Virus record (IMG/VR): IMGVR_UViG_3300035698_025300 | DNA length: 64,000 bases | Strand: one strand, 5' to 3' | Source: a virus | Part shown: piece by piece, positions 1 to 64,000 of the stretch | Layout of the letters: the number at the start of each line of letters is the position of its first letter | Position numbering within the stretch: position 1 is the first letter of the stretch | Position numbers and translations under genes: made by a program | Notes under the pieces: model-generated | Told to the model about the DNA's origin: nothing | Databases searched by the model: none | The model's input: the letters and a program-made list of their open reading frames with translations, nothing else

Positions 1-498
1 CAACCTTGGCCACATCATGGTTTGCTTCAATATAAGAGAAAGTCCATTGATCTGTTTCCTGTAGATCTTTGCTAATTTTTGAAACGGCTTCACCTGTATA
101 TTCTTTAGACGAGTTTTCGGCTCCATCCGTAAAGACCGTTACAACGAATTTGATTTCTTTGTCTTCCTTCGCTTCGTCATAAAGCTCGCTATACAGACGG
201 TTTACGCCTGTCCCCAAAGCATCATAGAGGGCAGTGCATCCGTTAGGCAAGAAATCTGCATCAGTAAGTTCTTTAAGCTCAGATGGAGATTCTCTCCAAA
301 GTCGTATATCCATTTCTTGATTAAACACAATAAGTGATACTGTATATTTTTGGTCTGGATATTTTTCTTCCAACTGCTTAATGGTTTGAACATTTTCGTT
401 AAACCCCATAATAGTGGAATCTTTAATCGCGCACATAGAACCGCTTTTATCAAGAACTAATAAGTGACCTTTTTATTTTCTTTTGTTAACTTTGCCAT
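1..498 (-). pseudogene. vWA-domain protein, runs off the window edge, -1 frameshift about 10 codons after the start
   Basis: RBS AAGGAG then ATG at 498 (MAKLTKENKK then stop). The -1 frame reads HLLVLDKSGSM...CTALYDALG...VFTDGAENSS (MIDAS motif). One extra A in the A5 run restores a single ORF. Confidence 0.75.
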
Positions 499-580
499 TT
501 TTGTATCTCCTTAGTAAAGCGCATCGACTAAACGCTATGTATTAAAGTCGATTAGTTATATAGTCGGACAAACTCAAGAT

Positions 581-805
581 CTACTTAAAGTATTTCTGCT
601 GTCCGTCTCTCGCACTCATAAAAGTATCGGCGTCTAGAGCGATGACGATGGGCTTTCGACTGACCCATTTCTTCCCATCAAACAATCCTCGACCTTCCCA
701 ATACTTGCCAGATTTATTTTTACGCTTTGCGGTAATCTCACCGATTCTCCCGTTGCAGCAAACCGCGACGGACCCGATAATATCTGATTTGTTTTTAGCC
801 TTCAT
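581..805 (-). CDS. hypothetical protein
   Basis: ORF overlapping the kinase stop (coupled). Start probably at 805. Confidence 0.55.
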   Translation of the reverse strand: MKAKNKSDIIGSVAVCCNGRIGEITAKRKNKSGKYWEGRGLFDGKKWVSRKPIVIALDADTFMSARDGQQKYFK

Positions 806-2468
806 TTTCATTTTTCCTTGTTTTGACAGTATATATTTTATCACCTTTGTACCCACACACAACATTATTCTTTTTGAATAATTTTATTGCTGCGACATCT
901 GGATCTTGAATCGACTTTATGTCGTTTGACGTAGGCTTATGATAAAATAATTCTATTTCATCTTCATTGACATGCACACAAACGCCAGTATCTAAGACTG
1001 CGAAGTTTATGTCAGTTGTCGCTATATTAGTAATTATTCTAACCTTATAGTTCCACTTATTTCCGAATTTAAAAACGAATTTATCGTAAATGCCTTGCTT
1101 TTCGGCTACAACAACCATAACATGGTTGTCATATTTAGCACCTACTATTTTGTATTCGCTTAACTCGTCAATGGCTGATTGGATTGACTTGCCTTTTTCT
1201 GGGAACACCGTAAAATAATAAGACCCTAAAATATCTTGAACAATAACTCCATCAAAAAGATCGGTCGCTTTGTCCAAAACGCTTGCCGCCAAATTGGCAG
1301 AAATGATAACGCTGTTTGGTAATTCAACATATTCTATCTCATAAACCTCATCTTGATTTTTAATATAGATTTCGCCATTATACGACATGATTTTTTCAGC
1401 CTTTATATTAATGGATATAGGCTTACCAGAAAATAAATCATTTGCAGCTAGTTTGCCATCAACTATATCAAATTCAATGGCTTTTTTATTTTTCGCAGTA
1501 ATTACAATATGATTATATTGTTTTGGATATATAGAATTATTAAACATCCAAGAATCTTTAGTGGCGACACATAAAGTTCCTTCTATGTCACAAGCATGCT
1601 GCACATTAGAAGAGTAATCGTGAAGTTCGTTTATATCAAAATTGAGAGTAACGAACTGTGTAGATGGTATATAAAAAACCGTCGCATCAGGCGATATAAC
1701 TGGAGGCTGTATTCTCTCTCCAACCTCGAATATAGCTTCGTACCAATCTCTTAGTTTATTAGGAATAACGCTAAATGGTGAACAAACTTTTGGAACTTTA
1801 ACGTCGTCGCTAAAAACTGAAAGATTATTTAACATTCGATCATTTATATTTTTAAATTGCGTGTGCCTGCCTTTATAGGGGTGTATCCCAATTAGCATCT
1901 GAAAGGTAACAATTCCAAAAGAAAACCAATCCGTCAGTTCTGAGAATTTGGATGCATGTCTATCTCTAACACTTTCCATAATAACTTTCGCCGGGAAATT
2001 TTGTGTTTGATAGCTATCAACATCAATAAAGTAAACTTTGGAAAACTGCTTGTCTATTAAGAAGTTCATCTCATTTAAATCTACAATAATAATGTTATTA
2101 CTATGTATGAAATCTATTTTACTCCTTATGTCCTCAATAAGAGCTAAAGTCTGTTCGTGCGTGATAGAGTTTCTATCGCGGAAAGATTTAGTGAAGAACT
2201 TACATAGAGAATGTGTATTATCTATATACGGCATAGTATAGCCAACATAATCACTACCTTTGTACACCATTTCTTCTGGAGCGATAATGTCACTATGCTT
2301 TAAAACAGAAAGCTCCTGTACTTTAGACTGAGGTATAGGCGAGCTAGAATCGTTATATACTTTTATGGCAGTGTCGCCAAAAGCGTAAATATCTCCTTCG
2401 CCGCCAGATGCAACAAAGTGCTTTTTGGTTAAATTGAAATTTTTCCCGCTCTCAGTCAAAACTTTCAT
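795..2468 (-). CDS. Ser/Thr protein kinase-like protein (TerY-P triad kinase)
   Basis: GGEGDIY glycine loop, AIKVY, IVDLNEMNFL catalytic loop, FIDVDS, DWFSFG, HPYKG. Confidence 0.85.
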   Translation of the reverse strand: MKVLTESGKNFNLTKKHFVASGGEGDIYAFGDTAIKVYNDSSSPIPQSKVQELSVLKHSDIIAPEEMVYKGSDYVGYTMPYIDNTHSLCKFFTKSFRDRNSITHEQTLALIEDIRSKIDFIHSNNIIIVDLNEMNFLIDKQFSKVYFIDVDSYQTQNFPAKVIMESVRDRHASKFSELTDWFSFGIVTFQMLIGIHPYKGRHTQFKNINDRMLNNLSVFSDDVKVPKVCSPFSVIPNKLRDWYEAIFEVGERIQPPVISPDATVFYIPSTQFVTLNFDINELHDYSSNVQHACDIEGTLCVATKDSWMFNNSIYPKQYNHIVITAKNKKAIEFDIVDGKLAANDLFSGKPISINIKAEKIMSYNGEIYIKNQDEVYEIEYVELPNSVIISANLAASVLDKATDLFDGVIVQDILGSYYFTVFPEKGKSIQSAIDELSEYKIVGAKYDNHVMVVVAEKQGIYDKFVFKFGNKWNYKVRIITNIATTDINFAVLDTGVCVHVNEDEIELFYHKPTSNDIKSIQDPDVAAIKLFKKNNVVCGYKGDKIYTVKTRKNENEG

Positions 2469-2472
2469 TCTG

Positions 2473-3282
2473 CTATCCCAGATTTATCGCAGCCATAGAT
2501 ATATCATCATAATTTATTTTTCTGTTTTTGTGATAGTTTTGTAAAAACCTTTTCAGCCTGCGCTGAACAAACTTGCCCTGAAAATTCTTAAAACAAAATA
2601 AATCACGAAAAACTTCCGTCAAAGGAACTTCCTTTTCGTTTGGATGGAGGAAAGAAAAAACTCCATCTGATACTATTGACACCCAATCATATTCATCTCG
2701 TTTATACGACATTGCATATAAGTCCTCATAATCATATGATGGTTCCTTTTTAGTAGACAACTTTGTGCAAATGCCCTTGTCAATTTGATATTCGCTAATA
2801 ACTCTCCCCTTATCCATTGCAGAAAAGCCATCCCTATCCGACAGAGTTAGCCTATATGCTAAATATCTTGGAGCGTTACTTGGGAAATCGATTTTAACTA
2901 TCTTTACTGTCCCGTCTTTTTTGCCTAAAGCTATAGCCCCATCCCCAAAAGCGTGGAATAGTATTCTTTCTTTTGTGACACGAGCCATTAAAAGCGTTGC
3001 GTACAGACAGTCTCTCGTTAAACCTAATTGCCTAGCTACATCTCTAGATTCATATATTACTTCATTAAAATAGTCTTGCAAGCTAATATATTCTTTAGGG
3101 GGTTCCCCCTCAAGATCTATAACATTTTTATATGCTATGCTTGTTAGAATCCTTGAACCAATGTCTGTATTAACTGCCGACGAACACCCATCGCTCAGAA
3201 AAATACTGCTCGGTGATGCAAGAGCGTAATCTTCACACACTTCGTGGGTATCACCTATATAAAATGCACAATCAGAATTCAA
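2473..3282 (-). CDS. PP2C-like protein phosphatase
   Basis: CEDYA, LSDGCSS, FGDG, VSDGV, YDDIS metal-binding motifs. Confidence 0.85.
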   Translation of the reverse strand: MNSDCAFYIGDTHEVCEDYALASPSSIFLSDGCSSAVNTDIGSRILTSIAYKNVIDLEGEPPKEYISLQDYFNEVIYESRDVARQLGLTRDCLYATLLMARVTKERILFHAFGDGAIALGKKDGTVKIVKIDFPSNAPRYLAYRLTLSDRDGFSAMDKGRVISEYQIDKGICTKLSTKKEPSYDYEDLYAMSYKRDEYDWVSIVSDGVFSFLHPNEKEVPLTEVFRDLFCFKNFQGKFVQRRLKRFLQNYHKNRKINYDDISMAAINLG

Positions 3283-3284
3283 TA

Positions 3285-4037
3285 TTAAATCTCCAGGTAG
3301 AATGGTTGTGAAGGCCCCCCGCTTCCAAGTGCTTGCGATTGAGCCGATATGCTTTTTGAAACGAAATCAGCCAGCTTAGACAGCTTCGCTGGTGTTGCTT
3401 TGTCTATCTCAATATACTGATTGAATCCGCCATCTTGTTTAAAGCTATTGAGATATCCACTAATAGTTGAGTATCCACCGACACCTACCCCTACCAGTAT
3501 AGTTACCAGGGACTCCAGCTTTTCCTGTACGTGACAATCATCACAAAGCCCCTTAACGTTGTCTGCACTTTTGATGGAACCTGTGTCCCCACCATCAGTA
3601 ACGACGAACACGATTGCATTAACGTCAAAATCATTTTCATACAAACTGTCTGCGTAATCATTTGTGGCTTCAATTGCATTATATGCGGCATCAAAAAGGT
3701 TTGTAGATCCTTTGATTTTTAATACGCTATTATAATCCGAGACGTTGCAATTTTCCAATAACTTAAAGCCGTGAATCTCTTCAATGTCATCAGAAAAAGT
3801 AACTAGTCTAACCAGTAGGTTATCGGCTCTTGGGCTACACTTACAGGCTTCTATTATAGACGAAATGGACTTTTCCATTTCCAGTTTGTAAGAACGAACA
3901 CTTCCGCTAACATCTACAGCAATAGTTACAAGAGTATATTCGGTAGCTCCTAAATTATCAATCTGGACGGCAGAATATCCGAAATTGGAGCCTTTTAGTG
4001 TTTCAGTATTAATTGTTTCATCATTCAGTTTTGGCAT
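3285..4037 (-). CDS. vWA (TerY-like) protein
   Basis: DVSGSV MIDAS, GST, VVTDGGD. Confidence 0.85.
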   Translation of the reverse strand: MPKLNDETINTETLKGSNFGYSAVQIDNLGATEYTLVTIAVDVSGSVRSYKLEMEKSISSIIEACKCSPRADNLLVRLVTFSDDIEEIHGFKLLENCNVSDYNSVLKIKGSTNLFDAAYNAIEATNDYADSLYENDFDVNAIVFVVTDGGDTGSIKSADNVKGLCDDCHVQEKLESLVTILVGVGVGGYSTISGYLNSFKQDGGFNQYIEIDKATPAKLSKLADFVSKSISAQSQALGSGGPSQPFYLEI

Positions 4038-4054
4038 TTTTAGCTCCTTAACAT

Positions 4055-4852
4055 TTACGCAACAAAATTAGTAGTGCTAGATAGTTGCATTCCTCTAGCA
4101 ACCATATCTTTGATAAAATCTTCCTGTAGGCTCTCAAAGCCTGTAACTGGACTTGTGGCGTCTTCGAGAAGGACAAGGCGAGATATGTAGCTGTCATCAT
4201 TAAATGCCTCAGCGATGTCCCTGACGGAATTTGCCAAACAGTGAGAACCAGCTTCGCCAGCGATCAATACTGTGTTTGCATCCATTAAAGACTGTATTAG
4301 CTTTGTGTTGATATGAGTTGTTGGATCTTGTGGATCGGGAACCTCTGCCTTAATAGCTGAATAGTGTTCAGTAAAGAGATTGCTTCCTTTGGTAACGTAG
4401 TTAACAAAAGCGAATTCTTTCTCCCATTCAATAAAAGCTTCAAACAATTCGGGATAAACAGCATAGCCGATACTTCCAATAAGACAGTGCGGTGGCCAAA
4501 TGCAGAGTGGATATCTGTCACCATCTTCCAAAGATTCAACATAATCAACCATTCGCTCTCTCCAGGAGAGATTAGTTGGATTCCATTTACCGTTTTTTAT
4601 ATCTTCTAAAGAAATAATCGTGAATGGATCTGGATGATTGCCATTACTGTCACGCCAAAATACTGGATGTGCCACATCAACAAAGTGGTGAGAATCAAGA
4701 GTGACGTGAATATCGTTAAGAATATTTTTATTTTTTTTAACGAATTTAGCAAGTCTAGCCATATCATCATTTGCCCCCTGCACAAAAAGATTTCCTTTTG
4801 GATCGCAAAAATCATTTTGAGGGTCAATGCAAAGAAGGTCGATTTTTTTCAT
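4055..4852 (-). CDS. isochorismatase/nicotinamidase-like cysteine hydrolase
   Basis: IDPQNDF, TLDSH, WPPHC, KGSN..TEHYSA, GEAGSHC. Confidence 0.85.
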   Translation of the reverse strand: MKKIDLLCIDPQNDFCDPKGNLFVQGANDDMARLAKFVKKNKNILNDIHVTLDSHHFVDVAHPVFWRDSNGNHPDPFTIISLEDIKNGKWNPTNLSWRERMVDYVESLEDGDRYPLCIWPPHCLIGSIGYAVYPELFEAFIEWEKEFAFVNYVTKGSNLFTEHYSAIKAEVPDPQDPTTHINTKLIQSLMDANTVLIAGEAGSHCLANSVRDIAEAFNDDSYISRLVLLEDATSPVTGFESLQEDFIKDMVARGMQLSSTTNFVA

Positions 4853-4878
4853 TTAAATGCTCCTTATAGTAGCACGTC

Positions 4879-4907
4879 ATTATAGTCTTTTAATATAGGT
4901 TTTGCAA
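4879..4907 (-). promoter_or_regulatory. sigma70-type promoter for the amidase-vWA-PP2C-kinase operon
   Basis: TTGCAA-17 nt-TATAAT. Confidence 0.7.
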
Positions 4908-4913
4908 TTTGTT

Positions 4914-5558
4914 TTATGCTTTAGGCTTAACTGTTTTTAATGGAGTGTCGAGCAAAATATCTACGAATCTCTTAATTGTTTTGTACGTCTTGCCTGTAGT
5001 TTTTAGTGAATATTTATGAATAGCTTCTTTTTTTATCCATTCTCTAAGATTGGATGCAGATTCAGAAGATCTAGCGTACCAGTCGCAAACCATTTCGGCG
5101 ATAGCTTCTTCAGACATGTTTTTAATATTGCCCCAACACTCTGGGTGATGATCATTGGACATTACATGTTGATGTATTGCCATTTTAAGCTTTTCTCCTT
5201 CAAGCTCTTCATGTGGATCTTCTTTGACTAGATATTCCCATTCTATCCCGGCAAACTTGCTTCGATCATGGACCATACTTCTTGAGACAATTTTACGAGC
5301 AAAATATGGATCGCCGCGCTCAATGATTCGCTCGGCCAATAGTTGCATAGAATCCTGAACTTTGCGAATATGCCTTAATAGGCTATTCAGCTTGCGGATC
5401 TCTCGGGTCATAGTCGCGATACGCTCTAGTTTAGCCTGTGCTTCTTGAACCTGCTGCTGTGCGGTCTTGGCCTCTTCTATAACCTCGTCTTTACGCATTT
5501 TCTCTATAGGCTTGCTGGCGGTCTCTCCGTTTGGGCCACCGCAGTTATCTTTAGTCAT
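4914..5558 (-). CDS. HD-like phosphohydrolase (DUF5662-like)
   Basis: HDRSKF...HHPECW...EMVCDW pattern. Confidence 0.6.
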   Translation of the reverse strand: MTKDNCGGPNGETASKPIEKMRKDEVIEEAKTAQQQVQEAQAKLERIATMTREIRKLNSLLRHIRKVQDSMQLLAERIIERGDPYFARKIVSRSMVHDRSKFAGIEWEYLVKEDPHEELEGEKLKMAIHQHVMSNDHHPECWGNIKNMSEEAIAEMVCDWYARSSESASNLREWIKKEAIHKYSLKTTGKTYKTIKRFVDILLDTPLKTVKPKA

Positions 5559-5610
5559 ATCTTAATCCTTAAATAATATCTAAAACGGTTTGTGAGTGTT
5601 AAATACTATT

Positions 5611-6069
5611 CTATGGTTGAATAATAGAACCCTCTCGCTCTTTTAGGGCTTGAGCCATTCCAGCGGGAGCTTGAATGATTCTACTCTGTTCTGCCTCTTG
5701 TTCTGCTAACATTCTGTCTTGTTCCTGCTGCATAATACTATGGATGAAATTCTCTGCGGCTGGGCCAGCGAATTCGTAAAAACGCTTCATACCCTCTTCT
5801 ACGCTTTTAACATCCATTTCAAATTTTACTTCTGAAGACATACCACCAGGCATTCCTATACTGGCTATGCCAATATAGTATTCATCCATTTCGACGAATT
5901 TTAAAGACATAACCTCCTCCTTGGTGGCATTGGGAGGCAGGTCCATATCGACTTCTCCAATCTTCTTAACAACATCGATGCGTCTTCCGTCATCAGTTTG
6001 ATACGTTTCAATTTTCCGAAGAGCAACCTGTTCAACCTGATTATCCGCTGTATTTTTACTGTCTGTCAT
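5611..6069 (-). CDS. hypothetical protein
   Basis: 152-aa ORF with RBS and an upstream TTGCTT-17-TATAAT promoter. Confidence 0.7.
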   Translation of the reverse strand: MTDSKNTADNQVEQVALRKIETYQTDDGRRIDVVKKIGEVDMDLPPNATKEEVMSLKFVEMDEYYIGIASIGMPGGMSSEVKFEMDVKSVEEGMKRFYEFAGPAAENFIHSIMQQEQDRMLAEQEAEQSRIIQAPAGMAQALKEREGSIIQP

Positions 6070-6131
6070 TACGATCTCCTATAAAAGTTATTATATTATA
6101 CAAAAGTATGTTTTTAAAAGCAATTAAATAT

Positions 6132-6446
6132 CTAAGAACTTGTGTTTTTTTTCGCGACATCGGCATCCTTATCTTCTTCCGCGACTTCGGCATCCTTATC
6201 TTCTTCATTATTCTTTTTGGCCTCAATATCGTAGAGATCGATATTATGCATATTTTTAAGATCATCATAAGATTCAAAAGTTGATGACGCCTTTAGGCTT
6301 CCTTCTGCTGGTGCCGGACTTAATAAAAGATTAAATTCTGCCAAAAAAAATGGAAACGATTCACTGTGAAAGGGAGTCTCTATTTTTGACAGATGTATAA
6401 TAGGATAATACTGCCCTAAAAGTATGTCGCTAGCAAATATTTTCAT
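6132..6446 (-). CDS. hypothetical protein, acidic C-terminus with a 27-nt tandem duplication
   Basis: ORF; EEDKDAEVA/EEDKDADVA repeat. Confidence 0.5.
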   Translation of the reverse strand: MKIFASDILLGQYYPIIHLSKIETPFHSESFPFFLAEFNLLLSPAPAEGSLKASSTFESYDDLKNMHNIDLYDIEAKKNNEEDKDAEVAEEDKDADVAKKNTSS

Positions 6447-6511
6447 TTTCTCTGTATTGTTTAAAACAAAACTAGATATAGTATTAATATCTTCTTTAAT
6501 ACTACCAGATT

Positions 6512-6730
6512 CTATACAAAAAACGATATCAGAATCACTTTTTTTTTATTAGCTGCTACTAAACCTTTGGGGGCTAAGGGGTCATTAGTATGAATGGCAA
6601 AAACGCTCTTCTCAAAAATAACTGATCTATAATCTATAATAGATGAGCAGTCGATGGCCAATTCTTTACCTAAGCCGCCATCGCCTGCAACAAAGTGTAA
6701 TATTCTGCCATTAGTAATCAATGTTTTCAT
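6512..6730 (-). CDS. hypothetical protein
   Basis: ORF coupled to the upstream HNH gene. Confidence 0.5.
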   Translation of the reverse strand: MKTLITNGRILHFVAGDGGLGKELAIDCSSIIDYRSVIFEKSVFAIHTNDPLAPKGLVAANKKKVILISFFV

Positions 6731-7857
6731 TAGCCTTTTCCCTCTACGGTCCTGTTGACATCCCAGTATTCTGGTAAATATTTAGGTTTTGCTATTTCGA
6801 CAAAATGTTTACGCCAACGGATAATGAAATCTTCTATAGAGTCTACATTCTCCACAACGTATCTTCCATATTCTTTGTAATTTTTACTTTTTACCAAATA
6901 CTGTATCTTCGAAGCCTTAATTATATCTTTTTGATAAATTTGCTTTTTCTTTAAATGCTCTCTAATGATTTTTCGTAAACCGCTTTTTTTTCTTTTGCTC
7001 ATATTGTTGTCAGTCTGCAATAAAGCCGTTGCAGCATCATGAACTCTATGTAGTTCTTCATCTACAGAAATGCCTGATCCCTGCATAGTAATCCCGAACT
7101 CGTCAGCAAACTCTTCCTTGAGTTTCATGGCTTCTTTTTCATACTCGTCGTGATGATCACGACACAAAAGTAAAACGTCATGGTAAGAGTGTTTCTTAAG
7201 GTTTTCCGGGAAGAACTTCCTAAAACAATATGGTAAAACATGATGTTTTGTTAGACCTTCTGAGCATCCGCAGACAACGCATTTGTCCTCTTTGTCTTGC
7301 AGGTAGAAATCATCATTTCTGTGTCCTCGACCTGCTGGCTCGAATTTAAGCCTAATTGTTGGAGGGTCTTCTTTCTCCAAAACAGCCAAATCTTTTTTAA
7401 GATACCAATCAATTTTGTCCTGGCCGCATCGACTGAGAATCTCTCCGTCTGGAGCCAACATGATACCATTTGTGTATATCTTTTTTGATTTGTTTTGAGA
7501 AGAACTATTGTGCAAAAAAGTCGCAACATGAATTGCAGCTTTCCAGTTGATATCACCTGGAGAGAAAACGGCTACTACGTTTTTGTCTTTAGATGACTCT
7601 CTATGGAAAACTCGTTTCTTTTTTAACTCTTGAATCGTTTTATCTTGATAAATTATATAATAGGTTTGCTTGCTTTTAGTCGAGCGATTTCTCTCAATTA
7701 ATTTCAAGACGACGTAGCTACCATGTCCGGAGTACTTATCAATATAGTATTTTGATTTACTTTTGTTTAAATTGTCGGCGGTGGCGTCAACCACTTCTTC
7801 CAACTTACCCTTAAGGGATTTTAAAAAATCTTCTTTGGAAAAATTGTTTTTACTCAT
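6730..7857 (-). CDS. HNH endonuclease resembling the C-terminal domain of EXD2-type proteins
   Basis: LAPDG..LSRC...WYL; CVVCG, TKHHVLPYCFRKFFP..LK.H..HDVLLLC..HH; start likely MSKNNF at 7857. Confidence 0.7.
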   Translation of the reverse strand: MSKNNFSKEDFLKSLKGKLEEVVDATADNLNKSKSKYYIDKYSGHGSYVVLKLIERNRSTKSKQTYYIIYQDKTIQELKKKRVFHRESSKDKNVVAVFSPGDINWKAAIHVATFLHNSSSQNKSKKIYTNGIMLAPDGEILSRCGQDKIDWYLKKDLAVLEKEDPPTIRLKFEPAGRGHRNDDFYLQDKEDKCVVCGCSEGLTKHHVLPYCFRKFFPENLKKHSYHDVLLLCRDHHDEYEKEAMKLKEEFADEFGITMQGSGISVDEELHRVHDAATALLQTDNNMSKRKKSGLRKIIREHLKKKQIYQKDIIKASKIQYLVKSKNYKEYGRYVVENVDSIEDFIIRWRKHFVEIAKPKYLPEYWDVNRTVEGKG

Positions 7858-7920
7858 ATAAAAGTCCTTTACATATACACAATTATATATCGTATAGATC
7901 TGAATTGCACATAGTATATA

Positions 7921-7945
7921 AAAAAAGACCGGCACAAAGCCGGTC
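7921..7945 (-). terminator. intrinsic terminator ending the large leftward tRNA operon
   Basis: GACCGGC-TTTGT-GCCGGTC followed by T6. Confidence 0.75.
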
Positions 7946-7981
7946 AATCAAAAAATATTGCCGAAAATAAATGGCAATAAA

Positions 7982-8081
7982 CCGCAGGTATAGGATTCGA
8001 ACCCATATTTACCGTTCACAGCTGCCCAGCCCTAACTATGTGGGCGTGTTATTTCACATTTCTGGGGGCTGCTACCCTGCG
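7982..8081 (-). ncRNA. tRNA-like RNA with no assignable anticodon
   Basis: Acceptor CGCAGG/CCTGCG and T-arm ATGGG-TTCGAAT-CCTAT present; interior does not fold as a cloverleaf. Confidence 0.5.
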
Positions 8082-8082
8082 T

Positions 8083-9090
8083 TTAAAAATCATTCTCATT
8101 TACTAAATACCATTTTATATGCTGTTTAGGCTTATCTTGTCTAACATAATTCACGATAAAAATATTACCATTTGGCAATTGTGCCCAGCCAGTATACCCA
8201 CCATCTGACAATTTGTTTTTATCGTGATCTAAAGGCAAAATAGTAAATGTATTTATGTCTTTTCCGTCTGTTAATGCTGCAAATGTATTTTTGGACCAAA
8301 AGCCTTTTTTAAATTTCGACATCTGCTCACGGTATGTTAATAAATAGTTGCCAGATTTTAGCTTTCCAAATGTGGGCCTATGACATCCACCAAATCTTGT
8401 TGACCTTACTGCACTCCAAACGCCTTTTTCATTTAAGATAGAACAACAAGCGGGAAAACCTAAATCAGAGTTTTCTCTCATCATGCAAATTAACCCGTCT
8501 TCGTATTTAGACAAACTACCCTCAACTAAATTGTAATCATCTTCATTTTGATAAAACCTATAAACAGGCATCCAATCAGATAGTATTTTTTTGATCCCCA
8601 AAGACAACAAAACTGACGATTATGTTTTTTGTCATAGGAATGTGTAACCATTTTATAGTGTTCTAAGTGGTAGACTATTTGACTGGGAACGATTCTCCAA
8701 ACGCCTTTCAATCTTGTTGGTTTGGACCATACTACTCCATCATCTGTATATGATATAAATATTTTTGTTTTAGCCTTGTCGTTTTCGCTTTCAAAAAAAA
8801 CATTCACAATTTTCCTGTTTGACAAAATCGCATACAGCGAATAAACGACCATTTTCTGCAAACAGCCTGGGACAGTTCCATCTGCCACGACCCTTTTCAA
8901 AAATACAAATATGATTTTGGAAATTAATATTATCAATACCTGAAGATATGACGTTAATAGAAGTGCCATCAGTATTTTTGTGACTTTTTGCTGATTTATA
9001 AACTGTATAAAGCTTACCTTTAAAAACCGTAACATTTGGAAAACCTAAAAATTTACTATCATCTTGTGCAATGATGCCACTATCTATCAT
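8083..9090 (-). pseudogene. BNR/Asp-box sialidase-like beta-propeller split by two homopolymer frameshifts
   Basis: Three ORF-track frames join: FPNV..., SYTDDGVVWSKP (Asp-box), EGSL...MMRENS...HRP. Breaks at the T8 run (~8793-8800) and A7 run (~8586-8592). Confidence 0.7.
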
Positions 9091-9119
9091 TTTTGTTGCC
9101 TTTTTAAATGAACAAAAAA

Positions 9120-9191
9120 TGGCAGAATCGGGAGTTGAACCCGCTTGCACGGCTTATGAAACCGCCGCGGAAGCCCTTCCGCCCTACTGCC
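9120..9191 (-). tRNA. tRNA-Met/Ile2 (CAT)
   Basis: Cloverleaf, loop TTCATAA, G1-C72, some stem mismatches. Confidence 0.75.
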
Positions 9192-9499
9192 ATAGATATA
9201 AGCCTAGCTGCCTACCGTTTGCTTTTCATCGGCACAGGTATTGTATCTCTACAAATTTCGTTTGACCTTTCACTTCTTGATAGTTGGTTGGTCTATCTCG
9301 AAGCTTCGTTATGAATCGCGGCAGTAACAATTGCCCATTCCTCTCATTCTAGTCTGAGCATCCACCTTATTGGAATATGAGGCTGACACAACTTTCCTTT
9401 TGTGCCATTCAAAGAGAATAAATCACCATAAAGCAACTAGATGCTAAACAATTATCTCTTATCTTTCTCACCAAGCTTATATTAAATTATCAAAATCTA

Positions 9500-9670
9500 T
9501 TGCCCTGGCGGGAGTCGAACCCGCAATTACTGGCCCGGATTAGCTGTTTACCCTCTCTGAACGATCTAGAACTTTCAGATACTCTTAAGCCTTTAGTTAT
9601 CCAGTCCCTTTAGTTATCCAGTCATGGGTAACATTCCATGTGCTTTTACCAATTTAAGCGTTACAGGACA
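9500..9670 (-). tRNA. tRNA-like gene (possibly Asn GTT) with a ~95-nt insertion at the variable arm
   Basis: Acceptor TGTCCTG/CAGGGCA, D-arm GCTT/AAGC, stem CATGG/CCATG with 8-nt loop AATGTTAC, insertion closed by ACTGG/CCAGT, canonical T-arm. Confidence 0.6.
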
Positions 9671-9672
9671 AA

Positions 9673-9747
9673 TACTCCCGGCAGGACTCGAACCTGCAAC
9701 TTCCTGTTTCGTAGACAGGCACTCTAATTCCATTGAGCTACGAGAGT
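9673..9747 (-). tRNA. tRNA-Arg(ACG)
   Basis: Cloverleaf, loop CTACGAA. Confidence 0.9.
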
Positions 9748-9788
9748 GTTTTAAATGGTCCACCATGCAAGCTCCGCTTCTTCATACC

Positions 9789-10067
9789 TTATTTTGCGCC
9801 AAGATATGTTGCAATGCCTGTGATCCTTTCTCGACACATGCGAAGCATATTTTTCGCTATTTTTCTTTTTTTATCGTCTTTAACGCGATACTGCTTGCTT
9901 CTATACTTTTTCCAATTACGTTCAGTGTGAGCGTAGGAATAGTAGTCCCACGGATCAATTCCACTGTAAGATTTTGGCTTGCGAGGTTTTACAAAAATCT
10001 TGTGTTCGTCATCCAGATCCGGCCAAGAATCTCTATGAAGCATTTTTAAGTTTCTTTTATACGCCAT
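9789..10067 (-). CDS. hypothetical basic protein
   Basis: 92-aa ORF with RBS between tRNAs. Confidence 0.6.
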   Translation of the reverse strand: MAYKRNLKMLHRDSWPDLDDEHKIFVKPRKPKSYSGIDPWDYYSYAHTERNWKKYRSKQYRVKDDKKRKIAKNMLRMCRERITGIATYLGAK

Positions 10068-10152
10068 TCAAATCTCCCTAGTTAATTCAATAACTAGGGA
10101 AACCAAGACGAATTATTATAAAATTCTTCATTCACATTCTCCAAATATATGA

Positions 10153-10224
10153 TGGCTTTACCAAGACTCGAACTTGGATCAAAGGTTTCGAAGACCCTCA
10201 TGCTATCCTTTACACCATAAAGCC
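10153..10224 (-). tRNA. tRNA-Arg(TCG)
   Basis: Cloverleaf, loop CTTCGAA. Confidence 0.9.
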
Positions 10225-10230
10225 TAGTGA

Positions 10231-10302
10231 TGCGCCATACCGGATTCGAACTGGTACCCACTGACTGGAAATCAGGCATGCTGCCGTTAACACCAATGGC
10301 GC
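10231..10302 (-). tRNA. tRNA-Gly(TCC)
   Basis: Cloverleaf, loop TTTCCAG; directly preceded by TTGCAT-17-TATAAT. Confidence 0.9.
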
Positions 10303-10354
10303 TCATGTGTTATTATATGATTGCTTTCTGAACTATGCAATCATTTTTAAAAAA

Positions 10355-10427
10355 TAGGCGATCCCGGATTCGGACCGGGGACCATCGCGGTGTAAACACG
10401 ACACTCTAGCCACTGAGTTAATCGCCT
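10355..10427 (-). tRNA. tRNA-Val(TAC)
   Basis: Cloverleaf, loop TTTACAC. Confidence 0.9.
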
Positions 10428-10625
10428 GTAAAGGATCATCGCATGACCTGCGGACCGAACGGCCGGCGGTAGTCGGTCATCTTAGCACAATCACGTTCTG
10501 CTAGGGAAATATCTCTATTTTTTGGCCAAAAGTAAAAGACATAATCACGGCAATAACTCCCATCATAGCAGTTACCTCATTGTAGCGACAATCGCTGTTG
10601 CCGAATACCCACTAAGCGTGGGCAG

Positions 10626-10699
10626 TGATCCTTGCTGGACTCGAACCAGCGGCCTTCTGTGCGTCGAGCAGATGCTCTTGCCATCTGAGCTAAAGGACC
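10626..10699 (-). tRNA. tRNA-Val(GAC)
   Basis: Cloverleaf, loop TCGACGC (C33, atypical). Confidence 0.8.
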
Positions 10700-10764
10700 A
10701 GTAATACTTACTATTTCATTATAGCAGACTGTTTGAGATTCTGCAAGTAAAAACAATTTCATAA

Positions 10765-10839
10765 TACCCCCAATAGGACTCGAACCTACATATGTCACAG
10801 GGTGTAGACCTGCCGCTAGACCAATTCAGCTATGGGAGT
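10765..10839 (-). tRNA. tRNA-Val(TAC), atypical
   Basis: Stem GCAGG/CCTGT, loop TCTACAC. Confidence 0.65.
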
Positions 10840-10876
10840 GTAATTAAATCTTACTGTATTTAAACCAGAAATAAAA

Positions 10877-10959
10877 TCCGGGCAGCAGGAATCGAACCTG
10901 CGTCAGAGCTATGCTCCCACGGTTATCAGCCGTGTGCCTAACCATTCGGCCACACCCGG
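10877..10959 (-). tRNA. tRNA-Ile(GAT) with long variable arm
   Basis: Loop CTGATAA; variable arm GGAGCATAGCTCTGAC. Confidence 0.8.
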
Positions 10960-11190
10960 TTATTCTTCTACATTAGAAAACATACAAGAGCTAAAAATAT
11001 ATCCAGAATGCTCTTCTAATTCAACTGAAGTATAAGAACAGTCAACTTCTATATTCTTAATAGTATATTCTCGACCTAAAACTAAAATTCTTTTAGCTAT
11101 TCTAATATTACCACTCCAATCTGCTGATGGATGAGTAAACCTGATCCTACTTCTTCTAGGAGTATAAATATCCATATACTGATCTTCCAT
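10960..11190 (-). CDS. hypothetical protein
   Basis: ORF with RBS. Confidence 0.6.
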   Translation of the reverse strand: MEDQYMDIYTPRRSRIRFTHPSADWSGNIRIAKRILVLGREYTIKNIEVDCSYTSVELEEHSGYIFSSCMFSNVEE

Positions 11191-11232
11191 ATTAATCTCC
11201 GAAAAGATTGTTGAACAAGTCTTTAGTTTCTT

Positions 11233-11394
11233 TTACCTTTCTTCAAATTCTGGAGGAGTTTGCTCTTTTTGCATTTTGTATGCTTCAGAACAATATTCGC
11301 ATCCCCTCCCTCCATTGCAGCAATTATTTCCACAATTACCCCATTTCACAAAAGGCTCTCTACAATGACCACAATAATCCCATTCATGTTTCAT
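11233..11394 (-). CDS. small Cys-rich hypothetical protein
   Basis: MKHEWDYCGHC...CC..C..C. Confidence 0.5.
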   Translation of the reverse strand: MKHEWDYCGHCREPFVKWGNCGNNCCNGGRGCEYCSEAYKMQKEQTPPEFEER

Positions 11395-11416
11395 GTTATT
11401 CCTCATCATAATCTTC

Positions 11417-11725
11417 TCATTTATCATAGTCATCGTAATAAAAATCAAGATTATATAAATCTATCAAAATTTCGCATGCTTCTTTTGGACCAAATTGGCA
11501 CAAAAGATACCTGTCAGGGCCGACTATATTAACCCCTGTTGATGGCCCGTCCATAGACAGCATGAATTTGCACCCGTCTTCCAGTTTTACAGGTTCCGAC
11601 TCCCTGTTTGGTCCATACACGGCAAATTTGCTACTTATCTCATATTCTTTTGTGCCGGTCAGCTTAGTAACAGTTGTCCCGTCTGGAATATCTTTAACCT
11701 TCAGCAATATTTTAACTTTTTCCAT
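11417..11725 (-). CDS. hypothetical protein
   Basis: ORF with RBS. Confidence 0.6.
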   Translation of the reverse strand: MEKVKILLKVKDIPDGTTVTKLTGTKEYEISSKFAVYGPNRESEPVKLEDGCKFMLSMDGPSTGVNIVGPDRYLLCQFGPKEACEILIDLYNLDFYYDDYDK

Positions 11726-11749
11726 CTTATACTCCTCATTTTTATTTCA

Positions 11750-11944
11750 TCATACTAGATCATTAAGGTCAACATGAAGTATTGAGCGAAGGTCATCTGG
11801 TAGCGTAACAATCGCGTAACTGTCCGTTTTTATTGCAGTTACATGAACACGACTTTGACTGTCATCAACTTTATCGCTCGGAACAAAGAACGAGTATTCC
11901 CCGGCTTGAGCTTTAACAATTACAGTAAGCTCATCGCTAAACAT
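11750..11944 (-). CDS. hypothetical protein
   Basis: ORF with RBS. Confidence 0.5.
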   Translation of the reverse strand: MFSDELTVIVKAQAGEYSFFVPSDKVDDSQSRVHVTAIKTDSYAIVTLPDDLRSILHVDLNDLV

Positions 11945-12028
11945 TCCTTTTTTTTACAGCACATTTAAGCCACTGTTTCATACTACTTCTCCAATATAAT
12001 TTTAAATTCCTTATGAGACTCTTATGTA

Positions 12029-12327
12029 TTACTGGCTATTTTCTTTTTTAAGCCGGTCTCTTAAATCCATAAGGAAAAATCCAAGGTAATTTTTACCGTT
12101 TCCAGAATTGGCTGGTGATACTCCCCAATATGTATCTCCCCACCAGTTTCCTTCTTCTAAAACTAAATCTCCGGTCGATAACAATTTCTTCCTTATGATT
12201 TAGCTGCCTGATAAGCATGTTCTGTGCTTGGGTGTTCAATTCCATCAAATTCTACAACAGTTGTTTCGCCCATCCAAAAGTTTGACAGAAAGCGGTACTC
12301 GCCCTCAAACTCTGATATTTTCTTCAT
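12029..12327 (-). pseudogene. NADAR (YbiA-like) family gene with internal deletion and frameshift
   Basis: N-terminal FLSNF...STEHAYQAAK, then in another frame IRKKLLSTGDLVLEEGNWWGDTYWGV...GKNYLGFFLMDLR; the usual central segment is missing. Confidence 0.75.
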
Positions 12328-12353
12328 TATTTTTCTCCTATTTTTCTTATTAA

Positions 12354-12426
12354 TGGAGCTACTGGGGGTCGAACCCAGAATCTCATCCGTGCAAAGGATG
12401 CGTCTTCCCATCAAGACCTTAGCCCC
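12354..12426 (-). tRNA. tRNA-Ala(TGC)
   Basis: G3-U70, loop TTTGCAC. Confidence 0.92.
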
Positions 12427-12429
12427 AAA

Positions 12430-12678
12430 CTATATATCAGAACCTATTCTATGTTTCCTGCTATAAGTCTGCCTTTTTGCCACTTCTTCTTGGCTTATTT
12501 GATCTTCTCCGACAAAAGTAACTTGCCATCCATTTTCCCATTTGTCGTTTTTTTTAATTTCAAGAAACTTATCTTGAATTGCAAACTTGGATGGAACCCA
12601 AGCAACATCGTGTAAAATTGTTCCATCTGCCTTTTTTAACTGCAACTTACATTGTTTGTAATATACTATTTTAGACAT
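12430..12678 (-). CDS. hypothetical protein
   Basis: Probable start MSKIVYY within the longer track ORF. Confidence 0.55.
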   Translation of the reverse strand: MSKIVYYKQCKLQLKKADGTILHDVAWVPSKFAIQDKFLEIKKNDKWENGWQVTFVGEDQISQEEVAKRQTYSRKHRIGSDI

Positions 12679-12877
12679 TTTTTCACCATTTAAAAAGGTT
12701 ATTACATTTTTAGTGATATAATAAATATATGAAAGAACCTTTTTGCCCTTATTTTCATCTATGTCACTTTGGTAACAGAGTTCGCAGTATGGAGCGCCCA
12801 TGCAGCATCTGTAAGCATCTAAAATTGCCAGACTTATTTTCTCCAAAAGGACAAAAAGACATAAAACGCAATGAAAA

Positions 12878-12948
12878 CACGCCCTAGAGGAATCGGACCC
12901 CTGCCTACTGGGTTGGAACCAGCCGCACTGCCACTATACTAAAGGCGT
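12878..12948 (-). tRNA. tRNA-Trp(CCA)
   Basis: Loop TTCCAAC, G73. Confidence 0.88.
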
Positions 12949-12990
12949 AAATTTAATCTTTTTCAAATGTCTGGAACAGAACTTTATAAA

Positions 12991-13062
12991 AGCCAGTATA
13001 GAGACTTGAACTCTACTCTCTTGTCTACCAAACAAGCGCATCGCCATCTATGCTTTACCGGC
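12991..13062 (-). tRNA. tRNA-Thr(GGT)
   Basis: Loop TTGGTAG. Confidence 0.88.
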
Positions 13063-13110
13063 ATTGTTGGTGTAATAGTCCATTATACGAAACCGTCAAA
13101 ACACATTCAA

Positions 13111-13183
13111 TCCGCTTACTAGGAATCGAACCTAGAGCCTTCTGGGTAAGAACCAGACACTCTACCAGTTGAGCTATAAGCGG
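13111..13183 (-). tRNA. tRNA-Lys(CTT)
   Basis: Loop TTCTTAC. Confidence 0.9.
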
Positions 13184-13579
13184 TCAATGCCAATGACTAA
13201 ATACCCACAAAGATATGTCATCAACAGTAATTTCTTTTTTAGATAAAACAGAAATCGATCCGTTAGGACCAAAAGCCAAATCCAGAGCGGCAGCGATACT
13301 CTCTCGAAGAGAGTAAAAATCGTAAACCCTTTCAAAATCAGTAGGTTCGAGGCCGCCAGAAGATTCATTCCATTTCTCTAAGATTTGTCCAGCAAAAACG
13401 TACTGTCCATTCATTCCGTCAAAGATTACGTTAATTCCGTTTTTGCCTTCGATATCTGTGTTATACGCGCTGTCAAAATATTCTTCACATTTCTCATATG
13501 CGTCTTCATTGTCATCTGCCATTTCTGGGTAGGGCAGCTTAACTCCCAGTATGGCATAGTTCATCAATTCTGTGCCCAT
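13184..13579 (-). CDS. hypothetical protein
   Basis: 131-aa ORF with RBS and an upstream TTGCAG-17-TATATT. Confidence 0.7.
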   Translation of the reverse strand: MGTELMNYAILGVKLPYPEMADDNEDAYEKCEEYFDSAYNTDIEGKNGINVIFDGMNGQYVFAGQILEKWNESSGGLEPTDFERVYDFYSLRESIAAALDLAFGPNGSISVLSKKEITVDDISLWVFSHWH

Positions 13580-13865
13580 AAAAATCTCCTCGTTCTGTAT
13601 TCGTATAATATAAAGTTATGCAGATTCACCTGCAAGACAGTCGTTTTTATTCAGCTATTGAGACCTTCTTTTTGTAGAGCCTTAAGAGCAAATTGGTATG
13701 CGGTATCTACCGCTCAGCCTTTTTGGAATAAAAGTCTTTGAGCATCTTTGGGGATTGATTCTCCACTTGTTGTGAATATAGCGAAAATACCAAAATCGTT
13801 CTCAGCAACATCGTAAATGTTATTTTCTTTACTCATTTTTTGCTCCTTATTGATATTTTTATCAA

Positions 13866-13938
13866 TAACCCCGCCGGGAATCGAACCCGGAGTCTTCCGA
13901 TTAAAGGTCGGATGCTTTGCCAATTAAGCTACGGAGTC
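13866..13938 (-). tRNA. tRNA-Lys(TTT)
   Basis: Loop CCTTTAA. Confidence 0.85.
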
Positions 13939-13946
13939 ACAAAATA

Positions 13947-14033
13947 TAGGCCGGACAGGATTCGAACCTGCGATGGTGCTTTCGCAACGCCAGATTAAAA
14001 ATCTGGTCCCTTCAGCCACTCGGACACCGGCCC
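13947..14033 (-). tRNA. tRNA with TTT (Lys) anticodon on a type II, Ser-like body
   Basis: D-arm TGTCCGAGTGGCTGAAGGGA, loop TTTTTAA, 18-nt variable arm, A73. Confidence 0.8.
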
Positions 14034-14256
14034 GTGTTTTAGTGAGTGTTGAAGGTTTACCTTGTTGATGAACATAACTCATCTCGTTTCTCCTTTTGTT
14101 ATTAAAACCTATCCATAAAAATACTCTGCCATTGCAACTTCATATGTTTCTCCATCAACCTCGATGGAATTATCTCGTTCTCTGCCAATTAAAATCATTT
14201 GCAATTTGGCTTGCTCTTTTGCTCTATTTTCTACTTTTTTCATTAATTCGTTTAAT

Positions 14257-14643
14257 TCAATTCTCATCCTTAGCCCCCTCTGGGAATATGTAGTCCATAG
14301 CCACTTTTTCTATGTCTTCTCCATTTCCTATTAAAGTATAATAAATTTCACCATTCTCGTCAAAAGTAGAAGAAATAAGATTATTTTTTTCCATTTCTCT
14401 TAATGCATATCCCATTAGGCGCATTTCTAGTTCTTCTGCCATATCTTCTTCTGTAGCTTCGTGATTTCCGTTATTCCAAAAATATACTAAAATTGAATTT
14501 CCAAAATCAACTACACAATCAGTATATGTTTTAAGGTCTTTAAAATCTTCTTTTTTGATTTCATATTCATAAATTGCTTTTAAGCATTCTTCGTATCTTT
14601 TCAGTGATATCTCTTCGTATGGACATTTTTCAACATTACTCAT
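14257..14643 (-). CDS. hypothetical protein
   Basis: 128-aa ORF, RBS, promoter TTGCAG-17-TATAAT upstream. Confidence 0.7.
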   Translation of the reverse strand: MSNVEKCPYEEISLKRYEECLKAIYEYEIKKEDFKDLKTYTDCVVDFGNSILVYFWNNGNHEATEEDMAEELEMRLMGYALREMEKNNLISSTFDENGEIYYTLIGNGEDIEKVAMDYIFPEGAKDEN

Positions 14644-14722
14644 TTATCAACTCCTATTATGAAAGTGTATTACATTATATAGCGAACATGTAAAAACTGC
14701 AATAATAGGACATACTTTATTA

Positions 14723-14794
14723 AGCCGGCTGCGGGAATCGAACCCGCTTATCTGGCTTACAAGACCAGCACATTACCATTTATGCTTAACCGGC
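14723..14794 (-). tRNA. tRNA-Thr(TGT)
   Basis: Loop CTTGTAA. Confidence 0.92.
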
Positions 14795-14805
14795 GTAAAT
14801 AAAAA

Positions 14806-15054
14806 TATCAATACTATAGCCAGGATTCTGTTATCAGCATACATTTATCTCTTTCTGCGTCAACAAAAAGGCAAGAAAACTTGCCGCCCTCGACCCGCCC
14901 ATTGTAGAACAGCTTACCATCTAGGACTGTTTGAGGTTGCATATCGGGTCAATTCCCTATACGTGGTCCAAGCGACTTACATCTCCCACATTAAAGCTAG
15001 ATATGTCCTGAGCTTCCTCTATCACGATCGTGACAGCGTATGCTCGCATTGATA
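14806..15054 (-). ncRNA. rnpB: compact RNase P RNA
   Basis: P1 TATCAATGC/GTATTGATA, P2 AGCATAC/GTATGCT, P3 hairpin, P4 GAGGAAGCTCAGG paired with 3' ACAGAATCCTGGCTATA, helix ATCTAG/CTAGAT. Confidence 0.85.
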
Positions 15055-15057
15055 CAA

Positions 15058-15132
15058 TGGCTAGAGCCGGATTTGAACCGGCGACACCCGCATTTTCAGT
15101 GCGGTGCTACTACCAGACTGAGCTATCTAGCC
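15058..15132 (-). tRNA. tRNA-Phe(GAA)
   Basis: Loop CTGAAAA. Confidence 0.92.
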
Positions 15133-15173
15133 GAAAAGTAAACAACTATTCTTTAAGAGTTTAGGATAAACAG

Positions 15174-15247
15174 TGGACCGCGCCGGGACTCGAACCCGGA
15201 ACCTTTTCCGTGCAAAGGAAACATTCTCCCAATTGAAATACGCGCCC
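15174..15247 (-). tRNA. tRNA-Ala(TGC)
   Basis: Loop TTTGCAC; one bulged base in the acceptor stem. Confidence 0.85.
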
Positions 15248-15255
15248 ATTTATAA

Positions 15256-15327
15256 TGGAGCCTCCCGGGATCGAACCAGGTCCTGTGGTACTTCGCACCA
15301 CCGCTTAACCTTTTAAGCTAAAGCTCC
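15256..15327 (-). tRNA. tRNA with GAA at the anticodon position (Phe?), atypical loop
   Basis: Stem GTGGT/ACCAC, loop GCGAAGT. Confidence 0.55.
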
Positions 15328-15384
15328 AAAACCTATATTTAATTTTCAATACATTTTTATAAATTTCTATCAAATTTATGCATT

Positions 15385-15419
15385 AAAAAAGCCTACCGAA
15401 CTCATTTGTGCGGTAGGCT
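15385..15419 (-). terminator. attenuator terminator 1
   Basis: AGCCTACCG...CGGTAGGCT followed by a T-run; homologous to the 20487-20521 hairpin. Confidence 0.85.
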
Positions 15420-15458
15420 CATAAAAAATAACGTAAAGCTCTAACGCACTTCCTCCGC

Positions 15459-16833
15459 CAAGCACACTTCGATGGGGCACCCGTAGACGAGAAAGAGGCA
15501 GTGCTTCCATATCGGGGATTTGAGAAATACCAGTACATAGCCTACAAGTTCGGGCGCATTGCCAGAAAGCTGAACTACGTCAACAAATAGGCGCTATGGC
15601 ATTCCGAACAGACCAGGCCTGCTTTGGTCTTTGGTCTTCGGCTTCTGTCCAGCATTCCCGCAATGGTCGATGTCGGCAGGATCGTAGTTTGTCCAAAGGA
15701 CCTCGGTACGCTTGCCTTTCGTGGCGTGGTTGGTGCGTTCAGCGCTCCGAGTCCTATACCACTGGCATTCGGGATACAACTCTTCCATCAGGTCGCAATC
15801 GTAGTTGGAGATGGCAACGTGACCCACCACTGTATTCAGGACTGCTGCAAGCGCCCGGTGTTCGTCATCTGTCATTTCGAAGCCATAGGCCTTCGTGTCG
15901 CCTCGGGTTGCGTGGATATATGGAGGATCACAGTAGAAAAGGGTATCGGGCGAATCATATAGGAGGATAACGTCAATGGCTGGACGGTTCTCTATCTGAA
16001 CACGAATCAAGCGTTCCGCGATCGCAGGCAGTTGGTCAACTCCTCCGAGCCAACGGCTGATTACACCACTCATGCCGCGGCGACTAGTGTTCTTGCAGTT
16101 CGCCCACCTGCCTATCGTGGCTGTCTGTGCCAGGCCTGTTCGGACTTGGCGAGCGCGAATATAGAAGCGCCTGGCTCGTTCCAGAGGAGGTACATCCGGG
16201 TCCAAGACACATGCACTGCCAAATTCCTCTCTCGAAAAGGGCGTGAGAGCGATGGCCTCGATTAGCTTGTCCTTCTCATCTCTGAGTACGCGGAAGAAAT
16301 TGCAGACTTCACCGTCCAAGTCGTTGTATGTTTCGATGCTGGCGGGAGGCCGATTCAGAAGTACGGCGGCCGACCCGGAGAACGGCTCGCAATAGTGATG
16401 GCATGGCGGCAGCAATGGAAGAAGCCAGTCTAAGTGGCTAAACTTCCCCCCATACCAGCCGAATGGGATCAGCTTCCGGCGTCCGAGCCGCTGTACGGGC
16501 GGGGCCAGCTTTCGTCCGTTCTTCTTTCTTTTCATTCCGTCCATGTGCAATTCCAAAAGGCAGTAAGTGATTTTCTAACTGTGCGTTACCGCCATTCCTA
16601 GGTGGTTAGGAAGTCGGTCCAGCAGTATTGATCAACTGTAACCCGTGCCAGCGGAAATTGCGAGGCTTTTCGTTACAGGCCCTACCAGATCGGACATCGG
16701 ACGAGCCCATTCCGCCGGGCGTCACGAGGCCTTGGAAGGCGTCTCCACTGGAGCCGCCGAGGCAACTCGGGATCGAAGGCCTTGGACCACTTCGCGCCAA
16801 CGCCTCTGGAGTTCCGTTTCGATGGAGCTCCGC
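15459..16833. mobile_element. 1375-bp GC-rich captured bacterial DNA segment flanked by a 6-bp direct repeat
   Basis: CTCCGC at 15453-15458 and 16828-16833; abrupt GC shift; truncated gene 3' ends at both sides. Confidence 0.8.
15594..16556 (-). CDS. DNA adenine methyltransferase (Dam/D12-class N6)
   Basis: FGWYGGK, YCEPFSGSAAV, YNDLD, FYCDPPY. Confidence 0.92.
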   Translation of the reverse strand: MELHMDGMKRKKNGRKLAPPVQRLGRRKLIPFGWYGGKFSHLDWLLPLLPPCHHYCEPFSGSAAVLLNRPPASIETYNDLDGEVCNFFRVLRDEKDKLIEAIALTPFSREEFGSACVLDPDVPPLERARRFYIRARQVRTGLAQTATIGRWANCKNTSRRGMSGVISRWLGGVDQLPAIAERLIRVQIENRPAIDVILLYDSPDTLFYCDPPYIHATRGDTKAYGFEMTDDEHRALAAVLNTVVGHVAISNYDCDLMEELYPECQWYRTRSAERTNHATKGKRTEVLWTNYDPADIDHCGNAGQKPKTKDQSRPGLFGMP

Positions 16834-16898
16834 TGTAAAGGCTTTAACCGCCCAAATAGTTTTAAAGAACATGTTGTTACGTGCGTTTTCCATGCTTC

Positions 16899-16927
16899 AT
16901 TATATGATACTCAAAACAGCAGTGCAA
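16899..16927 (-). promoter_or_regulatory. sigma70 promoter of leader 1
   Basis: TTGCAC-17-TATAAT with AT-rich upstream element. Confidence 0.8.
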
Positions 16928-17031
16928 CAACTTTTTTTTAAAAAATATTTCAGCTCAATCATAAAGGTTTTTACCCATATATTAAGTATTTATACTTTAG
17001 GCTACAATATTAATTAAGGGGTTTTCAATAT

Positions 17032-19092
17032 ATGTCCAATTTTAATAATTACAAAGGTTTTAAGATATTAGCAGGAACGCCAACAGGCGATGGTGGAAAA
17101 GCTTTAAATGAAAATTTCACCTACGCAGGAGATACGATAGAAGACGCAGGAGATACGATAGAAGAAAATAGTAATGACATCTTATCTCTAGAAAATAAAA
17201 GCACAATCAATTATTGGAGTTTTGACCTTTTGGGAGACTCAATATCAACTGTTAGCGGGAACCTGTGGTCTGGAACAATCACATATGGTAGCTGGGCAGA
17301 AATGGCTGCAATATTTTCAAACCAAAGGGTGCAGCTTGCTAATAGATTTGCTTCTGGCGGGTATAGCTCTCAAGAGATTATGAACAACTATTTATCTAGT
17401 GCTGTAGCTTCAGATTCTGATATGTGCGTCATCCACTGCGGGATTAATGATTGGGGGGATGGTATAGTTTCAACGACAACACTCCTTAATATTAGGACCA
17501 TGACAGATGCTCTAATAGCCGTTGGAAAAAAGGTCATTCTAACGACATTAATGCCAGATGGCTCGACGGCGGGACTGGACTCCAAGTGGCATGAATGGTA
17601 CCTGATTAACGAAGGAATAAGATCAATGGTACTAGAATATCCCGGTAAAGTTGTTTTAGCTGATTTCGCTAATGTTGTAATCGATATAGATGCAAATGTA
17701 AGTGGGCCGAGAGGAGATTCTATGGGTCATCCGTCCTGGAAGAGTGAATATAGTACCGACCTCGTACATCCAAAAGCTGGCCCAGCTACAAGAGAAATGG
17801 GTCGAGCACTATTAGAAGCCTTTGAGAGATTTTCTATTCCAAACGAGTATTTTTGGCTGGGCTCTACTGGGTCAATTAATGGTGTCCACAACCCGCTTTG
17901 TTTTGGAGAGGACGGGAGCTTGGCTGGAGGGGCGACCGGAACGGCTCCAGACTGGTGGAAATTTGAGGGGAATTCTGATTGGGTTTCGTATGTATCAGCC
18001 AGAACAGGAAACCAAAGCCGAAGCAATTGGTTCTCAGCAACTATGGACGCCACAGTTGCGCCGGCAAGCTTAACACAGCCTTCTATAAGACTCCAGGATG
18101 GCGTGTATAAAGTATACCTCGACATAGAAATACCAATAGGAGCAGAAGCCAATAACTCTGATAGCTATATCCAATTATTTTATCAAGACTCAGATGGAAG
18201 TCCAATTGAAGTTTATAACGCTAGATATTTTCAAAACGAGGCATTAATAGATTCCGAAAATGGATTTTCTGGAACGCTCAAAGGTAATGTAACCATCAAC
18301 AGCGGTGATACTAATGTTAAGTTACTTTTACTCATTTCTGGTATTTCTGATGTTTCTGTTTCTGGACTAAGATTCGAAACCGTCACAGATAGCTCTTCTG
18401 TTAGAAATGTATTAGATTTTGACGGGGCAGGATTCATCGGCACTGACCTGACTGTTCCTATTGTTTCGGGCGTTTTTCCGGCTACTACTGGATGGACGAT
18501 AGAAGCCTGGGTGAATGCGGTAGAAGCTAGAATAGAAAGCGGAATTGTTACAAATAAAATAAGAGGAATATGTAGCGGATGGCAAAATATATGTCCGTTT
18601 TTTGGGATTAATGAAAATAATTATTTTGAACTATCTGCTCACATAAATAATAATATCTTTAAAGACGATAGCTCAGTTCTTGCCCCAGATGGGTCTGGCT
18701 ACGGGTGGCATCATTACGCTGTTACAGTTTCAAATAATGGAGGGAATACTGATATTATATACTATTATGACGGGATAAAAATAGGATCAACTGTCACTAC
18801 GGCGGGAAACCTGACAAACAACTCCGCGTATGAAGGATTAAATTATATTGGGAAATCTGCTGGATCAGTTGGGATATTAGGGTCTATTGCGGGTTTTGGA
18901 ACACGCCCATCTCCAGCGACACCGGCGGAAATAGCTACGGCATACGCAGAAGGGCTAGGGACTTTGACAGATTATGACATGTACCTAAGATGCGATGACG
19001 GATCTGGAACTACTGTCACAGATTCAACGGTAAATGAAAATGATGTAACATTGCCAGCATCTGGAGCTGCTTGGGGAACTGACGTTGTTTGA
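17032..19092 (+). CDS. SGNH/GDSL hydrolase plus LamG-like domain protein, probable virion appendage
   Basis: GDSIS, CGINDW, D.VHP; C-terminal WTIEAWV...WHHYAVT LamG pattern. Confidence 0.75.
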   Translation: MSNFNNYKGFKILAGTPTGDGGKALNENFTYAGDTIEDAGDTIEENSNDILSLENKSTINYWSFDLLGDSISTVSGNLWSGTITYGSWAEMAAIFSNQRVQLANRFASGGYSSQEIMNNYLSSAVASDSDMCVIHCGINDWGDGIVSTTTLLNIRTMTDALIAVGKKVILTTLMPDGSTAGLDSKWHEWYLINEGIRSMVLEYPGKVVLADFANVVIDIDANVSGPRGDSMGHPSWKSEYSTDLVHPKAGPATREMGRALLEAFERFSIPNEYFWLGSTGSINGVHNPLCFGEDGSLAGGATGTAPDWWKFEGNSDWVSYVSARTGNQSRSNWFSATMDATVAPASLTQPSIRLQDGVYKVYLDIEIPIGAEANNSDSYIQLFYQDSDGSPIEVYNARYFQNEALIDSENGFSGTLKGNVTINSGDTNVKLLLLISGISDVSVSGLRFETVTDSSSVRNVLDFDGAGFIGTDLTVPIVSGVFPATTGWTIEAWVNAVEARIESGIVTNKIRGICSGWQNICPFFGINENNYFELSAHINNNIFKDDSSVLAPDGSGYGWHHYAVTVSNNGGNTDIIYYYDGIKIGSTVTTAGNLTNNSAYEGLNYIGKSAGSVGILGSIAGFGTRPSPATPAEIATAYAEGLGTLTDYDMYLRCDDGSGTTVTDSTVNENDVTLPASGAAWGTDVV

Positions 19093-19099
19093 GTTTTTA

Positions 19100-19173
19100 T
19101 ACCCGTACACGGATTCGAACCGAGATTAACAGCTTGAAGGGCTGTCGTCCTAAACCACTTAGACGATACGGGC
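19100..19173 (-). tRNA. tRNA-Glu(TTC)
   Basis: Loop CCTTCAA. Confidence 0.88.
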
Positions 19174-19177
19174 GTAT

Positions 19178-19942
19178 TTAGTATCCAATTTTATTATTAA
19201 ATATAGGTTTCATCCTACATTTAGAATCACCAGTAAAATGTAAAAGATCAAAATCCATAAATAGTTTTTTTGTTTTTTTTGTAGACGGGTAATAGCCAAT
19301 TTTTATATTACATTCTACTCCATCATAAATATTGTTGTATATCATATAATTAAAAGCTGTTTGATCATATGAGTTTGAACTTCTATATCTTTTGCCATTT
19401 TTTATTAAATCAAGCCAAATATCAAACATATGAGACAAATATTTAGAATTTATTGCGAAAAAACCAGCATTTATCCCACGAATACCACTCATTTTATTTA
19501 ACCGTTTTCTACTAAACATCTGATTATGCCAGGAATTGTTTTTCAGAAGACAGTCTTCTAAAACGTATTTAACTTTCCCATTATCTAATCCATTAAATAT
19601 ATTATGAATTTTTTTACAAAATAAAATATCTGCGTCTACAAACATTATGTTTTTATACTTATTTGGGTCTATCATTCTACCACAAGCTATCTTCATATAT
19701 CGATCATCATTTGGAGTTTGCTTAACTTTGAAAATTTTATAGTATCCGCTATTGTCGCACTGGCAATCTGTGAATATTATTATATCTCCATCAAATTTTC
19801 CTTTCTTCCTAGCCGAGATAGCGCACATTTTTGCCATCTCAAAATGTTTTTCTCCAAGACCGACAGTATACATAACACTGTTTTCTTTTGATTTATTTGT
19901 ATAATGCAAAGTGACTCTTTCCATCATTTTATCATGCCACAT
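19178..19942 (-). CDS. GT-A glycosyltransferase (GT8-like)
   Basis: FVDADIL, INAGFF, DQTAFN, HFTG. Confidence 0.75.
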   Translation of the reverse strand: MWHDKMMERVTLHYTNKSKENSVMYTVGLGEKHFEMAKMCAISARKKGKFDGDIIIFTDCQCDNSGYYKIFKVKQTPNDDRYMKIACGRMIDPNKYKNIMFVDADILFCKKIHNIFNGLDNGKVKYVLEDCLLKNNSWHNQMFSRKRLNKMSGIRGINAGFFAINSKYLSHMFDIWLDLIKNGKRYRSSNSYDQTAFNYMIYNNIYDGVECNIKIGYYPSTKKTKKLFMDFDLLHFTGDSKCRMKPIFNNKIGY

Positions 19943-19980
19943 AATCAGCGTTTATCCTTTACGAAACTACAAATAAAGAA

Positions 19981-20055
19981 CACCCCTAATCGGATTCGAA
20001 CCGATGTTAACAGACTGAGAATCTGTCGTCCTAAACCTAACTAGACGATAAGGGC
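19981..20055 (-). tRNA. tRNA-Glu(CTC)
   Basis: Loop TTCTCAG. Confidence 0.9.
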
Positions 20056-20074
20056 ATTACGCGAAAAATGTCAA

Positions 20075-20169
20075 CTCCCTAGCTAGGACTCGAACCTAGA
20101 ACCTGCTGGTTATTTATTGCGCTATTTAACGCATACAGCCAGCCGCTCTACCAATTAAGATACTAGGGA
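20075..20169 (-). tRNA. tRNA-Asn(GTT) with a 22-nt intron in the anticodon loop
   Basis: U1-A72, G73; removing 20113-20134 gives loop CTGTTAA. Confidence 0.75.
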
Positions 20170-20175
20170 ATAAGA

Positions 20176-20266
20176 CTCCAGGGGGAGGACTCGAACCTCC
20201 ATACCGTTCTAGACGGATTACGTCTGATTAACAATCAGGTCACTTACCCAATTAGTGTACCCCAGA
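20176..20266 (-). tRNA. tRNA-Asn(GTT) with long variable arm
   Basis: Loop TTGTTAA, 22-nt variable region, U1-A72, G73. Confidence 0.8.
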
Positions 20267-20345
20267 ATATGTAATATTTACTTGTCATTATTTCGCACTG
20301 ATGTTTCTTTTAAACATCTTTCCAGTTTATATCCATCAAAAAAAG

Positions 20346-20418
20346 GGCGACTAACCAGATTCGAACTGGCCCCCACAGATTCACAGTCTATTATGCTAAC
20401 CACTACACCATAGCCACC
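20346..20418 (-). tRNA. tRNA-His(GTG)
   Basis: G-1:C73, loop CTGTGAA. Confidence 0.92.
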
Positions 20419-20440
20419 GTATCAATATTTAATTTTCAAA

Positions 20441-20477
20441 ACAACGCGGCGCCTTAACCAATTGGGCCACGCTCACC
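20441..20477 (-). pseudogene. 5' half of a tRNA (His-like), truncated at the anticodon loop
   Basis: GGTGAGCGTGGCCCAATTGGTTAAGGCGCCGCGTTG with no 3' half. Confidence 0.6.
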
Positions 20478-20486
20478 ATGTATATT

Positions 20487-20521
20487 AAAAAAGCCTACCG
20501 AACGTTTCTGCTCGGTAGGCT
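20487..20521 (-). terminator. attenuator terminator 2
   Basis: AGCCTACCGA...TCGGTAGGCT followed by a T-run. Confidence 0.88.
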
Positions 20522-20543
20522 CATAAAAATCTATGCTTATGAC

Positions 20544-20621
20544 TTAACGCACGAATACCTCTTCAGCGGTTTCTTCCGCTTCGTTATGATTAAATTCATT
20601 ATGGTTTCGTGCAAAAGTCAT
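20544..20621 (-). CDS. leader peptide 2, MTFARNHNEFNHNEAEETAEEVFVR
   Basis: RBS AAGGA; 25 codons between promoter and terminator. Confidence 0.8.
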   Translation of the reverse strand: MTFARNHNEFNHNEAEETAEEVFVR

Positions 20622-20641
20622 AGTAATTTTCCTTATGTCTT

Positions 20642-20670
20642 ATTATATGATACTGAACATCAGCAAGCAA
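20642..20670 (-). promoter_or_regulatory. sigma70 promoter of leader 2
   Basis: TTGCTT-17-TATAAT. Confidence 0.8.
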
Positions 20671-20716
20671 CTTCTTTCTTAAAAAATCTTTGTTCGTTCT
20701 CTATTTATAAAAATTA

Positions 20717-20787
20717 AGCTCTCGGAGGGGGTCGAACCCTCATCTCTGGTGTACGAGACCAGTATGCTCCCCTTGCACCACAAGAGC
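20717..20787 (-). tRNA. tRNA-Thr(CGT)
   Basis: Loop CTCGTAC. Confidence 0.88.
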
Positions 20788-20830
20788 GTCAAACAACATT
20801 ATATTATAGTATATTATTTTTTATATGCAA

Positions 20831-21895
20831 TTATTTTCTATTAAAAACAACAGAGGCATAACATCTTGACGGTCGATCTCTTTTTATCCTATACTTGGAG
20901 ATACTTTTAGTGTCTTTGCTTAAGTGTTCCCAAAAATCGTATAAATTGTTTCTATAATTTTCATTATATATAAGATGAATTAATAGGGATGAAATTCCTT
21001 TTGGGCTAAGATACTTTTCCCATGTTTCTTTTGATTTTTTTGCAAAAGGTTCTGGGTCTATTTCTTTTAAGACCAAAAGATCTGATGGAGAGTTAATATA
21101 TACATAATGTTCATTGGGGTAAAATGGGAACGGATAGCATGGTATATAGTTAAAAGCCAAAGGCATGCCGAGTGACATATATTCCGTTTCCCTGTAGCAT
21201 TTTCCATCATATTTAGTACTTGAACCGCGAAGGGAAAACCCCCATTTACATTTTTCTAAACTGTCTACATATTCGGATTTATTTTTATGGAATTTAGGGT
21301 AAAATAGTCCAGATTTTTTAGCGTGATCAACCCAAGGTCTTCTGTGGCCTCTATTTCTATCCACAGTAAAAGCAGAGCTTCCTAAATATTTGTGATTTTC
21401 GTTCTTCCATAAAAATCTCCCAACAGGAAAATTTTTACTAACCCCATAAGCAAAAGGTAAAATCTTAAATCCATATTTTTCTTCAATAGACGTAAACAGA
21501 TCTTTATGTTTAAGTGTATATTGCAATATGAAATAAAATTTGATACCTCTAAATAGTTCTTCATAATTCTCAACAAAACTGTGAGATATGTGTGGTACGT
21601 CGTGGCCGTCTAATATACAGTTTATATTATTTATTCTTATTTTATATAAATGATCACCAATATATTTCATTTTTCTAACGCTTCTCTTCAACAACTGCGA
21701 AACGGTTACGTTTTTGAAAATTCCACTATTCCGAAAACAGTCATTAAAATAACGAAAATTATAGTTGCGACCAGGGTTTGACACAGTTAAACTGTGTTGA
21801 GTTTTTTCAAAATGACTAAAATCATATTTGCTAAACACTCTATTATTAAAATGATATTTTAGATTAGACCGTCTAGACATAAAACCTCTTCGCAC
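20831..21895 (-). CDS. putative glycosyltransferase (GT-B-like C-terminus)
   Basis: EYVDSLEKCKWGFSLRG...CYRETEYMSLGMP pattern; gene context. Confidence 0.55.
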   Translation of the reverse strand: MRRGFMSRRSNLKYHFNNRVFSKYDFSHFEKTQHSLTVSNPGRNYNFRYFNDCFRNSGIFKNVTVSQLLKRSVRKMKYIGDHLYKIRINNINCILDGHDVPHISHSFVENYEELFRGIKFYFILQYTLKHKDLFTSIEEKYGFKILPFAYGVSKNFPVGRFLWKNENHKYLGSSAFTVDRNRGHRRPWVDHAKKSGLFYPKFHKNKSEYVDSLEKCKWGFSLRGSSTKYDGKCYRETEYMSLGMPLAFNYIPCYPFPFYPNEHYVYINSPSDLLVLKEIDPEPFAKKSKETWEKYLSPKGISSLLIHLIYNENYRNNLYDFWEHLSKDTKSISKYRIKRDRPSRCYASVVFNRK

Positions 21896-22254
21896 TTAAT
21901 ATCAAAACTCTCTAACTCGTCAGATATAATTTGTCTATGACAAGTATTAATATCTGAGCACACGCACATTATTACGACATTGTGATCTTTTATCATGGAC
22001 AATAGTTTCGACATACCCTTTTCAATATCATTAATTTTAAATTCACTTTCATCCCTGTAGTTTACATTACCCAATTCTTTAAGATGAATATAATTTTTGC
22101 TGAAAGTGGTTTGTAGAAACTTTTTTCGCCAATATATAGAATAACTTGTTGGGCTATATCTAACATCCACCAACATTATATCGTTATCGAAAATGAATTT
22201 TTTAAGATTAGATATAAAAACATTATCATATCCCAGGCTATATACTTTATTCAT
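21859..22254 (-). CDS. DUF488-like protein
   Basis: YSLGY...LVDVRYSP...ELGN...MC...CHR. Confidence 0.7.
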   Translation of the reverse strand: MNKVYSLGYDNVFISNLKKFIFDNDIMLVDVRYSPTSYSIYWRKKFLQTTFSKNYIHLKELGNVNYRDESEFKINDIEKGMSKLLSMIKDHNVVIMCVCSDINTCHRQIISDELESFDIKCEEVLCLDGLI

Positions 22255-22262
22255 GTTCTTAA

Positions 22263-22835
22263 CTATCCGAACTGCTCTAAAACGTCTATTCTAACGATCT
22301 TCATCCTTGCGACGTTTTTATTATTCTGCATGATACATACTTTGTGATTGCTAAAAGATTTAGCCGCCCAGACAACATAATCTTCTACGGCGATAGACTG
22401 ATTATGTGATTTTTTATTAATGTCTATTATAGTTTGAGCAGACCTATGTATTATATCTTCAGACTCACTGCTTCCTGCAAGTCTTTTTTCTAAACCATCT
22501 GCTCTAACCTTAATGAACAAATTCCTTGTTTTAGACGCATATTTATCATAATAATTTTTTAAAGAATGACAATCAAGGGAAGATTGCGTGCAAAAAGTTC
22601 CAGCTATGTCTTTTAGATTCATGTCTAAATATTGGAATTGCTCGCCCGGTTCAGAGGCAACCACGACAGCAAATGGCTGTAAAAACCTAGCCATTAACGC
22701 AAAGTAGCCATTATCCGCTCCTATATCAAAAACAGTTCCCAAATAATCGCGAGGAAATTTATATATATCATACATATCTTTTCTAGATATATTTTTCCTA
22801 TCAGTGCGAGCCTTATGCTTGTTGGAGCCTAACAT
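22263..22835 (-). CDS. FkbM-like SAM-dependent methyltransferase
   Basis: VFDIGADNGYF...ASEP. Confidence 0.65.
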   Translation of the reverse strand: MLGSNKHKARTDRKNISRKDMYDIYKFPRDYLGTVFDIGADNGYFALMARFLQPFAVVVASEPGEQFQYLDMNLKDIAGTFCTQSSLDCHSLKNYYDKYASKTRNLFIKVRADGLEKRLAGSSESEDIIHRSAQTIIDINKKSHNQSIAVEDYVVWAAKSFSNHKVCIMQNNKNVARMKIVRIDVLEQFG

Positions 22836-23590
22836 TTAAATTCCTTTATAACTGGCACGTCTTTTATGATAGTATAATTGTCATTATTATCTGGACTCAA
22901 TCTGGTCTTTTTGCCTTCGTGCCAAAAACCTCTTTCGGTCGTCTCTGGTATAAAGATTTTTTGGGCGTCTGAAAGAAACGCTCCCCACCAACCAAAAGTG
23001 CTAGCTGACAAAATTATGTTATTGAATCCCATTATAAATTGTAACATTTGTGTATCTGTGCCATTACAAATAATAGGATTAAATTTTTTGAATAATTTAA
23101 TAAATTTATGATCTGCCATACCGTCCGTACATATAAAACAATTATCCCATTCTAATAAATTACATAAAATCTTTTCATAGTATTCAAATACTAACATTCT
23201 ATTTCTATGACGACAATAATCACCCAATCTAACATGTATAATAACATCATGGGGTGATTGTTTGTAAAGGCGTGGAAGCTGTAGCCATTTCTTCATTTTA
23301 TCTCTAAACGGGAAATAGTATGACTGTTTTTGAAACCATCCATCCAGCAAAATACTCTGCTTGTTCCTGAATGCTTCGCCTGCCGCAGACCAGATGTCTT
23401 CTGTTTCTTCGGTTATACGAAAAAGCTCTTCTTTTCCGTTGTGAATCCCGCCTACATGGTCAAAAGTACCTGGTATCCCATTGATAGTAGGAGCATCCAA
23501 AAAATAATTCATCCTATGGGCAATTAACCTTCCCAAGGAATATTGGAAAAGATTATTACCAAGACGGCCTCTATATTTAACTCTAATCAT
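22829..23590 (-). CDS. alpha-1,2-fucosyltransferase (GT11)
   Basis: GRLGNNLFQY, HVRLGDY, STFGWWGAFLS. Confidence 0.85.
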   Translation of the reverse strand: MIRVKYRGRLGNNLFQYSLGRLIAHRMNYFLDAPTINGIPGTFDHVGGIHNGKEELFRITEETEDIWSAAGEAFRNKQSILLDGWFQKQSYYFPFRDKMKKWLQLPRLYKQSPHDVIIHVRLGDYCRHRNRMLVFEYYEKILCNLLEWDNCFICTDGMADHKFIKLFKKFNPIICNGTDTQMLQFIMGFNNIILSASTFGWWGAFLSDAQKIFIPETTERGFWHEGKKTRLSPDNNDNYTIIKDVPVIKEFKC

Positions 23591-24563
23591 TATGAAAAAT
23601 CTCTTTAACTTTTGACTCTAGATTTTCTGCAAAATTAGAAAATTTGTAATTTTTATGAGCCTCTTCACGACTTTTTTGAGTTTTAGATATGATTGTCTCT
23701 TTATCAGTCAAAAACGCCTCTAGAGAGCTAATGATATAATCATTGTCCCAAATGGGATCTATATGAAAATAGTTATCGTGAAACGCTTGAGGAGCCTCTG
23801 GTGGCATGGTCCCGCACATGCACGAAGAACAGGAGGCAACTTCAATATATTTAAGAAACAGGTTCTGTCTTTTTCCACAATCCAAGAAAGTCAGCCAAGA
23901 TTGATTGATAGCTTCTGTGAGTTTTTTCCCTATTACTATGTCATCATAGTTAGGCTCTTTTTCGACATTACGACTATAACCTGGATGCTCTATTATCCTA
24001 ATTTTCATGTCTCCATTATAGCTTTTTAGAAGTTTATACATTCTATTTCTAAAAGGAAAATTTCTTCTAGATTCTGCTCCGTAAAACAGTATATCTATAT
24101 TTTTTTTCAAGCCCATATCAAAATTAACATTCGGATCGACGGTATGGCTTACGTTAAAAAAGTGACAAGATTCTATATCTTTGTATAATTCTATATCATT
24201 AGTATATCTGCAACAGGCCGCTTTGATTTTATATTTTTGTATCAAATCTGCATGAACGTTCGCATGCATAAAAAAATCCCCATCAAGCCAAATGGTAGGG
24301 ATAAAACAATTTTCTATATTACTGATACATCTAAAGTCTGACCCTTTGGCTCTAAATTGAAGCAACAAAACGTTTAAACAATCTTTTTTATAATATCTTT
24401 CGACTATACTATTTACATCTTCACCAATACTGAAATCTCTTCCTGGCACAGCCAGCGAAAAGTTTTCGAGTGAGCTTAGGAACACGCTTCGATGAAATAC
24501 ATTTTTGTCCATCCTGTCTCTAAAAAGATTATAAGGATTTACTATAAGAGTAAAATTAATCAT
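23583..24563 (-). CDS. glycosyltransferase (CgeB/GT1-like)
   Basis: DILFYG, KYIEVAS C-terminal pattern; context. Confidence 0.6.
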   Translation of the reverse strand: MINFTLIVNPYNLFRDRMDKNVFHRSVFLSSLENFSLAVPGRDFSIGEDVNSIVERYYKKDCLNVLLLQFRAKGSDFRCISNIENCFIPTIWLDGDFFMHANVHADLIQKYKIKAACCRYTNDIELYKDIESCHFFNVSHTVDPNVNFDMGLKKNIDILFYGAESRRNFPFRNRMYKLLKSYNGDMKIRIIEHPGYSRNVEKEPNYDDIVIGKKLTEAINQSWLTFLDCGKRQNLFLKYIEVASCSSCMCGTMPPEAPQAFHDNYFHIDPIWDNDYIISSLEAFLTDKETIISKTQKSREEAHKNYKFSNFAENLESKVKEIFHND

Positions 24564-25450
24564 ATTAAATTTTGGTGATAATAGTGAATATATGAGTCTA
24601 CTAGATTTTTGACATGTTTGTTTTTTCGCAAAGAGGGTCTAAAACAAAAAAAGAGTGCCCTTTTGCTACTTTCGTTAAATCTGTTGCTACGAGTCATAAG
24701 GAATAAATCATTACCTGGCAAATAAGAAATTTGATTATCATTTTTATGCATAGCCTTACTAATGAAATACTGGTCCATGTAGTCGAATAGGCTGCATGAG
24801 TTAATATAATCAGCCACATCATTAAAGAACTTTCTAGTTTTTTCATTATTCTTAGTTAGAATAACTCCTGCCAAGTACTTTAATTTTTCATCGTTTGTTG
24901 ATCTTCTATTCATGCATATATCGCAACGAGACAGACGACGGCGAACTTTTGAAGAGATATCATTCTGCAAAATAGCATCAGCGTCTAAGAAAACAAATAT
25001 CTCATTATCGTTTTTATGTCTATTCATAATTCCAGAAAAGGCAACAAAACGATAAGCTTGAGAATATACCTTTTGCTCAAAAGCAGAAACAAATTTTTTA
25101 GCTTCAAAAATAGATTCTTTTAGTGTTTTTAGAGTTTTTATTTCCTGTTTTTGCTGTTTGGTTAAATTGATACCGTAGAAGTAAATTTTCCAATTAGGGT
25201 CTTTCTGGTGGATAGACGCAATAAGAGCCTTAGCATAATGAAAATATTTTGTATCACAACCGATGAAAGCCGTAATGGGTGATTTAATAATATCGCTAGA
25301 TACATCAACCAAGACATCATCAGCAGACATAGTTTCCTTATTGGTAAAAATATTCTTATTTTTTGAAGTGTCCACTTTGGCTATGTCACTATCTATAGAA
25401 GATTTCCCATTATATTTTATTTTAGCTATTTTTTCATCTGCACACATCAA
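24560..25450 (-). CDS. nucleotide-diphospho-sugar transferase
   Basis: FLDADA DxD, AGV, DQ. Confidence 0.65.
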   Translation of the reverse strand: MMCADEKIAKIKYNGKSSIDSDIAKVDTSKNKNIFTNKETMSADDVLVDVSSDIIKSPITAFIGCDTKYFHYAKALIASIHQKDPNWKIYFYGINLTKQQKQEIKTLKTLKESIFEAKKFVSAFEQKVYSQAYRFVAFSGIMNRHKNDNEIFVFLDADAILQNDISSKVRRRLSRCDICMNRRSTNDEKLKYLAGVILTKNNEKTRKFFNDVADYINSCSLFDYMDQYFISKAMHKNDNQISYLPGNDLFLMTRSNRFNESSKRALFFCFRPSLRKNKHVKNLVDSYIHYYHQNLI

Positions 25451-26228
25451 TCCACTCTTTATTCCTTTTACGCCAATGATTTAGATGAATTATTGGGGGT
25501 AAAATATCAATATTTTTATATTTCCTTCTAGGTCTAGCTATTTTTACTACTTTACTAAATTGCTCTCTAAACCTCATATCGGATGAAAACTTATTTCCAC
25601 GACAGTTAAATAAAGACCTTTCTGAATTAGAGCTAGGATATTCTATATTATTTTGTTTCATATATTCTGTTTCAACATACTGAAAATAGCCAGCGCCGGG
25701 GGCTCTACCGTTACCAGAATATCCTGTAATGATAGAATTAGATTTATCGAATGTGTTTTCAACTATAGAGTCTAAATAAGCTTCCTGATCGACTAGTTCA
25801 TAAGACTTCTGTGGATCAGTGGTCCACCTTGGGGCCGTTAGTAAAACGCCTTCTCCTCTCCATTTGTCTGTATGATTTTGCCATAGATCTGCGAAAAAGT
25901 GCGGATGAAATATCATATCTGCATCAGAAAAAAATACCCAAGAAGCCTCTGTGCTAGATATGGTATCGTTACGTACGAAACCTCGCTTGCCAAAACTTTT
26001 GCTATCGTATGTTTTAATTCTTATATTTAGTAAACTGCCAAAAGTCCTGATCATTCTATCTCGAATCGGAGTCCATCTGTCTAAATTGTGTATATCTATT
26101 TTTACAACTATAGAAGGAACAGTCTTACCATTTAGGGGTTTCTGCTCAAAAATGGATGACAGCATCCACCAAAAGCGTTTATGAAATTCATACTCCTGTA
26201 CGGAGATTTCTATGTCATATCTGCTCAT
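25434..26228 (-). CDS. GT2-like glycosyltransferase
   Basis: RN....WVFFSDADMIF; GAGYFQ. Confidence 0.65.
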   Translation of the reverse strand: MSRYDIEISVQEYEFHKRFWWMLSSIFEQKPLNGKTVPSIVVKIDIHNLDRWTPIRDRMIRTFGSLLNIRIKTYDSKSFGKRGFVRNDTISSTEASWVFFSDADMIFHPHFFADLWQNHTDKWRGEGVLLTAPRWTTDPQKSYELVDQEAYLDSIVENTFDKSNSIITGYSGNGRAPGAGYFQYVETEYMKQNNIEYPSSNSERSLFNCRGNKFSSDMRFREQFSKVVKIARPRRKYKNIDILPPIIHLNHWRKRNKEWIDVCR

Positions 26229-26973
26229 TACGTGTTACCTCTTTATATTTATTCTTTAATCTTCTAAAATTTGATATATGGTCCCAGCCAAACTTTTTGA
26301 ATTTAACTCTTTTAAATGACCTGCCTGTCCTGGCGGCTATATAGTATAAATAAGTATCTTGAGAAGGGATAGGAAGAATCTTTTTACCATAATATTTCTC
26401 AGATAGTGTAGCAGCCTCCTGAGCCCATCCGGTTTTACAGAAGAACAGCCAGGAAATAATCCTTGAATGACATACTCTTTTTGAGTCTGGATCGTAGTTA
26501 AAATCAAGACGAGGGCTGTATTTTAGACTATCTACATCATCTCCCCAGTTGTCTAATGTTTGTATTGCATTAGCGGGCTTAGTGTATCCCCATGGGTTAG
26601 ATATAAAAACATGCCCCCCAGTAAACCAATCATCAAAAATCCATTTACGAGAGTCTGTAGCTAATGTGTCTGTGTCTATCTTTAAATACCATTCAGTTTC
26701 TACGTGTTGAGGGGCATAGACTAAAGATGTTAGCATTCCAGATCTCTGATCAGGAAAATCGATATTGTCCCAGGGTACCAACTTCACATCGTGTCCCCTC
26801 AAAAAATCTAGCCTGTCATCATTTTCGTTAATTTGTTTTTTGTCAAACATAATAACAATCTTTTTAAACTGGTTAAATTCTTTACCCTTCAGCCCAAACC
26901 ATGTTTTCCAAGAGAGTTTCAATTCGTCTAGGTGGTGATCGTCTATAGCTGTTACTAGTGTTATATTTTTCAT
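26215..26973 (-). CDS. putative GT-A glycosyltransferase
   Basis: WYLKIDTDT DxD; context. Confidence 0.55.
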   Translation of the reverse strand: MKNITLVTAIDDHHLDELKLSWKTWFGLKGKEFNQFKKIVIMFDKKQINENDDRLDFLRGHDVKLVPWDNIDFPDQRSGMLTSLVYAPQHVETEWYLKIDTDTLATDSRKWIFDDWFTGGHVFISNPWGYTKPANAIQTLDNWGDDVDSLKYSPRLDFNYDPDSKRVCHSRIISWLFFCKTGWAQEAATLSEKYYGKKILPIPSQDTYLYYIAARTGRSFKRVKFKKFGWDHISNFRRLKNKYKEVTRNEQI

Positions 26974-28283
26974 TTATTTTTAGGGGCCTTCTCTTGTCCA
27001 TACCATATTATGTTTTTCTCTTTTTCTTTGGCTCTAAACAATTTTCTGGCTTCGTCAACATTTTCTTCTAGATCTTTTAGTTTAGACTGTACATCTAATT
27101 CCGATAAGCCGGTCACACCATTGTTGACATCTGCCTCAAAACTAGATCTCTCCATTTTAGCCAAGTCTAGATTTTTTCGTAGTCTATCTAGTTCTGCTTT
27201 CACTTTGTCTTTATCGCCTTGATTTTTATTTTTTGCTTTTTTCTTTTTCTTTTCATTTGCTTGACGATCATAAAGCCCTACAGTTCTTTCTTCGTCTATA
27301 TTTGGCATATTTTGAGTTGCTATTTGAATTGCTTCTTCAAAATCAATAAAAGGGAAAACTTTCAATTCTGAATCAGGATTGCAGTTAAATATATTAAATT
27401 GATGCTTTTCGAATACAGGCTTTAGTTCAGTAAGGCGTTCTTTGAGCTTTTCGTATGTGGCATTATTGCCTTTTACTGAACTCGGAGACCTACCCTGATT
27501 AAAATGGTATGTATACTTTTCGCTCATATTGAAGTCAACACCTAACATAAAGACCTTGCGAATTCCTAAAAAGAATAGTAATCTCATAGTTGGAAGAAAA
27601 ACAGATCTTCCTCCGCCCCACTTGGAATGGTCTCCCCAATTAATAGTATCTTCAAACAAGAATTGACTAGCATCGAACTTTTCGTTTCTTCGATAATAAA
27701 AAACGTTTGGACAGTCGCCAACTTTAATGTCCATTTCTTTCCATCTATCGTTGTCAAATAAATTTTTATCGGCGTGTGCAAAAGGAACTATTTTAGTGAT
27801 TTTCGGATCTAACCAAATAGATTTCATAAAATGGGTAGGATTATCTACGCAGCACCACAAGTTAGGACGAAAGCTTTTTGGCGAATTGTTCATACCAATT
27901 GTGATAAATCCTGGACGATTGAGAAGCTCTTTGTTTTCAATTTTTGCGAAGCTGGGGCCGCTAGCTACTAAGAATGCCGATGTTCCCCTATAGATATCGC
28001 CTAGCCACACAGGATGGCCATCTCTAGTAAATAGTATGGGGGGAGACTGTATGTACTGCCCCACGTTAAAGCCCACATGACGCTCTCTCCCGTGTCTTAG
28101 AGAAGTGTGATCGGAAGCATCTCTCCCGTTGCCGCCAGGAGCCTGATGTATAATCCCATCAACTATCTTCCCATCTGGGGTTTGCCTACCAATTTTATGA
28201 TCATTATCTCCTATCTGTTTCTCTTTGGAGACATCAATTTTTCTTACCTCATCCGTCATTATTACTCCCAATAATCTTCCCAA
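26970..28283 (-). CDS. Maf/DUF115-like glycosylation-associated protein with coiled-coil tail
   Basis: FLVASGPSF, IGMNN, LGVDF..HF, FNCNP.S.L..FP. Confidence 0.65.
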   Translation of the reverse strand: MGRLLGVIMTDEVRKIDVSKEKQIGDNDHKIGRQTPDGKIVDGIIHQAPGGNGRDASDHTSLRHGRERHVGFNVGQYIQSPPILFTRDGHPVWLGDIYRGTSAFLVASGPSFAKIENKELLNRPGFITIGMNNSPKSFRPNLWCCVDNPTHFMKSIWLDPKITKIVPFAHADKNLFDNDRWKEMDIKVGDCPNVFYYRRNEKFDASQFLFEDTINWGDHSKWGGGRSVFLPTMRLLFFLGIRKVFMLGVDFNMSEKYTYHFNQGRSPSSVKGNNATYEKLKERLTELKPVFEKHQFNIFNCNPDSELKVFPFIDFEEAIQIATQNMPNIDEERTVGLYDRQANEKKKKKAKNKNQGDKDKVKAELDRLRKNLDLAKMERSSFEADVNNGVTGLSELDVQSKLKDLEENVDEARKLFRAKEKEKNIIWYGQEKAPKNK

Positions 28284-28909
28284 TCATTATTGTATACCTC
28301 TTTAAGCTTGGCCAAATATTGATTTGTTTTAATTTTGCACATCCACAGGTCTCTTCCTGACCCTCCTTTGCAAACTACTCCTTCAAATATATCAAAATCT
28401 CTTCCACTGCGCGTACCATCATATTTTCCTTGACGCACATCATCTGCGAATTTACCATTAAGTTTCCCTTCGTATACAACTCTGGCTATATCTACAACTG
28501 GTTTAAAGATTTTTACAAATTTTTTTGGACTCAAAAGGCCATTTTTATATACCCAGATATCAAACAATATAACATCTTTGGTCTTATCATTTGGTTTGTG
28601 TAATCCCGCGAAAGAATCTCGACCAACGAACTCAGTAAAAGCTGTTATGTTTTCAACCCCCCCCCTAAGTTCTTTATGTTTTTTAAATAAAACATCTAGG
28701 TCTTTAGAATATTTATTCATGAATATAGGTATAGCTTCAGAGAATACTGTATCGGTATGATCGAACAGCCTTCGCCTTGTGCCGAATTTATAAAATCCTC
28801 TTTTCTTGCTCCACTCCCATCTAAGGTTAGAACCATCGTATTTCTCAAAAGCAATACAATGATCGCTGGGGCAGTTTTTGGATCCTGGTATTTTGGGGTA
28901 GGCTTTCAT
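28262..28909 (-). CDS. ATP-dependent RNA ligase-like nucleotidyltransferase
   Basis: YPKI, motif I EKYDGSN, EFVG, LFDIW, EGVVCK, KIK. Confidence 0.7.
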   Translation of the reverse strand: MKAYPKIPGSKNCPSDHCIAFEKYDGSNLRWEWSKKRGFYKFGTRRRLFDHTDTVFSEAIPIFMNKYSKDLDVLFKKHKELRGGVENITAFTEFVGRDSFAGLHKPNDKTKDVILFDIWVYKNGLLSPKKFVKIFKPVVDIARVVYEGKLNGKFADDVRQGKYDGTRSGRDFDIFEGVVCKGGSGRDLWMCKIKTNQYLAKLKEVYNNDWEDYWE

Positions 28910-28987
28910 GCTTATTTCTTCCTAAAAAATATCCGCGCTATTTTGCATATATTACAATTATAGCGCGGATATTAAATAAAACAATTA

Positions 28988-29797
28988 TTAGCCATCAGAT
29001 TTTTGACCAGTGAAATCCTTCCAGTTAGGAAGAACGGCCTCCAGCTTCTCCATGGCTTCAATTTGAGGAGGAGGAGAATAGTCTACAAATAGTCCGATAT
29101 ATGCTTCACTTTCATAGTATTTTTTAACGACTTCAGTGACGTATCCATAGGCTTTATCACCTTCTTCTTTCTTCCTAAGAACTATGTCGTTAAAGGGTTC
29201 TCCTGTTTCCATATTTATTTGTATAAGCTCTTGAGCGATGGAACGGTTTGATGTATACCCCTTCGGTGAGTTCCTCTTTACGGTAATTGTATATCCACCA
29301 TCCTCTAAAGGATTAAAAGCCAAATTAAGCTCAAAACTCTTAATTTGAACTATACTAAGAGGAACATAGATATTTTTGATTTGTGACTGAACATCAACTG
29401 AAAAACAGTTGGTGTCTAGAGGAATAATAGTCCTGATTTTATTCCTAAAAGCATCCGCATTGTTCGTAAGTTGCTTTTTGACCTTGTTCTCGAATTTGTC
29501 AATTGATTTAACTAGTTCTTCTGTGGCCTCAATATCGTTCATTAATAATGACATTTGATGTATTAGGTCATTTTCCTGAGAATTGAATCTAAACTCGGTA
29601 TTTATCGGCCCACTATGCATTTTCCCATCCTGTAAAATATAATCAACATCAATGTTTTCAACATGACCATATTCGATAAAATTATTAATGACCTCTGAAG
29701 CCACTTTTTGCACGCTGTCTTCATCTGAGAAAATCTCTAACAGCTTGTTATACGATTCTATATTTTCTTGCTTGATTTCAACCTGTTCGTTTTCCAT
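28988..29797 (-). CDS. hypothetical protein
   Basis: 269-aa ORF. Confidence 0.75.
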   Translation of the reverse strand: MENEQVEIKQENIESYNKLLEIFSDEDSVQKVASEVINNFIEYGHVENIDVDYILQDGKMHSGPINTEFRFNSQENDLIHQMSLLMNDIEATEELVKSIDKFENKVKKQLTNNADAFRNKIRTIIPLDTNCFSVDVQSQIKNIYVPLSIVQIKSFELNLAFNPLEDGGYTITVKRNSPKGYTSNRSIAQELIQINMETGEPFNDIVLRKKEEGDKAYGYVTEVVKKYYESEAYIGLFVDYSPPPQIEAMEKLEAVLPNWKDFTGQKSDG

Positions 29798-29889
29798 AAA
29801 AAATCTCCATATATGTGATATTTTTATATCGTCATATATGGAGATTAATTATAAGTTTTCGAGCTTAGAATAAAACTAAATTTTAAAAC

Positions 29890-29962
29890 TGTTGGTGCGG
29901 GGAATCGAACCCCGATCTCCGACATGGCAAGCCAGTATAATTATCCGTTATACGACACCAAC
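29890..29962 (-). tRNA. tRNA-Gly(GCC)
   Basis: Loop TTGCCAT; directly preceded by TTGCTT-17-TATAAT. Confidence 0.85.
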
Positions 29963-30006
29963 TTTTTGTAATATATTATACAATACATTTTATCATAAAG
30001 CAATCA

Positions 30007-30400
30007 TCATTCGTGCAATTCGTTAATATTTATTCCTAGTTTCTTCATTGCTTTTGACTTGTTTTTAGAGCATTCATAGCATCTAAATTCTGGCTGATGA
30101 TCCCATCTGTCGTAATTCTTTGTCTGGACGAGCCGATATCCTTTTGCTATTTTACCACAATCAGAACAGGCTATACTGTCTTCGACTTGCCAGCATGAAC
30201 CTTCTAGTTTTTTGTTAAAAATTAAAGAGTCTACCCAGAAAAAAATAAGACCGCCAACAAGGTTAGCTATAACAGTGGTTAGTGTAGCTCCGATGTGATC
30301 AGTCAGAAGCCAAACAAATACAGCTAAAATTGGAGTACTTAGCTGCCATCTAACTAAATACCAAAAATATCTCTTCCAGTTAATTCTCTTCACATGCCGC
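30007..30400 (-). CDS. small membrane protein with a C-terminal Cys-pair (Zn ribbon) domain
   Basis: Two hydrophobic segments, CSDC...CYEC; start approximate because the track ORF start overlaps the tmRNA. Confidence 0.6.
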
Positions 30401-30435
30401 CCTTTCAGTATCTTTTTTAATTTTATTCCACAAAA

Positions 30436-30785
30436 TGGAGCCGAGGGGAGTCGAACCCCTGTCCAGTGCATACTTCACAATTAGCATCTACGTTCATAGG
30501 TATTTTATTTATATAATCGCATCAAAGGCATAAAATAACAAAAACCCATATCAACGATGACAACTTATTGTTCGGAAGCTATCGCTGTCATGTCACTTCC
30601 TAAGCTCTACTATTGGCATCTTGTCCAGACCATAGAGCAAACCCGGCAAGATGTGCTACTTAAATTTAAGCAGCGGCTTTTGCGTTGTTGGCATTTAAGT
30701 GCCTTGGATCTGTTTAACGACTCCTTTATCCAAAGTCGGAACGCAACTAATAGCTCTTCATACCTGTCGAAACCAAAGCGGCCCC
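30436..30785 (-). ncRNA. ssrA: tmRNA, tag (A)NNAKAAA
   Basis: 5' GGGGCCGCTTTGGTTTCGAC, acceptor GGGGCCG/CGGCTCC with G3-U70, T-arm GGGTTCGACTCCC, tag frame at 30692-30666. Confidence 0.92.
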
Positions 30786-30792
30786 GGTTGTA

Positions 30793-31023
30793 TTAAAAAC
30801 CAGCTATATCTTTTTTCCATTCACAACATTTTTTATACTTTTTTCCACTTCCGCATAAACATGGACCATTTCGTTTAGGCTTTACTTTACCTGATTCCGC
30901 TTTTATAAAAGCTGGCGGTTCGTATGAGCCCGGAATCATATTTTTTCTGTTCTTCCGAAACTTAACTACTTCCTTTTTTAGTCTTTCCAGTTCTTGACTG
31001 TTGAGTTCTAAATTCTCTTTCAT
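30793..31023 (-). CDS. SEC-C motif protein
   Basis: RNGPCLCGSGKKYKKCC. Confidence 0.85.
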   Translation of the reverse strand: MKENLELNSQELERLKKEVVKFRKNRKNMIPGSYEPPAFIKAESGKVKPKRNGPCLCGSGKKYKKCCEWKKDIAGF

Positions 31024-31286
31024 TTTATCTTCCTATTCCATTTTATTTTCATTAATTACAGATTGCTTATTATTATGTCCAAGTCACCAAATGGGACTTT
31101 TGATGGGCCGTGGCTATTCCTCTCTTTGCCTCGCATTACCTTTTGCAGTTCAGCCAAAAGCTGCTCTGCTTCTTCTTCTGAGATTACTATACTTTTTACT
31201 GTGACAACTTTCTTCTCGTCTATGCGAACTTGCATATACTTCTCCTTGATAGCAAATTATAGCTTTCTATGTGTTTAACAGCAATT

Positions 31287-31835
31287 TTAATCTATAGGAT
31301 TTTTTTCATCGTACACAGTGGTCATTAATTCAATTCCCTCAGAATAAGGAAATTTCATCCAAGATTTTTTATTGTCAATGATTTTTTGATAATTCATAAC
31401 GATAAAATCAGATACAATCGAAAAGTCTTTAGAGCTTTCATCTACAGCTTCTAGAATATGTCCACGAAGCCTTTTTTCAATATGTTCTTTTTCGTACTTA
31501 ACTAATGTTTTATTAAATGCAAACTCTTCTGGAACGTCTTCTAATTTGAAAAAATACTCTTCATCTTCCATAATTTTAATACGAATTTCTCTCAACGCAG
31601 CCGCAGCGTCAGTATTGTCAAGATAAAGAAAAGCATTTTCTAATACGGCCAGATGACCGATAGCAAACCATAAATGATGATCGTAGTCGCCAGTTGCGAA
31701 CTCATCCATAAGAAGCTGTGCTTGCCCAATCTCGTTAGATGGGACTATTTCACATCGTAAGAATTCAAGCCTATTAGAAAGTATAAAGGCTTGTGCTAAA
31801 TGCTTTCTAACACAATCTGCACAACTATCACGCAT
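31287..31835 (-). CDS. hypothetical protein
   Basis: Likely start MRDSCADC. Confidence 0.65.
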   Translation of the reverse strand: MRDSCADCVRKHLAQAFILSNRLEFLRCEIVPSNEIGQAQLLMDEFATGDYDHHLWFAIGHLAVLENAFLYLDNTDAAAALREIRIKIMEDEEYFFKLEDVPEEFAFNKTLVKYEKEHIEKRLRGHILEAVDESSKDFSIVSDFIVMNYQKIIDNKKSWMKFPYSEGIELMTTVYDEKNPID

Positions 31836-31836
31836 T

Positions 31837-32391
31837 TTAAGTCTCCTCTGGATATGGATTTTCTGAAAATATATCAATATAAAATATAAAACTGTCAACT
31901 CTTACTTCATGAAGCGGCCAGGGATCGGTCCTGGACCACTCTATATCATAACTTAATTCAGTTTCACCATCTATCTCTACTAAGTACTCTTTGCCGAGCA
32001 GTTCGGAATCATACCAAACCAAATTTAAATCATCACCACAAGAGTGTAATTCGTAAATTTCAGATGAAGATCCCAATTTAATATTAGTGACGCTTAAAGA
32101 CATATCACTTAATAAATGTTTGTTAACAACAATACCAAACGATAAATATTTTTCACTAAAAGCGTCAAATTCCATACTACATTTTATTTCGTTATCTTGT
32201 TTTATAATTAAATCATTTTCCCATTTAGTAATCATTGAAACCTTTTCGCTATTGGCCCATATTCCCATGTTTTCATCAAATGCTTCGTACTCACTAGTAT
32301 TATGTTCTGATTTGTAGAACGTCTGTATATTAGAGGTAATGATCGGAGCTTTTCGACATCCTAACCTATGATTGCATATGACTTTTTTCAA
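31837..32391 (-). CDS. hypothetical protein
   Basis: 184-aa ORF. Confidence 0.6.
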   Translation of the reverse strand: MKKVICNHRLGCRKAPIITSNIQTFYKSEHNTSEYEAFDENMGIWANSEKVSMITKWENDLIIKQDNEIKCSMEFDAFSEKYLSFGIVVNKHLLSDMSLSVTNIKLGSSSEIYELHSCGDDLNLVWYDSELLGKEYLVEIDGETELSYDIEWSRTDPWPLHEVRVDSFIFYIDIFSENPYPEET

Positions 32392-32757
32392 TTATTCGTC
32401 CTCTGGGAAATGTTCTTCTTGCATACCCAAACACTCTATATAAGCTTCAGAAAAAGAAGATCCAATATGTTCGTAAAGTTTACTAGGAGCAAATTCTGGG
32501 TTCCTAAGCTGTGGGTTGCAACGAACGTTTTTTGTTCTTATTAAGTATCTTTCTGCTTCTAGATGACAATTTTCACATAAAGTTATTCCATTAAGCGTGT
32601 TATAACCACCACATGGCATGTCGTTTCGATTGGTTATATGATGCACGTCAAGCTTCGTATTGTTTTTGCAGATTACACAAGCATTTTTATCTCGCTGCAA
32701 ACAACTTTCCCGAAAACTTTTTCTAAGCAATTTTAAGATTTGTTTTTTATCAGACAC
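32392..32757 (-). CDS. HNH endonuclease
   Basis: RDKNACVIC...DVHHI...NGITLCENCH. Confidence 0.85.
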   Translation of the reverse strand: MSDKKQILKLLRKSFRESCLQRDKNACVICKNNTKLDVHHITNRNDMPCGGYNTLNGITLCENCHLEAERYLIRTKNVRCNPQLRNPEFAPSKLYEHIGSSFSEAYIECLGMQEEHFPEDE

Positions 32758-33220
32758 TGTAGCCCCACGTAGAGATAGAATTTAATTGACTATCATTCAG
32801 CATTATATATCCGTCTCGGCACTGGGACCACAAAAACTCTTTGATACTTTCTTGATAATCAAGCAGCCCGTAATCAGACAGCCTTCCCATATATTTAATA
32901 AAATCTTCAAGAAATTGGTCGGAAAACACAGAGGGGTCAAATGATTGGTCATAAAATATTTCCATAAACTGACCGAATCCCTGCGGCTTTATTTTTAAAT
33001 GAAGACTCCAGAGAAGGGCTGCTAAAGACCTTACTAAATTTCTTTCAACAGCAAAGTCCTTAGTGAAAACGCTCCAATTTGCTTCGGACATATCTTCCTT
33101 TTTAGGAAACAATAAATCTAATCTCGGTGATCCATATTCACCAGATTGTACTTCTTCCCATGTTTGTTTAAGAGTTCGTCCTTCATATGTCTCGCCTAAA
33201 TAGAATGCTAATATACTCAT
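32750..33220 (-). CDS. hypothetical protein (weak OGFr-N-like resemblance)
   Basis: FYLG..EGRTL...LLFP pattern next to a macrodomain gene. Confidence 0.45.
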   Translation of the reverse strand: MSILAFYLGETYEGRTLKQTWEEVQSGEYGSPRLDLLFPKKEDMSEANWSVFTKDFAVERNLVRSLAALLWSLHLKIKPQGFGQFMEIFYDQSFDPSVFSDQFLEDFIKYMGRLSDYGLLDYQESIKEFLWSQCRDGYIMLNDSQLNSISTWGYSV

Positions 33221-33313
33221 TTTTTTACACCAGTGCTAAAGTTTTACACTTGCAGTATCGTCAATATGGCATTCAAGTCAAAACATATAGTTTCAATGAA
33301 TTTCCTATACTTA

Positions 33314-33925
33314 TCAATCCGCAACTACCCAGTCTATTTTACTGCTTTTTCCAATATAACTAAATATTTTTTTATATTCTTCAAAATTCTCATCGTCAAA
33401 ACAGCAGATAGTTACTTCGTCTAAATACGTTCCTTCAGGATGACATATGTGGTGCAGCGCTCTATTTAGTGAATTCATTGCAATATCGGCTGCTATATCT
33501 TTTGGAAAACAGAAAGCCCCTGTACTTATACAAGGAAAAGCTATACTTTTTAACCCCTGCTTACTAGCCAGTGTCAAGCAGTTATTATAACACAATTCTA
33601 AATCACTTAAACACTTTGGTTTTTCTTTTTCAGAAAAAACGGGGCCTACGGTATGTATTACATATTTCGCTTTTAAATCATAACCGCCAGTAATACGAGC
33701 CTCACCAACGGGACAGCCGTAAAGATTTAAACATTCTCCTAATAGTTTTGGGCCAGCCGCTCGATGAATTGCACCATCCACCCCTCCACCGCCAGTTAGT
33801 TGTTCGTGGGCAGCGTTAACCATGGCATCTACAGAAAGTTCTGTAATATCTCCTCTCGTGAGTAGTATTTTAGCTCCTACTGTTCGCTTATTTACTGACA
33901 TTTCCATATTGATATCTTCGGTCAT
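33314..33925 (-). CDS. macrodomain ADP-ribose hydrolase (YmdB/MacroD-like)
   Basis: GDIT, VNAAH..LTGGGGVDGAIHRAAG, IHTVGP, FPCISTGAF. Confidence 0.92.
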   Translation of the reverse strand: MTEDINMEMSVNKRTVGAKILLTRGDITELSVDAMVNAAHEQLTGGGGVDGAIHRAAGPKLLGECLNLYGCPVGEARITGGYDLKAKYVIHTVGPVFSEKEKPKCLSDLELCYNNCLTLASKQGLKSIAFPCISTGAFCFPKDIAADIAMNSLNRALHHICHPEGTYLDEVTICCFDDENFEEYKKIFSYIGKSSKIDWVVAD

Positions 33926-33988
33926 AAAAAATCTCCTTCATCCAACAAGGATAAAGTAGGTATGAAACACTTATATTGTTTATATTGA

Positions 33989-34061
33989 CAGGCCCACGAG
34001 GACTCGAACCCGCGAATAGAAGGACCAAAACCTTCTGTGTTGCCAATTACACTATGGGCCT
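33989..34061 (-). tRNA. tRNA-Gln(TTG)
   Basis: Loop TTTTGGT. Confidence 0.88.
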
Positions 34062-34071
34062 ATATTAAAAA

Positions 34072-34145
34072 TCGGAACGGCCGGAATCGAACCGGCGTTC
34101 TCCTAGTCCCGAACTAGGCGAATTACCTAACTTTCCTACATTCCG
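34072..34145 (-). tRNA. tRNA-Pro(CGG)
   Basis: Loop TTCGGGA. Confidence 0.9.
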
Positions 34146-34150
34146 TCTAA

Positions 34151-34223
34151 CTGCCTCGACAGGACTCGAACCTGTATAGACTGATTCAAAGTCAGTTATG
34201 TTAACCAATTACATTACAAGGCA
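34151..34223 (-). tRNA. tRNA-Gln(TTG)
   Basis: Loop CTTTGAA. Confidence 0.9.
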
Positions 34224-34230
34224 TCATGAA

Positions 34231-34303
34231 TCGGAGCGAGAGGATTCGAACCTCCGTCTCGGCGCCCCAAACGCCGTACTAAACCAAGCTCAGCTACGCT
34301 CCG
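34231..34303 (-). tRNA. tRNA-Pro(TGG)
   Basis: Loop TTTGGGG. Confidence 0.9.
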
Positions 34304-34383
34304 TAAACATACTTTAATTATAATGATAGCATAAACCGCAAGTGCGAGCCATTTAGTAAAAAGAGAGTGACCCGCTACAGCGA

Positions 34384-34449
34384 TTATTGCTGATCGGGGT
34401 CTGGTTGTGTATCTTGATCGACGGTCTGATTGTAGTTAATCTTTGTCAT
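34384..34449 (-). CDS. leader peptide 4, MTKINYNQTVDQDTQPDPDQQ
   Basis: 21 codons immediately after a consensus promoter and before the Pro/Gln tRNAs. Confidence 0.75.
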   Translation of the reverse strand: MTKINYNQTVDQDTQPDPDQQ

Positions 34450-34468
34450 AATACTCAACCTTTAATTA

Positions 34469-34497
34469 ATTATAGGATACTTAAAGATCCTTGTCAA
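34469..34497 (-). promoter_or_regulatory. consensus sigma70 promoter of leader 4
   Basis: TTGACA-17-TATAAT. Confidence 0.9.
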
Positions 34498-34509
34498 TAA
34501 CTTTTTTTA

Positions 34510-34584
34510 TAGCGGGAGATGGATTCGAACCACCGACCTGGAGCTTATGAGGCTCCCGAGCTAACCTAACTGCTCTATCCCGCG
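34510..34584 (-). tRNA. tRNA-fMet-like (CAT)
   Basis: C1/U72 mismatch, A11-U24, loop CTCATAA; lacks the three consecutive G-C anticodon-stem pairs. Confidence 0.8.
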
Positions 34585-35291
34585 ATGTGGATTATGTATC
34601 TCTACGTGACAATTTCTGCACAAAAGAATACATTTTGATAATTCTTCTAAAACTTTATCCCAGCTACATGTTAATATATTAGATATATTATGCTTTTTAT
34701 CATGAATATGATGAAATTCTAATCCATCTAATATATCGTAGCCGCATATGCTACATTTATTTCCTAAAATTTTTATTGCTCTTATTTTTCTGTTTATATA
34801 ATTACTTCGTCTTTTCTTTTGATTCATATGATATTGGTTATGACATCTGGAACATAAAAGAATACATTTTGATAACTCTCTTTCTATTTTGTTCCAACTA
34901 TGACCTATAATATCATATATATTAAATTCTTTTTCATTTTCATGATGGAATGTTAGTGCTGCATAATTTTTGCAGTATCCACAGAAAGAACATTTAGAAC
35001 CTTTCATTTTTATAGCTTTTACTTTATTCTTATATTTTATATCTTTAATTGCTATATTTAAACATTTTTTGCATTTATTATATTGCCCATTTCGAAATTT
35101 TTCAATATTTGTTTCTCTACAGACTATACATCTATAAAATCTTTTTAAGTTTTTATATTTAGTTGTTAATTTATACTTTTTAATAAACGACAAACCGCGC
35201 TGGCTCTTTTATTTATTTTTTTGCCAATTTCTCTTTGTGAAAAGCCTTTTTCGGTTAAATCCTTCAATTCTAAATATATCTTATTATCCAT
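34561..35291 (-). CDS. free-standing homing endonuclease: HTH plus two HNH repeats, with an A5 frameshift near 35180
   Basis: MDNKIYLELKDLTEKGFSQREIGKKINKRASAVCRLLK then -1 frame; two CS.CGY...FHH...ELSKCILLC..CH repeats. Confidence 0.8.
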
Positions 35292-35413
35292 AAAGACGCC
35301 GCTATGGAAGCCGTTTCACCCTCCCGCTGTTTTATTATACAATCTCAATTGGAGGATGCAGCAACTTTTTTATTTTTGTAGGATTTTTTTATTTTAACTC
35401 GAATAATATATGT

Positions 35414-36025
35414 ATGTCAAATTCTTGGTACAAAAAATCCATGCCAACCATTAAAGTAGTGAAAGCTTTTATTGGCGATATCTGCCAAAAAATTTCGCAG
35501 ATTCAGGGAGTCAAAGACGTATATGTCTGGGGATCTTACGCCAAAAACGTTAATAATGACAAATACCCAATAAGAGACCTAGATATAATTGCGTCTACTT
35601 CGTTTCTTTCAGGAGATTTGCTATCAATATCCGAAAACCCGGTATTACCATTCAATTTAAAGAGTGCGAGTCTGGTAGAGGAAGGATATAACCCAAAAGC
35701 GGTAATATTCAGTAAAGAATTTGTTCGAGTTGCTGATTTCAATATAGACCACTGGGCCATATCTAAAGATAAAAAACTGATGCATTGGGGACCAACGCCA
35801 GAAACTCAAGAAGAATGGGATGACATCAAGAGAGACGCAGAAAATTATGCACAACTCTCGACCGGCCTCACTCGACAAAAACTAAGCAGCGATGTTAAAA
35901 AAAGAAAATGGCAAAATGAGCATGATTACCATATTTCTATGGCATTATCAGAAATGCCGAATGGCTGGTATCAATCTAAATGTCGTATAAAAGACTTGTT
36001 TGATGAAGCACTTAAACTTTCGTAG
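35414..36025 (+). CDS. Pol-beta-type nucleotidyltransferase-fold protein
   Basis: VYVWGSYA...IRDLDII; N-terminal NSWYKKS. Confidence 0.6.
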   Translation: MSNSWYKKSMPTIKVVKAFIGDICQKISQIQGVKDVYVWGSYAKNVNNDKYPIRDLDIIASTSFLSGDLLSISENPVLPFNLKSASLVEEGYNPKAVIFSKEFVRVADFNIDHWAISKDKKLMHWGPTPETQEEWDDIKRDAENYAQLSTGLTRQKLSSDVKKRKWQNEHDYHISMALSEMPNGWYQSKCRIKDLFDEALKLS

Positions 36026-36086
36026 TTTTTATCGCTTAAAAGGATTATCCTCTATAACGCTATAATTATATATTAAGGATAATATT

Positions 36087-36686
36087 ATGGCCCAAATCAA
36101 AAATCTGTCAAATGGTGATAACTATACTGTAGCAGATAGTGATACTCTCGTCTTATCTTTAGACGAAAGCGAAGAGATTTATATAATCATACAATCTAGA
36201 CCCATGATGCTAACCAGAATAAATGATATACTATTTATAGGAATCCGGTCACCAGAGCAGAGAGAATACAAGGCAGAATATCATCTGTCAGAAGTTGTTG
36301 ACGGTTTTAGTGATTCGTTTTCTTACTGGGAATGGCAGATTGAATATATAGAGAATAACCCAGCGGCTAATACGTTTAGGATAAAAATAGATTTTATCTT
36401 TCAGACCTGTGGAGCTGGCCCAAAATTCCCACCAGATTATATTGATTTGCTAGTAGAAAATCTTAATGATGAGAACGCGTCGCCGAATCCGAAAAAATGG
36501 GCCAATTTCAGTTGCTCGCACAAAGCCTGGATTCACCTGACAAGCTTGGCTAAAGACGGCTATATGCTACCAGAAGATGTTCCAGACGAACCAAAAGTAG
36601 AAGACTACACAGATCTTGTTAGTAGCATTGACGACTGTTGGGACTGCTCTATAGCTGAACCTGACTGGCTAAAGGCTCGACAGTGA
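36087..36686 (+). CDS. hypothetical protein
   Basis: 199-aa ORF with RBS. Confidence 0.7.
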   Translation: MAQIKNLSNGDNYTVADSDTLVLSLDESEEIYIIIQSRPMMLTRINDILFIGIRSPEQREYKAEYHLSEVVDGFSDSFSYWEWQIEYIENNPAANTFRIKIDFIFQTCGAGPKFPPDYIDLLVENLNDENASPNPKKWANFSCSHKAWIHLTSLAKDGYMLPEDVPDEPKVEDYTDLVSSIDDCWDCSIAEPDWLKARQ

Positions 36687-37282
36687 GTAATAAGATTTTC
36701 GGTATAGGTCTGCTCAAAACGGGAACTGTCTCTCTATATGAGGCAATGAAGAGGATAGGATTTAAGTCAGTTCATTACCCCAGAAAAATGAATCTGATAA
36801 AAAAACATCAATTCAGTAATGATATTACCGTGTCTGGTAGATTCAGTTCGCTAGACATGGAATTCGAAAATAGTAAATTCATTTTTACGCAAAGAAACAT
36901 AGACGACTGGGTTGAATCTTGCTATAACCACTTTAAAAACTCTAATAGACAAAATATGAATTTTTCTTACTGGATGTCGGAAGCCTACTATTATATTTTT
37001 AATTGTTCCGCAGAAAAAGCTGAGAATCTATCTAAGCAACAATACAAAAAGTGTTATAAAGAATTCGAACAAAAAGTTCGAGATTACTTCGCGAACCGTC
37101 CTAATGACATTTTATATCTAAACATAATGGAAGACAAGAATCCTTGGACCAAGTTAGTGACATTCTTAGAAAAAAATAGCCTTCTTTCTTTTCCTCACAA
37201 AAACAAAGGAAAATATTCAAAAATTGACGTTGACAAGAAAAACCACAAAAGTGGAAAGAACTTTCATATTATAGGTCGATAA
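36683..37282 (+). CDS. sulfotransferase-family protein
   Basis: KIFGIGLLKTGTVSL PAPS loop, KFIFTQR...W..S, W..L..FL, FPH.N. Confidence 0.8.
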   Translation: MSNKIFGIGLLKTGTVSLYEAMKRIGFKSVHYPRKMNLIKKHQFSNDITVSGRFSSLDMEFENSKFIFTQRNIDDWVESCYNHFKNSNRQNMNFSYWMSEAYYYIFNCSAEKAENLSKQQYKKCYKEFEQKVRDYFANRPNDILYLNIMEDKNPWTKLVTFLEKNSLLSFPHKNKGKYSKIDVDKKNHKSGKNFHIIGR

Positions 37283-37715
37283 CAGTTGTAGGATTGAAAA
37301 ACAGATTATCACTGTTGGTCGGGTTTACCCGTACTATAAATGCATAGAACTACGATGCATTAAAGGTAAAAATCCGGTTGCCGTACTTATAGCAAATAGC
37401 AGCTAAAAAGGCTATAAGCAAGAATTCATTGCAGGGCGAGTATCCTGCATGGAAAAAGCAAAGTATTAAACAAAAGATACTAGCAACGGCGCTGCTAAGA
37501 CCAGACCAATAAAAGGTAACTTAATTGGGAGTTACTGAATAATTGATCATAAGCATCCTCTTATTATAATTTCTTTATGTACTTTTTCAACACACTACAA
37601 TAGACTTGCGCTAAAAGTACTTAGCAAGTGGTCGTACTGCGAGGTACAAAAAAGGAAGGTAAAAGTAATAATCACTGTCCGAAGGACAGGGATTGCTGCG
37701 AGCGAAGCGAGCTAG

Positions 37716-38084
37716 CTATTTACTATGACCAGATAGAGACCGGCAAAGCTCTTTGTCAGAAAAAACTTGAGAACTATGCGTATTGTAATCTACGAAAACA
37801 TTTTTATTAGTAGACTCTGAACTGATAAAATCTAATATAACTGTTTTCTGGCGTCTAGTAGCTGGCTTTGTTAACTGGATGCTTATCTCTCTTTCTGTTC
37901 CTACTAGTCTGATAAAACTGTGAAAAAAAGCTATACGGTAATATAAAAAATCATACCCGTATTTGTAATCAATGTTAAATAGATCACAAATTTTCTGAGT
38001 ATGTTTTTGATTAAAGGTTTCTATTATCTCACCGTCTTTTGCCACCCATAAACTTATGTTTTTAGAACAAACTTGTGTAGCCAT
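37716..38084 (-). CDS. hypothetical protein
   Basis: 122-aa ORF. Confidence 0.6.
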   Translation of the reverse strand: MATQVCSKNISLWVAKDGEIIETFNQKHTQKICDLFNIDYKYGYDFLYYRIAFFHSFIRLVGTEREISIQLTKPATRRQKTVILDFISSESTNKNVFVDYNTHSSQVFSDKELCRSLSGHSK

Positions 38085-38183
38085 TATATCTATCCTCTGT
38101 CTATTTAAAAAGACAATATATGTAACATGCGCTTTTTTATATTGGATATTAATAAAGAATATATCCTTTTTTATTTATAGATT

Positions 38184-38660
38184 TTATGGAGTTAAAATTG
38201 AGTTTGGAGAACAAGAAAAATCATTCACTGGTTCTGGATCAAAATCGGGACGCTCATCTCCACCATTATTTCTACGCCAATAATCATTCCAGATATATTC
38301 TTCGACTTTTTTTATAAACGAATAAATATCTTCTTCACAAATACTTGTGATAAAATCTGTATGAAATGTTAATCCTGATCCAACAGTAGATATATGGTTG
38401 ATGAACTCTAAATCTCCAATTAGGTATTCATTATTTTTTGATACTTGAATTGTGTATTTATAGTCTTTTAGGGAGAAAACTAGCCGTACTATTGATGTAT
38501 CTATTGTAAGTCTGCTTAAAACAATGCGCCTCATTAAAGGCTGACAAAGAGACACTTGTATTTCTGAACTATTTTCATTTAGTTCAAAATAAGAGGTTAC
38601 GGCTTTAATAAGATGGATTTCCCAGTCTTGTGACCAGTCTTTTAATTCAGATTCATTCAT
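38184..38660 (-). CDS. hypothetical protein
   Basis: 158-aa ORF. Confidence 0.65.
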   Translation of the reverse strand: MNESELKDWSQDWEIHLIKAVTSYFELNENSSEIQVSLCQPLMRRIVLSRLTIDTSIVRLVFSLKDYKYTIQVSKNNEYLIGDLEFINHISTVGSGLTFHTDFITSICEEDIYSFIKKVEEYIWNDYWRRNNGGDERPDFDPEPVNDFSCSPNSILTP

Positions 38661-38843
38661 GTTAATTCTCGATAATATGTTGTTCTTTTTCCATTATAGT
38701 GAGTGGATGCTTTTAAATCAACGAAAAATGTAAAAATAGTGGATATTATTAAAAACTCTCTTAATTCTTTTTAAATAATAAAGGACAAATTCTGGGTTTA
38801 GTTAATAAAAAATAGAAGTAAACCCAAACAGGGAGAATGAATA

Positions 38844-39104
38844 ATGAAAGCTATAGTAATAATTTTTCTACTGATGATAGCGATAGGTGCTTCTGGTTGT
38901 AGCACGGCTCAATCTCACAATATGTATGAAAACAAGAGTATTGGTCCTTCAACTCATTATGAAGGGCCTGCGGATTATAAAAGGACTAGAATCGAGATTA
39001 GGCGAGGTTCAGGTAATAAGATTGAGATTTACCCGTCCAAGAACAGTCGAAGATTTAGGATAACCAAAACGAATGGACGAATAATAGTGGAGGCTTTGGA
39101 TTAA
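38844..39104 (+). CDS. small lipoprotein-like protein
   Basis: Hydrophobic N-terminus with ASGC lipobox. Confidence 0.6.
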   Translation: MKAIVIIFLLMIAIGASGCSTAQSHNMYENKSIGPSTHYEGPADYKRTRIEIRRGSGNKIEIYPSKNSRRFRITKTNGRIIVEALD

Positions 39105-39105
39105 T

Positions 39106-39858
39106 ATGAAAAATACAAATAGCAATGTAGTAAATAACGGGTGGAGACCAAAATATATAATACTTACCATTTTACTGATGGTCTCAACATTTTGCGTTGG
39201 TTATAGTGTCGCTCTAAGAAAAACACAAACTACTAATGTGAATCAAGTAGTTAATAGTGAGTACGCAAAATTTGCAGAGATTGCTAAGAGTTTAAATGAA
39301 GGTGATTCTGTAATAATAACTATTGATGAGGGAACTACCCCAGGGGTTCGCACAACAAGTGAGGGAAATAAAGACATAGTTATTAAGTCTGACAAGTGGT
39401 ACGGTAGATTCTTGTCTTGGTTTGGTTTAGGAGCAACAGAAGCAGCAGTTAAAGACCAAGGTTTTGATATAGGTTCCGGCGGAGAAGAAGCACAATTTGC
39501 AAAACAGAAAGGTTATGGAATCTTAGAGAGTTTGTGGTCTAAAATTAAGTCGCTTTTCTGGGGAGTCGGTTTCGCCCTCTTACTACTAGGCGTTTTGACC
39601 TTTGTTCCTGTCGTTGGGCCTATTGCCTCTGGAATACTGAGATTCATCGCCAGTTTGATTCCTATGGTCGGAAGCGCTGTAGAACGCATAGTTGCTTATT
39701 TCAAGTCCGAGAAGCCTCTAAAGCAAACTGTGGCAGGCGTACAGAATTATAAGGATAATCTTGAGGCGACAGAAAAAGAGAAGTTAAAAGACGAATTAAT
39801 TAAAGCTCAAGACCAAGGATCTAGAGATGTTATTAAAAAGGTAAAAAATAAGATTTAG
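39106..39858 (+). CDS. membrane protein
   Basis: N-terminal TM segment plus a C-terminal hydrophobic hairpin. Confidence 0.65.
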   Translation: MKNTNSNVVNNGWRPKYIILTILLMVSTFCVGYSVALRKTQTTNVNQVVNSEYAKFAEIAKSLNEGDSVIITIDEGTTPGVRTTSEGNKDIVIKSDKWYGRFLSWFGLGATEAAVKDQGFDIGSGGEEAQFAKQKGYGILESLWSKIKSLFWGVGFALLLLGVLTFVPVVGPIASGILRFIASLIPMVGSAVERIVAYFKSEKPLKQTVAGVQNYKDNLEATEKEKLKDELIKAQDQGSRDVIKKVKNKI

Positions 39859-39879
39859 TATTTTTGAATAGACACAGAG

Positions 39880-39909
39880 AAGGGCGGGATTTATTCCTGC
39901 CCTTTTTTT
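39880..39909 (+). terminator. terminator between convergent genes
   Basis: AAGGGCGGGA...TTCCTGCCCTT followed by a T-run. Confidence 0.75.
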
Positions 39910-40931
39910 ATTGTCAGTGGTATGCAAGAAACATCATAGTTGTTAGTAAGTATATCGGAAACCAGTTTTTGCTTTTCTTTGCTTTCTACTAATATTTGAG
40001 CGGAACCGTCTCCTTGAGAACCTACCCCTTTTGCTCCAAGTATATGATCTGATATTAAATTGGAGTTAATGATTTTGTGTAGTATAGGAGCTTGTAGTTC
40101 TTTACAGGTTGGGGCCAACATATCGTCAAAATCTTTTTGAGACTTAACTAAAGCTTTTCCTAGTCCAGAATTGTCTCCATTTTCTATTAGTTTTTTTGCA
40201 TTAAGCACATTTGCTTTGTTGATTGGACCTAAGCACTTGTGTTTTTCTTTTTCTTGGACGGTTGACGGGAACGGAAAACCGGAGTTTAGACTAGATAATA
40301 TTTTTTTTGTATTTTTGCTGGAATGAAGATCAACGATAATCATATAAAGATCATTTTTTGGATATATTTCTTCTACTTCTATGTTATCTCCATCAAATTC
40401 TATTAGGACAGGATTTGAATAGGCACATGCTTGATCTAATTTTCCACAACGTGAAGGTGTAGTTACCTCTCCTAGATATGCTATTTCCATTTCTCTTTTT
40501 GTGGTCCAGTTTAGATCGCATATGGTATTATAGGCTTTTGCTACCAATACGCATATCGACGCTGAGCTAGATAGCCCCTTCTTTAGGGGCAGGTCTGTTT
40601 TGTAGTTATTTATTACGACGCCTGGTATATTTTCATAAGAACTGAGTATTTGATAGAGAACACCACATATGTAGCTGAAATACCCTCCTTTTTGAGCGGA
40701 AAGTTTTAATTTTTCTACATCATAAGGTATTTCTGTGGTGGTCCCATTTTGCGTAAAAAGCAGGCTAGGCTTGTCGTGTCTTTCGATGGACGCATAGTTC
40801 CCCCGATTGGTTGGGGCAACAATTGCATAACCTTTTTCTATATCAGAGTTTTGGCGCCGGTGGCCAGCAGCCCAATCGCTGTGTTCCCCAAGAACACAGA
40901 GTCTACCAGGAACAAATATATTTTTTGACAT
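39891..40931 (-). CDS. GHMP-family sugar kinase (galactokinase-like)
   Basis: VPGRLCVLGEHSDW, LPLKKGLSSSAS, CGKLDQ, GAKGVGSQGDG. Confidence 0.85.
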   Translation of the reverse strand: MSKNIFVPGRLCVLGEHSDWAAGHRRQNSDIEKGYAIVAPTNRGNYASIERHDKPSLLFTQNGTTTEIPYDVEKLKLSAQKGGYFSYICGVLYQILSSYENIPGVVINNYKTDLPLKKGLSSSASICVLVAKAYNTICDLNWTTKREMEIAYLGEVTTPSRCGKLDQACAYSNPVLIEFDGDNIEVEEIYPKNDLYMIIVDLHSSKNTKKILSSLNSGFPFPSTVQEKEKHKCLGPINKANVLNAKKLIENGDNSGLGKALVKSQKDFDDMLAPTCKELQAPILHKIINSNLISDHILGAKGVGSQGDGSAQILVESKEKQKLVSDILTNNYDVSCIPLTIKKGQE

Positions 40932-41026
40932 TGTTTTTCCTAATTTATTTACTGATTATAAAATCGGCATAATCCGGGTATTTCTTGCTGTGTGGCTGTT
41001 TGTAGTCTATAATAAAATATATTCCA

Positions 41027-41416
41027 TTGTCTGTTTTAAGGATAGATATCATGAATTTGGAAATTGTTTTCGAAGATCCGATACACAAATTTGACGATAT
41101 GCATTTTGTTATGATTGATGTGAAGTCTCTTGATGACGCATGGCAGAGCGACCCTTTTTATATACGCTCGAAAAGTGAGGGTAATTCAAAGTATGCAGAA
41201 GCTTTAGACTACATATGCAATTTAAAATCTTGTGCTTCACCTCACATTGGACTTGACTCTGAAGGGAAGGTTGGGTTTTTTGATGGGCGTCATCGTTTTG
41301 CTGTTTTGCGTGATTTAGGGCTTAAATCAATCAAAGTGGCTGTTAGCAAAGAAGATTATTCAAAAATTAAAAGGCTTTTTGAAGCGTCAGTTGGAGTTTT
41401 TGGAGTCATTATTTAG
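41027..41416 (+). CDS. ParB/Srx-like domain protein
   Basis: VGFFDGRHRFAVLRDLG. Confidence 0.55.
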   Translation: MSVLRIDIMNLEIVFEDPIHKFDDMHFVMIDVKSLDDAWQSDPFYIRSKSEGNSKYAEALDYICNLKSCASPHIGLDSEGKVGFFDGRHRFAVLRDLGLKSIKVAVSKEDYSKIKRLFEASVGVFGVII

Positions 41417-41426
41417 GAGTTTTACT

Positions 41427-42455
41427 ATGCGAAAAGTATTTTTATCTTTGGTTGTTTTATTTATGGTCGTGTTGTCAGGATGCTCGTCAAGTTATGTGCT
41501 TCGAGATGAAAGTGGGAAAATTATCGGAGCGGCAGAGCCTATCACGAAAAAGGCCGCTGATAATTATCGAAAGGCTAGGAACCAGTCTGATAGTCGTAAA
41601 CCGGCACCAAAAACAGCTATTGCCGAGAAGGGGATAAGTTCTCACGTATCGGTTGTAACCAGTGCCGGTCAGGGGTCTGGAATTGTTATAAAAAGAAATA
41701 ATATCACCTATGTTTTGACGACAGCACACGGTTTAATGCGTGCGTCAGAAAAATTTACGCCAAAAAAAGTGGACCATCCAGCTAAGCCGATAAACCCCTT
41801 ACCAACAAAAACTTTAGGACCAGATAATATTGGAGCAGAAGGGTGGGCTAAGAATTCCTTGTCTTTGGACAATTTATATTCTCGCCTTAAGAGCACAGGA
41901 ATAGTTGAAACCGAAGATTTAGATCTCGATCTCGATACAATAGGCTTAGACGTCAGCGCTGGTTACAAGAAGGTTTGCGGAATGTGGTTTCAAACAAATA
42001 ATATTAATGTTGTGAAATATGAATTTCGTCAATCAGGTAAATCTGTTAAATACAGCAAGGCTGTAGCAATAAATATAGATCCATTATATGACATAGCTAT
42101 TTTGAGAATTGAAAACGGACACAAGCTTGCGGTTAAAGGTGCTGATTTTTATGACGGCGTAGATAGAATTGCCATTGGGTCAGATGTTTTCCATTGTGGT
42201 AATATGTTGGGCTTGTTGCCAGAAACACTCACTAAAGGGATCGTTTCTCATAATAACAGAGGAGCCGGTCAGTACCTACAACTTGATTGCTACGCGATTT
42301 ATGGATCATCTGGTGGTGGAGTGTATGAGGCATCTAGCGGCAAGTGCGTTGGAATGGTGAGGAGCATATATTCACCAAATATGACGATGGCCATTTCCAT
42401 TGAGTTCATAAGACTGTGGGCTCATACTCGAAATTTGGATAACCTTTTTGAGTAA
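41427..42455 (+). CDS. trypsin-like serine protease with lipoprotein signal
   Basis: LSGC lipobox; GSG, LTTAH, DIAIL, GSSGGG. Confidence 0.85.
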   Translation: MRKVFLSLVVLFMVVLSGCSSSYVLRDESGKIIGAAEPITKKAADNYRKARNQSDSRKPAPKTAIAEKGISSHVSVVTSAGQGSGIVIKRNNITYVLTTAHGLMRASEKFTPKKVDHPAKPINPLPTKTLGPDNIGAEGWAKNSLSLDNLYSRLKSTGIVETEDLDLDLDTIGLDVSAGYKKVCGMWFQTNNINVVKYEFRQSGKSVKYSKAVAINIDPLYDIAILRIENGHKLAVKGADFYDGVDRIAIGSDVFHCGNMLGLLPETLTKGIVSHNNRGAGQYLQLDCYAIYGSSGGGVYEASSGKCVGMVRSIYSPNMTMAISIEFIRLWAHTRNLDNLFE

Positions 42456-42503
42456 CCCCTGAAACATTGATTAATTTTGTGTAAAAGAAAAAGTATTTTC
42501 TTG

Positions 42504-42532
42504 TTGCTCCCGCGAGCGATAGATTGTATAAT
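42504..42532 (+). promoter_or_regulatory. sigma70 promoter of leader 3
   Basis: TTGCTC-17-TATAAT. Confidence 0.8.
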
Positions 42533-42574
42533 GATATAGTAAGAGATAAATTCTTGCATATAGGATAAATTCAG

Positions 42575-42694
42575 ATGAATACTGCAACACAACAATTTGA
42601 AGGCGTAGCTATAGTCAATAAGACTGTCTCGCAATCTTTGTATTCATCGTTATCCTATCTCTCTAGTAGTTTATCTAGTTATTGTTTGCTGTAA
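42575..42694 (+). CDS. leader peptide 3, MNTATQQFEGVAIVNKTVSQSLYSSLSYLSSSLSSYCLL
   Basis: RBS AGGA; 39 codons before the Leu/Tyr/Cys/Ser tRNA array. Confidence 0.8.
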   Translation: MNTATQQFEGVAIVNKTVSQSLYSSLSYLSSSLSSYCLL

Positions 42695-42701
42695 TCACGC
42701 A

Positions 42702-42751
42702 AACTCGGACGGCTAGAAAACGAATTCTCTGTATTCCCCGTTTGGGTTCTT
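42702..42751 (+). terminator. attenuator hairpin 3
   Basis: AACTCGGACGG/CCGTTTGGGTT with a short U-tract. Confidence 0.6.
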
Positions 42752-42775
42752 GACAAGTAAATAGTGTAAATATGC

Positions 42776-42852
42776 GCCCACGTAGGCAAATTGGTAAAGT
42801 CTGTTGGTTCAAAACCAGCGTAATTTTGGAGGTTCGATTCCTCTCGTGGGTA
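42776..42852 (+). tRNA. tRNA-Leu(CAA), short variable arm
   Basis: Loop TTCAAAA. Confidence 0.85.
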
Positions 42853-42857
42853 GTATC

Positions 42858-42930
42858 GCCTCGGTAGGCCAAAGGCAGAGTCAGCGGATTTAAAATCCGT
42901 ACAGTGTGGGTTCGAATCCCACCCGAGGCA
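42858..42930 (+). tRNA. tRNA-Leu(TAA), 5-nt variable loop
   Basis: Loop TTTAAAA. Confidence 0.85.
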
Positions 42931-42943
42931 TTGTAAAATAGAT

Positions 42944-43019
42944 GCCGCGTAGGCAAATTGGTAAAGTCTGTTGGTTCAAAACCAGCGTAATTTTGGAGGT
43001 TCGATTCCTCTCGCCGGTA
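42944..43019 (+). tRNA. tRNA-Leu(CAA) duplicate with altered acceptor stem
   Basis: Body identical to 42776-42852. Confidence 0.75.
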
Positions 43020-43028
43020 GTTAGATTA

Positions 43029-43117
43029 GGGTTCTGTTCCATACGGCGGTCTGTAAAACCGTTGCCTGAAAAATATGTATGGCGGTCGGGCGAGTGGTTC
43101 AACTCCTCCAGAACTCA
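43029..43117 (+). tRNA. D-armless tRNA-Tyr(GTA)-like RNA
   Basis: 8-bp acceptor, loop CTGTAAA, no D-arm, long variable arm. Confidence 0.65.
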
Positions 43118-43191
43118 TGATTCTATGAAGAGATAAATCGGCCCAGCGAAAGCGATTGTAGGTTCGATTCCTATCTTGCTCAGTAATTTTT

Positions 43192-43276
43192 GGAAGTGTG
43201 ACCGAGTGGATAATTGTAGCAGACTGCAAATCTGCCGAGCGTATGCCCTTCGTAAGTTCGAATCTTACCGCTTCCG
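43192..43276 (+). tRNA. tRNA with GCA (Cys) anticodon, long variable arm and G73
   Basis: Loop CTGCAAA. Confidence 0.8.
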
Positions 43277-43284
43277 TTTCTATT

Positions 43285-43367
43285 GGAAGGTAATGCAGCA
43301 TTGGTAGCTGTGCTGGTCTGCTAAGCCAAGTGTATGAAAATATCAGGTTCGATTCCTGTGCCTTCCG
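43285..43367 (+). tRNA. 8/4 tRNA-Ser(GCT)
   Basis: GGAAGGTA/TGCCTTCC, T-stem CAGG/CCTG, extended D-stem, G73. Confidence 0.85.
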
Positions 43368-43377
43368 TTGATTACCT

Positions 43378-43471
43378 GGAGCGCGTGACAGCTATTGGCA
43401 GGGCTGTGCTGGTTCTGAAAACCAGTTGGCGTCTTGATGGCGTCATGCAGGTTCGATTCCTGTCCGCTCCG
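43378..43471 (+). tRNA. tRNA-Ser(TGA), 8/4-like
   Basis: Loop TCTGAAA, T-stem CAGG/CCTG, G73, one acceptor mismatch. Confidence 0.8.
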
Positions 43472-43493
43472 TTGCTCTTAGAAGTGTGAAGTT

Positions 43494-43577
43494 GGCACGG
43501 TGGCTGAGTGGTTAAAGCGGCGGTCTGCAAAATCGTTACGCCCGCAAGGGGCGTGGGTTCGAATCCCACCCGTGCCT
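43494..43577 (+). tRNA. tRNA-Cys(GCA) with long variable arm, U73
   Basis: Loop CTGCAAA. Confidence 0.85.
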
Positions 43578-43582
43578 TTATT

Positions 43583-43672
43583 GGAAGGTAGCCGGATATT
43601 GGCTAGTCGGGGCTGGCCGGAAACCAGTTGGGCGCGTCTCGCGTCCTGAGAGTTCGATTCTCTTGCCTTCCG
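43583..43672 (+). tRNA. 8/4 tRNA-Ser(GGA)
   Basis: GGAAGGTA/TGCCTTCC, T-stem AGAG/CTCT, loop CCGGAAA. Confidence 0.85.
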
Positions 43673-43677
43673 CTTAT

Positions 43678-43759
43678 GGAGCATAGGTAGAAAGGTTCTT
43701 AACGGGTTTCGAAAGCCCGCCCAGCCTTTGGGCTGAAGGTTCGATTCCTTTATGCTCCG
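43678..43759 (+). tRNA. 8/4 tRNA-Ser(CGA)
   Basis: GGAGCATA/TATGCTCC, T-stem AAGG/CCTT, loop TTCGAAA. Confidence 0.82.
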
Positions 43760-43895
43760 TCTTAATCATCAGACATTGTATTTATTATGCAATTTATATT
43801 CTGCGGTAAAATAGTTTATGTTGCCGAATAAGTAAAAGGAATTTGCCGTTATTGTTACAAATAAAAGATACTTATTAGTTTAACGGGAACATAAT

Positions 43896-45752
43896 ATGGA
43901 TAAATTATCTCAGTCTTCTGTAACATTGGAAAATGCAGTTAAAAGCGATACAGGTCAGCCAATCGTTACCATAAAAGGGAACACTTACCCCATTAGAAAA
44001 GAGCTAGGTCGTAGCGGGTTGGGATTTACTTGGTATCGTGGAGGCAATTTCTGGTGGATGTTTAAAAGTCGGTTCGATGCCAAGAAAGATTTTATACTAC
44101 CTAAAATACAATCTCTTGGTATTGATATTTCTAATTTTAAAGATGTAGACGCTTCTTCAGCAGCATCTGCAACCGACAATAGCAATCAGTCCGCATCTTC
44201 CGAGACAGCTAAAGAGTCCGATTTGACAGACAAGACAACTGTTACTGACAATTATTCGTATACTAATTTTCCCGTTAATGACAATATTTACACAACAACT
44301 ATACCGGCTTTACATCAGGGAAAAAACATTGAGTTGAAGGTTCAGTTCGGTCGTAATAGGGATGAAAAGTATAGAAAAACTATTCCTAGATATATTATAC
44401 AGATTTTTTATAAAGATATTTTGGTACGAAAGAAAGAAGGGGCTCCACCGAAAGGATCTAAGTGGACTAAGGCCGGTCCTAATTATAACGAAGATGATAT
44501 AGTTAGAAGAGTTTTAGAGGCTATCCCGTCTTGGGCAGACAATCCTAAGTCTGCTTTATATGAGCATATAGAGTACGAAGACGTAGCCGAGAATCGTGGA
44601 GCAGATTTACAGGGAGTTTTTGATACTTTATCTGAATCATTTGGAGCAGATGTTTCTGATAAATTTCCTGATAGAAGTATACGCCTAGATGTTCCTCCGT
44701 ATGAGGGGGTGGTCCCTATCAAGCTAGATCCTCAGTACTATAAGACTTTGAGGGGGCTTACTGTAAATCTGTTGACTAATGTGGATCATAGATTGGCTCC
44801 AAGGCCAGGAAAACTCGCTAGAATAGACATACCAGTTACTGAGGGGACTATTTCAGATGTTCTTAGGTATGTAGACGATTATATTTTACAGAACCAGCAG
44901 AAAATAAAAGAATCATATTTAGAATATTTAAAGTCTTTCGCTTATACAAAAGAGCAGGAAGAGCAATTTTCTTCAGAGTTTGGGGAAGTTTTAGACAGAA
45001 TTGTAAATAATAACGTTGATGTATCTTTCTTTAAGAGGCAATTACTTGAGCTTGGTTTTATTCGGCCAAGCAAACGGCAGAAGGCCACTGGTCCAGGCGT
45101 GGCTCCACAGGGAGCTTTTAAACTTATTATAGATGATAAAGCTATCCGTGATGCTTCTTTGAGGTGGAAGAGCGCTGATTTAAACGATCCAAAGTATATA
45201 TATGCTGCTATAGCTTACAATTTGATGCGTATTAAGCATAGGAATATTGGCTACATGCCTATTCTTTTGGACGATGCATACCGCGCTGTGGCTTCTTTGC
45301 TTAAGAGATTTTTTGATGCAAATATAACTAACCAGCAGGTTGCGTCTTTTGTTGATTCGGTTGCTAGGGGCATATTTAAAGATTTAACCGGCAGGAGTTA
45401 TCGCAGTTTTGACGAGGTATACTCTGATTTTTATTCTGGCAATTGGAACTCGGATCAACAATCTACAGAAACTGGGCAGTTTGTGGCAAATGTTAATAAC
45501 GCAGCTTTGACGGCTTTTGCAGATTTTATGACCTCCAATATGAATATAACCATAGAACAGGTGGTCACAAACCCAAAATCGGCTTATCGTAGATTCGCTT
45601 TACAACATCATCCGGACAGGGTTCCAAATGAACAGAAAGCAGAGGCCGAGAGGATCATGGCTGAAGCAAACGCTTTGTATGAGAATCTTCCAAGAGAAGT
45701 ATTTAGCTCGTCTAACTGGTATATAAAATCGAAGAGGTCTAAAAATGGCTAA
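43896..45752 (+). CDS. large protein with a C-terminal J-domain-like HPD motif
   Basis: SAYRRFALQHHPDR...AE..M...N..Y. Confidence 0.7.
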   Translation: MDKLSQSSVTLENAVKSDTGQPIVTIKGNTYPIRKELGRSGLGFTWYRGGNFWWMFKSRFDAKKDFILPKIQSLGIDISNFKDVDASSAASATDNSNQSASSETAKESDLTDKTTVTDNYSYTNFPVNDNIYTTTIPALHQGKNIELKVQFGRNRDEKYRKTIPRYIIQIFYKDILVRKKEGAPPKGSKWTKAGPNYNEDDIVRRVLEAIPSWADNPKSALYEHIEYEDVAENRGADLQGVFDTLSESFGADVSDKFPDRSIRLDVPPYEGVVPIKLDPQYYKTLRGLTVNLLTNVDHRLAPRPGKLARIDIPVTEGTISDVLRYVDDYILQNQQKIKESYLEYLKSFAYTKEQEEQFSSEFGEVLDRIVNNNVDVSFFKRQLLELGFIRPSKRQKATGPGVAPQGAFKLIIDDKAIRDASLRWKSADLNDPKYIYAAIAYNLMRIKHRNIGYMPILLDDAYRAVASLLKRFFDANITNQQVASFVDSVARGIFKDLTGRSYRSFDEVYSDFYSGNWNSDQQSTETGQFVANVNNAALTAFADFMTSNMNITIEQVVTNPKSAYRRFALQHHPDRVPNEQKAEAERIMAEANALYENLPREVFSSSNWYIKSKRSKNG

Positions 45753-46053
45753 AAAAGAATTAGATAAAGAATTATGGGAAAAAGCTTCAAAAGAGGGCGA
45801 GATGTCTTTTTTAAGAATGAGCAGGGCAATGAAAGACCCTCCTTTGGGAATGTCTGATAAAGTCAAGGCTAAATATGAAGAGTTAAAACTTTTCGGCTTT
45901 ATAGAAGCTCTGCCTATAGACTCTGCTCACGCTAAAGACGCATACACTGCGCTGTTCGCACAGTCAGAGTACGATCAACTTTATAAAGATAAGAATGATC
46001 CCACGAAGCTAAGCAAATGGGAAAGGATTACCGGACAGCGCCTTAAGAGTTAA
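45745..46053 (+). CDS. hypothetical protein
   Basis: ORF coupled to the previous gene. Confidence 0.65.
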   Translation: MAKKELDKELWEKASKEGEMSFLRMSRAMKDPPLGMSDKVKAKYEELKLFGFIEALPIDSAHAKDAYTALFAQSEYDQLYKDKNDPTKLSKWERITGQRLKS

Positions 46054-48019
46054 GTATCTGTTCTTTAAGCTCTATAAATTTCTTGCTTAGAACGAATGGT
46101 AGTTGACTTTCTCTGTGGTCATAACCAAAGGCTCTTTTGCTTGTGACGATGATCGGAGGGGCTTGTACTCTTTTGAATACGTTATTGTTCATTTGTTTCA
46201 TGAACCATTCTAAATCAGTAACAAATTCTTTCGGGTCTCCAAGATTCCATCTATCATATAGTTTTTGGCTTATGTTTAGATTTTCGCATATACGGCCTTG
46301 AATATACCATTCCATTACCAATTCTGGAGCGGTGTTTTTATATGTCATGAAGATTTCTAGAAGTTGGTCGTGATAGGCAAATTTCATTGGATCAATTTGC
46401 TCATCTTTAAGCTCCGCTGATGGGGCAACTTCGAAATTAAATAGATCATCAGGTAAGAGGCTCTCTGGAATAATTTCTTCCATGAATATGTCGCTATTTA
46501 GATATCTGGCCATCTCGAAAACTTCCTCTTTGGTGAGATCTCCTAGCGGGCTAATGGCCCCACCGACATCACCGTAGAGGGTTGCATAGCCTAGCGCTGT
46601 TTCAAGTTTGTTTCCGTTGTTTGTAAACAACGCTCCCATTTTTGCGGCTATGCCGGCTAGAATTGATGAGCCTCTGGTTCTGGCGTAAATATTTTCTATA
46701 ACTAGGCTGCTGGCATCTTCGAATTGGGGGTCATAGCCAGGCCCTAATCGTAGGTTAAGTTCACCTGAATCCCATCCTCCAGCTTTATTAACGGCTATAA
46801 GTGTATCGGTTGCTACTGTTGTTATTGGGATTATGCGATATCTTATTCCCAGCTTATCTGCTATATCTTTAGCAATGTTTTTTGTAGCACTTGAGTTATA
46901 TTTGCTAGGCATATTAATTGCCATGACATTTTTTTCTCCAACGGCCTTAACAAGAAGGCACGCGACAACTGAGCTGTCTATCCCACCAGAAAGGCCAATG
47001 ACAAATTTTGGATGGTCTTTTTGTCCAATTATGTCTTTCATGTGCTGAATGCCACGTATCAATGTTAAATACTTCTCAGCTATTTTGTTATTTTTTCTTT
47101 TTCTTTGTGTCGCGCATATTATGTCAATCATTTCGGTAGAAATTACCATTAGTTTTTCTTTATATTGATCTATTACATAGTCTGCCAACTCTCCCTTTCG
47201 GTTATATACACTACTTCCTCCATCGAACGTGATGATATTTTTGCCGTTATTCTGGGCTCCCACACAGTTGACATAATAGAATTGTGGCATGGGTTTATCC
47301 AGAGGGGCTAATTCTTTGTAGAGGAACTTTATAGCGTTGTGGCGAGCTTTATCTTTACCGTAGGTCCAAGGGGATGCTGATAAATTGATGATAATGGTGG
47401 CTCCATTATTAACGGCATTTTTAGTTGGATTTTTAGCTTTTCCTTCTCGCACATAATCTTCACACCATAGATCTTCACAGAGTTCTACTCCAATTAACTC
47501 ATCTTTGAATTTGAAAGGAGCAAAGATATTAAAGCAGCCGTTTTCCCATAATTGATAAGCTGATGTGAAATATCTTTGATCGTCAAAGAATCTGTAATTA
47601 GGAAGTAGGGCTTTTACTTGTAGTCCTTTTGGGACGAATTTGGAATATTTGTCATGGCCTGATTTCTTAACAGGCTCTCCATTGTAATAGAAATAAGCAG
47701 CATTATATTTTCTAGTCCTGCCATCTTCGTTTGGGAACCAAAAGCCGGATTCATCGTGTTCGCTAAGGAAGACGTTACCGAAAATAACCCCGATTCCCAT
47801 GGACGCCTTAGCGATTTGCTCGTTAAAGCTCATAAGCCATCGGCAATATTCGTCATCATTGAATTTATCGCCAAGAAAATATCCACCTACGCACATTTCA
47901 GGGAAAGATATAAGATTTGCTCCGCGAGCTTTCGCTTCATTAATCATGCGAAGCATTTTATATACATTTTGTTGTGGCTGTCCTGAGACGACATCCATTT
48001 GACCTAGAGCAATGTTCAT
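46043..48019 (-). CDS. nadE: glutamine-dependent NAD+ synthetase
   Basis: N-terminal CN-hydrolase (FPEM, ELCEDLW, SASP) plus synthetase IGLSGGIDSS, GNKLE.ALGYATLYGD, PSAEL. Confidence 0.95.
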   Translation of the reverse strand: MNIALGQMDVVSGQPQQNVYKMLRMINEAKARGANLISFPEMCVGGYFLGDKFNDDEYCRWLMSFNEQIAKASMGIGVIFGNVFLSEHDESGFWFPNEDGRTRKYNAAYFYYNGEPVKKSGHDKYSKFVPKGLQVKALLPNYRFFDDQRYFTSAYQLWENGCFNIFAPFKFKDELIGVELCEDLWCEDYVREGKAKNPTKNAVNNGATIIINLSASPWTYGKDKARHNAIKFLYKELAPLDKPMPQFYYVNCVGAQNNGKNIITFDGGSSVYNRKGELADYVIDQYKEKLMVISTEMIDIICATQRKRKNNKIAEKYLTLIRGIQHMKDIIGQKDHPKFVIGLSGGIDSSVVACLLVKAVGEKNVMAINMPSKYNSSATKNIAKDIADKLGIRYRIIPITTVATDTLIAVNKAGGWDSGELNLRLGPGYDPQFEDASSLVIENIYARTRGSSILAGIAAKMGALFTNNGNKLETALGYATLYGDVGGAISPLGDLTKEEVFEMARYLNSDIFMEEIIPESLLPDDLFNFEVAPSAELKDEQIDPMKFAYHDQLLEIFMTYKNTAPELVMEWYIQGRICENLNISQKLYDRWNLGDPKEFVTDLEWFMKQMNNNVFKRVQAPPIIVTSKRAFGYDHRESQLPFVLSKKFIELKEQILNS

Positions 48020-48029
48020 TTTTGTCCTT

Positions 48030-48773
48030 TTATTTTCCTGTGACGGCGGTTATGAAGTCGCAAGCATCTAATACGTTATTTACTGATGGGAAATCGCATG
48101 TGCAGTTTTTCGTGCAGATTACTTGTTTGACTGCATTTTTGTCCAGTTCAGCAGGGGCTGTGTCTACAGCACAGAATCGAACTCCGATCTTCTGCCAGTT
48201 TTTTACGAGATCATCAATAGGCAGACCTGGTAGTTCTTTTACCGCATCTATGACAACTACGACATTGTAACCTCTGTTTGCTAGCCCCACTACCGCATCG
48301 TTAACACAGACATTTGTTGCAACCCCATAAACGAATATGGTTGTTTGTTTTGTTGCAACATCATTAAGGACTTTTTCTGTGAAAGGGTTGCCATCGAATA
48401 CATTAAATGCGTCTTTTAGTAATAGTATGTCGTCGGCTAGCTTAACTTCCTCCGAACTGTAAGATTGATCTTCCCAATCTATTACCAGGGCGTGTTCACC
48501 TGGGAACGTTTCTTCGATTAGGTTTACCCCGTCTGTATTCCTCATGCAGTGTGGGGGGAATTTCGACATAAAATCTGGTTCGTCTGATAGCTCTTCAGAG
48601 TCTTTGTTGTGACAGTCTGCTGTGCTGATGACTGTAATGTCCTGCTTTTTCGATAGTTTCGTTAGAAAAACTAGGTTGGCCTTTATTCCACCCGCTCCGT
48701 CAATTGATAGTTTCCCATCAGAATTCATAAAATCTTTTTGCGTGTCTACGTTCCAGAAAATAGCCTTATTCAT
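48030..48773 (-). CDS. pncA: nicotinamidase
   Basis: VDTQKDFM, DCH, FPPHC, GVATNVCV; operon context. Confidence 0.88.
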   Translation of the reverse strand: MNKAIFWNVDTQKDFMNSDGKLSIDGAGGIKANLVFLTKLSKKQDITVISTADCHNKDSEELSDEPDFMSKFPPHCMRNTDGVNLIEETFPGEHALVIDWEDQSYSSEEVKLADDILLLKDAFNVFDGNPFTEKVLNDVATKQTTIFVYGVATNVCVNDAVVGLANRGYNVVVVIDAVKELPGLPIDDLVKNWQKIGVRFCAVDTAPAELDKNAVKQVICTKNCTCDFPSVNNVLDACDFITAVTGK

Positions 48774-49620
48774 TTATATTCTCCTGTTGTTTAAGTCTAT
48801 AGAGTTTTTTATTTAATCGGTATAAATATGATCTACCGAATTTATTATTTTCAAGTCCATCATATAGCGTTTGAGGAATGTCGTTTTTTATTTCTTTGCA
48901 ATTAACAGAGCAGCCCATAGCTATAGTTGCTACCGTGTCTACATCGCCTTGATATGAGATGCACCGTTTAAGCACACCACTCATGGTATTATAGTCTTTG
49001 ATTGCCGTGATTGCAGCACGAACACCCATAAAAGATGTTGTTCCTACTCTGCCTGCCCATCTTTTGTTCCAATGCCCAGACTTAATTGTATCATCTAAAA
49101 ATACACCTATATCTTTTTTGAGTCCCAAATTGTAAATGAAGTAGTGACTCATGAGGGAGACTGCACAAGATGCACTCAACCCTTTTGGTGTATTGTGCGT
49201 AACTTCTGACTGCAAGGTTGCGTATTCTATTACTCTATTAATGTCTGGAAGTATCCCTATTGGACAGCCCCTCATGCTTGAGCCGTTCTTTGTGCTCTCA
49301 GGTATTATCTTGTCTAGGAATTCTTTTCCGTTTTTAACGGAAACAAGAAATTTTAAGAACCCCCGGGCGTATCCATTCCTGGGGTCACGGCGAAAACAAT
49401 TAACGAAAGAATCGGCTATATTTTCTTTTGTCCATTCTTTTTTAGCTATTAACAATTCTGCTATAGCAATACTCATTTGGGTGTCATCGGTATATGATCC
49501 TGGCATAGAGTCGTGGCTGGGGTGACTAAAGTATTGACTTAAATCATTAGGGCCTGGTTGTTTTCTTGCAAACTCAAAAGCTGCACCATATGCATCGCCA
49601 ATTGCTAATTCTACTAGCAT
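48766..49620 (-). CDS. ADP-ribosylglycohydrolase (DraG/ARH family)
   Basis: AIGDAYG, YTDDTQM, NGSSMR, GDVDTVA. Confidence 0.92.
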   Translation of the reverse strand: MLVELAIGDAYGAAFEFARKQPGPNDLSQYFSHPSHDSMPGSYTDDTQMSIAIAELLIAKKEWTKENIADSFVNCFRRDPRNGYARGFLKFLVSVKNGKEFLDKIIPESTKNGSSMRGCPIGILPDINRVIEYATLQSEVTHNTPKGLSASCAVSLMSHYFIYNLGLKKDIGVFLDDTIKSGHWNKRWAGRVGTTSFMGVRAAITAIKDYNTMSGVLKRCISYQGDVDTVATIAMGCSVNCKEIKNDIPQTLYDGLENNKFGRSYLYRLNKKLYRLKQQENINE

Positions 49621-49622
49621 TT

Positions 49623-50807
49623 TTATTCCACCTCACTGCATAGCGGCTCATTAAAGAATGTCCATTTTGCAACTTTTAGCGCGTCTTCGTCTCCTGTTGC
49701 TTTGCCTGGGTTGTCGCTAAGTTTTATTACTTCTATTCCATTGACAGATCGTAGTTTGATAACCATATTTAGTGGCGTAGTATTGTCAAAGTCATTTGTA
49801 AAGTGTGTTCCAATTCCAAAGGCTACTTTGATTTTATCGGCAAACTCTTTTTGTATTTGTATAGCACTGTCTGTATTCAGTCCGTCGCTGAAAACTATAG
49901 TTTTTGCACTTGGATCGATACCAAGACTCTTATACTTTTCAATAACTTTATTTCCAAATTCTATAGGGTCACCGCTATCATGCCTGACGCCATCGTAAAG
50001 TTTTGCTAGGCGTAGATTAAAGTTTTTGAAAAATACGTTGCTTCCATATGTGTCTGTTAAGGCGATTCCTAGATCGGCGTTATAGACTCGAACCCAGTTC
50101 TGTAGGGCAAAATAGTTTGCATTTCTTAATCCTTCTAGTGCGGAACAGCCCATGATCCATTCGTGGGCCATTGTTCCAATTGGAGTGACATTGTATTTTC
50201 TGGCAAAATATAAATTGCTAGTTCCGATAAAACCCGTTCCTGTTGATAGGATTTTTATGGCTTTATCTTGCGTCTCGAAGCTTAATCGCCTTCTCGTGCC
50301 GAAGTCGGCATATTTACACTTCTCTAGGTCTAGTTTTTCGGTTTTGATTTTTGTTTTTTCTAGGAAGGTCGTGTTGATCTGTTCTTCCCACGAATTGTCG
50401 AAATTGAGAAAGTACCCTTCGCTGATCATAGCCATCAATGGAACTTCCCAGAGGATGGTTTTGTGCCATGGGCCAGTTATCGCGATATTAAGTTCACCGT
50501 CCTCTATTGTTGCTTTGACTTCTTTTGGATCAAATCTGTAGTTTTTGAGGTAATTTAAATACGAGGTTTTAAAATAAGGGCAGTTTTTCTTGAGCCACTC
50601 GATATCCGAGTCGGTAACTTGTAGATTTTTAAAGTCCTGTATTGACCCTTTTAATTGACCAAGAAATTCTTCTGAAAATTTGTGTTCTCCACGATTTGTG
50701 AATTTGTAAGTGGCTTCAGCGTCTGGGAATAGCTCCAATACAGCCTGCTGCATCGTAAATTTGTAAAGATCTGAATCGAGGATGGATGTTGGTTTTGCTG
50801 TTAGCAT
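49623..50807 (-). CDS. pncB: nicotinate phosphoribosyltransferase
   Basis: LDSDLYKFTMQQA, DFGTRRR, GTSN, GTMAHEW, GVRHDSGDP, KLSDNPGK. Confidence 0.95.
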   Translation of the reverse strand: MLTAKPTSILDSDLYKFTMQQAVLELFPDAEATYKFTNRGEHKFSEEFLGQLKGSIQDFKNLQVTDSDIEWLKKNCPYFKTSYLNYLKNYRFDPKEVKATIEDGELNIAITGPWHKTILWEVPLMAMISEGYFLNFDNSWEEQINTTFLEKTKIKTEKLDLEKCKYADFGTRRRLSFETQDKAIKILSTGTGFIGTSNLYFARKYNVTPIGTMAHEWIMGCSALEGLRNANYFALQNWVRVYNADLGIALTDTYGSNVFFKNFNLRLAKLYDGVRHDSGDPIEFGNKVIEKYKSLGIDPSAKTIVFSDGLNTDSAIQIQKEFADKIKVAFGIGTHFTNDFDNTTPLNMVIKLRSVNGIEVIKLSDNPGKATGDEDALKVAKWTFFNEPLCSEVE

Positions 50808-50850
50808 TTTTGGACCCTTTTAGAAAAGAATTTGACTAATCTGTTTTCAA

Positions 50851-50878
50851 ATTATATACTATTGTGGGAGAATCGCAA
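50851..50878 (-). promoter_or_regulatory. sigma70-type promoter of the NAD operon
   Basis: TTGCGA-16-TATAAT. Confidence 0.6.
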
Positions 50879-50931
50879 TTTTTTTTAAAAAAAGTGATTA
50901 ATTCCTGATGCATTATAATCATATGTAACTT

Positions 50932-51771
50932 GTGGAGGAGTTTATGAATAACACTATTGATATTGAAGCAACATGGAAAAGGTATAAAAGCGGGAAGCAC
51001 CCTAAGCTAAAGAATGATATTATCGTTTATTACTATGGGCTTGTAGATAAAATAGCTAAAAAGATGTCTGCAAAAACGAATTACAAAGTTTCATCTGAAG
51101 AGTTGAGGTCTCACGGTGTGGATGGTTTGTATAGAGCTATTGACGCATACGACTTGGACCGTGGAATTAAATTTGAAACGTACGCTTATGCTAGGATACA
51201 TGGTTCCATGATAGATGGATTAAGAACTGAGGATTGGATTCCTAGATCTGTACGTATAAGACATAACAGCATGGAAAAAGCAAAAGAGAAAGCGAGGATT
51301 AAGCTTGGACACGATCCAAATGAGGAAGAAATCTTATCAGAAGCCGGCATAGACGTGATTGATTTTTATAAAAATGACAAGAAATATAAGCCAGTAGGTT
51401 TTGCAAGTATAGATTCTAATTTTGTAAGTAACGGATCTATAGAAGATTCAGACAATAAACAAGATTTTAATCGATATTTAGAGGATGGCCATGTAGCCAG
51501 GCCCGGTTCAGAAATAGAAGATCGGGAATTTTTATGCAAGGTCGTTGGGAGAGATTTAAAGCTTATAGAAAAAAAGATCATTTATTATTATTATTACCAG
51601 AAATTAACTATGCGAGAGATAGCGGATATTATAAGCATGTCTGAATCTCGTATCAGTCAGATACACCATGAGGTACTGAAAAAAATCAAAAGATCCATTA
51701 AAAACAACCCAGAATTGTTTGGAGAAGAAATTTTAGCTCTGTTCGCCAAAAGAGAAAAATCTAAAAAGTAA
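50932..51771 (+). CDS. FliA/WhiG-family sigma factor
   Basis: KFETYAYARIHGSMIDGLRTEDWIPRSVR; region 4 MSESRISQIH. Confidence 0.9.
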   Translation: MEEFMNNTIDIEATWKRYKSGKHPKLKNDIIVYYYGLVDKIAKKMSAKTNYKVSSEELRSHGVDGLYRAIDAYDLDRGIKFETYAYARIHGSMIDGLRTEDWIPRSVRIRHNSMEKAKEKARIKLGHDPNEEEILSEAGIDVIDFYKNDKKYKPVGFASIDSNFVSNGSIEDSDNKQDFNRYLEDGHVARPGSEIEDREFLCKVVGRDLKLIEKKIIYYYYYQKLTMREIADIISMSESRISQIHHEVLKKIKRSIKNNPELFGEEILALFAKREKSKK

Positions 51772-51817
51772 ATTGTTTTCAGCGTTGTTGAACCATATAA
51801 TAAAGTCGAGGATATCT

Positions 51818-52333
51818 ATGATTTATGTAAAAGTTGGAGACATTACTGCCTGCAAGGGGTATGACGCTATCGTGAACGCCGCCAATGGTATAGGAATACT
51901 AGGCAAAGGGGTGGCTGGAGCTATTCGTAATGCTGGTGGGATGGTGATACAAGATGAAGCGCGACAGATTTACAAAGACAAAGGGAAACCTTTTTCTCCT
52001 GGAGAATATTACAGAACAGGAGCGGGTAACCTGAAAAAGCGTGGAATATTGAATGTATATCATGCTGTAACGATGTCTATGCCTGGCTCACTAAGTAGCT
52101 TACATGTGATCCTTGAGGTTATGCCTAGAGTCCTGGAGGGAGCCATAAACGATGATTGTGATTCTATAGCCTTTCCGGGACTAGGCACAGGCATTGGTGG
52201 TATTGATCCTTCAAGCGCCGCGAGTTGCATGTTTGGTATCGCATTGCGATATCACGACAGAATAAACATATATTTTATTGATAAGAATGAAAAATTTATT
52301 AATATGATAAAAGATAAGGCCGGTTTGCTATGA
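51818..52333 (+). CDS. macrodomain protein
   Basis: GDIT, IVNAANG.G.LGKGVAGAI, AFPGLGTGIGG. Confidence 0.9.
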   Translation: MIYVKVGDITACKGYDAIVNAANGIGILGKGVAGAIRNAGGMVIQDEARQIYKDKGKPFSPGEYYRTGAGNLKKRGILNVYHAVTMSMPGSLSSLHVILEVMPRVLEGAINDDCDSIAFPGLGTGIGGIDPSSAASCMFGIALRYHDRINIYFIDKNEKFINMIKDKAGLL

Positions 52334-52962
52334 TTCTTACAAAAAATCCTATTTTGATGTTGAACAAAAGTTGGATACCAGTGCGCGTATCGACGTTCAA
52401 GAAGGCTCTAGGTAAAGTTTGTGCTGAGAGGGCCAGGTTCGTAGACCACGAAAATTATGCACTGTATACTTGGGATGAATGGATTACAGAATTCTCTATG
52501 TCGTATGCGGATTCAGAGCAGTCTAGATGGCCTATGATCAAAGGCGTGAGATTTAGTATCCGGCGGCCTGAAGTTGTAGTGTGTAGCATTTATAACACAA
52601 TTCCCAAGAACGACCTTAAGCTGACTCGGCGCAATTTGTTAGTTAGGGATGGTTTTGCTTGTCTGTATTGTGGAAAAAGGGTCACTTCGGAATCGGCAAC
52701 ACTAGACCATATTATGCCACGTTCGCGGGGCGGAATGAATCGTTGGGATAATTTAGCTATTTGTTGCGTTAAGTGTAATGCCCATAAAGCTAACAGGACT
52801 CCAAGGGAGGCTAATATGGGATTAAGGTCTAAGCCGAAGAAGCCGAATTGGAACCCTTTATACGCACTATTGAATACTAAGAGCCCTAAGTCTTGGGAGA
52901 AGTTCATAAATACCGATAAGTGGAATGAACTCGGTTACTGGGACGTAGAGTTACAGGAGTAG
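52330..52962 (+). CDS. HNH endonuclease (McrA-like)
   Basis: LTRRNLLVRDGFACLYCG...TLDHIMPRSRGG.N.WDNL..CC..CN. Confidence 0.9.
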   Translation: MILTKNPILMLNKSWIPVRVSTFKKALGKVCAERARFVDHENYALYTWDEWITEFSMSYADSEQSRWPMIKGVRFSIRRPEVVVCSIYNTIPKNDLKLTRRNLLVRDGFACLYCGKRVTSESATLDHIMPRSRGGMNRWDNLAICCVKCNAHKANRTPREANMGLRSKPKKPNWNPLYALLNTKSPKSWEKFINTDKWNELGYWDVELQE

Positions 52963-52966
52963 GTAT

Positions 52967-53674
52967 TTGATAAAACACAGAATTAGACACAAAGTTGTTC
53001 AGAAAACAAACAAGGTGCGCCAGTGGAAGGGCAAGCTTCCTGGCGTGCCTTGTTTTATTTTAGGTAATGCTCCTAGCCTGAGTGATCATCCTATTCACAA
53101 GTTGGATGGATATTTTTCTATAGGAGTTAATAGAATATTTAAGCGAATTGAGCCAACGATATTGTTATGGCAAGACATTGCTTTGTATTACACCAGTAGA
53201 AAAGAGTTAGTAAAAGTAAAGTCTATTTTGTTTTCTCGCGATATTGCTGATCCTAGAAGCATCGCTTATCATTTTAAACTCCTTAACGGTATGTATAAGA
53301 TAACGAATAATCCAACGGTACTGGCGGGGCGCGGAAATTCTGCTCCTTTGGCATTTCAGTTGGCGTATTGTTTGGGTTGTAACCCCATAATATTGATAGG
53401 ATGTGATTGTCTTTATCGCGGCGATAAGACTGATTTTTACGGTGTTAATAAGGACCATAACCAAAATACTTTATCTAATTGTTCAGTCGGTTTGAATTGG
53501 ATAAAAGGCTTCTCTGGCGAGCGAGAAGTAGTTTCTTGTTCTGAAAGTGTTACCTTTCCGGATATAATGTCTTTAGACGATTTGTTGCTACGAGATGACA
53601 TAAAAAGAAGTAAAATTGGATTTGATGCATACAGAAATATTTTGTTAAATGGAGAAAAGTATGGAAAATCGTAA
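52967..53674 (+). CDS. Maf/DUF115-like protein
   Basis: CFILGNAPSL, IGVNR, LIGCD. Confidence 0.65.
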   Translation: MIKHRIRHKVVQKTNKVRQWKGKLPGVPCFILGNAPSLSDHPIHKLDGYFSIGVNRIFKRIEPTILLWQDIALYYTSRKELVKVKSILFSRDIADPRSIAYHFKLLNGMYKITNNPTVLAGRGNSAPLAFQLAYCLGCNPIILIGCDCLYRGDKTDFYGVNKDHNQNTLSNCSVGLNWIKGFSGEREVVSCSESVTFPDIMSLDDLLLRDDIKRSKIGFDAYRNILLNGEKYGKS

Positions 53675-55097
53675 TGTGGAAGTTACCGCTAGCAGTAGTC
53701 GCAGTCATAGCGGGTTTGATTTTTTGCCGGAGAGAATTAGAGCGACCATAAGAGACATGGCTTCAAGTTCTTTAACATACAATGAGCGTAACACTTTAAT
53801 GAGTGATGCAACCTTGGGGGAATATCAAAAGGCTAGACGCTACATTGATTTATATGACATGCTATTGGAGGCGTTCTTTGAAGGGGCTCACAGTAAGCAT
53901 CAATACGCATCAGACAATATTGATGGATATATCCATAGTTTGTTACAATTTAATATGAAAAGTTTTTTTAAAGAAAATGGTTTTGAGATTGTGGGGGATT
54001 GTTTTTGCGATGAAGACCACATTTCTCAGGCTAGAAGGATACAGGTTCAATGCGGAGTCGATAAGAGTTTTCCTGTTTACTCAGATTCCGTAATATTTTT
54101 GGAAGGTAAAGACGAAAAGCTTGTTTTCAGAATTTCAAAAGGGTTTTATCAGGGCGGTACGTATTTTTATGAGTTGAACTATTCCGGTGGTCGTGACATT
54201 AATAAGTTTTTTGGAGAATTTCTTAAGGTTAGCCGGAAAAACAATTTTTATAAAAATCAGAAAATTAATGCTGATTGCGAGTTCTTGAAAATTAATAAGA
54301 ATGTTTCCTGGGAAAATGTTATTTTACAGGAGGGCACGAAGTCTATAGTTCAAAACAATGTTTCAGAGTTGTTTAGCCTGACAGAAATTTTGGAGGATAA
54401 TAATATTTCTCTTAAGCGCGGCGTTATTCTTGCAGGCCCTCCAGGAACCGGAAAAACTATGATATGTAAGGTTCTGTGCGGGATGCTTGATGTTACTGTT
54501 CTGTACGTTTTGCCTTCTCATATAAGACAAAAAACAGATGTTTCTCGAATTTGCGACATGGCTAAGGACTTAGCCCCAACACTTCTTATTCTTGAGGATA
54601 TAGATTATGTGGCTGAAGACAGAGATGATGGTGGCGGTTGGCCAGTTATAGATTTGATGAACAAAATGGATGGGTTGGAAGAATTTAATAATGTTATTAC
54701 TCTTGCAACCACCAATCACGTCGATAAGGTTGAAAAGGCTATTAAGAACAGACCTGGTAGATTCGATAGGATTATAAAAGTCCCAGCACCGAATGAGTAT
54801 TGTCGCAAAAGGATGCTGGTCGAGTTCACTAAATCTCTTATAGTTGATGGCGTTAATTTTGACCATCTGGCTTCAAGCTCCAATGGTATGAGCGGAGCGT
54901 ATATAAAAGACGTAGTTCTCACTGCGGCCTATAATGCTATACGCGCTGGCAGTCTTCGAGGGAAGCGGGCGGTCTTGTTGCAGTCTCATTTTGAGGAGGC
55001 AATTAAGGAAATTAAAAATAAGGATTTTACTCAATATTGCGAGGTAGAACCTAAAGGTCATATGGGTTTTGCTCCCCACGTCGCAAGCGACGAATAG
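53661..55097 (+). CDS. AAA+ ATPase
   Basis: GPPGTGKT, LILEDID, ATTNH, RPGRFDR. Confidence 0.92.
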   Translation: MENRNVEVTASSSRSHSGFDFLPERIRATIRDMASSSLTYNERNTLMSDATLGEYQKARRYIDLYDMLLEAFFEGAHSKHQYASDNIDGYIHSLLQFNMKSFFKENGFEIVGDCFCDEDHISQARRIQVQCGVDKSFPVYSDSVIFLEGKDEKLVFRISKGFYQGGTYFYELNYSGGRDINKFFGEFLKVSRKNNFYKNQKINADCEFLKINKNVSWENVILQEGTKSIVQNNVSELFSLTEILEDNNISLKRGVILAGPPGTGKTMICKVLCGMLDVTVLYVLPSHIRQKTDVSRICDMAKDLAPTLLILEDIDYVAEDRDDGGGWPVIDLMNKMDGLEEFNNVITLATTNHVDKVEKAIKNRPGRFDRIIKVPAPNEYCRKRMLVEFTKSLIVDGVNFDHLASSSNGMSGAYIKDVVLTAAYNAIRAGSLRGKRAVLLQSHFEEAIKEIKNKDFTQYCEVEPKGHMGFAPHVASDE

Positions 55098-55241
55098 AAA
55101 AATAAAAGTATAAGGTTTGATTGTATGGGGCTTTGTACAAAAGAGCAGTTTTCGTCACGGAAGAAGAAGAGGATTCATTTCGGCCGATTTGTATGGATTG
55201 TATTGCAGGCCAACTTTTTGAAACAATTAATGGAGAAAAAT

Positions 55242-58142
55242 ATGTCAGGATTTTATTCTTATGAAGAGGCGGTCGAAGCCTCTTTGGAATATTTTAACGG
55301 AGACCGACTAGCAGCAGAGGCTTTTGTGGGGAAGTATGCTTTAAAGGACAAAGAAGAGCAATACTTAGAAAAAGACCCCGATCAAATGCATCGACGGGAA
55401 GCTAGGGAATTTTATAAGATAGAAAAGAAATACCCCAACCCTCTTTCCGAAGAAGAAATTTATTCTTACTTGAGCAATTTCGAATATATTATACCAGGCG
55501 GTTCTCAAATGTCTGGTATTGGTAATGATTTTAAGGTTCAGACTTTAGGGAATTGTTATGTTGTGAAACCCCCATATGATAGTTATGGCGGTTTGATGTA
55601 TTCTGATCAGCAGCTAGCTCAACTAATGAAGCGCCGAGCCGGTGCGGGAATTGATATTTCTCCATTACGCCCAAAGAATATGCTCGTTGCAAACGCTGCT
55701 GGGACCACAGACGGCATTGCTGTTTTTATGGAGAGATACTCCAATACTTGCAGGGAAGTTGCACAGAATGGACGTAGGGGGGCTCTGATGATTACCCTTA
55801 ATGTTCACCACCCAGAAATACTTAATTTTATAAACGTAAAAAGAGATTTAAATAAGGCTACCGGAGCTAATATCTCTGTTCGCTTTACGGACGAGTTTAT
55901 GAATGCTGTTGAGAATGATGAAAAATATAAACTTCGTTGGCCAGTTGACTCGAAAGAGCCAGTGGTTTCTGAGGATATTTCTGCAAAGCTTGTTTGGGAA
56001 GCTTTCGTTGATGCTTCTTGGACTTGCGCTGAGCCTGGGTGTCAATTTATAGATGCTATGAACAATAATTCTCCATCGCATTGTTATGGAGTAGTAGATG
56101 AACGATTTTACAATATAACTACAAATCCTTGCGTAACTGGAGGCACAGAGGTATTAACCGATAGAGGCAATATCCCTATAAGAGAGATCGTTAAAAATGG
56201 ATTTGATAATTATAAAGTTTATACTTATGATATATGTAGTGGCAATATAGAGACCGAAAGCATTGTTTTTGGGGGCTTGACTAAAGAGGAGGCTGATGTT
56301 ATAGAACTGGAACTGGATGATGGCGAAGTTTTGCGATTGACTCCTGATCATAAGGTTTATACTGAGAATCGGGGATACGTTAAGGCTTCAATGTTGGGCG
56401 AAGAAGATGTTATATTAAAAGTTGAGAGAATGGAAACAAAAAAGATTGTTAGAAAAAGAATAAAAAAAAATAGAGTCATTGAAAATGAAGATGTGTACGA
56501 TTTGACCGTAGAGAAAAATCATAATTTCTTCGCGAATGGAATATTGGTTCATAATTGCGGTGAAATTATTATGGGGGTTGACTCTTGCAGGCTGATGTCT
56601 ATTAATCTATATTCTTTCGTTGATAATCCTTTCGCCGAGAACGCTGTATTTGATTTTGAAAAGTTAGAAAAAATTTCAGGGATAGGTCAAAGGCTTATGG
56701 ATGATGTCGTTGATATGGAGATTGTTAAAATACAGAAAATCATAGAAAAAGTAAAATCGGATCCTGAACCAGAACATATTAAACAAATAGAATTAGATAT
56801 GTGGCAAGATTATTTGGACACATGCCAGTTAGGTCGCCGAACAGGTTTGGGGATTATGGGTCTGGCTGATGCTATGGCTGCTGTTAATGTTAAGTTTGGA
56901 TCTGAAGAATCTATAAAGATGACGGGCGAAATTTATAAAGTTTTAAATAGAGGGGCATATAAAGAGTCTATTAAGTTGGCAGAAGAAAGAGGGCCATTCC
57001 CTCTTTACAATAAAAAGATTGAAAAAGATAATGAATATCTAAATAGGGTTTTAGAAGCTCACGGATTGAAAAGTAAACACAATAAGGTTGGCCGTCGAAA
57101 CATCGCCCTACTCACTACTGCCCCAACAGGGACAGGAGCGTTAGAGGCTCAGGTCTCTTCTAGCGGAGAGCCAGTTTTTAGGGTGTCTTATAAGAGGAGG
57201 CGCAAAATCAACCCCTCAGATCGGCAGGCTACGGTAGATTTTGTAGATGACAGAGGGGATAAATGGCAAGAATACGTGGTGTATCATTCAAAGTTCCAAA
57301 TATGGATGGATGTTTCTGGAAAAGAAGAAATAGAAGATTCTCCTTACTTTCAGGCGACAGCCGACGATGTTGATTGGGGGGCTTCTGTAAAGATGCAGGC
57401 TGAAGCTCAAAAATGGATTTGCCATTCAATATCTAAGACGTGTAATCTCCCCAAAGAGGCGAGCAAAGAACTCGTTTCAGATATTTATATGGACGCTTGG
57501 AAGTCTGGCTGCAAGGGGTTTACTATTTATAGAGATGGTTGCAGAGACGGCGTGTTATTAGACCTGGAATCTGCTAATAATGCAGGTGGTATCACTAAAA
57601 ACGATGCTCCAAAACGCCCAAAGAAATTACGTGCAGACGTTTATCACATTAAGATTACTAAAAAATTAGATAAACCACGAACATTTGACTATTTAGTTTT
57701 AGTAGGATTGTTGAATGATGAGCCATATGAGGTTTTTGTGATGGAGAACGGTTCACTTCCGAGACATTACAAAAAAGGCGTAATTATCAAAGTGAAACGT
57801 GGACAATATCGTTTGGAGTTAGATGGGGATACAAAAAATAAATATTCTGTAAATAATATTTTAGATAGTACCACAGAGTTCGAAGACTCGTTAACCAGGT
57901 TAACGTCTACGGCCATTCGTCATGGAGTCGATATGTCATATGTTGTTCAGCAATTAGAAAAAGCAGAAGGTGATATGTGGTCATTTAGCAAGGCTGTGTC
58001 TAGGGCTTTAAAGAAGTATATAAAAGATGGAACCCATGTCACAGGAGATGTTTGCGGAAATCCAGATTGCGGCTCTAACGATTTGGTCCGGACGGAAGGC
58101 TGCGTGACTTGTGTTAGTTGTGGTCATAGTAAATGCTCTTAG
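55242..58142 (+). CDS. nrdJ: class II (B12-dependent) ribonucleotide reductase with mini-intein
   Basis: LGNC, RRGA, TTNP|intein|CGEI, RRTGLG, TAPTG, SISKTCN, C-terminal Zn ribbon; likely start MSGFYS. Confidence 0.92.
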   Translation: MSGFYSYEEAVEASLEYFNGDRLAAEAFVGKYALKDKEEQYLEKDPDQMHRREAREFYKIEKKYPNPLSEEEIYSYLSNFEYIIPGGSQMSGIGNDFKVQTLGNCYVVKPPYDSYGGLMYSDQQLAQLMKRRAGAGIDISPLRPKNMLVANAAGTTDGIAVFMERYSNTCREVAQNGRRGALMITLNVHHPEILNFINVKRDLNKATGANISVRFTDEFMNAVENDEKYKLRWPVDSKEPVVSEDISAKLVWEAFVDASWTCAEPGCQFIDAMNNNSPSHCYGVVDERFYNITTNPCVTGGTEVLTDRGNIPIREIVKNGFDNYKVYTYDICSGNIETESIVFGGLTKEEADVIELELDDGEVLRLTPDHKVYTENRGYVKASMLGEEDVILKVERMETKKIVRKRIKKNRVIENEDVYDLTVEKNHNFFANGILVHNCGEIIMGVDSCRLMSINLYSFVDNPFAENAVFDFEKLEKISGIGQRLMDDVVDMEIVKIQKIIEKVKSDPEPEHIKQIELDMWQDYLDTCQLGRRTGLGIMGLADAMAAVNVKFGSEESIKMTGEIYKVLNRGAYKESIKLAEERGPFPLYNKKIEKDNEYLNRVLEAHGLKSKHNKVGRRNIALLTTAPTGTGALEAQVSSSGEPVFRVSYKRRRKINPSDRQATVDFVDDRGDKWQEYVVYHSKFQIWMDVSGKEEIEDSPYFQATADDVDWGASVKMQAEAQKWICHSISKTCNLPKEASKELVSDIYMDAWKSGCKGFTIYRDGCRDGVLLDLESANNAGGITKNDAPKRPKKLRADVYHIKITKKLDKPRTFDYLVLVGLLNDEPYEVFVMENGSLPRHYKKGVIIKVKRGQYRLELDGDTKNKYSVNNILDSTTEFEDSLTRLTSTAIRHGVDMSYVVQQLEKAEGDMWSFSKAVSRALKKYIKDGTHVTGDVCGNPDCGSNDLVRTEGCVTCVSCGHSKCS
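56130..56555 (+). mobile_element. mini-intein (142 aa, no endonuclease)
   Basis: CVTGGTEVLT...TPDHKV...VYDLTV..NHNFFANGILVHN followed by Cys. Confidence 0.92.
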
Positions 58143-58160
58143 TAAAATGAAAGGTATAAA

Positions 58161-58679
58161 ATGGTTAAATTGAAGTTTAAAAAGCTAAATGGTGATGCAA
58201 TAATTCCTGTATATCAAAAAGAAGGTGATGCTGGATTTGATTTTCATGCTGTTATAGATTGTGATAATCCATATTTTGTTAAATCCGGTGAATACTCTAT
58301 ATATGATAGTTCGTTAATCAGGAAAAGAGTGGTAAATGATTGTTTAATTATTCCTTCTATGTGTCAGTGTGTTGTTAGGACGGGTCTTTCTGTTGAGATA
58401 CCAATAGGTTATGAGTTGCAAGTCCGTCCACGCAGTGGTTTAGCCTTTAAGAAAAGTATTACTGTTACGAATTCTCCAGGTACTATAGATTCTGGATACC
58501 GTGGGGAGATTATGGTTATACTATTTAATCTGGGTACAAGCTCGTTTATCGTTGATAGCAGTGATAGAATTGCTCAGGGCGTTATTTCTGTCGTCCCAAA
58601 GGTTGAAATCGAGGAAGTTGAGGAGCTTAGCGATACGGACAGGGGCTCTGGAGGATTCGGTTCTACTGGCAAGAAATAG
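58161..58679 (+). CDS. dut: trimeric dUTPase
   Basis: AGFD, RPRSG, PGTIDSGYRGE, DRIAQ, RGSGGFGSTG. Confidence 0.95.
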   Translation: MVKLKFKKLNGDAIIPVYQKEGDAGFDFHAVIDCDNPYFVKSGEYSIYDSSLIRKRVVNDCLIIPSMCQCVVRTGLSVEIPIGYELQVRPRSGLAFKKSITVTNSPGTIDSGYRGEIMVILFNLGTSSFIVDSSDRIAQGVISVVPKVEIEEVEELSDTDRGSGGFGSTGKK

Positions 58680-58739
58680 CAACATTAATATATAAAATAC
58701 GTTAAATTTAAGGAGACCCGATAGTGTCGGGGCTTTTTA

Positions 58740-60605
58740 TTGAAGGATAATGGGTTTTTTCGATATAAATATAGGCAAGTACTCGTCGGAGACATATGCT
58801 ATATGAATACAGATTTATCAATAAGGAGAGCGAGTTTCTCTGGCAATATTTTGTTTGTATACCGAAACGGTGACAACGATAGTTTTGAATTGGCTAGATA
58901 TTACAAAAAGGCTCACAATCTATCAGATAATCAATTAGTAGGAATTGATTGTTCAGCCGATGAGGTGTTATCAGATTATGTCACTTTTCAAAGTGAAGTC
59001 GAAACACCTATTAGCAACGCCATATCTGCATCTTCTTTCGATGTTTACATTATCGTTCTTGGGATGAACGTTCCAGGTGGTTTTTTGGATGATATAGATG
59101 TAATTTCTTCAACATCTAGAATATCTAGAATCAATCATGTATACCAGAAAAAAACTAATAATTATTTATACGATAAACAGTCTTCTAATTATATGTCAGA
59201 TGTAGATTTTAGTCATGCAATAATATGTTCTAGGATTGATGCTCCATCACTGACAGAAGCTAAGAAGCTAGTTGGCTATAGCAGGGAGTATATAGACCAG
59301 TATTACGCAAATGGAAGAATATATTTTGACCCCTATTCCGATTTTACCGATAGTGAAGCTTCGGCTTATAGATCGGATATGTTGTCTTTTTATAATGATT
59401 TATTATATAAGTTAAATTTGGAAGTGTCTACAACTGTATTTATTGATGATTATACAGATGTGGTAACTCCTTATCTACAGCATGATTCTTTTTATTGGGG
59501 ATGGTTTGCTGACAGGTCAACGAGTTCTTTCTTTTATAGTAGTGACGCTGCTAGGATATTTTTCTATAATGCGGATTATGATTCTGCCTACACGATGAGG
59601 GATTCTTCCAATGGTAACTTTGCTCCTTTAGCTTTGGGCGCTGGCTATATATCTATGTGTGGGGCTATGTCTGATCCAACTACAGGGGGATTTTTACGAC
59701 CATCTCCATTTTTTAGGGTTTTGAATTCTGGGGGAATGATAGGAGAGGCATATTTGTTTGCTGATCCTTATCTTGATTGGACAAACGCTCTCATCGGAGA
59801 CCCGTTGTCTACTGTGGCCTTTCCTGAAAATAGCGAAGAGTCTGTGATAGGTCTCAGTGATGCGGAGAATACATATTTTAAAACATGGTTGTCTACCGCA
59901 GACAACTTAGCAAGGATTATTGCGAGAATTATCCCAGAGACGGAGGCAGCAAAGGATAATTTGTGTATTATTTTGGAGACATCTGATATCCCTCTTTCTG
60001 TAGATTTATTAGAGTCCGCATCTGGCTACTATAAACCATTGACTTCATCTGATTTTAATGAAAATAGATTTTCTGGAATAATTTATTCATGGATGGATAT
60101 GGCAAACAGCACGGTTATACCAAGTGTAAGAGAGCAGTATGGTTTGGAAATTAATGATATAAAAGACTTACTGACGGAGACATCTTCAAATATAAGTCTG
60201 TTGTTAAAGGACATTAACGCAGATTTGACAGATTCAGTAAGTGCATCTAATTATTATGATTCGGGATTTTGGAAGTTTGAAGATTTAATCCAAAATGAAA
60301 ACGGGGGTTTTACTAACTATCATTTTGAGTTACAGTTATCTGATACAGATGATTTTTCTAGTATCTTGCAAAGTTATGATAGTTCATCTGACGTGACTGG
60401 CTGGTTTGTTCAGGACTACAATGGCAGTTATAATTATATTGATAGCTCAGGTGTTTCGTCTTCATTTGTTGGTATGAACATCAAGTATGAATCTCAGGAT
60501 AGCGGATACCTAACTAGTGGACAGGCTTATTATATAAGAATTAGACAAAAGGATGCTTTAGGGGTTTATAGCTATAGAGAGTTTGAGGATATTATTTACA
60601 CATGA
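58740..60605 (+). CDS. TIGR03790-like domain protein
   Basis: LFVY......S..LA.YY...H; WGW, ADYD, GAMSDP, LIGDPL. Confidence 0.6.
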   Translation: MKDNGFFRYKYRQVLVGDICYMNTDLSIRRASFSGNILFVYRNGDNDSFELARYYKKAHNLSDNQLVGIDCSADEVLSDYVTFQSEVETPISNAISASSFDVYIIVLGMNVPGGFLDDIDVISSTSRISRINHVYQKKTNNYLYDKQSSNYMSDVDFSHAIICSRIDAPSLTEAKKLVGYSREYIDQYYANGRIYFDPYSDFTDSEASAYRSDMLSFYNDLLYKLNLEVSTTVFIDDYTDVVTPYLQHDSFYWGWFADRSTSSFFYSSDAARIFFYNADYDSAYTMRDSSNGNFAPLALGAGYISMCGAMSDPTTGGFLRPSPFFRVLNSGGMIGEAYLFADPYLDWTNALIGDPLSTVAFPENSEESVIGLSDAENTYFKTWLSTADNLARIIARIIPETEAAKDNLCIILETSDIPLSVDLLESASGYYKPLTSSDFNENRFSGIIYSWMDMANSTVIPSVREQYGLEINDIKDLLTETSSNISLLLKDINADLTDSVSASNYYDSGFWKFEDLIQNENGGFTNYHFELQLSDTDDFSSILQSYDSSSDVTGWFVQDYNGSYNYIDSSGVSSSFVGMNIKYESQDSGYLTSGQAYYIRIRQKDALGVYSYREFEDIIYT

Positions 60606-60973
60606 TAAGAACAGAAGATTACAAAACTATATCAGATAATGTTAATTTTATTAATTTGCAAGAACATATTATATGGATGCTGACTGGTGAGATTTACGTT
60701 GATGTTTCTGGAGAGTCTTCTAACACGATATATGACCAGTCTGTAGATGCTTTTTTGTCTTCTTTGAATGGTTTTTACGGGGCCGTGCTGGAAGACTGGA
60801 TAAGAAACGACGACCTGTATGATTTCGTTAAGAGGCTTCAACTGCATGTTGTAGCACACTACAAGCAGGACATTAATACGTTTTTGTCTGATAATGAAAT
60901 AAAGGTTAAGAGCATTTTCGCTGATATTTCCGATGCAGTGGGTTATGAAATAGATTCATCTAACATAGAGTAA
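60602..60973 (+). CDS. hypothetical protein
   Basis: ORF coupled to the previous gene. Confidence 0.7.
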   Translation: MIRTEDYKTISDNVNFINLQEHIIWMLTGEIYVDVSGESSNTIYDQSVDAFLSSLNGFYGAVLEDWIRNDDLYDFVKRLQLHVVAHYKQDINTFLSDNEIKVKSIFADISDAVGYEIDSSNIE

Positions 60974-60986
60974 AGCAGATATAAAA

Positions 60987-62879
60987 ATGGCTAAAAAGAA
61001 AGTAAACATATCTGATATATTAAAAAAAGCGCAAGATGATATTATATTGTCTTCCACGAAGAGCGACAGCTATATACCAGATATTATAACATTTTGTTAT
61101 GATAAGAAGTTTTTAGATTTAAAGAGAAGAAACATTACATTAAGACCATTCCAGAGTATTATTTTGAAGGTCTTTTATCGTGGCAGTAGGGGGAACGAAG
61201 ACTTAAAGTTAGCACCAGAAGAGATAGAGCTTTGCCAGCAGCACGGTTTAGACTCAGACGAGAAGGGTGATGTTTTAACTAAATACGAATCCAATAAGGT
61301 GTTTAGGGAATTGGTTCTTGTCTGGGGGCGTCGATCAGGCAAAGACTTTTTATCTTCTATTATTGCTGCATATGAGGCTATGAGGCTTTTAGAAATAGAG
61401 GGTGGAGATCCATATCAATACTATGGAATATCTTCTGCTTCCCCAATTAGTATTTTAACGGTGGCTACTGCAAAAGAGCAGGCAACGCTGGCTTTCCAAG
61501 AGATTAAAGATAGAATTTTGGGGTCTCAATATTTTAAGGATAGAATCGGTCCTGACGGTGTGGGCTCTGATAAAATTCGACTAATGACCCCACAAGATTT
61601 CGAAGAAAATAAGGATTTAGCAGAGCGTAAACTTCCTTTGAAAAGGGGCTCGGTTGTTGTAGAGGTTGGTCACTCTAACTCTGACTCGCTTTTGGGAAAG
61701 GGTATTTTTGTTTTGATCTTGGATGAAGTCGCCGCATATAAGACTACTGGCTCTTCGTCGTCTGGAGAGCGTATATATACTGCTCTTTCGCCTTCATTGA
61801 ACACTTATAAAAGAGACGAGCCAGTGTTGAATGACGACGGCAAGAAAATGTTTAACGAGAATGGCGAGGTTATAACTAAAGTTGTTTATGATTCTAAAAT
61901 AGTTAGCATTTCTTCGCCTAGAGGTGAAGAAGGTATATTCTATAATATTTTCGTTAATTCCAATAAGGTTCCTGGTCGTCTAGCTTGTAGGCTACCTACT
62001 TGGGTAGTTAGTCCGGGATTAACCGAAGAGTCTTTGCGAGAAACAAACTCTAACATGACGGATGAAGAGTTTATGATGGAATTTGGTGCAGAGTTCTCAG
62101 GTACTGGCGGTGATGCCTTCTTCCCCAGGCGAAATGTGGAGGAGTGTTTTAGTCCAGCATTGTCTATTAGGAAGGTGGGCGAGACTGGTCTTATATATTT
62201 TGGACATTTAGACCCCTCAACATCGAGTCATAATTACGCATTTGTTATTTCTCACAGAGAACTATTTTTTAATAAGGAAACTAATAAGAACGACTTTTTA
62301 GTTAAAGTAGATCATATAAAGTTTTGGCACCCAAGCGCTGAATCTCCTATTAATGTAGACGAGGTTGACCAATATGTTATAGATATGAAGAGGAAATTCC
62401 ATTTTGGGCTGATTACTTATGACCAATGGAATTCTACTGGGAGTATTAATAAGTTAAGGAAACACGGTATCCCAGCTAAGATGACCAGATTCACTGATAG
62501 ATATAAGATGCAGATATATTCTGAATTATATAATTTAGTTGTTTCTGGAAGAATGATAATACCAATGCATTTGTTATTGAAGAATGAAATGTTAAATCTG
62601 AGAAGGCGTTTTACTCCTACGGGATATAGGGTTTACCCGAATCCAGATGGGGATACACATACAGATGATATCGTTGATGCTTTGGCGGGCTCAGTATTTG
62701 CTACATTTGAAAGCGATCAAAAGACTCTGCCCGGAGGTAGGCTAGTTAATTTCGGTGGAACTCCATCGCAGAACGCTAGAATGTGGCAGTCAATGAGTGG
62801 TCCAATGGGTTACGGGACAGGGCAGCAGGTTTCGCATCAGTTAGAGCGTATAAATTCCTGGCCAAATAGAAAAAGGTAA
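60987..62879 (+). CDS. terL: terminase large subunit
   Basis: Walker A WGRRSGK, Walker B LILDE, ISSP, nuclease HLDP...YDQW...DDIVDA. Confidence 0.9.
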   Translation: MAKKKVNISDILKKAQDDIILSSTKSDSYIPDIITFCYDKKFLDLKRRNITLRPFQSIILKVFYRGSRGNEDLKLAPEEIELCQQHGLDSDEKGDVLTKYESNKVFRELVLVWGRRSGKDFLSSIIAAYEAMRLLEIEGGDPYQYYGISSASPISILTVATAKEQATLAFQEIKDRILGSQYFKDRIGPDGVGSDKIRLMTPQDFEENKDLAERKLPLKRGSVVVEVGHSNSDSLLGKGIFVLILDEVAAYKTTGSSSSGERIYTALSPSLNTYKRDEPVLNDDGKKMFNENGEVITKVVYDSKIVSISSPRGEEGIFYNIFVNSNKVPGRLACRLPTWVVSPGLTEESLRETNSNMTDEEFMMEFGAEFSGTGGDAFFPRRNVEECFSPALSIRKVGETGLIYFGHLDPSTSSHNYAFVISHRELFFNKETNKNDFLVKVDHIKFWHPSAESPINVDEVDQYVIDMKRKFHFGLITYDQWNSTGSINKLRKHGIPAKMTRFTDRYKMQIYSELYNLVVSGRMIIPMHLLLKNEMLNLRRRFTPTGYRVYPNPDGDTHTDDIVDALAGSVFATFESDQKTLPGGRLVNFGGTPSQNARMWQSMSGPMGYGTGQQVSHQLERINSWPNRKR

Positions 62880-62938
62880 TTCGATATAATATAGGAAATA
62901 AATAGTACGACTATATAATTTCATAATTGGAGTTGAAA

Positions 62939-63622
62939 ATGGCTAAATTCAATTTAAAACAAGCTAATCAGTCTGTTCCTCAAGTGGAAAATAGACTTAG
63001 AACAAGAAACGACGAGTTAAAAACAGAAGCTATAGATGATTCTGGAAGCTATCAGTACCGGTTAAGGGGTGAGCATTCGGACCCAGCGGGGGATACTCCA
63101 TATCAAAAATTAATGGAAGAAGCCCGTAATGATAATGATGGAGACGAGATCACCGAGGCTGCTATGAACCGAAGCGATGGCAAGACCATTAACGATATGA
63201 AGGTGCGATCAGACGACATGGCTAACACTCCTTTAATGGATTATGCTAAAAAGATGGATAATGAGGATGTCTTGCTTAGTTCTGGTAAAAGAGATACTAA
63301 ATTCTGGGATGAGGTTATTGGACCGGGATCACCTGGCCATGATAGCAAAAGTTTCGAAAGGACTAAGGTTGTTAAGGGGCACGGAGGTAGCCAGTTAGTG
63401 TCTAACTACGATAGCAGAGAAGACTTCGAGAAAGCGAACAAGATGGCTAAGGCCGCTTCTGGGCTTCTGAGGGACGCTGACGCTATCATATTCAGTGTAT
63501 ACCGTAAAGCCGCTCAAGAAGGGCGTTCTGAGTTGACCGGGGAAGAGCAGCAAGTTATTAGCGACATTAACAGTGGCAAGATTAGAATCCTATCTGGAAA
63601 TGTTCCTCAAAACTTAGACTAA
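62939..63622 (+). CDS. hypothetical protein, possibly structural
   Basis: MAKFNLKQA start; follows terL. Confidence 0.7.
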   Translation: MAKFNLKQANQSVPQVENRLRTRNDELKTEAIDDSGSYQYRLRGEHSDPAGDTPYQKLMEEARNDNDGDEITEAAMNRSDGKTINDMKVRSDDMANTPLMDYAKKMDNEDVLLSSGKRDTKFWDEVIGPGSPGHDSKSFERTKVVKGHGGSQLVSNYDSREDFEKANKMAKAASGLLRDADAIIFSVYRKAAQEGRSELTGEEQQVISDINSGKIRILSGNVPQNLD

Positions 63623-64000
63623 ATGGTGAGAATTTTGTCTAATTATTACAAAAAAATGCTTTTGTCCTTTAAGTCAAGATCACTGATCGATCAGACAGAT
63701 GATGCTTTTAGAGATGTGTATAATTTAGACAAAGACAAACCGCCTGGACAGCAGAGTTTAAAAACTCCAGGTGATATTAGTACTACGGGTCTAGGGCCAG
63801 ACTACTTCGAAAAGAACCAGCCTCCTAAGCCTTTCTCCAATGAAATTGAGTACTCAACAGTGCCTAAATGGACTGCCCCTTTTGACGGAAATGACCCAGA
63901 TCTAAATGATGCTAAACCTCCAATGACTGGAGGTGAGGGTTGGTATCCGGACGAAAGCCCTCTAGGATTAATGCAGAGTGAAATGCGCAAGCTGAATCAC
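63623..64000 (+). CDS. hypothetical protein, 3'-truncated by the window edge
   Basis: Open frame from ATG 63623 to the end. Confidence 0.65.
   Translation, partial: MVRILSNYYKKMLLSFKSRSLIDQTDDAFRDVYNLDKDKPPGQQSLKTPGDISTTGLGPDYFEKNQPPKPFSNEIEYSTVPKWTAPFDGNDPDLNDAKPPMTGGEGWYPDESPLGLMQSEMRKLNH

Follow-up and report, generated by a model that had tools for sequence, protein, structure and literature searches.

The enterobacterial attenuators trpL, hisL, pheL and leuL pair a short ORF, led by a Shine-Dalgarno (SD) sequence and rich in codons for the sensed amino acid, with alternative RNA helices built on a common strand, and the position of the ribosome is expected to choose the helix. The first hairpin of trpL carries the stop codon in its loop. 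The tRNA genes of phages are commonly regarded as constitutive codon-usage helpers or as spares against host tRNA-cleaving defences. Here we describe a giant-phage locus in which a leader with this SD-led, codon-rich, strand-sharing architecture stands ahead of tRNA genes rather than biosynthetic enzymes.

The window (the whole 64,000-nt stretch of DNA analysed) is AT-rich, at 37.8% GC, and carries four codon-matched leader units, leaders 1–4, of which leader 4 is the subject of this report. The runs in which the sequence of the window was found are DNA runs of salt-lake metagenomes, and RNA runs were listed neither for it nor for the relative L014; coverage in the DNA runs was low and identical, and they were uninformative on population variants. 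We consider it likely, at a probability of roughly 0.6, that leader 4 is translated and regulates the Pro/Gln tRNA cluster that follows it, with one hairpin (B) as antiterminator and a second (C) as terminator being the most likely wiring. Support for the leader-peptide reading comes from the conservation of the ORF and of both hairpins, from codons that co-vary with the tRNA cargo, and from canonical, codon-matched attenuators elsewhere in the phage group.

Leader 4, its promoter and its tRNA cargo

Table 1. Features of the leader 4 unit in the window, with the corresponding leaders of relatives and codon-matched leaders on other contigs of the phage group.
Feature	Source	Position	Strand	Details
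tRNA-Met(CAT)	window	34509..34585	(-)	directly upstream of leader 4; ARAGORN and Rfam (58 bits)
Sigma-70-type promoter	window	34469..34497	(-)	TTGACA 34497-34492, 17-nt spacer, TATAAT 34474-34469; score 12/12
Shine-Dalgarno AAAGG	window	34463-34459	(-)	ahead of the leader 4 ATG
Helix A	window	34403..34460	(-)	SD and AUG segment (34460-34446) pairs with codons 12-16 (34417-34403)
Leader 4 ORF	window	34384..34449	(-)	21 codons and TAA; ATG at 34449, TAA 34386-34384; peptide MTKINYNQTVDQDTQPDPDQQ
Hairpin B	window	34369..34401	(-)	GACCC/GGGUC + CAGC/GCUG; -14.3 kcal/mol
Hairpin C	window	34336..34383	(-)	core GCGGGUCA/UGGCUCGC; -16.4 kcal/mol
tRNA-Pro(tgg)	window	34303-34231	(-)	ARAGORN and Rfam; begins eighty nt after the leader 4 stop
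tRNA-Gln(ttg)	window	34223-34151	(-)	ARAGORN and Rfam
tRNA-Pro(cgg)	window	34145-34072	(-)	ARAGORN and Rfam
tRNA-Gln(ttg)	window	34061-33989	(-)	ARAGORN and Rfam; end of cargo 33989..34303
Leader and cargo	L113			MMNINYNLIISVDQNTRPDPDQQ (short form ...VDQNTRPDPDQQ); Asp(gtc), Pro(tgg), Gln(ttg), Pro(cgg) homologue with anticodon AAG, Gln-like tRNA
Leader and cargo	L114			MKKVNYNLVFSGDQNTQPDPDQQ (short form ...GDQNTQPDPDQQ); Pro(tgg), Asp(gtc), Pro(tgg), Gln(ttg)
Leader and cargo	L012			MNNNIIFFDAPANAQPDPAQI (short form ...DAPANAQPDPAQI); Pro(tgg), one gene, Ala(tgc), Asp(gtc), several genes, Gln x3
Hairpin C core	L113			GCGGGUUG/CAACCCGU
Hairpin C core	L114			AGCGGG..UCU/AGA..CCCGCU
Hairpin C core	L012			UCUUGCGGGA/UCCCGCGAGA
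Hairpin D stems	four orthologues			UCGC/GCGG; CCGU/GCGG + U6; CCG/CGG; CGCG/UGCG
Codon-matched leader	L028	1516-1623		...LVLSSLYCLSGHSLSLGYYSL before Tyr, Leu x3, Ser x3, Cys, Gly
Codon-matched leader	L065 and L075	4718-4816; 5023-5109		...KITGKAIKAKTTVAGVGTV... before Ala, Ile, Gly, Thr, Val, Lys
Codon-matched leader	L078	6353-6445		A/F-rich leader before Phe, Ala, Ala
Codon-matched leader	L098		(-)	...FFYCCF... before Phe, Tyr, Cys
Codon-matched leader	L058	2945-3031		independent codon-matched attenuator unit

Residues 8-21 of the leader 4 peptide comprise five Gln, four Asp and two Pro, giving the 11 of 14 counted in the preliminary description, and the four Asp codons that it reported are GAT, GAT, GAC and GAT. 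Among 495 ATG-started ORFs of 15-60 codons in the six frames of the window, ranked by 14-residue stretches, leader 4 is the single best for {P,Q} (7/14; runner-up 6) and for {P,Q,D} (11/14; runner-up 8). It also ranks first of 641 small ORFs for its own downstream amino acids when 12-residue windows are used, and leaders 2 and 3 likewise come first for theirs. Leader 4 matches no Rfam family, and peptides resembling it elsewhere in the fetched loci are chance matches only. Rfam leader families and T-boxes are absent at gathering score from the whole window; between 28000 and 36000, at E up to 1, only tRNA and tmRNA models reach gathering score, and the four other weak matches there are unrelated and lie outside the leader.

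A perfect TTGACA-17-TATAAT promoter had been claimed for this unit; it is present with a full score and is the sole perfect match on both strands of the 64-kb window. Three copies of the extended promoter motif AGTATCNTATAAT are present in the window, precisely at leaders 1, 2 and 4.

ARAGORN recovered the order Pro, Gln, Pro, Gln that the preliminary description had given for the genes downstream of leader 4. The window as a whole holds 37 tRNAs called by ARAGORN, three called by Rfam only, and one tmRNA. Rfam-only tRNAs at 9120-9191 (-) and 42944-43019 (+) comprise one with a CAT anticodon and one third Leu copy, and a second tRNA-Asn(gtt) at 20074-20170 (-), which plain ARAGORN misses, has a 22-nt insert at position 37. 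ARAGORN, which had been proposed as a check on the tRNA cluster, was run over the window and returned no tRNA-Asp. Neither tRNA-Asp nor tRNA-Tyr is called in the window by ARAGORN or Rfam; the claim that Asp is the only amino acid without a tRNA therefore holds as far as Asp is concerned, and its exclusivity depends on a D-armless Tyr candidate, because neither program calls Tyr.

Syntenic relatives and the predicted tRNA-Asp

Relatives were reached through two neighbouring genes, one encoding a 437-aa MptE-like protein (26970-28283) and the other the 203-aa gene beside leader 4. Homologues of the MptE-like protein lie on giant-phage contigs, among them L012, which comes from a 114-kb JGI contig and is near-identical to L013 (4 mismatches over the locus). 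Synteny between L012 and the window covers at least 12 genes, including the divergent 203-aa gene that adjoins leader 4. Homologues of the 203-aa gene gave two closer relatives, L113 (70% identity) and L114 (68%), and this neighbouring protein is ~45-70% identical across the three leader-bearing relatives. All three have the layout tRNA(CAT), leader, tRNA cluster, with synteny on both sides and tRNA(CAT) scoring 42, 35 and 38 bits in Rfam for L113, L114 and L012, respectively (Table 1). A macro-domain gene lies 3' of the tRNA cluster in both L113 and the window, and L114 has the same spacer length and layout as the window.

From the composition of leader 4, the preliminary description had predicted that relatives carry a tRNA-Asp(GTC) in this cluster. 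The gene is present in 3 of 3 leader-bearing syntenic relatives (L012/L013, L113 and L114), and a prediction made from the leader only was thus true in relatives, so that leader codons can be used to infer the gain and loss of tRNA genes. Two further loci, L115 and L116, have Met-Asp-Pro tRNAs at the same place and no leader. The window's four tRNAs correspond to the last four of L113 in order, and L113 has its tRNA-Asp ahead of them. Because every leader-bearing relative carries tRNA-Asp(GTC), parsimony points to its loss from the cluster in the window lineage; it may have been lost from this cluster and possibly lies elsewhere in the phage genome. We infer that the Asp codons of leader 4 either date from the time when tRNA-Asp belonged to this cluster or continue to serve that tRNA.

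Two candidate traces of the lost gene were rejected. The best match in the window to the L012 tRNA-Asp (48173-48190) falls inside a 247-aa ORF, and a search of 28-36 kb at E up to 1 returned no other remnant; the segment UGGCUCGC is not the stump of a deleted tRNA-Asp, as the stretch from leader to Pro is arranged alike in L114, which also contains a segment homologous to it.

The leaders of the window, L113 and L114 have start, frame and stop in common and differ by one 6-nt indel, which is in frame. Every pairwise comparison among these three gives codon-position differences of 3/3/7 (first/second/third), and synonymous changes occur at Asn, Tyr, Leu and Thr codons. Frame, stop position, in-frame indel and third-position excess fit coding constraint and are indirect signs that the leader 4 ORF is translated. 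Its 3' half is identical in sequence to L113 and L114. Early codons have changed in the window lineage relative to L113, L114 and L012 (L to Q at codon 8 and N to D at codon 13); the Gln enrichment is in step with the second tRNA-Gln, whereas the Asp codon was gained despite a cluster that lacks tRNA-Asp. The window leader is out of step with its own cargo, scoring 6/10 against that cargo and 9/10 against the cargo sets of the relatives. By comparison, the four Ala codons of the L012 leader occur in that leader only, and L012 is the only one of the relatives with a tRNA-Ala, so that leader and cargo have clearly changed in parallel.

The promoter of leader 4 sits within ~35 nt that are absent from L113 and L114, whose promoter lies upstream of their tRNA(CAT). 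In the window, a 210-aa HNH-type ORF (Pfam HNH, weak; 34561-35193, (-)) terminates 25 nt inside tRNA-Met(CAT), and the relatives have no HNH-type gene at their tRNA(CAT). Together, the HNH ORF and the ~35 extra nt with the promoter look like a homing-endonuclease insertion followed by promoter replacement.

Several observations concern the wider distribution of these genes. At L113 528-601, ARAGORN calls a Leu(aag) tRNA with ~78% identity to the window tRNA-Pro(cgg), the anticodon loop having changed from TTCGGGA to TTAAGGG; to judge by this alignment, it could be either an anticodon-shifted copy or a decaying one. L019 (57% identity in the MptE-like protein) carries tRNA-Pro, tRNA-Gln, a tmRNA and tRNA-Glu at the equivalent place (3425-7175), each directly behind protein genes, and has no leader, so the leader unit is not universal in the phage group. 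Four other loci with 203-aa gene homologues (L117, L118, L120 and L121) contain no leader 4 orthologue. Against GenBank phages, blastn matched the tRNAs only. IMG/VR searches with the macro-domain protein, a degenerate leader peptide, a tRNA-island protein and the terminator motif of leaders 1 and 2 returned nothing relevant, and motif CAACCNGAYCCCGNNCAGNNNTAATC was found in IMG/VR on two L012-type contigs only. A single match to that motif in a Limosilactobacillus genome of the genome collection was set aside as chance. The macro-domain homologues L002-L007 (59-64% identity) were rejected as relatives, having no other gene in common and no tRNAs. A PDP-rich mini-ORF in L020 (MPDPDPDPQQQ), in a GC-rich coding region of a contig without tRNAs, was taken to be a chance occurrence.

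Other codon-matched leaders in the phage group

Leader 2 is the single best small ORF in the window for its own set His/Asn/Glu (10/14), and leader 3 for Leu/Tyr/Cys/Ser (14/14). Leader 1, MENARNNMFFKTIWAVKAFTAE..., precedes Phe, Ala, Phe, Thr, Lys x3, Thr, Trp, Ala, Ile and Val x3, and its 13 central residues are precisely the amino acids of the next 14 tRNAs. Leader 1 (15329-16940, (-)) is split by an inserted GC-rich island of ~1.4 kb, after which EVR and a stop codon follow; the terminator stems of leaders 1 and 2 are identical.

On other contigs of the group, small ORFs ahead of tRNA clusters are top-ranked in their locus for the amino acids downstream (Table 1). Across eleven leader-cargo pairs, the diagonal score is 92, compared to a mean of 43.8 and a maximum of 79 in 20,000 permutations, a result that gives no exact probability because homologous leaders are not independent. 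In L065, L075, L078, L058, L098 and L028, the final codons supply the 5' arm of the antiterminator, its loop holds the stop codon, and a strong terminator that has a U5-6 tract stands downstream of the antiterminator. In L075, L078 and L028, the 3' arm of this stop-codon-loop hairpin also belongs to a strong terminator (-17 to -24 kcal/mol) followed by a U5-6 tract, and it is on account of the shared arm that we assign the hairpin as antiterminator there. A full-text literature search found no publication on codon-matched leaders before phage tRNA clusters.

The tRNA island of the window (9100-20800) lies between genes 20831-21895 and 6730-7947, which are adjacent in L012 (14309-16259), and the main tRNA island of L012 is ~40 kb away from the equivalent site. 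Judging by this gene order, whole tRNA islands move within the phage group. A tRNA with a CUA anticodon (ARAGORN 'Pyl-cta') occurs in L029 (1482-1553), from a relative's 114-kb contig, and at position 1010 of L048, from another relative; it may be an amber suppressor, which would be a hint of TAG recoding in these phages.

Competing hairpins, their proposed wiring and known attenuators

Helix A, with the pairing listed in Table 1, is part of the minimum-free-energy structure in each of the four orthologues, the window included. In hairpin B, the 5' arm consists of the last five sense codons of leader 4, GAC CCC GAT CAG CAA, its 3' arm is GCUG..GGGUC, and the stop codon lies in its loop. Elsewhere, hairpin B has energies of -13.3 (L113), -15.4 (L114) and -19.1 to -19.5 kcal/mol (L012). 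In hairpin C, the 3' arm of B (UCGC, GU, GCGGGUCA) pairs instead with a downstream segment (UGGCUCGC, AC, GCGG) that resembles the 5' arm of B, and UUUAUGCU follows. The preliminary description had called the two helices mutually exclusive; both exist, and the strand they share is 34369-34383.

Helix A and hairpins B, C and D recur in all four orthologues, each folded alone. The core of C shows compensatory changes, affecting both sides, among the orthologues (UCA/UGG, UUG/CAA, UCU/AGA), and D is a tiny GC hairpin at the 3' end of C (-2.3 to -3.5 kcal/mol; window -3.5) with U-rich sequence behind it. In the alignment, 80% of cells in helices A and B are paired (helix A 68-88%), compared to 29-45% with the partner strand slid; the covariation score of A and B was reached by 37 of 500 shuffles, a statistic that is weak because there are only four orthologues.

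A terminator scan found no canonical intrinsic terminator between the leader 4 ORF and tRNA-Pro. Hairpin C of the window has a 16-nt loop and a tail of merely UUUAU, in agreement with the weak U-tract noted earlier, and a canonical U-tract follows C only in L113 (U6) and B only in L012. In the window, a U-rich stretch, ACUCUCUUUUU, lies 3' of B, with U5 beginning 6 nt away, and in L012, hairpin B has 16 base pairs and runs immediately into CAUUUCUUUUCUUU.

Leader 4 would probably act as a translation-speed sensor for tRNA production. In the working we propose, host RNA polymerase would start at the perfect promoter and one ribosome would load on the short leader. A ribosome held at the early Gln/Asp codons (Q8, D11, Q12, D13) would leave B intact and transcription would continue; a ribosome running to the leader's end would cover the arm of B, freeing its 3' arm to pair downstream as hairpin C, which ends at the U-rich tract, and transcription would stop. 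The position of the ribosome would thus select the hairpin and set how many polymerases reach the tRNA genes. Attenuation and its wiring, including termination itself and its direction, are what we infer from these features. As the preliminary description proposed, B is most likely the antiterminator and C the terminator, because the sister units with canonical terminators (L075, L078 and L028) have such a topology; with B as antiterminator, the sensing codons would therefore be the early ones, the patch enriched in the window lineage.

Several findings weigh against this reading. No canonical terminator precedes tRNA-Pro, B resembles a terminator in L012, and C carries its only canonical U tract in L113. 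In the window, L113 and L114, every Pro codon of the leader falls within or adjoins the 5' arm of B, and a Pro stall in that arm would favour C, so that the preferred wiring gives less tRNA-Pro upon Pro stalling. Furthermore, the Asp codon at position 13 was gained without Asp cargo, the leader fits the relatives' cargo better than its own, and L019 has tRNA-Pro and tRNA-Gln at this place without a leader. The Asp codons might instead monitor the cell's total Asp-tRNA pool, that of the host included, with the unit detecting host tRNA depletion and the sensor outliving or reaching beyond its cargo; we regard this as a tentative idea, more doubtful than not. If true, starvation or an anticodon-nuclease defence would switch on the phage tRNA genes, rather than simple product feedback, and giant phages would control their tRNA supply by multivalent leader peptides that co-evolve with the cargo.

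The function could be as we favour and the wiring different: B with its U-rich tail would be the terminator, a ribosome stalled on QPDPDQQ would block B and allow read-through, and C would be secondary. The matched codons are indeed densest in the 5' arm of B (7/7 in the window, L113 and L114; 6/7 in L012), a U- and pyrimidine-rich stretch lies 3' of B in 4 of 4 orthologues, the L012 hairpin with its 16 base pairs, -19.1 to -19.5 kcal/mol and adjoining CAUUUCUUUUCUUU resembles a terminator, and the sign of regulation would be homeostatic for Pro. However, the first U run begins 6-14 nt past the stem in the window, L113 and L114, the conserved and covarying hairpin C would be left without a role, a ribosome at the stop codon also covers the arm, which leaves discrimination to dwell time only, and the topology is opposite in the sister leaders with canonical terminators. 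We consider this arrangement unlikely.

Equally improbable in our estimate is that leader 4 is a relic, an attenuator in an ancestor whose regulation was lost in this phage, with a strong promoter newly inserted, a weak stop, tRNA-Asp lost and the tRNAs expressed constitutively. The promoter within the ~35 nt absent from L113 and L114, the HNH endonuclease ORF that overlaps the upstream tRNA-Met, the want of a canonical terminator and the Asp codons without Asp cargo would all fit such a history. Yet the ORF is undisrupted, as are helix A and both hairpins B and C, the 3' half of the leader sequence is identical to that of L113 and L114, the early codons have become richer in Gln in step with the second tRNA-Gln, and L114 keeps the same spacer length and layout.

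A classical four-segment attenuator of the trp type, with B as the 1:2 pause hairpin, C as the 2:3 antiterminator and D (3:4) with the U tract as terminator, is slightly less plausible still. It accounts for the GC-only mini-hairpin D and the U-rich sequence at the 3' end of C in 4 of 4 orthologues, places the stop codon in the loop of the first hairpin as in trpL, and gives a homeostatic sign for all matched codons; but D, at only -2.3 to -3.5 kcal/mol, is much weaker than intrinsic terminators usually are, and a ribosome at the stop covers just the first 2-5 nt of the core strand of C, which is then not clearly blocked. Finally, an ordinary promoter with a chance ORF, or an independent small peptide gene with no link to tRNAs, is very improbable: short ORFs are common and for {P,Q} alone leader 4 is only narrowly ahead of the runner-up (7 vs 6), but position, length and frame are kept in three relatives only ~45-70% identical in the 203-aa neighbour protein, the composition tracks the tRNA cargo, the ORF overlaps conserved RNA helices, and neither an Rfam match nor more than chance peptide similarity in the fetched loci offers it another identity.

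If the reading of leader 4 as a regulatory leader is right, phages would gauge their tRNA supply and produce tRNAs as needed. A leader out of step with its own cargo is the best material for asking whether it is the phage's own tRNAs or the host pool that is read, and because the unit is small (~160 nt) and has a consensus sigma-70 promoter, it is directly testable in reporter constructs.

Compared to trpL, hisL, pheL and leuL, leader 4 is phage-borne, its putative terminator is non-canonical and it matches no Rfam leader family. Like the ilvGMEDA leader (Ile/Leu/Val) and thrL (Thr/Ile), it combines codons for several amino acids (Gln, Pro and Asp) in one leader; unlike them, its cargo consists of decoding tRNAs, and its codon mix shifts with the tRNA set among relatives, as with Ala in L012. 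The pyrBI attenuator resembles the arrangement with B as terminator, in that the last codons form the 5' arm of the terminator and the ribosome prevents the hairpin; however, pyrBI senses UTP via polymerase pausing and its ORF spans the whole terminator, whereas leader 4 ends within the hairpin, its stop codon being in the loop, and its codons are specific for amino acids. T-box riboswitches likewise sense the state of the tRNA pool and control read-through into translation-related genes, but they bind uncharged tRNA via a specifier codon without translation, whereas leader 4 has an ORF, complete with start and stop and showing in-frame indels and third-position changes, and no Rfam T-box match. 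In the pheM leader of E. coli pheST (Phe-tRNA synthetase), a leader peptide also controls a component of the decoding machinery; there the product is a protein enzyme and one amino acid is concerned, whereas the leader 4 unit yields tRNA itself and would thereby feed back directly on tRNA supply.

Follow-up and report, generated by a model that had tools for sequence, protein, structure and literature searches.

We propose that positions 42504-42775 of the DNA analysed here form the regulatory leader of a phage operon for Leu, Tyr, Cys and Ser tRNAs; terminator/antiterminator attenuation, as modelled from RNA folding, would be the best single explanation for this region, and our confidence in it is slightly better than even. 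The short open reading frame that it contains, referred to here as leader 3, has a codon content that matches the tRNA genes behind it beyond reasonable chance. Leader 3 is a real and very probably functional codon-matched leader, the translation of which we infer, and its role is most likely that of a ribosome-read sensor that tunes tRNA production to decoding demand.

The tRNA array and its phage

The window, i.e., the whole 64-kb stretch that was analysed, carries 36 tRNA genes recognized by ARAGORN, a tmRNA gene and four additional Rfam tRNA matches. Its protein products include an intein-containing ribonucleotide reductase, an NAPRTase, an AAA ATPase and a protein kinase, and the GC content of the window lies between 33 and 47%. 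Near-identical DNA is present in several salt-lake metagenomes, where the phage reaches a depth of 2-3x and leader 3 is identical in the respective DNA runs. On the basis of this low-depth, near-identical salt-lake DNA and the gene content of the window, its source is therefore an uncultured large (giant) phage. No RNA runs holding the phage are listed. A diverged Cys-Ser array was detected in runs X3 and X4; compared with the array of the window it is short of about 328 nt and 182 nt, and the part upstream of it could not be aligned to leader 3 at 80% identity.

All tRNA genes on the + strand of the window reside in one single array (42776-43761), which follows directly after leader 3 and comprises exclusively Leu, Tyr-like, Cys and Ser tRNAs. 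The order of the anticodons is CAA, UAA, CAA (defective), GUA (candidate), GCA, GCU, UGA, GCA, GGA and CGA:

42776-42852, + strand: tRNA with anticodon CAA (reads UUG), 77 nt, short variable arm (ARAGORN; Rfam, 47.4 bits)
42858-42930, + strand: tRNA with anticodon UAA (reads UUA/UUG), 73 nt (ARAGORN, Rfam)
42944-43019, + strand: second copy of the CAA tRNA, likely a pseudogene (Rfam, 33.1 bits, and fold; no ARAGORN call)
43029-43117, + strand: candidate tRNA-Tyr (GUA), atypical, without D-arm (fold; no ARAGORN or Rfam call)
43191-43277, + strand: tRNA with anticodon GCA, long variable arm (ARAGORN, Rfam, alignment)
43285-43367, + strand: tRNA-Ser (GCU), long variable arm (ARAGORN, Rfam, alignment)
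43378-43471, + strand: tRNA-Ser (UGA), long variable arm (ARAGORN, Rfam, alignment)
43494-43577, + strand: tRNA-Cys (GCA), long variable arm (ARAGORN, Rfam, alignment)
43583-43673, + strand: tRNA-Ser (GGA), long variable arm (ARAGORN, Rfam, alignment)
43677-43761, + strand: tRNA-Ser (CGA), long variable arm (ARAGORN, Rfam, alignment)

The second CAA copy is classified as a likely pseudogene because its acceptor stem fails to close. In the fold of the candidate tRNA-Tyr, the acceptor stem has 8 bp and the T stem 4 bp, the anticodon loop carries GUA, and the variable arm is long. Odd shapes are found several times in the array, namely Sec-like Ser tRNAs, Cys tRNAs with a long arm and the Tyr candidate without a D-arm. 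Protein-coding neighbours are a flanking gene for a DnaJ-like protein of 618 amino acids and a gene for a protein of 254 amino acids inside the array.

Relatives of the locus were sought in isolate phages, IMG/VR, JGI metagenomes and protein collections, and none with leader 3 turned up. A blastn search of the locus against isolate phages returned generic tRNA-Leu matches only, and tblastn with the flanking 618-aa protein gave no match. IMG/VR was scanned with protein patterns from both flanking proteins and with DNA patterns derived from the Ser tRNA and from the terminator of leaders 1 and 2, and nothing was retrieved in either case. The single scan of metagenomes (JGI) yielded only chance 20-mer matches without tRNAs. 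Homologs of the DnaJ-like protein exist at 28-44% identity, and on their contigs no tRNA array lies beside the gene. For the 254-aa protein one homolog was found on a contig of 1 kb. Four exact sequences were looked up in the protein collection, and none of the four was present.

Codon content of leader 3

The elements preceding the array that are relevant for the expression and the coding content of leader 3 are the following:

42504-42532, + strand: promoter with -35 element TTGCTC (42504-09), 17-nt spacer and -10 element TATAAT (42527-32), from sequence and promoter class
42562-42565, + strand: Shine-Dalgarno-like AGGA, 9 nt before the ATG, read from the sequence
42575-42694, + strand: leader 3 ORF, 39 codons and a TAA stop, translation MNTATQQFEGVAIVNKTVSQSLYSSLSYLSSSLSSYCLL
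42629-42691, + strand: sensing codons, a run of 21 of which 20 are Ser/Leu/Tyr/Cys, from codon counts and shuffles
42751-42763, + strand: conserved 13-mer TGACAAGTAAATA, 12 nt before the first tRNA and repeated in the window

Transcription probably starts near 42539. The pattern TTGC-N19-TATAAT is present in 11 copies in the window, compared with an expectation of 0.53, and none of 100 shuffles reached 11 copies. All 11 copies point in the local direction of transcription; among them are several tRNA promoters and those of the leaders designated 1 and 2. As for a promoter between leader 3 and the tRNAs, which the preliminary description had named as a potential bypass, a search revealed none of the sigma-70-like type between the leader 3 ORF and the array. 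The motif TTGACA at 42750 was considered as part of such a sigma-70 promoter and rejected, as no usable -10 element precedes the tRNA start. The pattern TGAMAAKTAAATA, which describes the 13-mer, occurs in four exact copies in the window, each located 6-12 nt upstream of the 5' end of a tRNA and on the strand of this tRNA. Its function may lie in RNA processing, in the binding of a protein or in starting transcription as a signal of a phage-specific kind. If the latter were the case, leader 3 would not be the sole route to the tRNAs.

The distance from the end of the leader 3 ORF to the first tRNA is 82 nt. The codons of the ORF are distributed very unevenly. While residues 1-18 do not include a single Ser, Leu, Tyr or Cys, residues 19-39 consist of ten Ser (TCT3, AGT3, TCG2, TCA1, TCC1), six Leu (TTG2, TTA2, CTC1, CTG1), three Tyr (TAT), one Cys (TGT) and one Gln. 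The count of 20 in the last 21 codons reported in the preliminary description is therefore exact. It had further been stated that these codons include ones read by every isoacceptor encoded downstream. When wobble rules are applied to the array anticodons CAA, UAA, GUA (candidate), GCA, GCU, UGA, GGA and CGA, a reader exists for 18 of the 20 Ser/Leu/Tyr/Cys codons, but not for CUC and CUG, for which no reading tRNA is encoded anywhere in the 64-kb window. The Cys codon matches the two long-arm GCA tRNAs of the array.

Several tests address the significance of this match. Among all open stretches of 21 codons in the six frames of the window, the tail of leader 3 has the highest Ser/Leu/Tyr/Cys count with 20, and the next independent stretch reaches 16. 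In a ranking of 1632 small ORFs, leader 3 takes the first place (19/19, binomial 2e-13), followed by a runner-up with 3.5e-8. T accounts for 49% of the tail, and chance was therefore assessed with shuffles that preserve dinucleotides. In 100,000 such shuffles of the 63-nt tail, a count of 20 was never reached (maximum 19, observed six times; mean 10.8, sd 2.0), ruling out composition bias as the source of the codon run. A chance ORF without function, the first alternative to be considered, is scarcely credible given these numbers, the position of leader 3 directly before the matching array and the occurrence of three further cases in the window.

It could also be argued that the region is an untranslated structured leader, e.g., a processing signal, and that the Ser/Leu/Tyr/Cys frame arises only incidentally, from the need of a strand rich in pyrimidines to pair with the purine-rich 5' UTR. 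The T content of the tail and the complementarity of codons 23-28 to the ribosome-binding site and start region fit this idea. However, the enrichment is specific for one frame, which has 20 Ser/Leu/Tyr/Cys codons as opposed to 9 and 5 for the remaining frames, none of the dinucleotide-keeping shuffles attains it, and there are no Phe codons at all despite the richness in T. Pairing accounts for no more than about 12 of the 21, and the codon rule also applies to leaders of different composition (N/H/E; Q/P/D). We consider an untranslated leader highly improbable.

The codon rule in other leaders of the window

A blind test was applied to the window, in which small ORFs whose end lies within 300 nt ahead of a same-strand tRNA were scored for enrichment in the amino acids of the tRNAs that follow. 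Three of the 86 small ORFs in the window scored at p<1e-4, and these were leaders 3, 2 and 4. Leader 3 reached 2.6e-10 even without counting Tyr, the tRNA for which was missed by ARAGORN. Leader 2 (MTFARNHNEFNHNEAEETAEEVFVR) offers N/H/E codons before His-Asn-Glu tRNAs (6.6e-8), and leader 4 (MTKINYNQTVDQDTQPDPDQQ) offers Q/P(/D) codons before Pro-Gln-Pro-Gln tRNAs (8.3e-6). Leader 1 is broken up by a GC-rich island and turns into a 25-codon paralog of leader 2 once this island is removed. Both share promoter, ends and terminator, and differ mainly in the central codons. The centre of leader 1 (FFKTIWAVKAFTA) is composed of F/K/T/I/W/A/V codons and that of leader 2 of N/H/E codons. As the tRNAs behind leader 1 are those for Phe, Ala, Phe, Thr, Lys, Lys, Lys, Thr, Trp, Ala, Ile and Val, the central codons of each paralog fit its own downstream tRNA set. 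The fact that the paralogs kept the frame and the flanks, while the centre was re-written to suit the respective cargo, provides the strongest argument that the codons are under selection. Leaders 1 and 2 are not homologs of leader 3.

These comparisons bear on another alternative, according to which leader 3 is a stand-alone micro-gene that either yields a functional peptide or ties up tRNAs in the manner of the lambda bar minigenes, with the tRNA genes being expressed independently. Leader 3 has its own promoter and ribosome-binding site, and the conserved 13-mer between hairpin and tRNA could be a separate start signal, as this explanation would demand. On the other hand, no meaningful homolog of the leader 3 peptide was detected among 1.84 billion representatives, its tail is of low complexity, and the already mentioned search found no sigma-70-like promoter between the leader 3 ORF and the array. 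Furthermore, the four mini-ORFs of the window are unrelated in sequence and have in common only the rule that their codons correspond to the downstream tRNAs, which points to decoding rather than to a peptide product. A micro-gene of this kind thus appears improbable.

The blind test was also applied to the regions with tRNA genes in phage T5 and Streptomyces phage Comrade; no codon-matched leader was found there, and the best value was 1.5e-5. This match is an annotated Cys-rich zinc-ribbon-like protein. Phage Mx1 contains scattered single tRNAs only. Taken together, T5 and Comrade without codon-matched leaders and Mx1 with its single tRNAs indicate that the design is not universal among tRNA-carrying phages.

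Predicted mutually exclusive RNA structures and the proposed attenuation model

The whole leader 3 region is structured (z -3.7). Four elements of the predicted fold can be distinguished:

42544-42582, + strand: segment 1, comprising 5' UTR, ribosome-binding site and start codon, pairs with segment 2
42640-42689, + strand: segment 2, codons 23-39, pairing with segment 1 through its 5' part and providing the 5' arm of the predicted antiterminator with its 3' part, 42669-89 (folds)
42699-42720, + strand: segment 3, the 3' arm of the predicted antiterminator, overlapping the 5' arm of the hairpin (nascent-RNA fold)
42702-42748, + strand: hairpin 3:4, candidate terminator or pause signal, with an 11-bp stem AACUCGGACGG/CCGUUUGGGUU and a 25-nt loop (fold)

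Segments 1 and 2 interact through 42544-54 with 42665-76 and through 42560-82 with 42640-58. The resulting domain I (fold of 42539-42680) has an energy of -34.4 kcal/mol (z -3.57), and none of 200 shuffles folds as well. It closes the ribosome-binding site and AUG (42544-82) against codons 23-34 (42640-76). In leaders 2 and 4, the start regions are likewise hidden by pairing. With the ribosome-binding site concealed in this way, translation would be limited to ribosome loading during transcription.

The arms of hairpin 3:4 (42702-12 and 42738-48) form a structure of -15.2 kcal/mol (z -2.04), which was not called by a terminator scan. Its tail reads CUUGAC, or UUCUUGAC (UUCUU) once two basal A-U pairs open, in agreement with the earlier remark that the U-tract is short. 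Two helices had been proposed to exclude this hairpin, GUUUGC (42684-89) with GCAAAC (42699-704) and UCUAGU with GCUAGA (42712-17). Both are present in the minimum-energy fold of 42660-42720, and they are indeed incompatible with the hairpin as the pairing overlaps its 5' arm. In its extended form, the antiterminator connects 42669-89 with 42699-720 (-13 to -15.4 kcal/mol).

The behaviour of this structure depends on how folding is modelled. In a nascent-RNA model, only the RNA 3' of the ribosome and up to just before the 3' arm of the hairpin was folded. Under this condition, the antiterminator is the minimum-energy fold when the A-site of the ribosome is placed on codons 19-28, with -13 to -15.4 kcal/mol. 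The energy then drops in magnitude: with the ribosome at codon 30 it is -10.7, at codon 33 it is -6.4, and from codon 36 to the stop it is -3.3 kcal/mol, and the antiterminator is gone with the ribosome anywhere from codon 33 to the stop. Such a dependence on ribosome position in the model fits the geometry expected for a trp-like attenuator. Equilibrium models in which the ribosome masks part of the RNA give a hairpin probability of 0.7-0.98 at most ribosome positions, without a clean switch. The antiterminator alone does not stand out from shuffled sequence (z -1.7, with an equally good fold in 14 of 200 shuffles), and its internal loop of 7 nt is a toehold for the 3' arm of the hairpin. The ratio of antiterminator to hairpin energy is comparable to that in the E. 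coli trp attenuator. An outer helix between 42680-90 and 42756-66 encloses the hairpin (-24.3 kcal/mol, z -2.6) and joins the last codons to the 13-mer.

Attenuation as proposed in the preliminary description is therefore upheld with regard to codon match, promoter class, ribosome-binding site and mutually exclusive helices, while the weak U tail, the low significance of the antiterminator and the preference for the hairpin at equilibrium speak against it. In a different mechanism, the ORF would be translated and decoding would be sensed, but the output would not be intrinsic termination. Ribosome position might then govern the access of Rho to the untranslated leader, cleavage by RNase or maturation of the first tRNA at its 5' end, or the stability of the precursor. 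Besides the weak U tail, the failure of the terminator scan to call the hairpin and the barely switching equilibrium fold, the outer helix that ties the last codons to the 13-mer before the tRNA argues in this direction. Leaders 1 and 2, in turn, bear canonical terminators, the strongest of the region, which argues that termination is the common output of the design, and we judge an output of another kind to be the less likely, though serious, rival. The antiterminators of leaders 1 and 2 are weak (about -7 kcal/mol). For leader 2, the terminator was part of the minimum-energy fold at every ribosome position tried, the sole alternative helix amounting to approximately -7 kcal/mol. Since the models thus do not switch the terminator, calling leader 2 a textbook case, as was done at first, is an overstatement.

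For leader 3, attenuation would proceed as follows. The phage promoter would start an RNA whose first gene is the 39-codon ORF, a sample of the codons read by the tRNAs behind it. One pioneer ribosome would load while the RNA is being synthesized; later, codons 23-34 would pair with the ribosome-binding site and shut it. When decoding of Ser, Leu, Tyr or Cys codons is slow, because host tRNAs are scarce, uncharged or cleaved, the ribosome would stall on codons 19-28. This would leave 42669-89 free to pair with 42699-720 and block hairpin 42702-48, and RNA polymerase would read on into the tRNA genes. When decoding is fast, the ribosome would cover codons 33-39 and the stop, the hairpin would form, and transcription would stop or pause ahead of the tRNA genes. 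That the ORF is translated, that the hairpin terminates transcription and that the response runs in this direction is proposed here on the model of the trp and ilv attenuators.

Known attenuators and the supply of phage tRNAs

Multivalent attenuators operate in enterobacterial amino-acid operons, among them ilvGMEDA (Leu/Val/Ile codons), ilvBN and thr (Thr/Ile). Leader 3 resembles them in that a short 5' leader ORF, the translation of which is presumed in our case, presents a run of codons for several amino acids as the sensor. Further resemblances are the alternative 1:2, 2:3 and 3:4 helices tied to ribosome position, predicted for leader 3 by folding models, and the expected output, i.e., read-through into the genes downstream. 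There are also clear differences. The ilv and thr leaders precede genes for biosynthetic enzymes, whereas leader 3 precedes tRNA genes, such that the sensor would report on the very molecules under its control. In addition, leader 3 would sense four amino acids (20 of 21 codons), it is encoded by a phage, and its 3:4 hairpin is devoid of a proper U-tract.

Attenuators that respond to a single amino acid include trpL, hisL, leuL and pheL, and the pheM leader of pheST controls phenylalanyl-tRNA synthetase. Ribosome stalling on regulatory codons, as proposed for leader 3, is common to all of them, and pheM adjusts a component of the translation apparatus via the level of charged tRNA, as leader 3 would do. 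Unlike leader 3, they sense one amino acid and possess canonical terminators. To our knowledge, none of them controls tRNA genes. T-box riboswitches (RF00230) are similar to the proposed leader insofar as a cis-acting leader responds to tRNA status and, through antitermination, adapts the supply of the translation apparatus. They differ in that the RNA itself binds uncharged tRNA, by means of a specifier codon and the T-box sequence, and needs no ribosome. Neither the T-box nor any other Rfam family matches 42450-42775, and for 42450-43900 no non-tRNA family was obtained at E<=1 with a credible score. Full-text literature searches returned no description of leader-peptide control of tRNA genes, and in a key paper on phage tRNAs there is no mention of leaders or of attenuation.

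The role of phage tRNA genes is debated; it has been proposed that they compensate for codon usage, replace host tRNAs that decay or allow the phage to escape defences that cleave tRNAs (PMC10264068, PMC11555353). A broader interpretation of the present findings is a supply of tRNAs driven by demand, in which every tRNA block would have a multivalent leader peptide as its gate, and this peptide would sample exactly the codons that the block decodes. We find it about evenly balanced whether this generalization holds. The leader codons of the individual blocks would then be S/L/Y/C, N/H/E, Q/P(/D) and F/K/T/I/W/A/V, one set per block, and a given tRNA set would be made only upon stalling, for instance when host tRNAs decay or are cleaved by anticodon nucleases. 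With only the sensing codons re-written between the paralogous leaders, the sensor would be an evolvable module.

If this explanation is true, leader 3 would also report whether the odd-shaped tRNAs of the array (Sec-like Ser, long-arm Cys and D-armless Tyr) decode, and from sequence alone, leaders of this type could serve to predict which codons non-standard tRNAs decode and how tRNA arrays are organized into operons. It would constitute the first feedback mechanism for tRNA genes, and leader-peptide attenuation, a matter of amino-acid metabolism, would then reach the decoding apparatus as well.

Leaders of other tRNA sets

Leaders 1, 2 and 4 are codon-matched mini-ORFs located in front of tRNA sets other than the Leu-Tyr-Cys-Ser array:

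20544-20670 and 20491-20522 (-): leader 2, before His-Asn-Glu tRNAs
20445-20480 (-): tRNA 5'-half-like fragment (acceptor strand and D-arm), between the leader 2 terminator and a 13-mer repeat
34384-34497 (-): leader 4, before Pro-Gln-Pro-Gln tRNAs
15335-15458 and 16828-16927 (-): leader 1, in two pieces split by an island at 15459-16827

The leader 2 ORF comprises 25 codons, with N/H/E in 12 of 16 codons, and is served by a TTGCTT-17-TATAAT promoter followed by AAGGA. Between the ORF and the His-Asn-Glu tRNAs lies the strongest canonical terminator in the region, a 13-bp stem with U6, and the unit as a whole has a folding z of -8.0. The minimum-energy fold retains this terminator with the ribosome at each position tried, and the alternative helix amounts to only about -7 kcal/mol. 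The tRNA-like fragment downstream of the terminator looks like a relic of insertion or duplication of a leader cassette.

Leader 4 is preceded by a perfect TTGACA-17-TATAAT promoter and encodes 21 codons, 11 of 14 being Q/P/D. No tRNA-Asp was found within the window. A TATAAT box (34320-34315) is present between leader 4 and the first tRNA.

Once its insert is removed, leader 1 proves to be a 25-codon paralog of leader 2, MENARNNMFFKTIWAVKAFTAEEVR, and its central codons fit the downstream Phe/Ala/Thr/Lys/Trp/Ile/Val tRNAs. The 1.37-kb island is GC-rich, carries GCGGAG repeats on its flanks and contains a 320-aa ORF, a Dam-like methyltransferase according to the preliminary description. As the ATG of leader 1 lies only 5 nt past the -10 box, its mRNA may be leaderless.

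Shared promoter class and 13-mer

Promoters of the TTGC-N19-TATAAT class occur 11 times in the window (0.53 expected), every copy matches the local direction of transcription (11/11), and several reside directly 5' of single tRNAs. The 13-mer TGAMAAKTAAATA is present in four exact copies, in each case 6-12 nt 5' of a tRNA start; it might direct processing, serve as a binding site or act as a start signal of an unusual kind.

10312-10340, 29975-30003, 40985-41013: examples of TTGC-N19-TATAAT
15336-15348 (-), 20275-20287 (-), 20426-20438 (-), 42751-42763 (+): 13-mer copies

Unusual tRNAs of the array

42944-43019 (+): second CAA tRNA copy, near-identical to the first
43191-43277 (+): GCA (Cys) tRNA, long variable arm
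43494-43577 (+): second GCA tRNA, also with long variable arm
43285-43366, 43379-43469, 43587-43671, 43678-43758 (+): four Ser tRNAs

The first GCA tRNA has a Ser-type acceptor end (…CCGCUUCC-G), as in the four Ser tRNAs, and might be charged with serine. In the second, U follows the acceptor stem, as in Cys tRNAs. For all four Ser tRNAs, the Rfam tRNA-Sec model outscores the general tRNA model (24-39 bits, all below the tRNA-Sec threshold), in keeping with the non-standard stem geometry remarked upon in the preliminary description. The second CAA copy is probably a pseudogene, because its acceptor stem no longer pairs. In the variant array of metagenome runs X3 and X4, 42827-43154 is apparently missing entirely.

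Other phages

A blind control on phage T5 (L010), scoring small ORFs upstream of tRNAs for codons of those tRNAs, returned a single, weak match:

14628-14756 (-), L010: T5.070, annotated 42-aa protein, CxxC…CxxC, zinc-ribbon-like

T5.070 ends 6 nt upstream of tRNA-Cys and does not form a low-complexity run of the leader type. The JGI contig L001, a distant relative reached via the 618-aa DnaJ-like protein flanking the main leader locus, encodes a tRNA with anticodon CUA (13740-13814). The tRNA may be an amber suppressor and hints that TAG is recoded in the lineage of this contig.

Follow-up and report, generated by a model that had tools for sequence, protein, structure and literature searches.

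A conserved family of tRNA-Tyr-like genes in which a pseudoknot takes the place of the D arm

The gene and its surroundings

The window, the 64,000-nucleotide stretch of viral DNA analyzed here, appears to belong to a very large uncultured phage sampled in salt-lake metagenomes; the public sequencing runs that contain its DNA are salt-lake metagenomes only, and the runs listed for the gene region are all DNA runs, with no RNA run among them. ARAGORN called 36 tRNAs and a tmRNA, and Rfam added a few more tRNAs, giving about 40 tRNA genes. The gene under study lies at 43029–43117 in a cluster with the order Leu-Leu-(decayed Leu)-X-Cys-Ser-Ser-Cys-Ser-Ser, where X is the gene, referred to below as the rewired tRNA-Tyr. 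The two intact Leu genes, Leu-CAA (42776–42852, + strand) and Leu-TAA (42858–42930, + strand), are only 77 and 73 nt long and have short variable regions; bacterial tRNA-Leu normally carries a long variable arm. Short Leu tRNAs also accompany the rewired tRNA-Tyr in two other loci, L117 and L119. The segment at 42944–43019 (+ strand) nearly duplicates the Leu-CAA gene and has a one-base gap in its acceptor stem; it scores 33 bits with Rfam, is not called by ARAGORN, and is probably a decaying Leu copy. On the other side of the gene, 43118–43190 (+ strand) contains a T-arm-like GTAGGTTCGATTCCTAT and a 3' acceptor-like TCTTGCTCA without a matching 5' half or anticodon arm, and is probably a tRNA remnant. 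The upstream leader contains a 39-codon open reading frame (42575–42694) with the three Tyr codons reported in the first-pass annotation.

That annotation described 43029–43117 as a tRNA-Tyr without a D arm whose D-replacement stretch could pair with its variable loop, and re-reading the sequence gave the same layout. The acceptor stem has 8 bp including one G-U pair, and only 9 nt (TTCCATACG, 43037–43045) separate it from the GTA anticodon arm, a stretch in which no hairpin is possible. The hexamer CCATAC within this stretch is the exact Watson-Crick complement of GTATGG, which is held in the 16-nt loop of the long variable stem. These two strands form the X helix and the variable stem is the V stem (Table 1). 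The chance of a perfect 6-mer complement in a loop of about 16 nt is roughly 0.003 by our own arithmetic for a single sequence; the decisive evidence for the pairing comes from the comparison of 128 homologues rather than from these odds.

Table 1. Parts of the gene at 43029–43117.
Feature	Position	Strand	Remarks
Whole gene, rewired D-armless tRNA-Tyr (GUA)	43029–43117	+	89 nt including the discriminator
Acceptor stem, 5' strand GGGTTCTG	43029–43036	+	pairs with 43109–43116
UU linker from acceptor stem to long-range helix	43037–43038	+	
X helix, 5' strand CCATAC	43039–43044	+	pairs with 43077–43082; in place of the D-stem strand leading to position 26
Single G from X helix to anticodon stem	43045	+	analogue of position 26
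Anticodon arm	43046–43062	+	5-bp stem GCGGT/ACCGT (G-U at top), loop CTGTAAA
Anticodon GTA	43053–43055	+	
V stem, 5' strand TGCCTGA	43063–43069	+	pairs with 43086–43092; family core is the first 4 nt, TGCC
Loop L2, AAAATAT	43070–43076	+	A/U-rich; V stem 5' strand to X helix 3' strand
X helix, 3' strand GTATGG	43077–43082	+	within the variable-arm loop
CGG, the conserved YGG	43083–43085	+	immediately 3' of the X helix
V stem, 3' strand TCGGGCG	43086–43092	+	family core GGCG at 43089–43092
T arm	43094–43108	+	4-bp stem GTGG/CCTC, one U-U mismatch, loop TTCAACT
Acceptor stem, 3' strand CAGAACTC	43109–43116	+	
Discriminator A73	43117	+	

The acceptor and T stems are divided 8/4: the eighth acceptor pair, G43036-C43109, forms and an A43093 x C43109 pair cannot. 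The resulting 12-bp acceptor/T stack, the TΨC-type loop, U33 and the purine at 37 are features of canonical tRNAs, and the D stem-loop that a canonical tRNA has between positions 9 and 26 is absent. The bacterial tRNA-Tyr identity set is complete and consists of GUA, A43117, G43029-C43116 and a long paired variable arm, although part of the loop of that arm is engaged in the X helix. CCA is not encoded, and the same is true of the neighboring tRNAs at 42776–42852 and 42858–42930. The U-U mismatch in the T stem is common to a subgroup of family loci (L119, L120, L132 and L134) in which the T arm is identical.

Minimum free energy folding, with a z-score of −1.65, recovered three stems (acceptor, anticodon and variable) together with part of the T arm. 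Folding of a single sequence cannot represent a pseudoknot, and only the nested variable stem appears. Nearest-neighbor energies assign about −9 kcal/mol to the addition of the V stem and about −4 kcal/mol to the addition of the X helix to the rest. The variable stem was originally drawn with 7 bp (TGCCTGA/TCGGGCG); its 4-bp core is a family feature, and the outer 3 bp are specific to the window copy. Extending the V stem to 7 bp in this copy leaves 3 nt (CGG) for the crossover, so the three extra V pairs may not all form together. Seven V pairs and a contact between the GG and the T loop at the same time may be too tight.

ARAGORN made no call at 43029–43117. Rfam gave no match there even at E up to 10, and therefore none to the tRNA-mimic families either. 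Among the roughly 40 tRNA genes of the window, ARAGORN and Rfam found no other GTA anticodon, which agrees with the earlier view of this gene as the only good Tyr candidate. The caveat is a tRNA at 20075–20169 (− strand) whose anticodon loop contains a 22-nt hairpin insert: ARAGORN run with introns assigns it to Asn GTT, and excision shifted by one base would yield GTA (Tyr). Its neighbor at 20174–20267, an Asn tRNA of 94 nt, has an 8-bp acceptor stem and a long extra arm.

A covarying fold shared by the family

Viral contigs were searched with the 22-nt anticodon arm, which returned 28 loci, most of them canonical tRNA-Tyr genes with the same arm. Several of these loci have the layout of the window gene with hexamers that are different yet complementary, for example CCCTAC/GTAGGG, CCCCAC/GTGGGG and TCTCATT/AATGAGA. 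Looser patterns that left the 3' partner strands unconstrained raised the number of loci to more than 160. They comprise about 110 viral contigs of 4 to 460 kb and 55 bacterial genome records, mostly Planctomycetota, among them Lacipirellula limnantheis I41 and Schlesneria sp. T3-172, both with complete genomes; Neorhodopirellula pilleata Pla100 has two copies. The patterns fixed TTCC...C-G and the anticodon loop, and thus the breadth of the family is undersampled.

Other routes to relatives were less productive. A blastn search of the 1.1-kb tRNA cluster against cultured phages returned generic tRNA-Leu matches only, one common family member had no match in cultured phages at E 1e-3, and the 618-aa protein encoded downstream (43896–45752) led to no relatives in viral contigs. 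Relaxed blastn located copies in the cultured Pseudomonas phages SCYZ1, Rembedalsseter and Lyrsu01-03.

The family was defined by an alignment (A2) and a covariance model (R1). R1 assigns 88.5 bits to the window copy, which was in the training set, 72–73 bits to the Pseudomonas phage copies, which were outside it, and at most 26 bits to canonical tRNAs. The copy at L011:5130–5211 (− strand) scores 36 bits; its 3' part is replaced by AT-rich sequence right after the X 3' strand, and it is a truncated or interrupted family member. Throughout the family two U's are followed by a 6-nt strand, one purine and the anticodon arm, and the complement of the 6-nt strand lies within the loop of the variable arm. 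The V stem follows the anticodon stem without a gap and crosses the X helix, the YGG follows the X helix, and L2 is A/U-rich. The first-pass annotation had suggested looking for a normal D arm in homologues as a sign of recent deletion; none of them has a D arm.

The fold was examined in a MAFFT alignment that was blind to structure and comprised 128 distinct members; in it, all five helices together are 97.4% paired. The X helix (columns 11–16 x 52/54–58) is 98.2% paired and shows double changes in four of its six pairs. Its pair 13-56 is CG in 67 members, UA in 36, AU in 10 and UG in 10, and pair 14-55 is CG in 59, UA in 43, AU in 11 and GC in 8. The core of the V stem (columns 35–38 x 68–71) is 97.7% paired with double changes in three of four pairs; its pair 37-69 is CG in 84 members, UA in 22, GC in 14 and AU in 5. 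The acceptor columns are 99.5% paired and the anticodon stem 99.1%, with covariation in 8/8 and 5/5 pairs, respectively, and the acceptor, anticodon and T stems vary as they do in ordinary tRNA families. No shuffle out of 500 matched the observed pairing or covariation score, a statistic that is inflated by kinship among the sequences. Sliding the partner strand by 1–3 columns reduced pairing to 22–62%, except for the −3 slide of the V stem, which gave 85% of only 155 cells.

The filter used to collect the members had demanded five of six X pairs, and for this reason the census of the X helix was redone on 128 distinct unfiltered pattern hits. The variable region contains a perfect complement of the member's own hexamer in 119 of them and a match of at least 5/6 in 127. 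The controls gave a mean of 20 with a hexamer taken from another member and 20 with the hexamer read backwards. The family uses 26 different X hexamers. A free search for a 4-mer V partner in the last 14 nt was uninformative, with controls at 94–116 of 128, and fixed-column counts were therefore used for the V stem. The X (11–16 x 52–58) and V (35–38 x 68–71) helices interleave, which makes the structure a true pseudoknot. These data bear out the proposed pseudoknot-like substitute for the D arm, formed by pairing between the D-replacement stretch and the variable loop, with covariation in both the X helix and the V stem that it crosses, and we hold the observation and the pseudoknot reading of 43029–43117 with high confidence.

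The family has the features of a tRNA. The loop is CUGUAAA/C with GUA in all members, and GTA was the only anticodon recovered even when the pattern left the anticodon free with TGCC fixed. A73 is present in 125 of 126 aligned members and the T loop is TTCRANT in 127 of 128. The G's of the YGG after the X helix are conserved in 117/128 and 126/128 members; the search patterns left these positions free. The TT linker occurs in all 128 aligned members but was imposed by the search patterns, as was the G before the anticodon stem in the pattern-derived members; the Pseudomonas phage copies have A there. L2 is 6–12 nt long and 85% A/U. The 8/4 split is unambiguous in 109 of 128 members, CCA is encoded right after A73 in 58 of 83 distinct viral copies, and the members are full-sized RNAs of 85–92 nt. 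For the family, covariation establishes the fold, and conservation, the tRNA features and the genomic context are established with it.

Pattern searches for the same layout with GTC, GTG or GTT anticodons found none. Once G34 was excluded, a subfamily with the same layout and a TAT anticodon was recovered (L213:1163–1249, L215, L220, L222:3456–3542, L224:1040–1124 and L225:7011–7096). These copies have the loop CTTATAA or CTTATGA, an acceptor stem of the form CCGCG.../...CGCGG (C1-G72), A73 and CCA. They adjoin Lys-TTT, Glu-TTC, Arg-TCT, Thr-TGT and Leu-TAA tRNAs, that is, tRNAs for codons ending in A or U, and they are probably AUA decoders.

Genomic setting and proposed function

Of 112 viral loci, 105 have other tRNAs within 1.5 kb of the gene, as do 49 of the 55 bacterial loci. 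ARAGORN detected none of 53 isolated members and only two of 167 in their own loci, and Tyr almost never appears in its list for loci where it calls at least 15 tRNAs. Tyr is the sole isotype it leaves uncalled in six arrays of 25–39 tRNAs (L039, L044, L052, L092, L140 and L155). The rewired gene is also unannotated in the GenBank records of all five Pseudomonas phages. Since the family escapes the standard finders and GenBank annotation, those phage and array tRNA sets in which Tyr seems to be missing are probably complete, and analyses of phage codon supply are probably biased. A canonical tRNA-Tyr is also present in 14 of the 167 family loci, which means that the Tyr supply does not always rest with the rewired copy alone.

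The chromosome of L. limnantheis I41 carries an accessory array of 28 tRNAs (L212, 5955400–5961000) in which ARAGORN finds 18 isotypes and only Tyr and Cys are lacking. The rewired tRNA-Tyr lies at L212:1711–1797, chromosome positions 5957110–5957196, between Leu-CAA and Glu-CTC, and a canonical tRNA-Tyr is located 0.7 Mb from the array in this genome, the only one checked. Similar arrays of 20–39 tRNAs occur in many Planctomycetota records. The covariance model of the family had strong matches in about 6 of 151 Planctomycetota genomes sampled. This low frequency and the location in arrays indicate that the bacterial copies are accessory and array-borne, and a role as the housekeeping tRNA-Tyr of the Planctomycetota was rejected on these grounds together with the canonical gene elsewhere in L. 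limnantheis.

The cultured phages SCYZ1 and Lyrsu01 have 47-kb genomes with one Rfam-detectable tRNA each, and the rewired tRNA-Tyr is directly beside it. The two copies (SCYZ1, L227:582–667, MH518298.3; Lyrsu01, L228:584–668, PP179323.1) are of the 7/5 type; A replaces G before the anticodon stem, and the closing pair is A x C. The SCYZ1 copy, at 46804–46894 on the minus strand of MH518298.3, is just upstream of the small terminase gene. A gene of the TyrRS/TrpRS family (PF00579) was found in only one of five large phage contigs with the rewired tRNA-Tyr. A dedicated phage TyrRS as a requirement was therefore rejected, and the host enzyme would have to charge the tRNA.

We favor the reading that 43029–43117 is a working tyrosine tRNA with a rewired core, at a probability of about 0.6, and consider a function as a tyrosine decoder likely. 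The conventional parts are kept, namely the 12 stacked acceptor/T pairs (8 + 4), the T loop, the GUA arm and A73. The D hairpin is absent: the chain runs from the acceptor stem through two U's, CCATAC and one purine into the anticodon stem, as the 3' strand of a D stem does, with CCATAC and the purine corresponding approximately to D-stem positions 22–25 and 26. The second strand of the D stem would be supplied from the variable-arm loop and not from positions 10–13 after U8 and N9. The junction at the anticodon stem would have class II connectivity, with the V stem starting there and 1–2 nt leading from it to the T stem. U8 of a normal tRNA is at the far end of the D stem; here the 8-bp acceptor stem, which reaches one pair nearer the elbow, would join the far end of the X helix through UU. 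A normal tRNA has six stacked layers in this region, consisting of the 4-bp D stem and the 8-14 and 15-48 layers. The 6-bp X helix would stack on the anticodon stem and fill the space of the D stem and the two tertiary layers, which would give the L-shape. The YGG (CGG in the window copy) is a candidate stand-in for the docking of D-loop G18-G19 on the T loop, and the A/U-rich L2 could line a groove, as pseudoknot loops do.

The rewired tRNA-Tyr would be transcribed with the neighboring Leu, Cys and Ser tRNAs, its ends would be trimmed, and CCA would be added by a host enzyme. Host TyrRS would charge it through GUA, A73, G1-C72 and the long arm, and it would then read UAY for the phage. The Septu and Retron-Eco7 PtuAB nucleases block phages through cleavage of the tRNA-Tyr variable arm, and phage tRNA-Tyr genes counter this cutting, that of T5 by means of a distinctive variable loop (PMC13096335, PMC11555353). 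An arm locked in a pseudoknot is a plausible next step in the arms race. Tyr would most likely have been chosen because its variable arm is the target of the PtuAB nucleases, and a buried, knotted arm may resist them. This anti-nuclease rationale is speculative. The UAU-anticodon subfamily has the same layout, so the design is not strictly tied to Tyr, which weakens a purely Tyr-specific rationale. The combined proposal of a non-cloverleaf elongator that is accepted by RNase P, the CCA-adding enzyme, TyrRS, EF-Tu and the ribosome, and that spread because it resists PtuAB-type nucleases, is tentative and on balance doubtful.

The RNA could also be a conserved tRNA look-alike that does not decode and acts as a decoy or sponge for tRNA-Tyr nucleases or in another tRNA-shaped role. 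Such an RNA would keep the features that a nuclease reads (the GUA loop, the arm and the acceptor end) without the need to fit the ribosome, and its core is indeed unlike that of every tRNA known to work on the bacterial ribosome. Over-expression of a phage tRNA-Tyr partly suppresses the Septu-mediated loss of host tRNA-Tyr (PMC13096335). The canonical tRNA-Tyr genes in 14/167 loci, and the retention of the rewired RNA by small Pseudomonas phages with just one other tRNA, also fit this explanation. However, the rewired gene fills exactly the one missing isotype in large arrays, as a decoder would and a decoy need not. A decoy also would not need all of C32, U33, GUA, A37, A38, A73, the encoded CCA and the 12-bp branch. 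We consider a non-decoding role unlikely.

Charging and decoding could occur with an altered identity, either with another amino acid inserted at UAY or with the RNA as a poor or mischarged substrate. The D arm and core contribute to recognition by several synthetases, and the existence of the UAU-anticodon subfamily with the same layout is compatible with a change of identity. The bacterial Tyr set (GUA, A73, G1-C72 and the long arm) is nevertheless intact and conserved, and the rewired gene occupies the Tyr slot in the arrays, which makes this possibility quite improbable.

Rfam reports a tRNA at 43088–43182 that overlaps the gene and, if it were the true gene, would make the fold of 43029–43117 incidental. 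It scores 29.9 bits with RF00005, just over the gathering score of 29 bits, and has a 7-bp acceptor stem (GGGCGAG/CTTGCTC) and a good T arm (43158–43174). In place of a 17-nt anticodon arm it has 35 nt without a 7-nt anticodon loop, its fold is no better than shuffles (z −0.2), and its likeness to other tRNAs is limited to the T-arm part. It takes its apparent acceptor stem from the V stem, and its apparent D arm from the T arm, of the gene with 128 conserved homologues. This candidate was rejected as a real gene; it consists of the remnant at 43118–43190 and the 3' part of the Tyr gene, and the chance that it is the true gene is very small. A decaying pseudogene, formed by recent loss of the D arm from a canonical tRNA-Tyr, would account for the rejection of 43029–43117 by standard finders and for its decayed flanks (the Leu copy at 42944–43019 and the remnant at 43118–43190), but is excluded by the comparative data, with an identical layout in more than 160 loci of unrelated phages and bacteria, compensatory changes in every helix and 26 X hexamers.

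Comparison with known systems

The textbook view is that every tRNA on the bacterial ribosome is a cloverleaf. All known bacterial tRNAs were described as cloverleaves in a 2024 paper (PMC11551756). Full-text literature searches found no published description of a pseudoknotted, D-armless tRNA design. A review of non-canonical tRNAs does not include a phage or pseudoknot case, and a survey of viral structured RNAs describes no such fold, although some of its unnamed tRNA-like candidates might belong to the rewired family. The pseudoknotted core without a D hairpin is conserved in phages, in accessory arrays of mostly Planctomycetota and in cultured Pseudomonas phages. If the RNA is charged and read, it reveals how much of the tRNA core bacterial translation really needs, provides engineered or orthogonal tRNAs with a new natural scaffold, and may expose a structural route of phage escape from tRNA-cleaving immunity.

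Plant-virus tRNA-like structures such as that of TYMV, the tRNA-like domain of tmRNA, and YrlA resemble the rewired RNA in having an L-shape without a cloverleaf secondary structure. The pseudoknot of TYMV builds the acceptor arm, tmRNA and YrlA lack a decoding anticodon arm, and to our knowledge none of the three is an elongator tRNA.

Mitochondrial D-armless tRNAs (mammalian mt-tRNA-Ser(AGY) and those of nematodes and mites) also lack the D hairpin (PMC4013460, PMC7609411). They are about 50–65 nt long, with an unpaired replacement loop, a short variable region and co-evolved organellar machinery (PMC4013460, PMC7609411). In contrast, the gene at 43029–43117 has 89 nt, and its replacement stretch is paired with covariation; the rewired RNA rebuilds the helix by long-range pairing and must suit bacterial machinery.

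The (8/4) tRNAs and allo-tRNAs share the 12-bp 8/4 branch, the long variable arm and the location in phage tRNA clusters, and they too are missed or mis-scored by gene finders (PMC5389517). They differ in keeping a D stem-loop with a long stem and a tetraloop, and thereby a cloverleaf. The known 8/4 and 9/3 tRNAs are of Ser, His, Cys and Sec types, all retain the D arm, and they include no Tyr type and no pseudoknot (PMC5389517). The gene at 43029–43117 has the 8/4 split of this class and lacks its D stem-loop and its Ser and His identity elements.

Class II tRNA-Tyr (E. coli tyrT/tyrU, T5 and T6) has the same CUGUAAA loop, A73, G1-C72, paired variable arm and normal T loop, and canonical phage tRNA-Tyr genes (L001–L005 and others) share the identical 22-nt anticodon arm plus TGCC. 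Class II tRNA-Tyr has a 7/5 division of its acceptor and T stems, whereas the rewired family is mostly 8/4. Unlike class II tRNA-Tyr, the rewired family has no D hairpin, takes the partner of its D-position strand from the loop of the variable arm, and has a pseudoknotted core.

Follow-up and report, generated by a model that had tools for sequence, protein, structure and literature searches.

Serine tRNA genes in the array of a very large uncultured phage: a probably working set in which the acceptor/T-arm crossover appears to vary from gene to gene

Do the four serine tRNA genes that lie close together in a phage tRNA array all have an acceptor stem of 8 bp and a T-stem of 4 bp (8/4), as a preliminary description of the locus proposed, or does the place at which the strands cross over differ from one gene to the next? 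The window, by which we mean the whole 64,000-nt stretch of DNA that was analysed (IMG/VR record IMGVR_UViG_3300035698_025300), belongs to a very large uncultured phage, and in it ARAGORN finds 37 tRNA genes and a tmRNA gene; NAD salvage genes and a sigma factor gene are also encoded there. Its plus-strand array begins with Leu(CAA), Leu(UAA), a degenerate copy of tRNA-Leu(CAA) (42944-43019), two odd tRNA-like genes and a class II tRNA-Cys (43192-43276). After this first Cys gene it continues with Ser(GCU) (43285-43367, 83 nt), Ser(UGA) (43378-43471, 94 nt), a second class II tRNA-Cys (43494-43577), Ser(GGA) (43583-43672, 90 nt) and Ser(CGA) (43678-43759, 82 nt), the Ser anticodons being those called by ARAGORN (GCT, TGA, GGA and CGA). 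The gaps between the Ser genes and their array neighbours are 5-22 nt long. The reading that we favour, at a probability of roughly 0.6, is that these four genes are a working serine set in which Ser-GCU is truly 8/4 and Ser-CGA probably so, Ser-GGA is likely 7/5, and Ser-UGA may go either way. That at least one, and probably two, of the four are 8/4 is supported by the evidence given below.

Every tRNA of the window was anchored on its T-loop and 3' end, and positions 8, 49 and 65 were compared between the four Ser genes and the 32 others. Position 8, a U in 29 of the 32 and an A in the other three, is A, G, A and A in Ser-GCU, Ser-UGA, Ser-GGA and Ser-CGA, respectively, and position 65, which is variable in the 32, is a T in every Ser gene. 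In the same order, the 8:65 combinations are A-T, G.T, A-T and A-T, and those at 49:65 are T.T, G.T, G.T and G.T, none of the latter being Watson-Crick; among the 32 other tRNAs, 49:65 is Watson-Crick in 24. Since 8:65 is Watson-Crick in three of the four Ser genes and never in the 32 others, the complementarity is real, specific to the Ser genes and beyond chance (the hypergeometric probability that all three cases would fall within the four Ser genes is about 6e-4). An A at position 8 was also considered as a marker of the 8/4 form and rejected: three non-Ser tRNAs of the same phage carry it in plain 7/5 folds (Ala, 12354-12426; Thr, 12991-13062 and 14723-14794), so that A8 alone is not diagnostic, and it is found throughout an entire family of relatives of Ser-GGA (F2, see below). 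An 8/4 layout can be drawn for all four Ser genes and 7/5 is excluded only in Ser-GCU; ARAGORN itself draws Ser-GCU and Ser-UGA as 8/4 and Ser-GGA and Ser-CGA as 7/5 with a G.U pair. The clean 8/4 stems described earlier for the GCT, GGA and CGA genes are therefore drawable, but the latter two can equally be drawn as 7/5 with G49.U65, and CGA as 9/3 as well. The potential of position 8 to pair with position 65 is insufficient for an 8/4 call, for which spacing and family covariation are needed too.

Both were examined in a wider sample of phage tRNAs. IMG/VR was scanned with a pattern in which a 5' GGAR, the T-loop GGTTCGATTCC, YTCC and G73 were fixed and positions 8, 49 and 65 were left free, and this yielded 114 unique phage Ser tRNAs, falling into 81 clusters at 85% identity, a sample that is conditional on that T-loop, on GGAR and on G73 and does not stand for all phage tRNA-Ser. 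A Watson-Crick 8:65 together with a mismatched 49:65 was seen in 20 clusters and the reverse, a mismatched 8:65 with a Watson-Crick 49:65, in 27; both positions were pairing-capable in 30 clusters, both were mismatched in two, and in the remaining two one side was G.U and the other a mismatch. The 8:65 pair thus appears where 49:65 fails: it is Watson-Crick in 20 of the 23 clusters in which 49:65 is mismatched, versus 10 of the 43 in which 49:65 is Watson-Crick (Fisher p = 1e-6), and all four Watson-Crick pair types are found at 8:65 in close relatives. The two kinds of tRNA differ in spacing as well. The D-stem starts 3 nt after position 7 in nine of 15 clear 8/4 tRNAs and 2 nt after it in 18 of 22 clear 7/5 ones; it is 5-7 bp long in 11/15 of the former and 3-4 bp long in 18/22 of the latter, and the D-loop has 3-5 nt and mostly 8-10 nt, respectively. 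Between the variable arm and the 4-bp core of the T-stem there are 0-1 unpaired nucleotides in clear 8/4 tRNAs (21/25) and 2-3 in clear 7/5 ones (27/39). These spacing criteria put Ser-GCU and Ser-CGA apart from Ser-UGA and Ser-GGA. Two other approaches were tried and abandoned. The same pattern run on bacterial genomes, as a host background, collected mainly tRNA-Sec and mixed Ser types, and these matches were for that reason unfit as a clean control; a thermodynamic choice among 7/5, 8/4 and 9/3 was not decisive, with nearest-neighbour differences of at most 2.5 kcal/mol and with Ser-GGA not adopting a cloverleaf by itself.

When the window was scanned at Rfam gathering thresholds, none of the Ser genes reached the 29-bit score of the general tRNA model RF00005, which 34 other tRNA matches in the window pass, class II tRNAs of 83-95 nt included. 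For all four the best-scoring Rfam model is that of tRNA-Sec (RF01852), at 38.7, 34.7, 33.9 and 23.7 bits, the lowest value being that of Ser-GGA, and its gathering score of 47 is likewise unmet. Genes of this sort are missed too often by standard tRNA finders and at Rfam thresholds, 0/4 passing either gathering score. Two covariance models of our own were also applied, R1 made from 24 clear 8/4 sequences and R2 from 23 clear 7/5 sequences, the window sequences being excluded from both; the difference R1-R2 was calibrated on phage loci, some of them outside both training sets, and ranged from +8 to +26 bits in 8/4-type tRNAs and from -5 to -46 bits in 7/5-type ones. Ser-GCU scored 61.9 bits with R1 and 46.3 with R2 (+15.6), Ser-CGA 53.9 and 49.3 (+4.6), Ser-GGA 51.6 and 49.3 (+2.3), and Ser-UGA, the lowest of the four on both models, 41.7 and 39.6 (+2.1). 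A covariance comparison thus brought up no better 7/5 fold, as none of the four scores lower with the 8/4 model than with the 7/5 model, and in the whole window this is true only of them. All the other tRNAs favour 7/5, and the class II tRNA-Cys pair does so by 24 and 30 bits (34.8 bits with R1 and 59.2 with R2 for the first gene, 31.8 and 61.3 for the second). Scanning the window with R1 and R2 revealed no fifth Ser gene. Since +15.6 bits lies within the calibrated +8 to +26, Ser-GCU is inside the 8/4 range; the differences of Ser-CGA, Ser-GGA and Ser-UGA fall between the two calibrated ranges, and the margin is decisive for Ser-GCU only.

Ser-GCU (A8 = 43292, T49 = 43343, T65 = 43359) is also the only gene that requires 8/4, because its U49.U65 cannot pair; A8-U65, on the other hand, is Watson-Crick. 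As U49 can join the stem of the variable arm, no unpaired base is left before the 4-bp T-stem (gap of 0 nt). A 2-nt linker, AT, leads into a D-stem of 5 bp (GCAGC/GCTGT; 6 bp with a T.G pair) with a 7-nt D-loop, and the alignment to the tRNA-Sec model is 8/4 too. Four relatives share the 5' body of this gene (N8 + ATGCAGC; family F3), three from phage contigs and one from the genome of Rhodoferax antarcticus. The combination A8/U49/U65 is present in three of them and G8/U49/C65 in the fourth, so that 8:65 has undergone a compensatory change while 49:65 is mismatched in all. We consider it very likely that Ser-GCU folds as 8/4. The earlier statement that two Ser genes share their acceptor strands is borne out, and the pair in question is Ser-GCU and Ser-GGA, whose 8-nt strands, GGAAGGTA/TGCCTTCC, are identical.

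Orthologs of the array itself were also sought. The flanking proteins of 618 aa and 358 aa, used as single queries, had no relatives in IMG/VR; a homologue alignment search with the 618-aa protein gave one viral and 15 metagenome loci, in none of which Ser tRNAs lie beside the gene; and blastn of the array against cultured phages matched tRNA-Leu genes only. Because no ortholog of this particular array was found in the flanking-protein searches of IMG/VR or by blastn against cultured phages, Ser-UGA, Ser-GGA and Ser-CGA were judged by their architecture and by comparison with families no more than 60-75% identical to them.

In Ser-CGA (A8 = 43685, G49 = 43735, T65 = 43751) the linker is GG, the D-hairpin is (T)AGAA-AGG-TTCT(T) and the connector is AA. 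A8-U65 is Watson-Crick, and G49 can pair with a C at the foot of the variable-arm stem, so that the gap is 0 nt. The same layout, with identical segment lengths, is found in 17 phage tRNAs that make up a family (F1), and the 8:65 combinations in this family are A-U in nine members, G-C in four, U.G in three and U-A in one, with 49:65 failing in 4/17. A ninth pair, G9.U64, is possible as well and would make the tRNA 9/3, the layout chosen by the tRNA-Sec model alignment; constrained folding gives -31.6 kcal/mol for 8/4, -31.3 for 9/3 and -29.1 for 7/5. An 8/4 or 9/3 fold is the likelier outcome for this gene, and we read it as probably 8/4, with 9/3 drawable too.

Ser-GGA (A8 = 43590, G49 = 43648, T65 = 43664) is built differently. 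The canonical class II tRNA-Ser of bacteria is 7/5, with U8, a D-stem of 3-4 bp and a D-loop of 8-11 nt, and includes an A8 G9 lineage, family F2, which we found in Bacteroidota genomes and in phages. Ser-GGA has the body of this lineage, with G9, a 4-bp D-stem (CCGG/TCGG), an 11-nt D-loop, ATATTGGCTAG, that holds A14 and G18 G19, a possible 5-bp T-stem preceded by a single unpaired base, and G73; it departs from canonical class II tRNA-Ser in having A8 instead of U8, a U65 able to pair with that A8, and C33 (anticodon loop CCGGAAA). Its D-stem begins 2 nt after position 7 and two nucleotides are unpaired before the T-stem core, both of which are 7/5-like. The nine F2 tRNAs that share this D-arm architecture come from phages and from genomes of Chryseobacterium, Roseivirga, Niastella and Chryseolinea, and A8 is present in 9/9, together with G.U at 49:65 in six, G-C in two and A-U in one; A8 tRNAs with C49-G65 were also found (loci L208, L157 and L146). 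Their R1-R2 differences range from -1 to -22 bits, versus +2.3 for Ser-GGA. Since this family keeps A8 while 49:65 covaries, Ser-GGA is, as far as sequence and relatives can tell, most likely a 7/5 tRNA with A8, and an 8/4 fold seems unlikely.

The UGA gene (C7 = 43384, G8 = 43385, G49 = 43447, T65 = 43463, C66 = 43464), whose anticodon loop is TCTGAAA (C33) and which has G73, had been described as 8/4 with one mismatch. The mismatch, C7.C66, is indeed there, but the eighth pair is only a G8.U65 wobble beside it. As a 7/5 tRNA it would have C7 bulged and G8 paired with C66, U9 G10 taking the places of U8 G9, and G49.U65 closing a 5-bp T-stem that follows a single unpaired base, all of which makes for a fully canonical core; this is the alignment picked by R2. 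The offset of the D-stem is 8/4-like and the 2-nt gap between the variable arm and the T-stem is 7/5-like, and Ser-GCU has a paralogous D-arm and anticodon stem. The extended D-stems reported for these two genes do exist, that of Ser-UGA having 6 bp. Ser-UGA is thus ambiguous between 8/4 with a mismatch and a G.U pair and 7/5 with a bulged C7, and we lean slightly away from the former.

Whatever their crossover, all four genes have the discriminator G73, as had been stated, and a long variable arm with a stem of 4-7 bp, which together make up the seryl identity set. Between them, the anticodons GCU, UGA, GGA and CGA cover the six Ser codons. A leader ORF of 39 codons (42575..42694), the last 21 of which are nearly all Ser, Leu, Tyr or Cys, lies on the plus strand upstream of the Leu-Tyr-Cys-Ser tRNA array; its ten Ser codons (three TCT, three AGT, two TCG, one TCA and one TCC) span what the four Ser anticodons can read. 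From G73, the long variable arms, the full anticodon set and the tight polycistron behind a leader ORF rich in Ser, Leu, Tyr and Cys, we infer that the set is built for translation, as the preliminary description also argued. Published work shows tRNAs of the 8/5, 9/4, 8/4 and 9/3 types to be substrates of SerRS, and in E. coli the 8/4 and 9/3 allo-tRNAs are efficient in inserting Ser (PMC5389517; review PMC7609411).

In the reading that we prefer, the four genes would be working spare serine tRNAs of a huge phage. They would be transcribed within one tight tRNA polycistron and released by RNase P and 3' trimming. Since CCA is encoded in none of them, each ending in G73, the CCA end would be supplied by a CCA-adding enzyme. 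Judging from the published 8/4 and 9/3 species, the host seryl-tRNA synthetase would then charge them, and the charged tRNAs would jointly decode the six Ser codons. The stacked acceptor/T helix would have 12 bp in all four, presumably what EF-Tu, RNase P and the ribosome measure, and only the place where the strands cross over would differ between the genes. In Ser-GCU, A8-U65 would replace the fifth pair of the T-stem, giving a true 8/4 tRNA, and Ser-CGA would probably have the same crossover; Ser-GGA would most likely be an ordinary 7/5 tRNA of the A8 lineage, and Ser-UGA either 8/4 with a mismatch or 7/5 with C7 bulged. The crossover may be able to slide because the synthetase and the ribosome tolerate the shift. 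If the set works, it is a natural case of phage Ser decoding with a crossover that varies from gene to gene in one operon, and a working mixed-crossover set would in turn support the notion that SerRS, EF-Tu and the ribosome gauge the 12-bp helix as a whole, irrespective of a 7/5 split.

One may also consider that some of these genes, most likely Ser-UGA and/or Ser-GGA, are decaying or do not decode, being pseudo-tRNAs or regulatory RNAs, so that the complete set is only apparent. Impairment of one or both could follow from the C33 that they share, since 123 of 131 comparable Ser tRNAs have U33 and only eight have C33, from the C7.C66 acceptor mismatch of Ser-UGA, and from the cloverleaf of Ser-GGA, which at -34.3 kcal/mol lies 7 kcal/mol above a competing fold at -41.2. 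These are also the genes with the lowest scores of the four, Ser-GGA with the tRNA-Sec model and Ser-UGA with both custom models, and the degenerate tRNA-Leu(CAA) copy lies in the same array. However, several phage Ser tRNAs that have CCNGAAA loops and are unrelated also carry C33, which suggests that it is tolerated; both genes retain every helix, G73, the T-loop and G18 G19; and both anticodons are needed for a complete set, TCT being the commonest Ser codon (34%) in the long ORFs of the window. We therefore regard this explanation as improbable, albeit the best survivor among those that compete with a working set of mixed crossover.

That all four genes fold as 8/4 and form a uniform, complete isoacceptor set, as was claimed at first, is somewhat harder still to maintain. 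It agrees with a position 8 that is not U and can pair with U65 in 4/4 and with a Watson-Crick 49:65 in 0/4, with R1 lying slightly above R2 in all four, unlike in the other tRNAs of the window, with the identical acceptor strands of Ser-GCU and Ser-GGA, and with the D-arm and anticodon stem that Ser-UGA has in common with the clearly 8/4 Ser-GCU. Complete sets of this kind do exist, as 8/4 Ser tRNAs are widespread in IMG/VR: on one 69-kb phage contig (L073) all four isoacceptors, with anticodons UGA, GGA, CGA and GCU, form a clean 8/4 set, and further contigs carry two or three 8/4 Ser genes. Against uniformity stand the differences of +2.1 and +2.3 bits, which are outside the +8 to +26 of validated 8/4 tRNAs, and the 2-nt unpaired gap of Ser-GGA and Ser-UGA, which is seen in one of 25 clear 8/4 tRNAs versus 21 of 39 clear 7/5 ones. 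In addition, an 8/4 Ser-GGA would be left with a linker of 1 nt between acceptor and D-stem, and its D-arm family keeps A8 while position 65 varies and pairs with 49; Ser-UGA needs both a mismatch and a wobble. What stands of the original claim is the clear case of Ser-GCU and the probable one of Ser-CGA; spacing and family covariation make Ser-GGA likelier 7/5 and leave Ser-UGA ambiguous. Given these gene-by-gene differences in crossover, the set appears to be a mixture derived from several phage tRNA-Ser lineages and not a uniform 8/4 design.

A different and rather speculative possibility, to which we give little weight, is that the departures from the usual core (the 8/4 crossover, the lack of U8 in 4/4 and C33 in two) are selected and not just tolerated, by virtue of making the whole serine set a poor substrate for a host defence directed at tRNAs. 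Such a defence might be a nuclease, or else a modification or a sensor that depends on U8, and SerRS, which ignores those positions, would still charge the tRNAs. If true, this would account for the recurrence of full sets of non-canonical Ser tRNAs in phages that are unrelated.

Least probable of all is that the four genes are normal 7/5 tRNAs in which the 49:65 pair is weak or open, position 8 is unusual and the 8:65 complementarity is incidental, for although this agrees with A8 in three plain 7/5 non-Ser tRNAs of the same phage, with a possible G49.U65 in 3/4 Ser genes and with the small energy differences between layouts, it is contradicted by the unpairable U49.U65 of Ser-GCU, by relatives of that gene that retain the 49:65 mismatch while A8-U65 becomes G8-C65, by the appearance of 8:65 pairs where 49:65 fails in the phage clusters, and by the 15.6-bit lead of the 8/4 model.

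As for known systems, Mukai et al. described (8/4) tRNA-Ser from phage tRNA clusters in 2017 (PMC5389517), and the mention of such forms from metagenomes in the preliminary description was correct; the kind has been known since then, and the window adds another case. In the literature that we searched there was no later report on natural phage 8/4 Ser tRNAs. The resemblance, judged by published features, consists of the location in phage tRNA clusters, Ser anticodons, a long variable arm and G73. Ser-GCU, and probably Ser-CGA, further share the 12-bp branch split 8+4, a good score with the tRNA-Sec model and, perhaps, lengthened D- and anticodon stems. The D-stem and D-loop measure 5 bp and 7 nt in Ser-GCU, 6 bp and 8 nt in Ser-UGA, 4 bp and 3 nt in Ser-CGA, and 4 bp and 11 nt in Ser-GGA (5-7 bp and 3-5 nt in clear 8/4 phage tRNAs), and a 6-bp anticodon stem can be drawn for Ser-GCU (with a bulge), Ser-UGA and Ser-GGA. 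In contrast to the tetraloop-like D-loops of the 2017 consensus, those of Ser-GCU and Ser-UGA are larger, at 7-8 nt, and a further difference from the published species is that 8/4 is no better a fit than 7/5 for two of the four genes here. The likeness to tRNA-Sec (RF01852; an 8/5 branch and a 6-bp D-stem) extends to an acceptor stem that can be drawn with 8 bp, the long variable arm, G73 and, presumably, SerRS as the charging enzyme, but the branch here has 12 bp and not 13, the anticodons are those of Ser and not UCA, and the scores, at 24-39 bits, do not reach the gathering score of 47. Finally, in the alpha-proteobacterial phage clusters of Mukai et al. an 8/4 tRNA-His is found beside the 8/4 tRNA-Ser, whereas the tRNA-His of this phage is an ordinary one, with U8 and without an 8:65 pair.

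Within the plus-strand Ser array lies a gene that is annotated as tRNA-Cys(GCA) (43192-43276), although its body is that of a canonical class II serine tRNA: the acceptor stem is GGAAGUG/CGCUUCC, position 8 is U, the variable arm is long, and the discriminator is G73 instead of U73, the latter being a requirement of CysRS. On the covariance model built from 23 clear 7/5 phage Ser tRNAs it scores 59.2 bits, higher than any genuine Ser gene of the window. This tRNA should either be charged with serine and decode Cys codons, or else represent a copy of Ser(GCU) in which the third anticodon base was altered. A second plus-strand tRNA-Cys(GCA), of 84 nt (43494-43577), has a long variable arm as well and reaches 61.3 bits on the same model; its U73 is consistent with CysRS identity. 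The class II form is uncommon among cysteine tRNAs.

Two of the Ser genes themselves carry C33, at a position that is U almost universally in tRNAs: Ser-UGA (plus-strand anticodon loop TCTGAAA, 43416-43422) and Ser-GGA (plus-strand loop CCGGAAA, 43617-43623). Among the phage Ser tRNAs sampled, six more have C33, mostly in a CCNGAAA loop.

Clear 8/4-type Ser tRNAs, i.e. those where 8:65 is Watson-Crick and 49:65 is mismatched, are also present in cultured bacteria, namely Rhodoferax antarcticus ANT.BR (locus L196, 1740-1828), Cylindrospermum and Calothrix (loci L211 and L239), and the Rhodoferax tRNA has its 5' body in common with the window's Ser-GCU. The A8 G9 and D-arm design of Ser-GGA recurs in Ser tRNAs of Bacteroidota genomes (Chryseobacterium, Roseivirga, Niastella, Moheibacter and a related genome; loci L215, L219, L243, L186 and L257), which may hint at the host group of the phage.

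On the minus strand, the otherwise ordinary 7/5 tRNAs Ala-UGC (12354-12426), Thr-GGU (12991-13062) and Thr-UGU (14723-14794) have A8 rather than U8, and both Thr genes additionally have A at position 14. Further minus-strand tRNAs, whose anticodons are those of Ile(GAU), Lys(UUU) or Asn(GUU), measure 83-95 nt (10877-10959, 13947-14033, 20075-20169 and 20174-20267) and possess long extra arms, which these isotypes usually lack. On the plus strand, tRNA-Leu(CAA) (42776-42852) has a near-duplicate at 42944-43019 that scores 33 bits and has lost full pairing in its acceptor stem; this second copy, in the same array, is probably decaying.

Immediately 3' of the Ser array is the gene for a 618-aa protein. 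In three metagenome relatives of this protein a CUA-anticodon (amber-reading) tRNA directly follows the gene (loci L128, 5437-5511; L129, 2211-2285; L130, 5777-5851).
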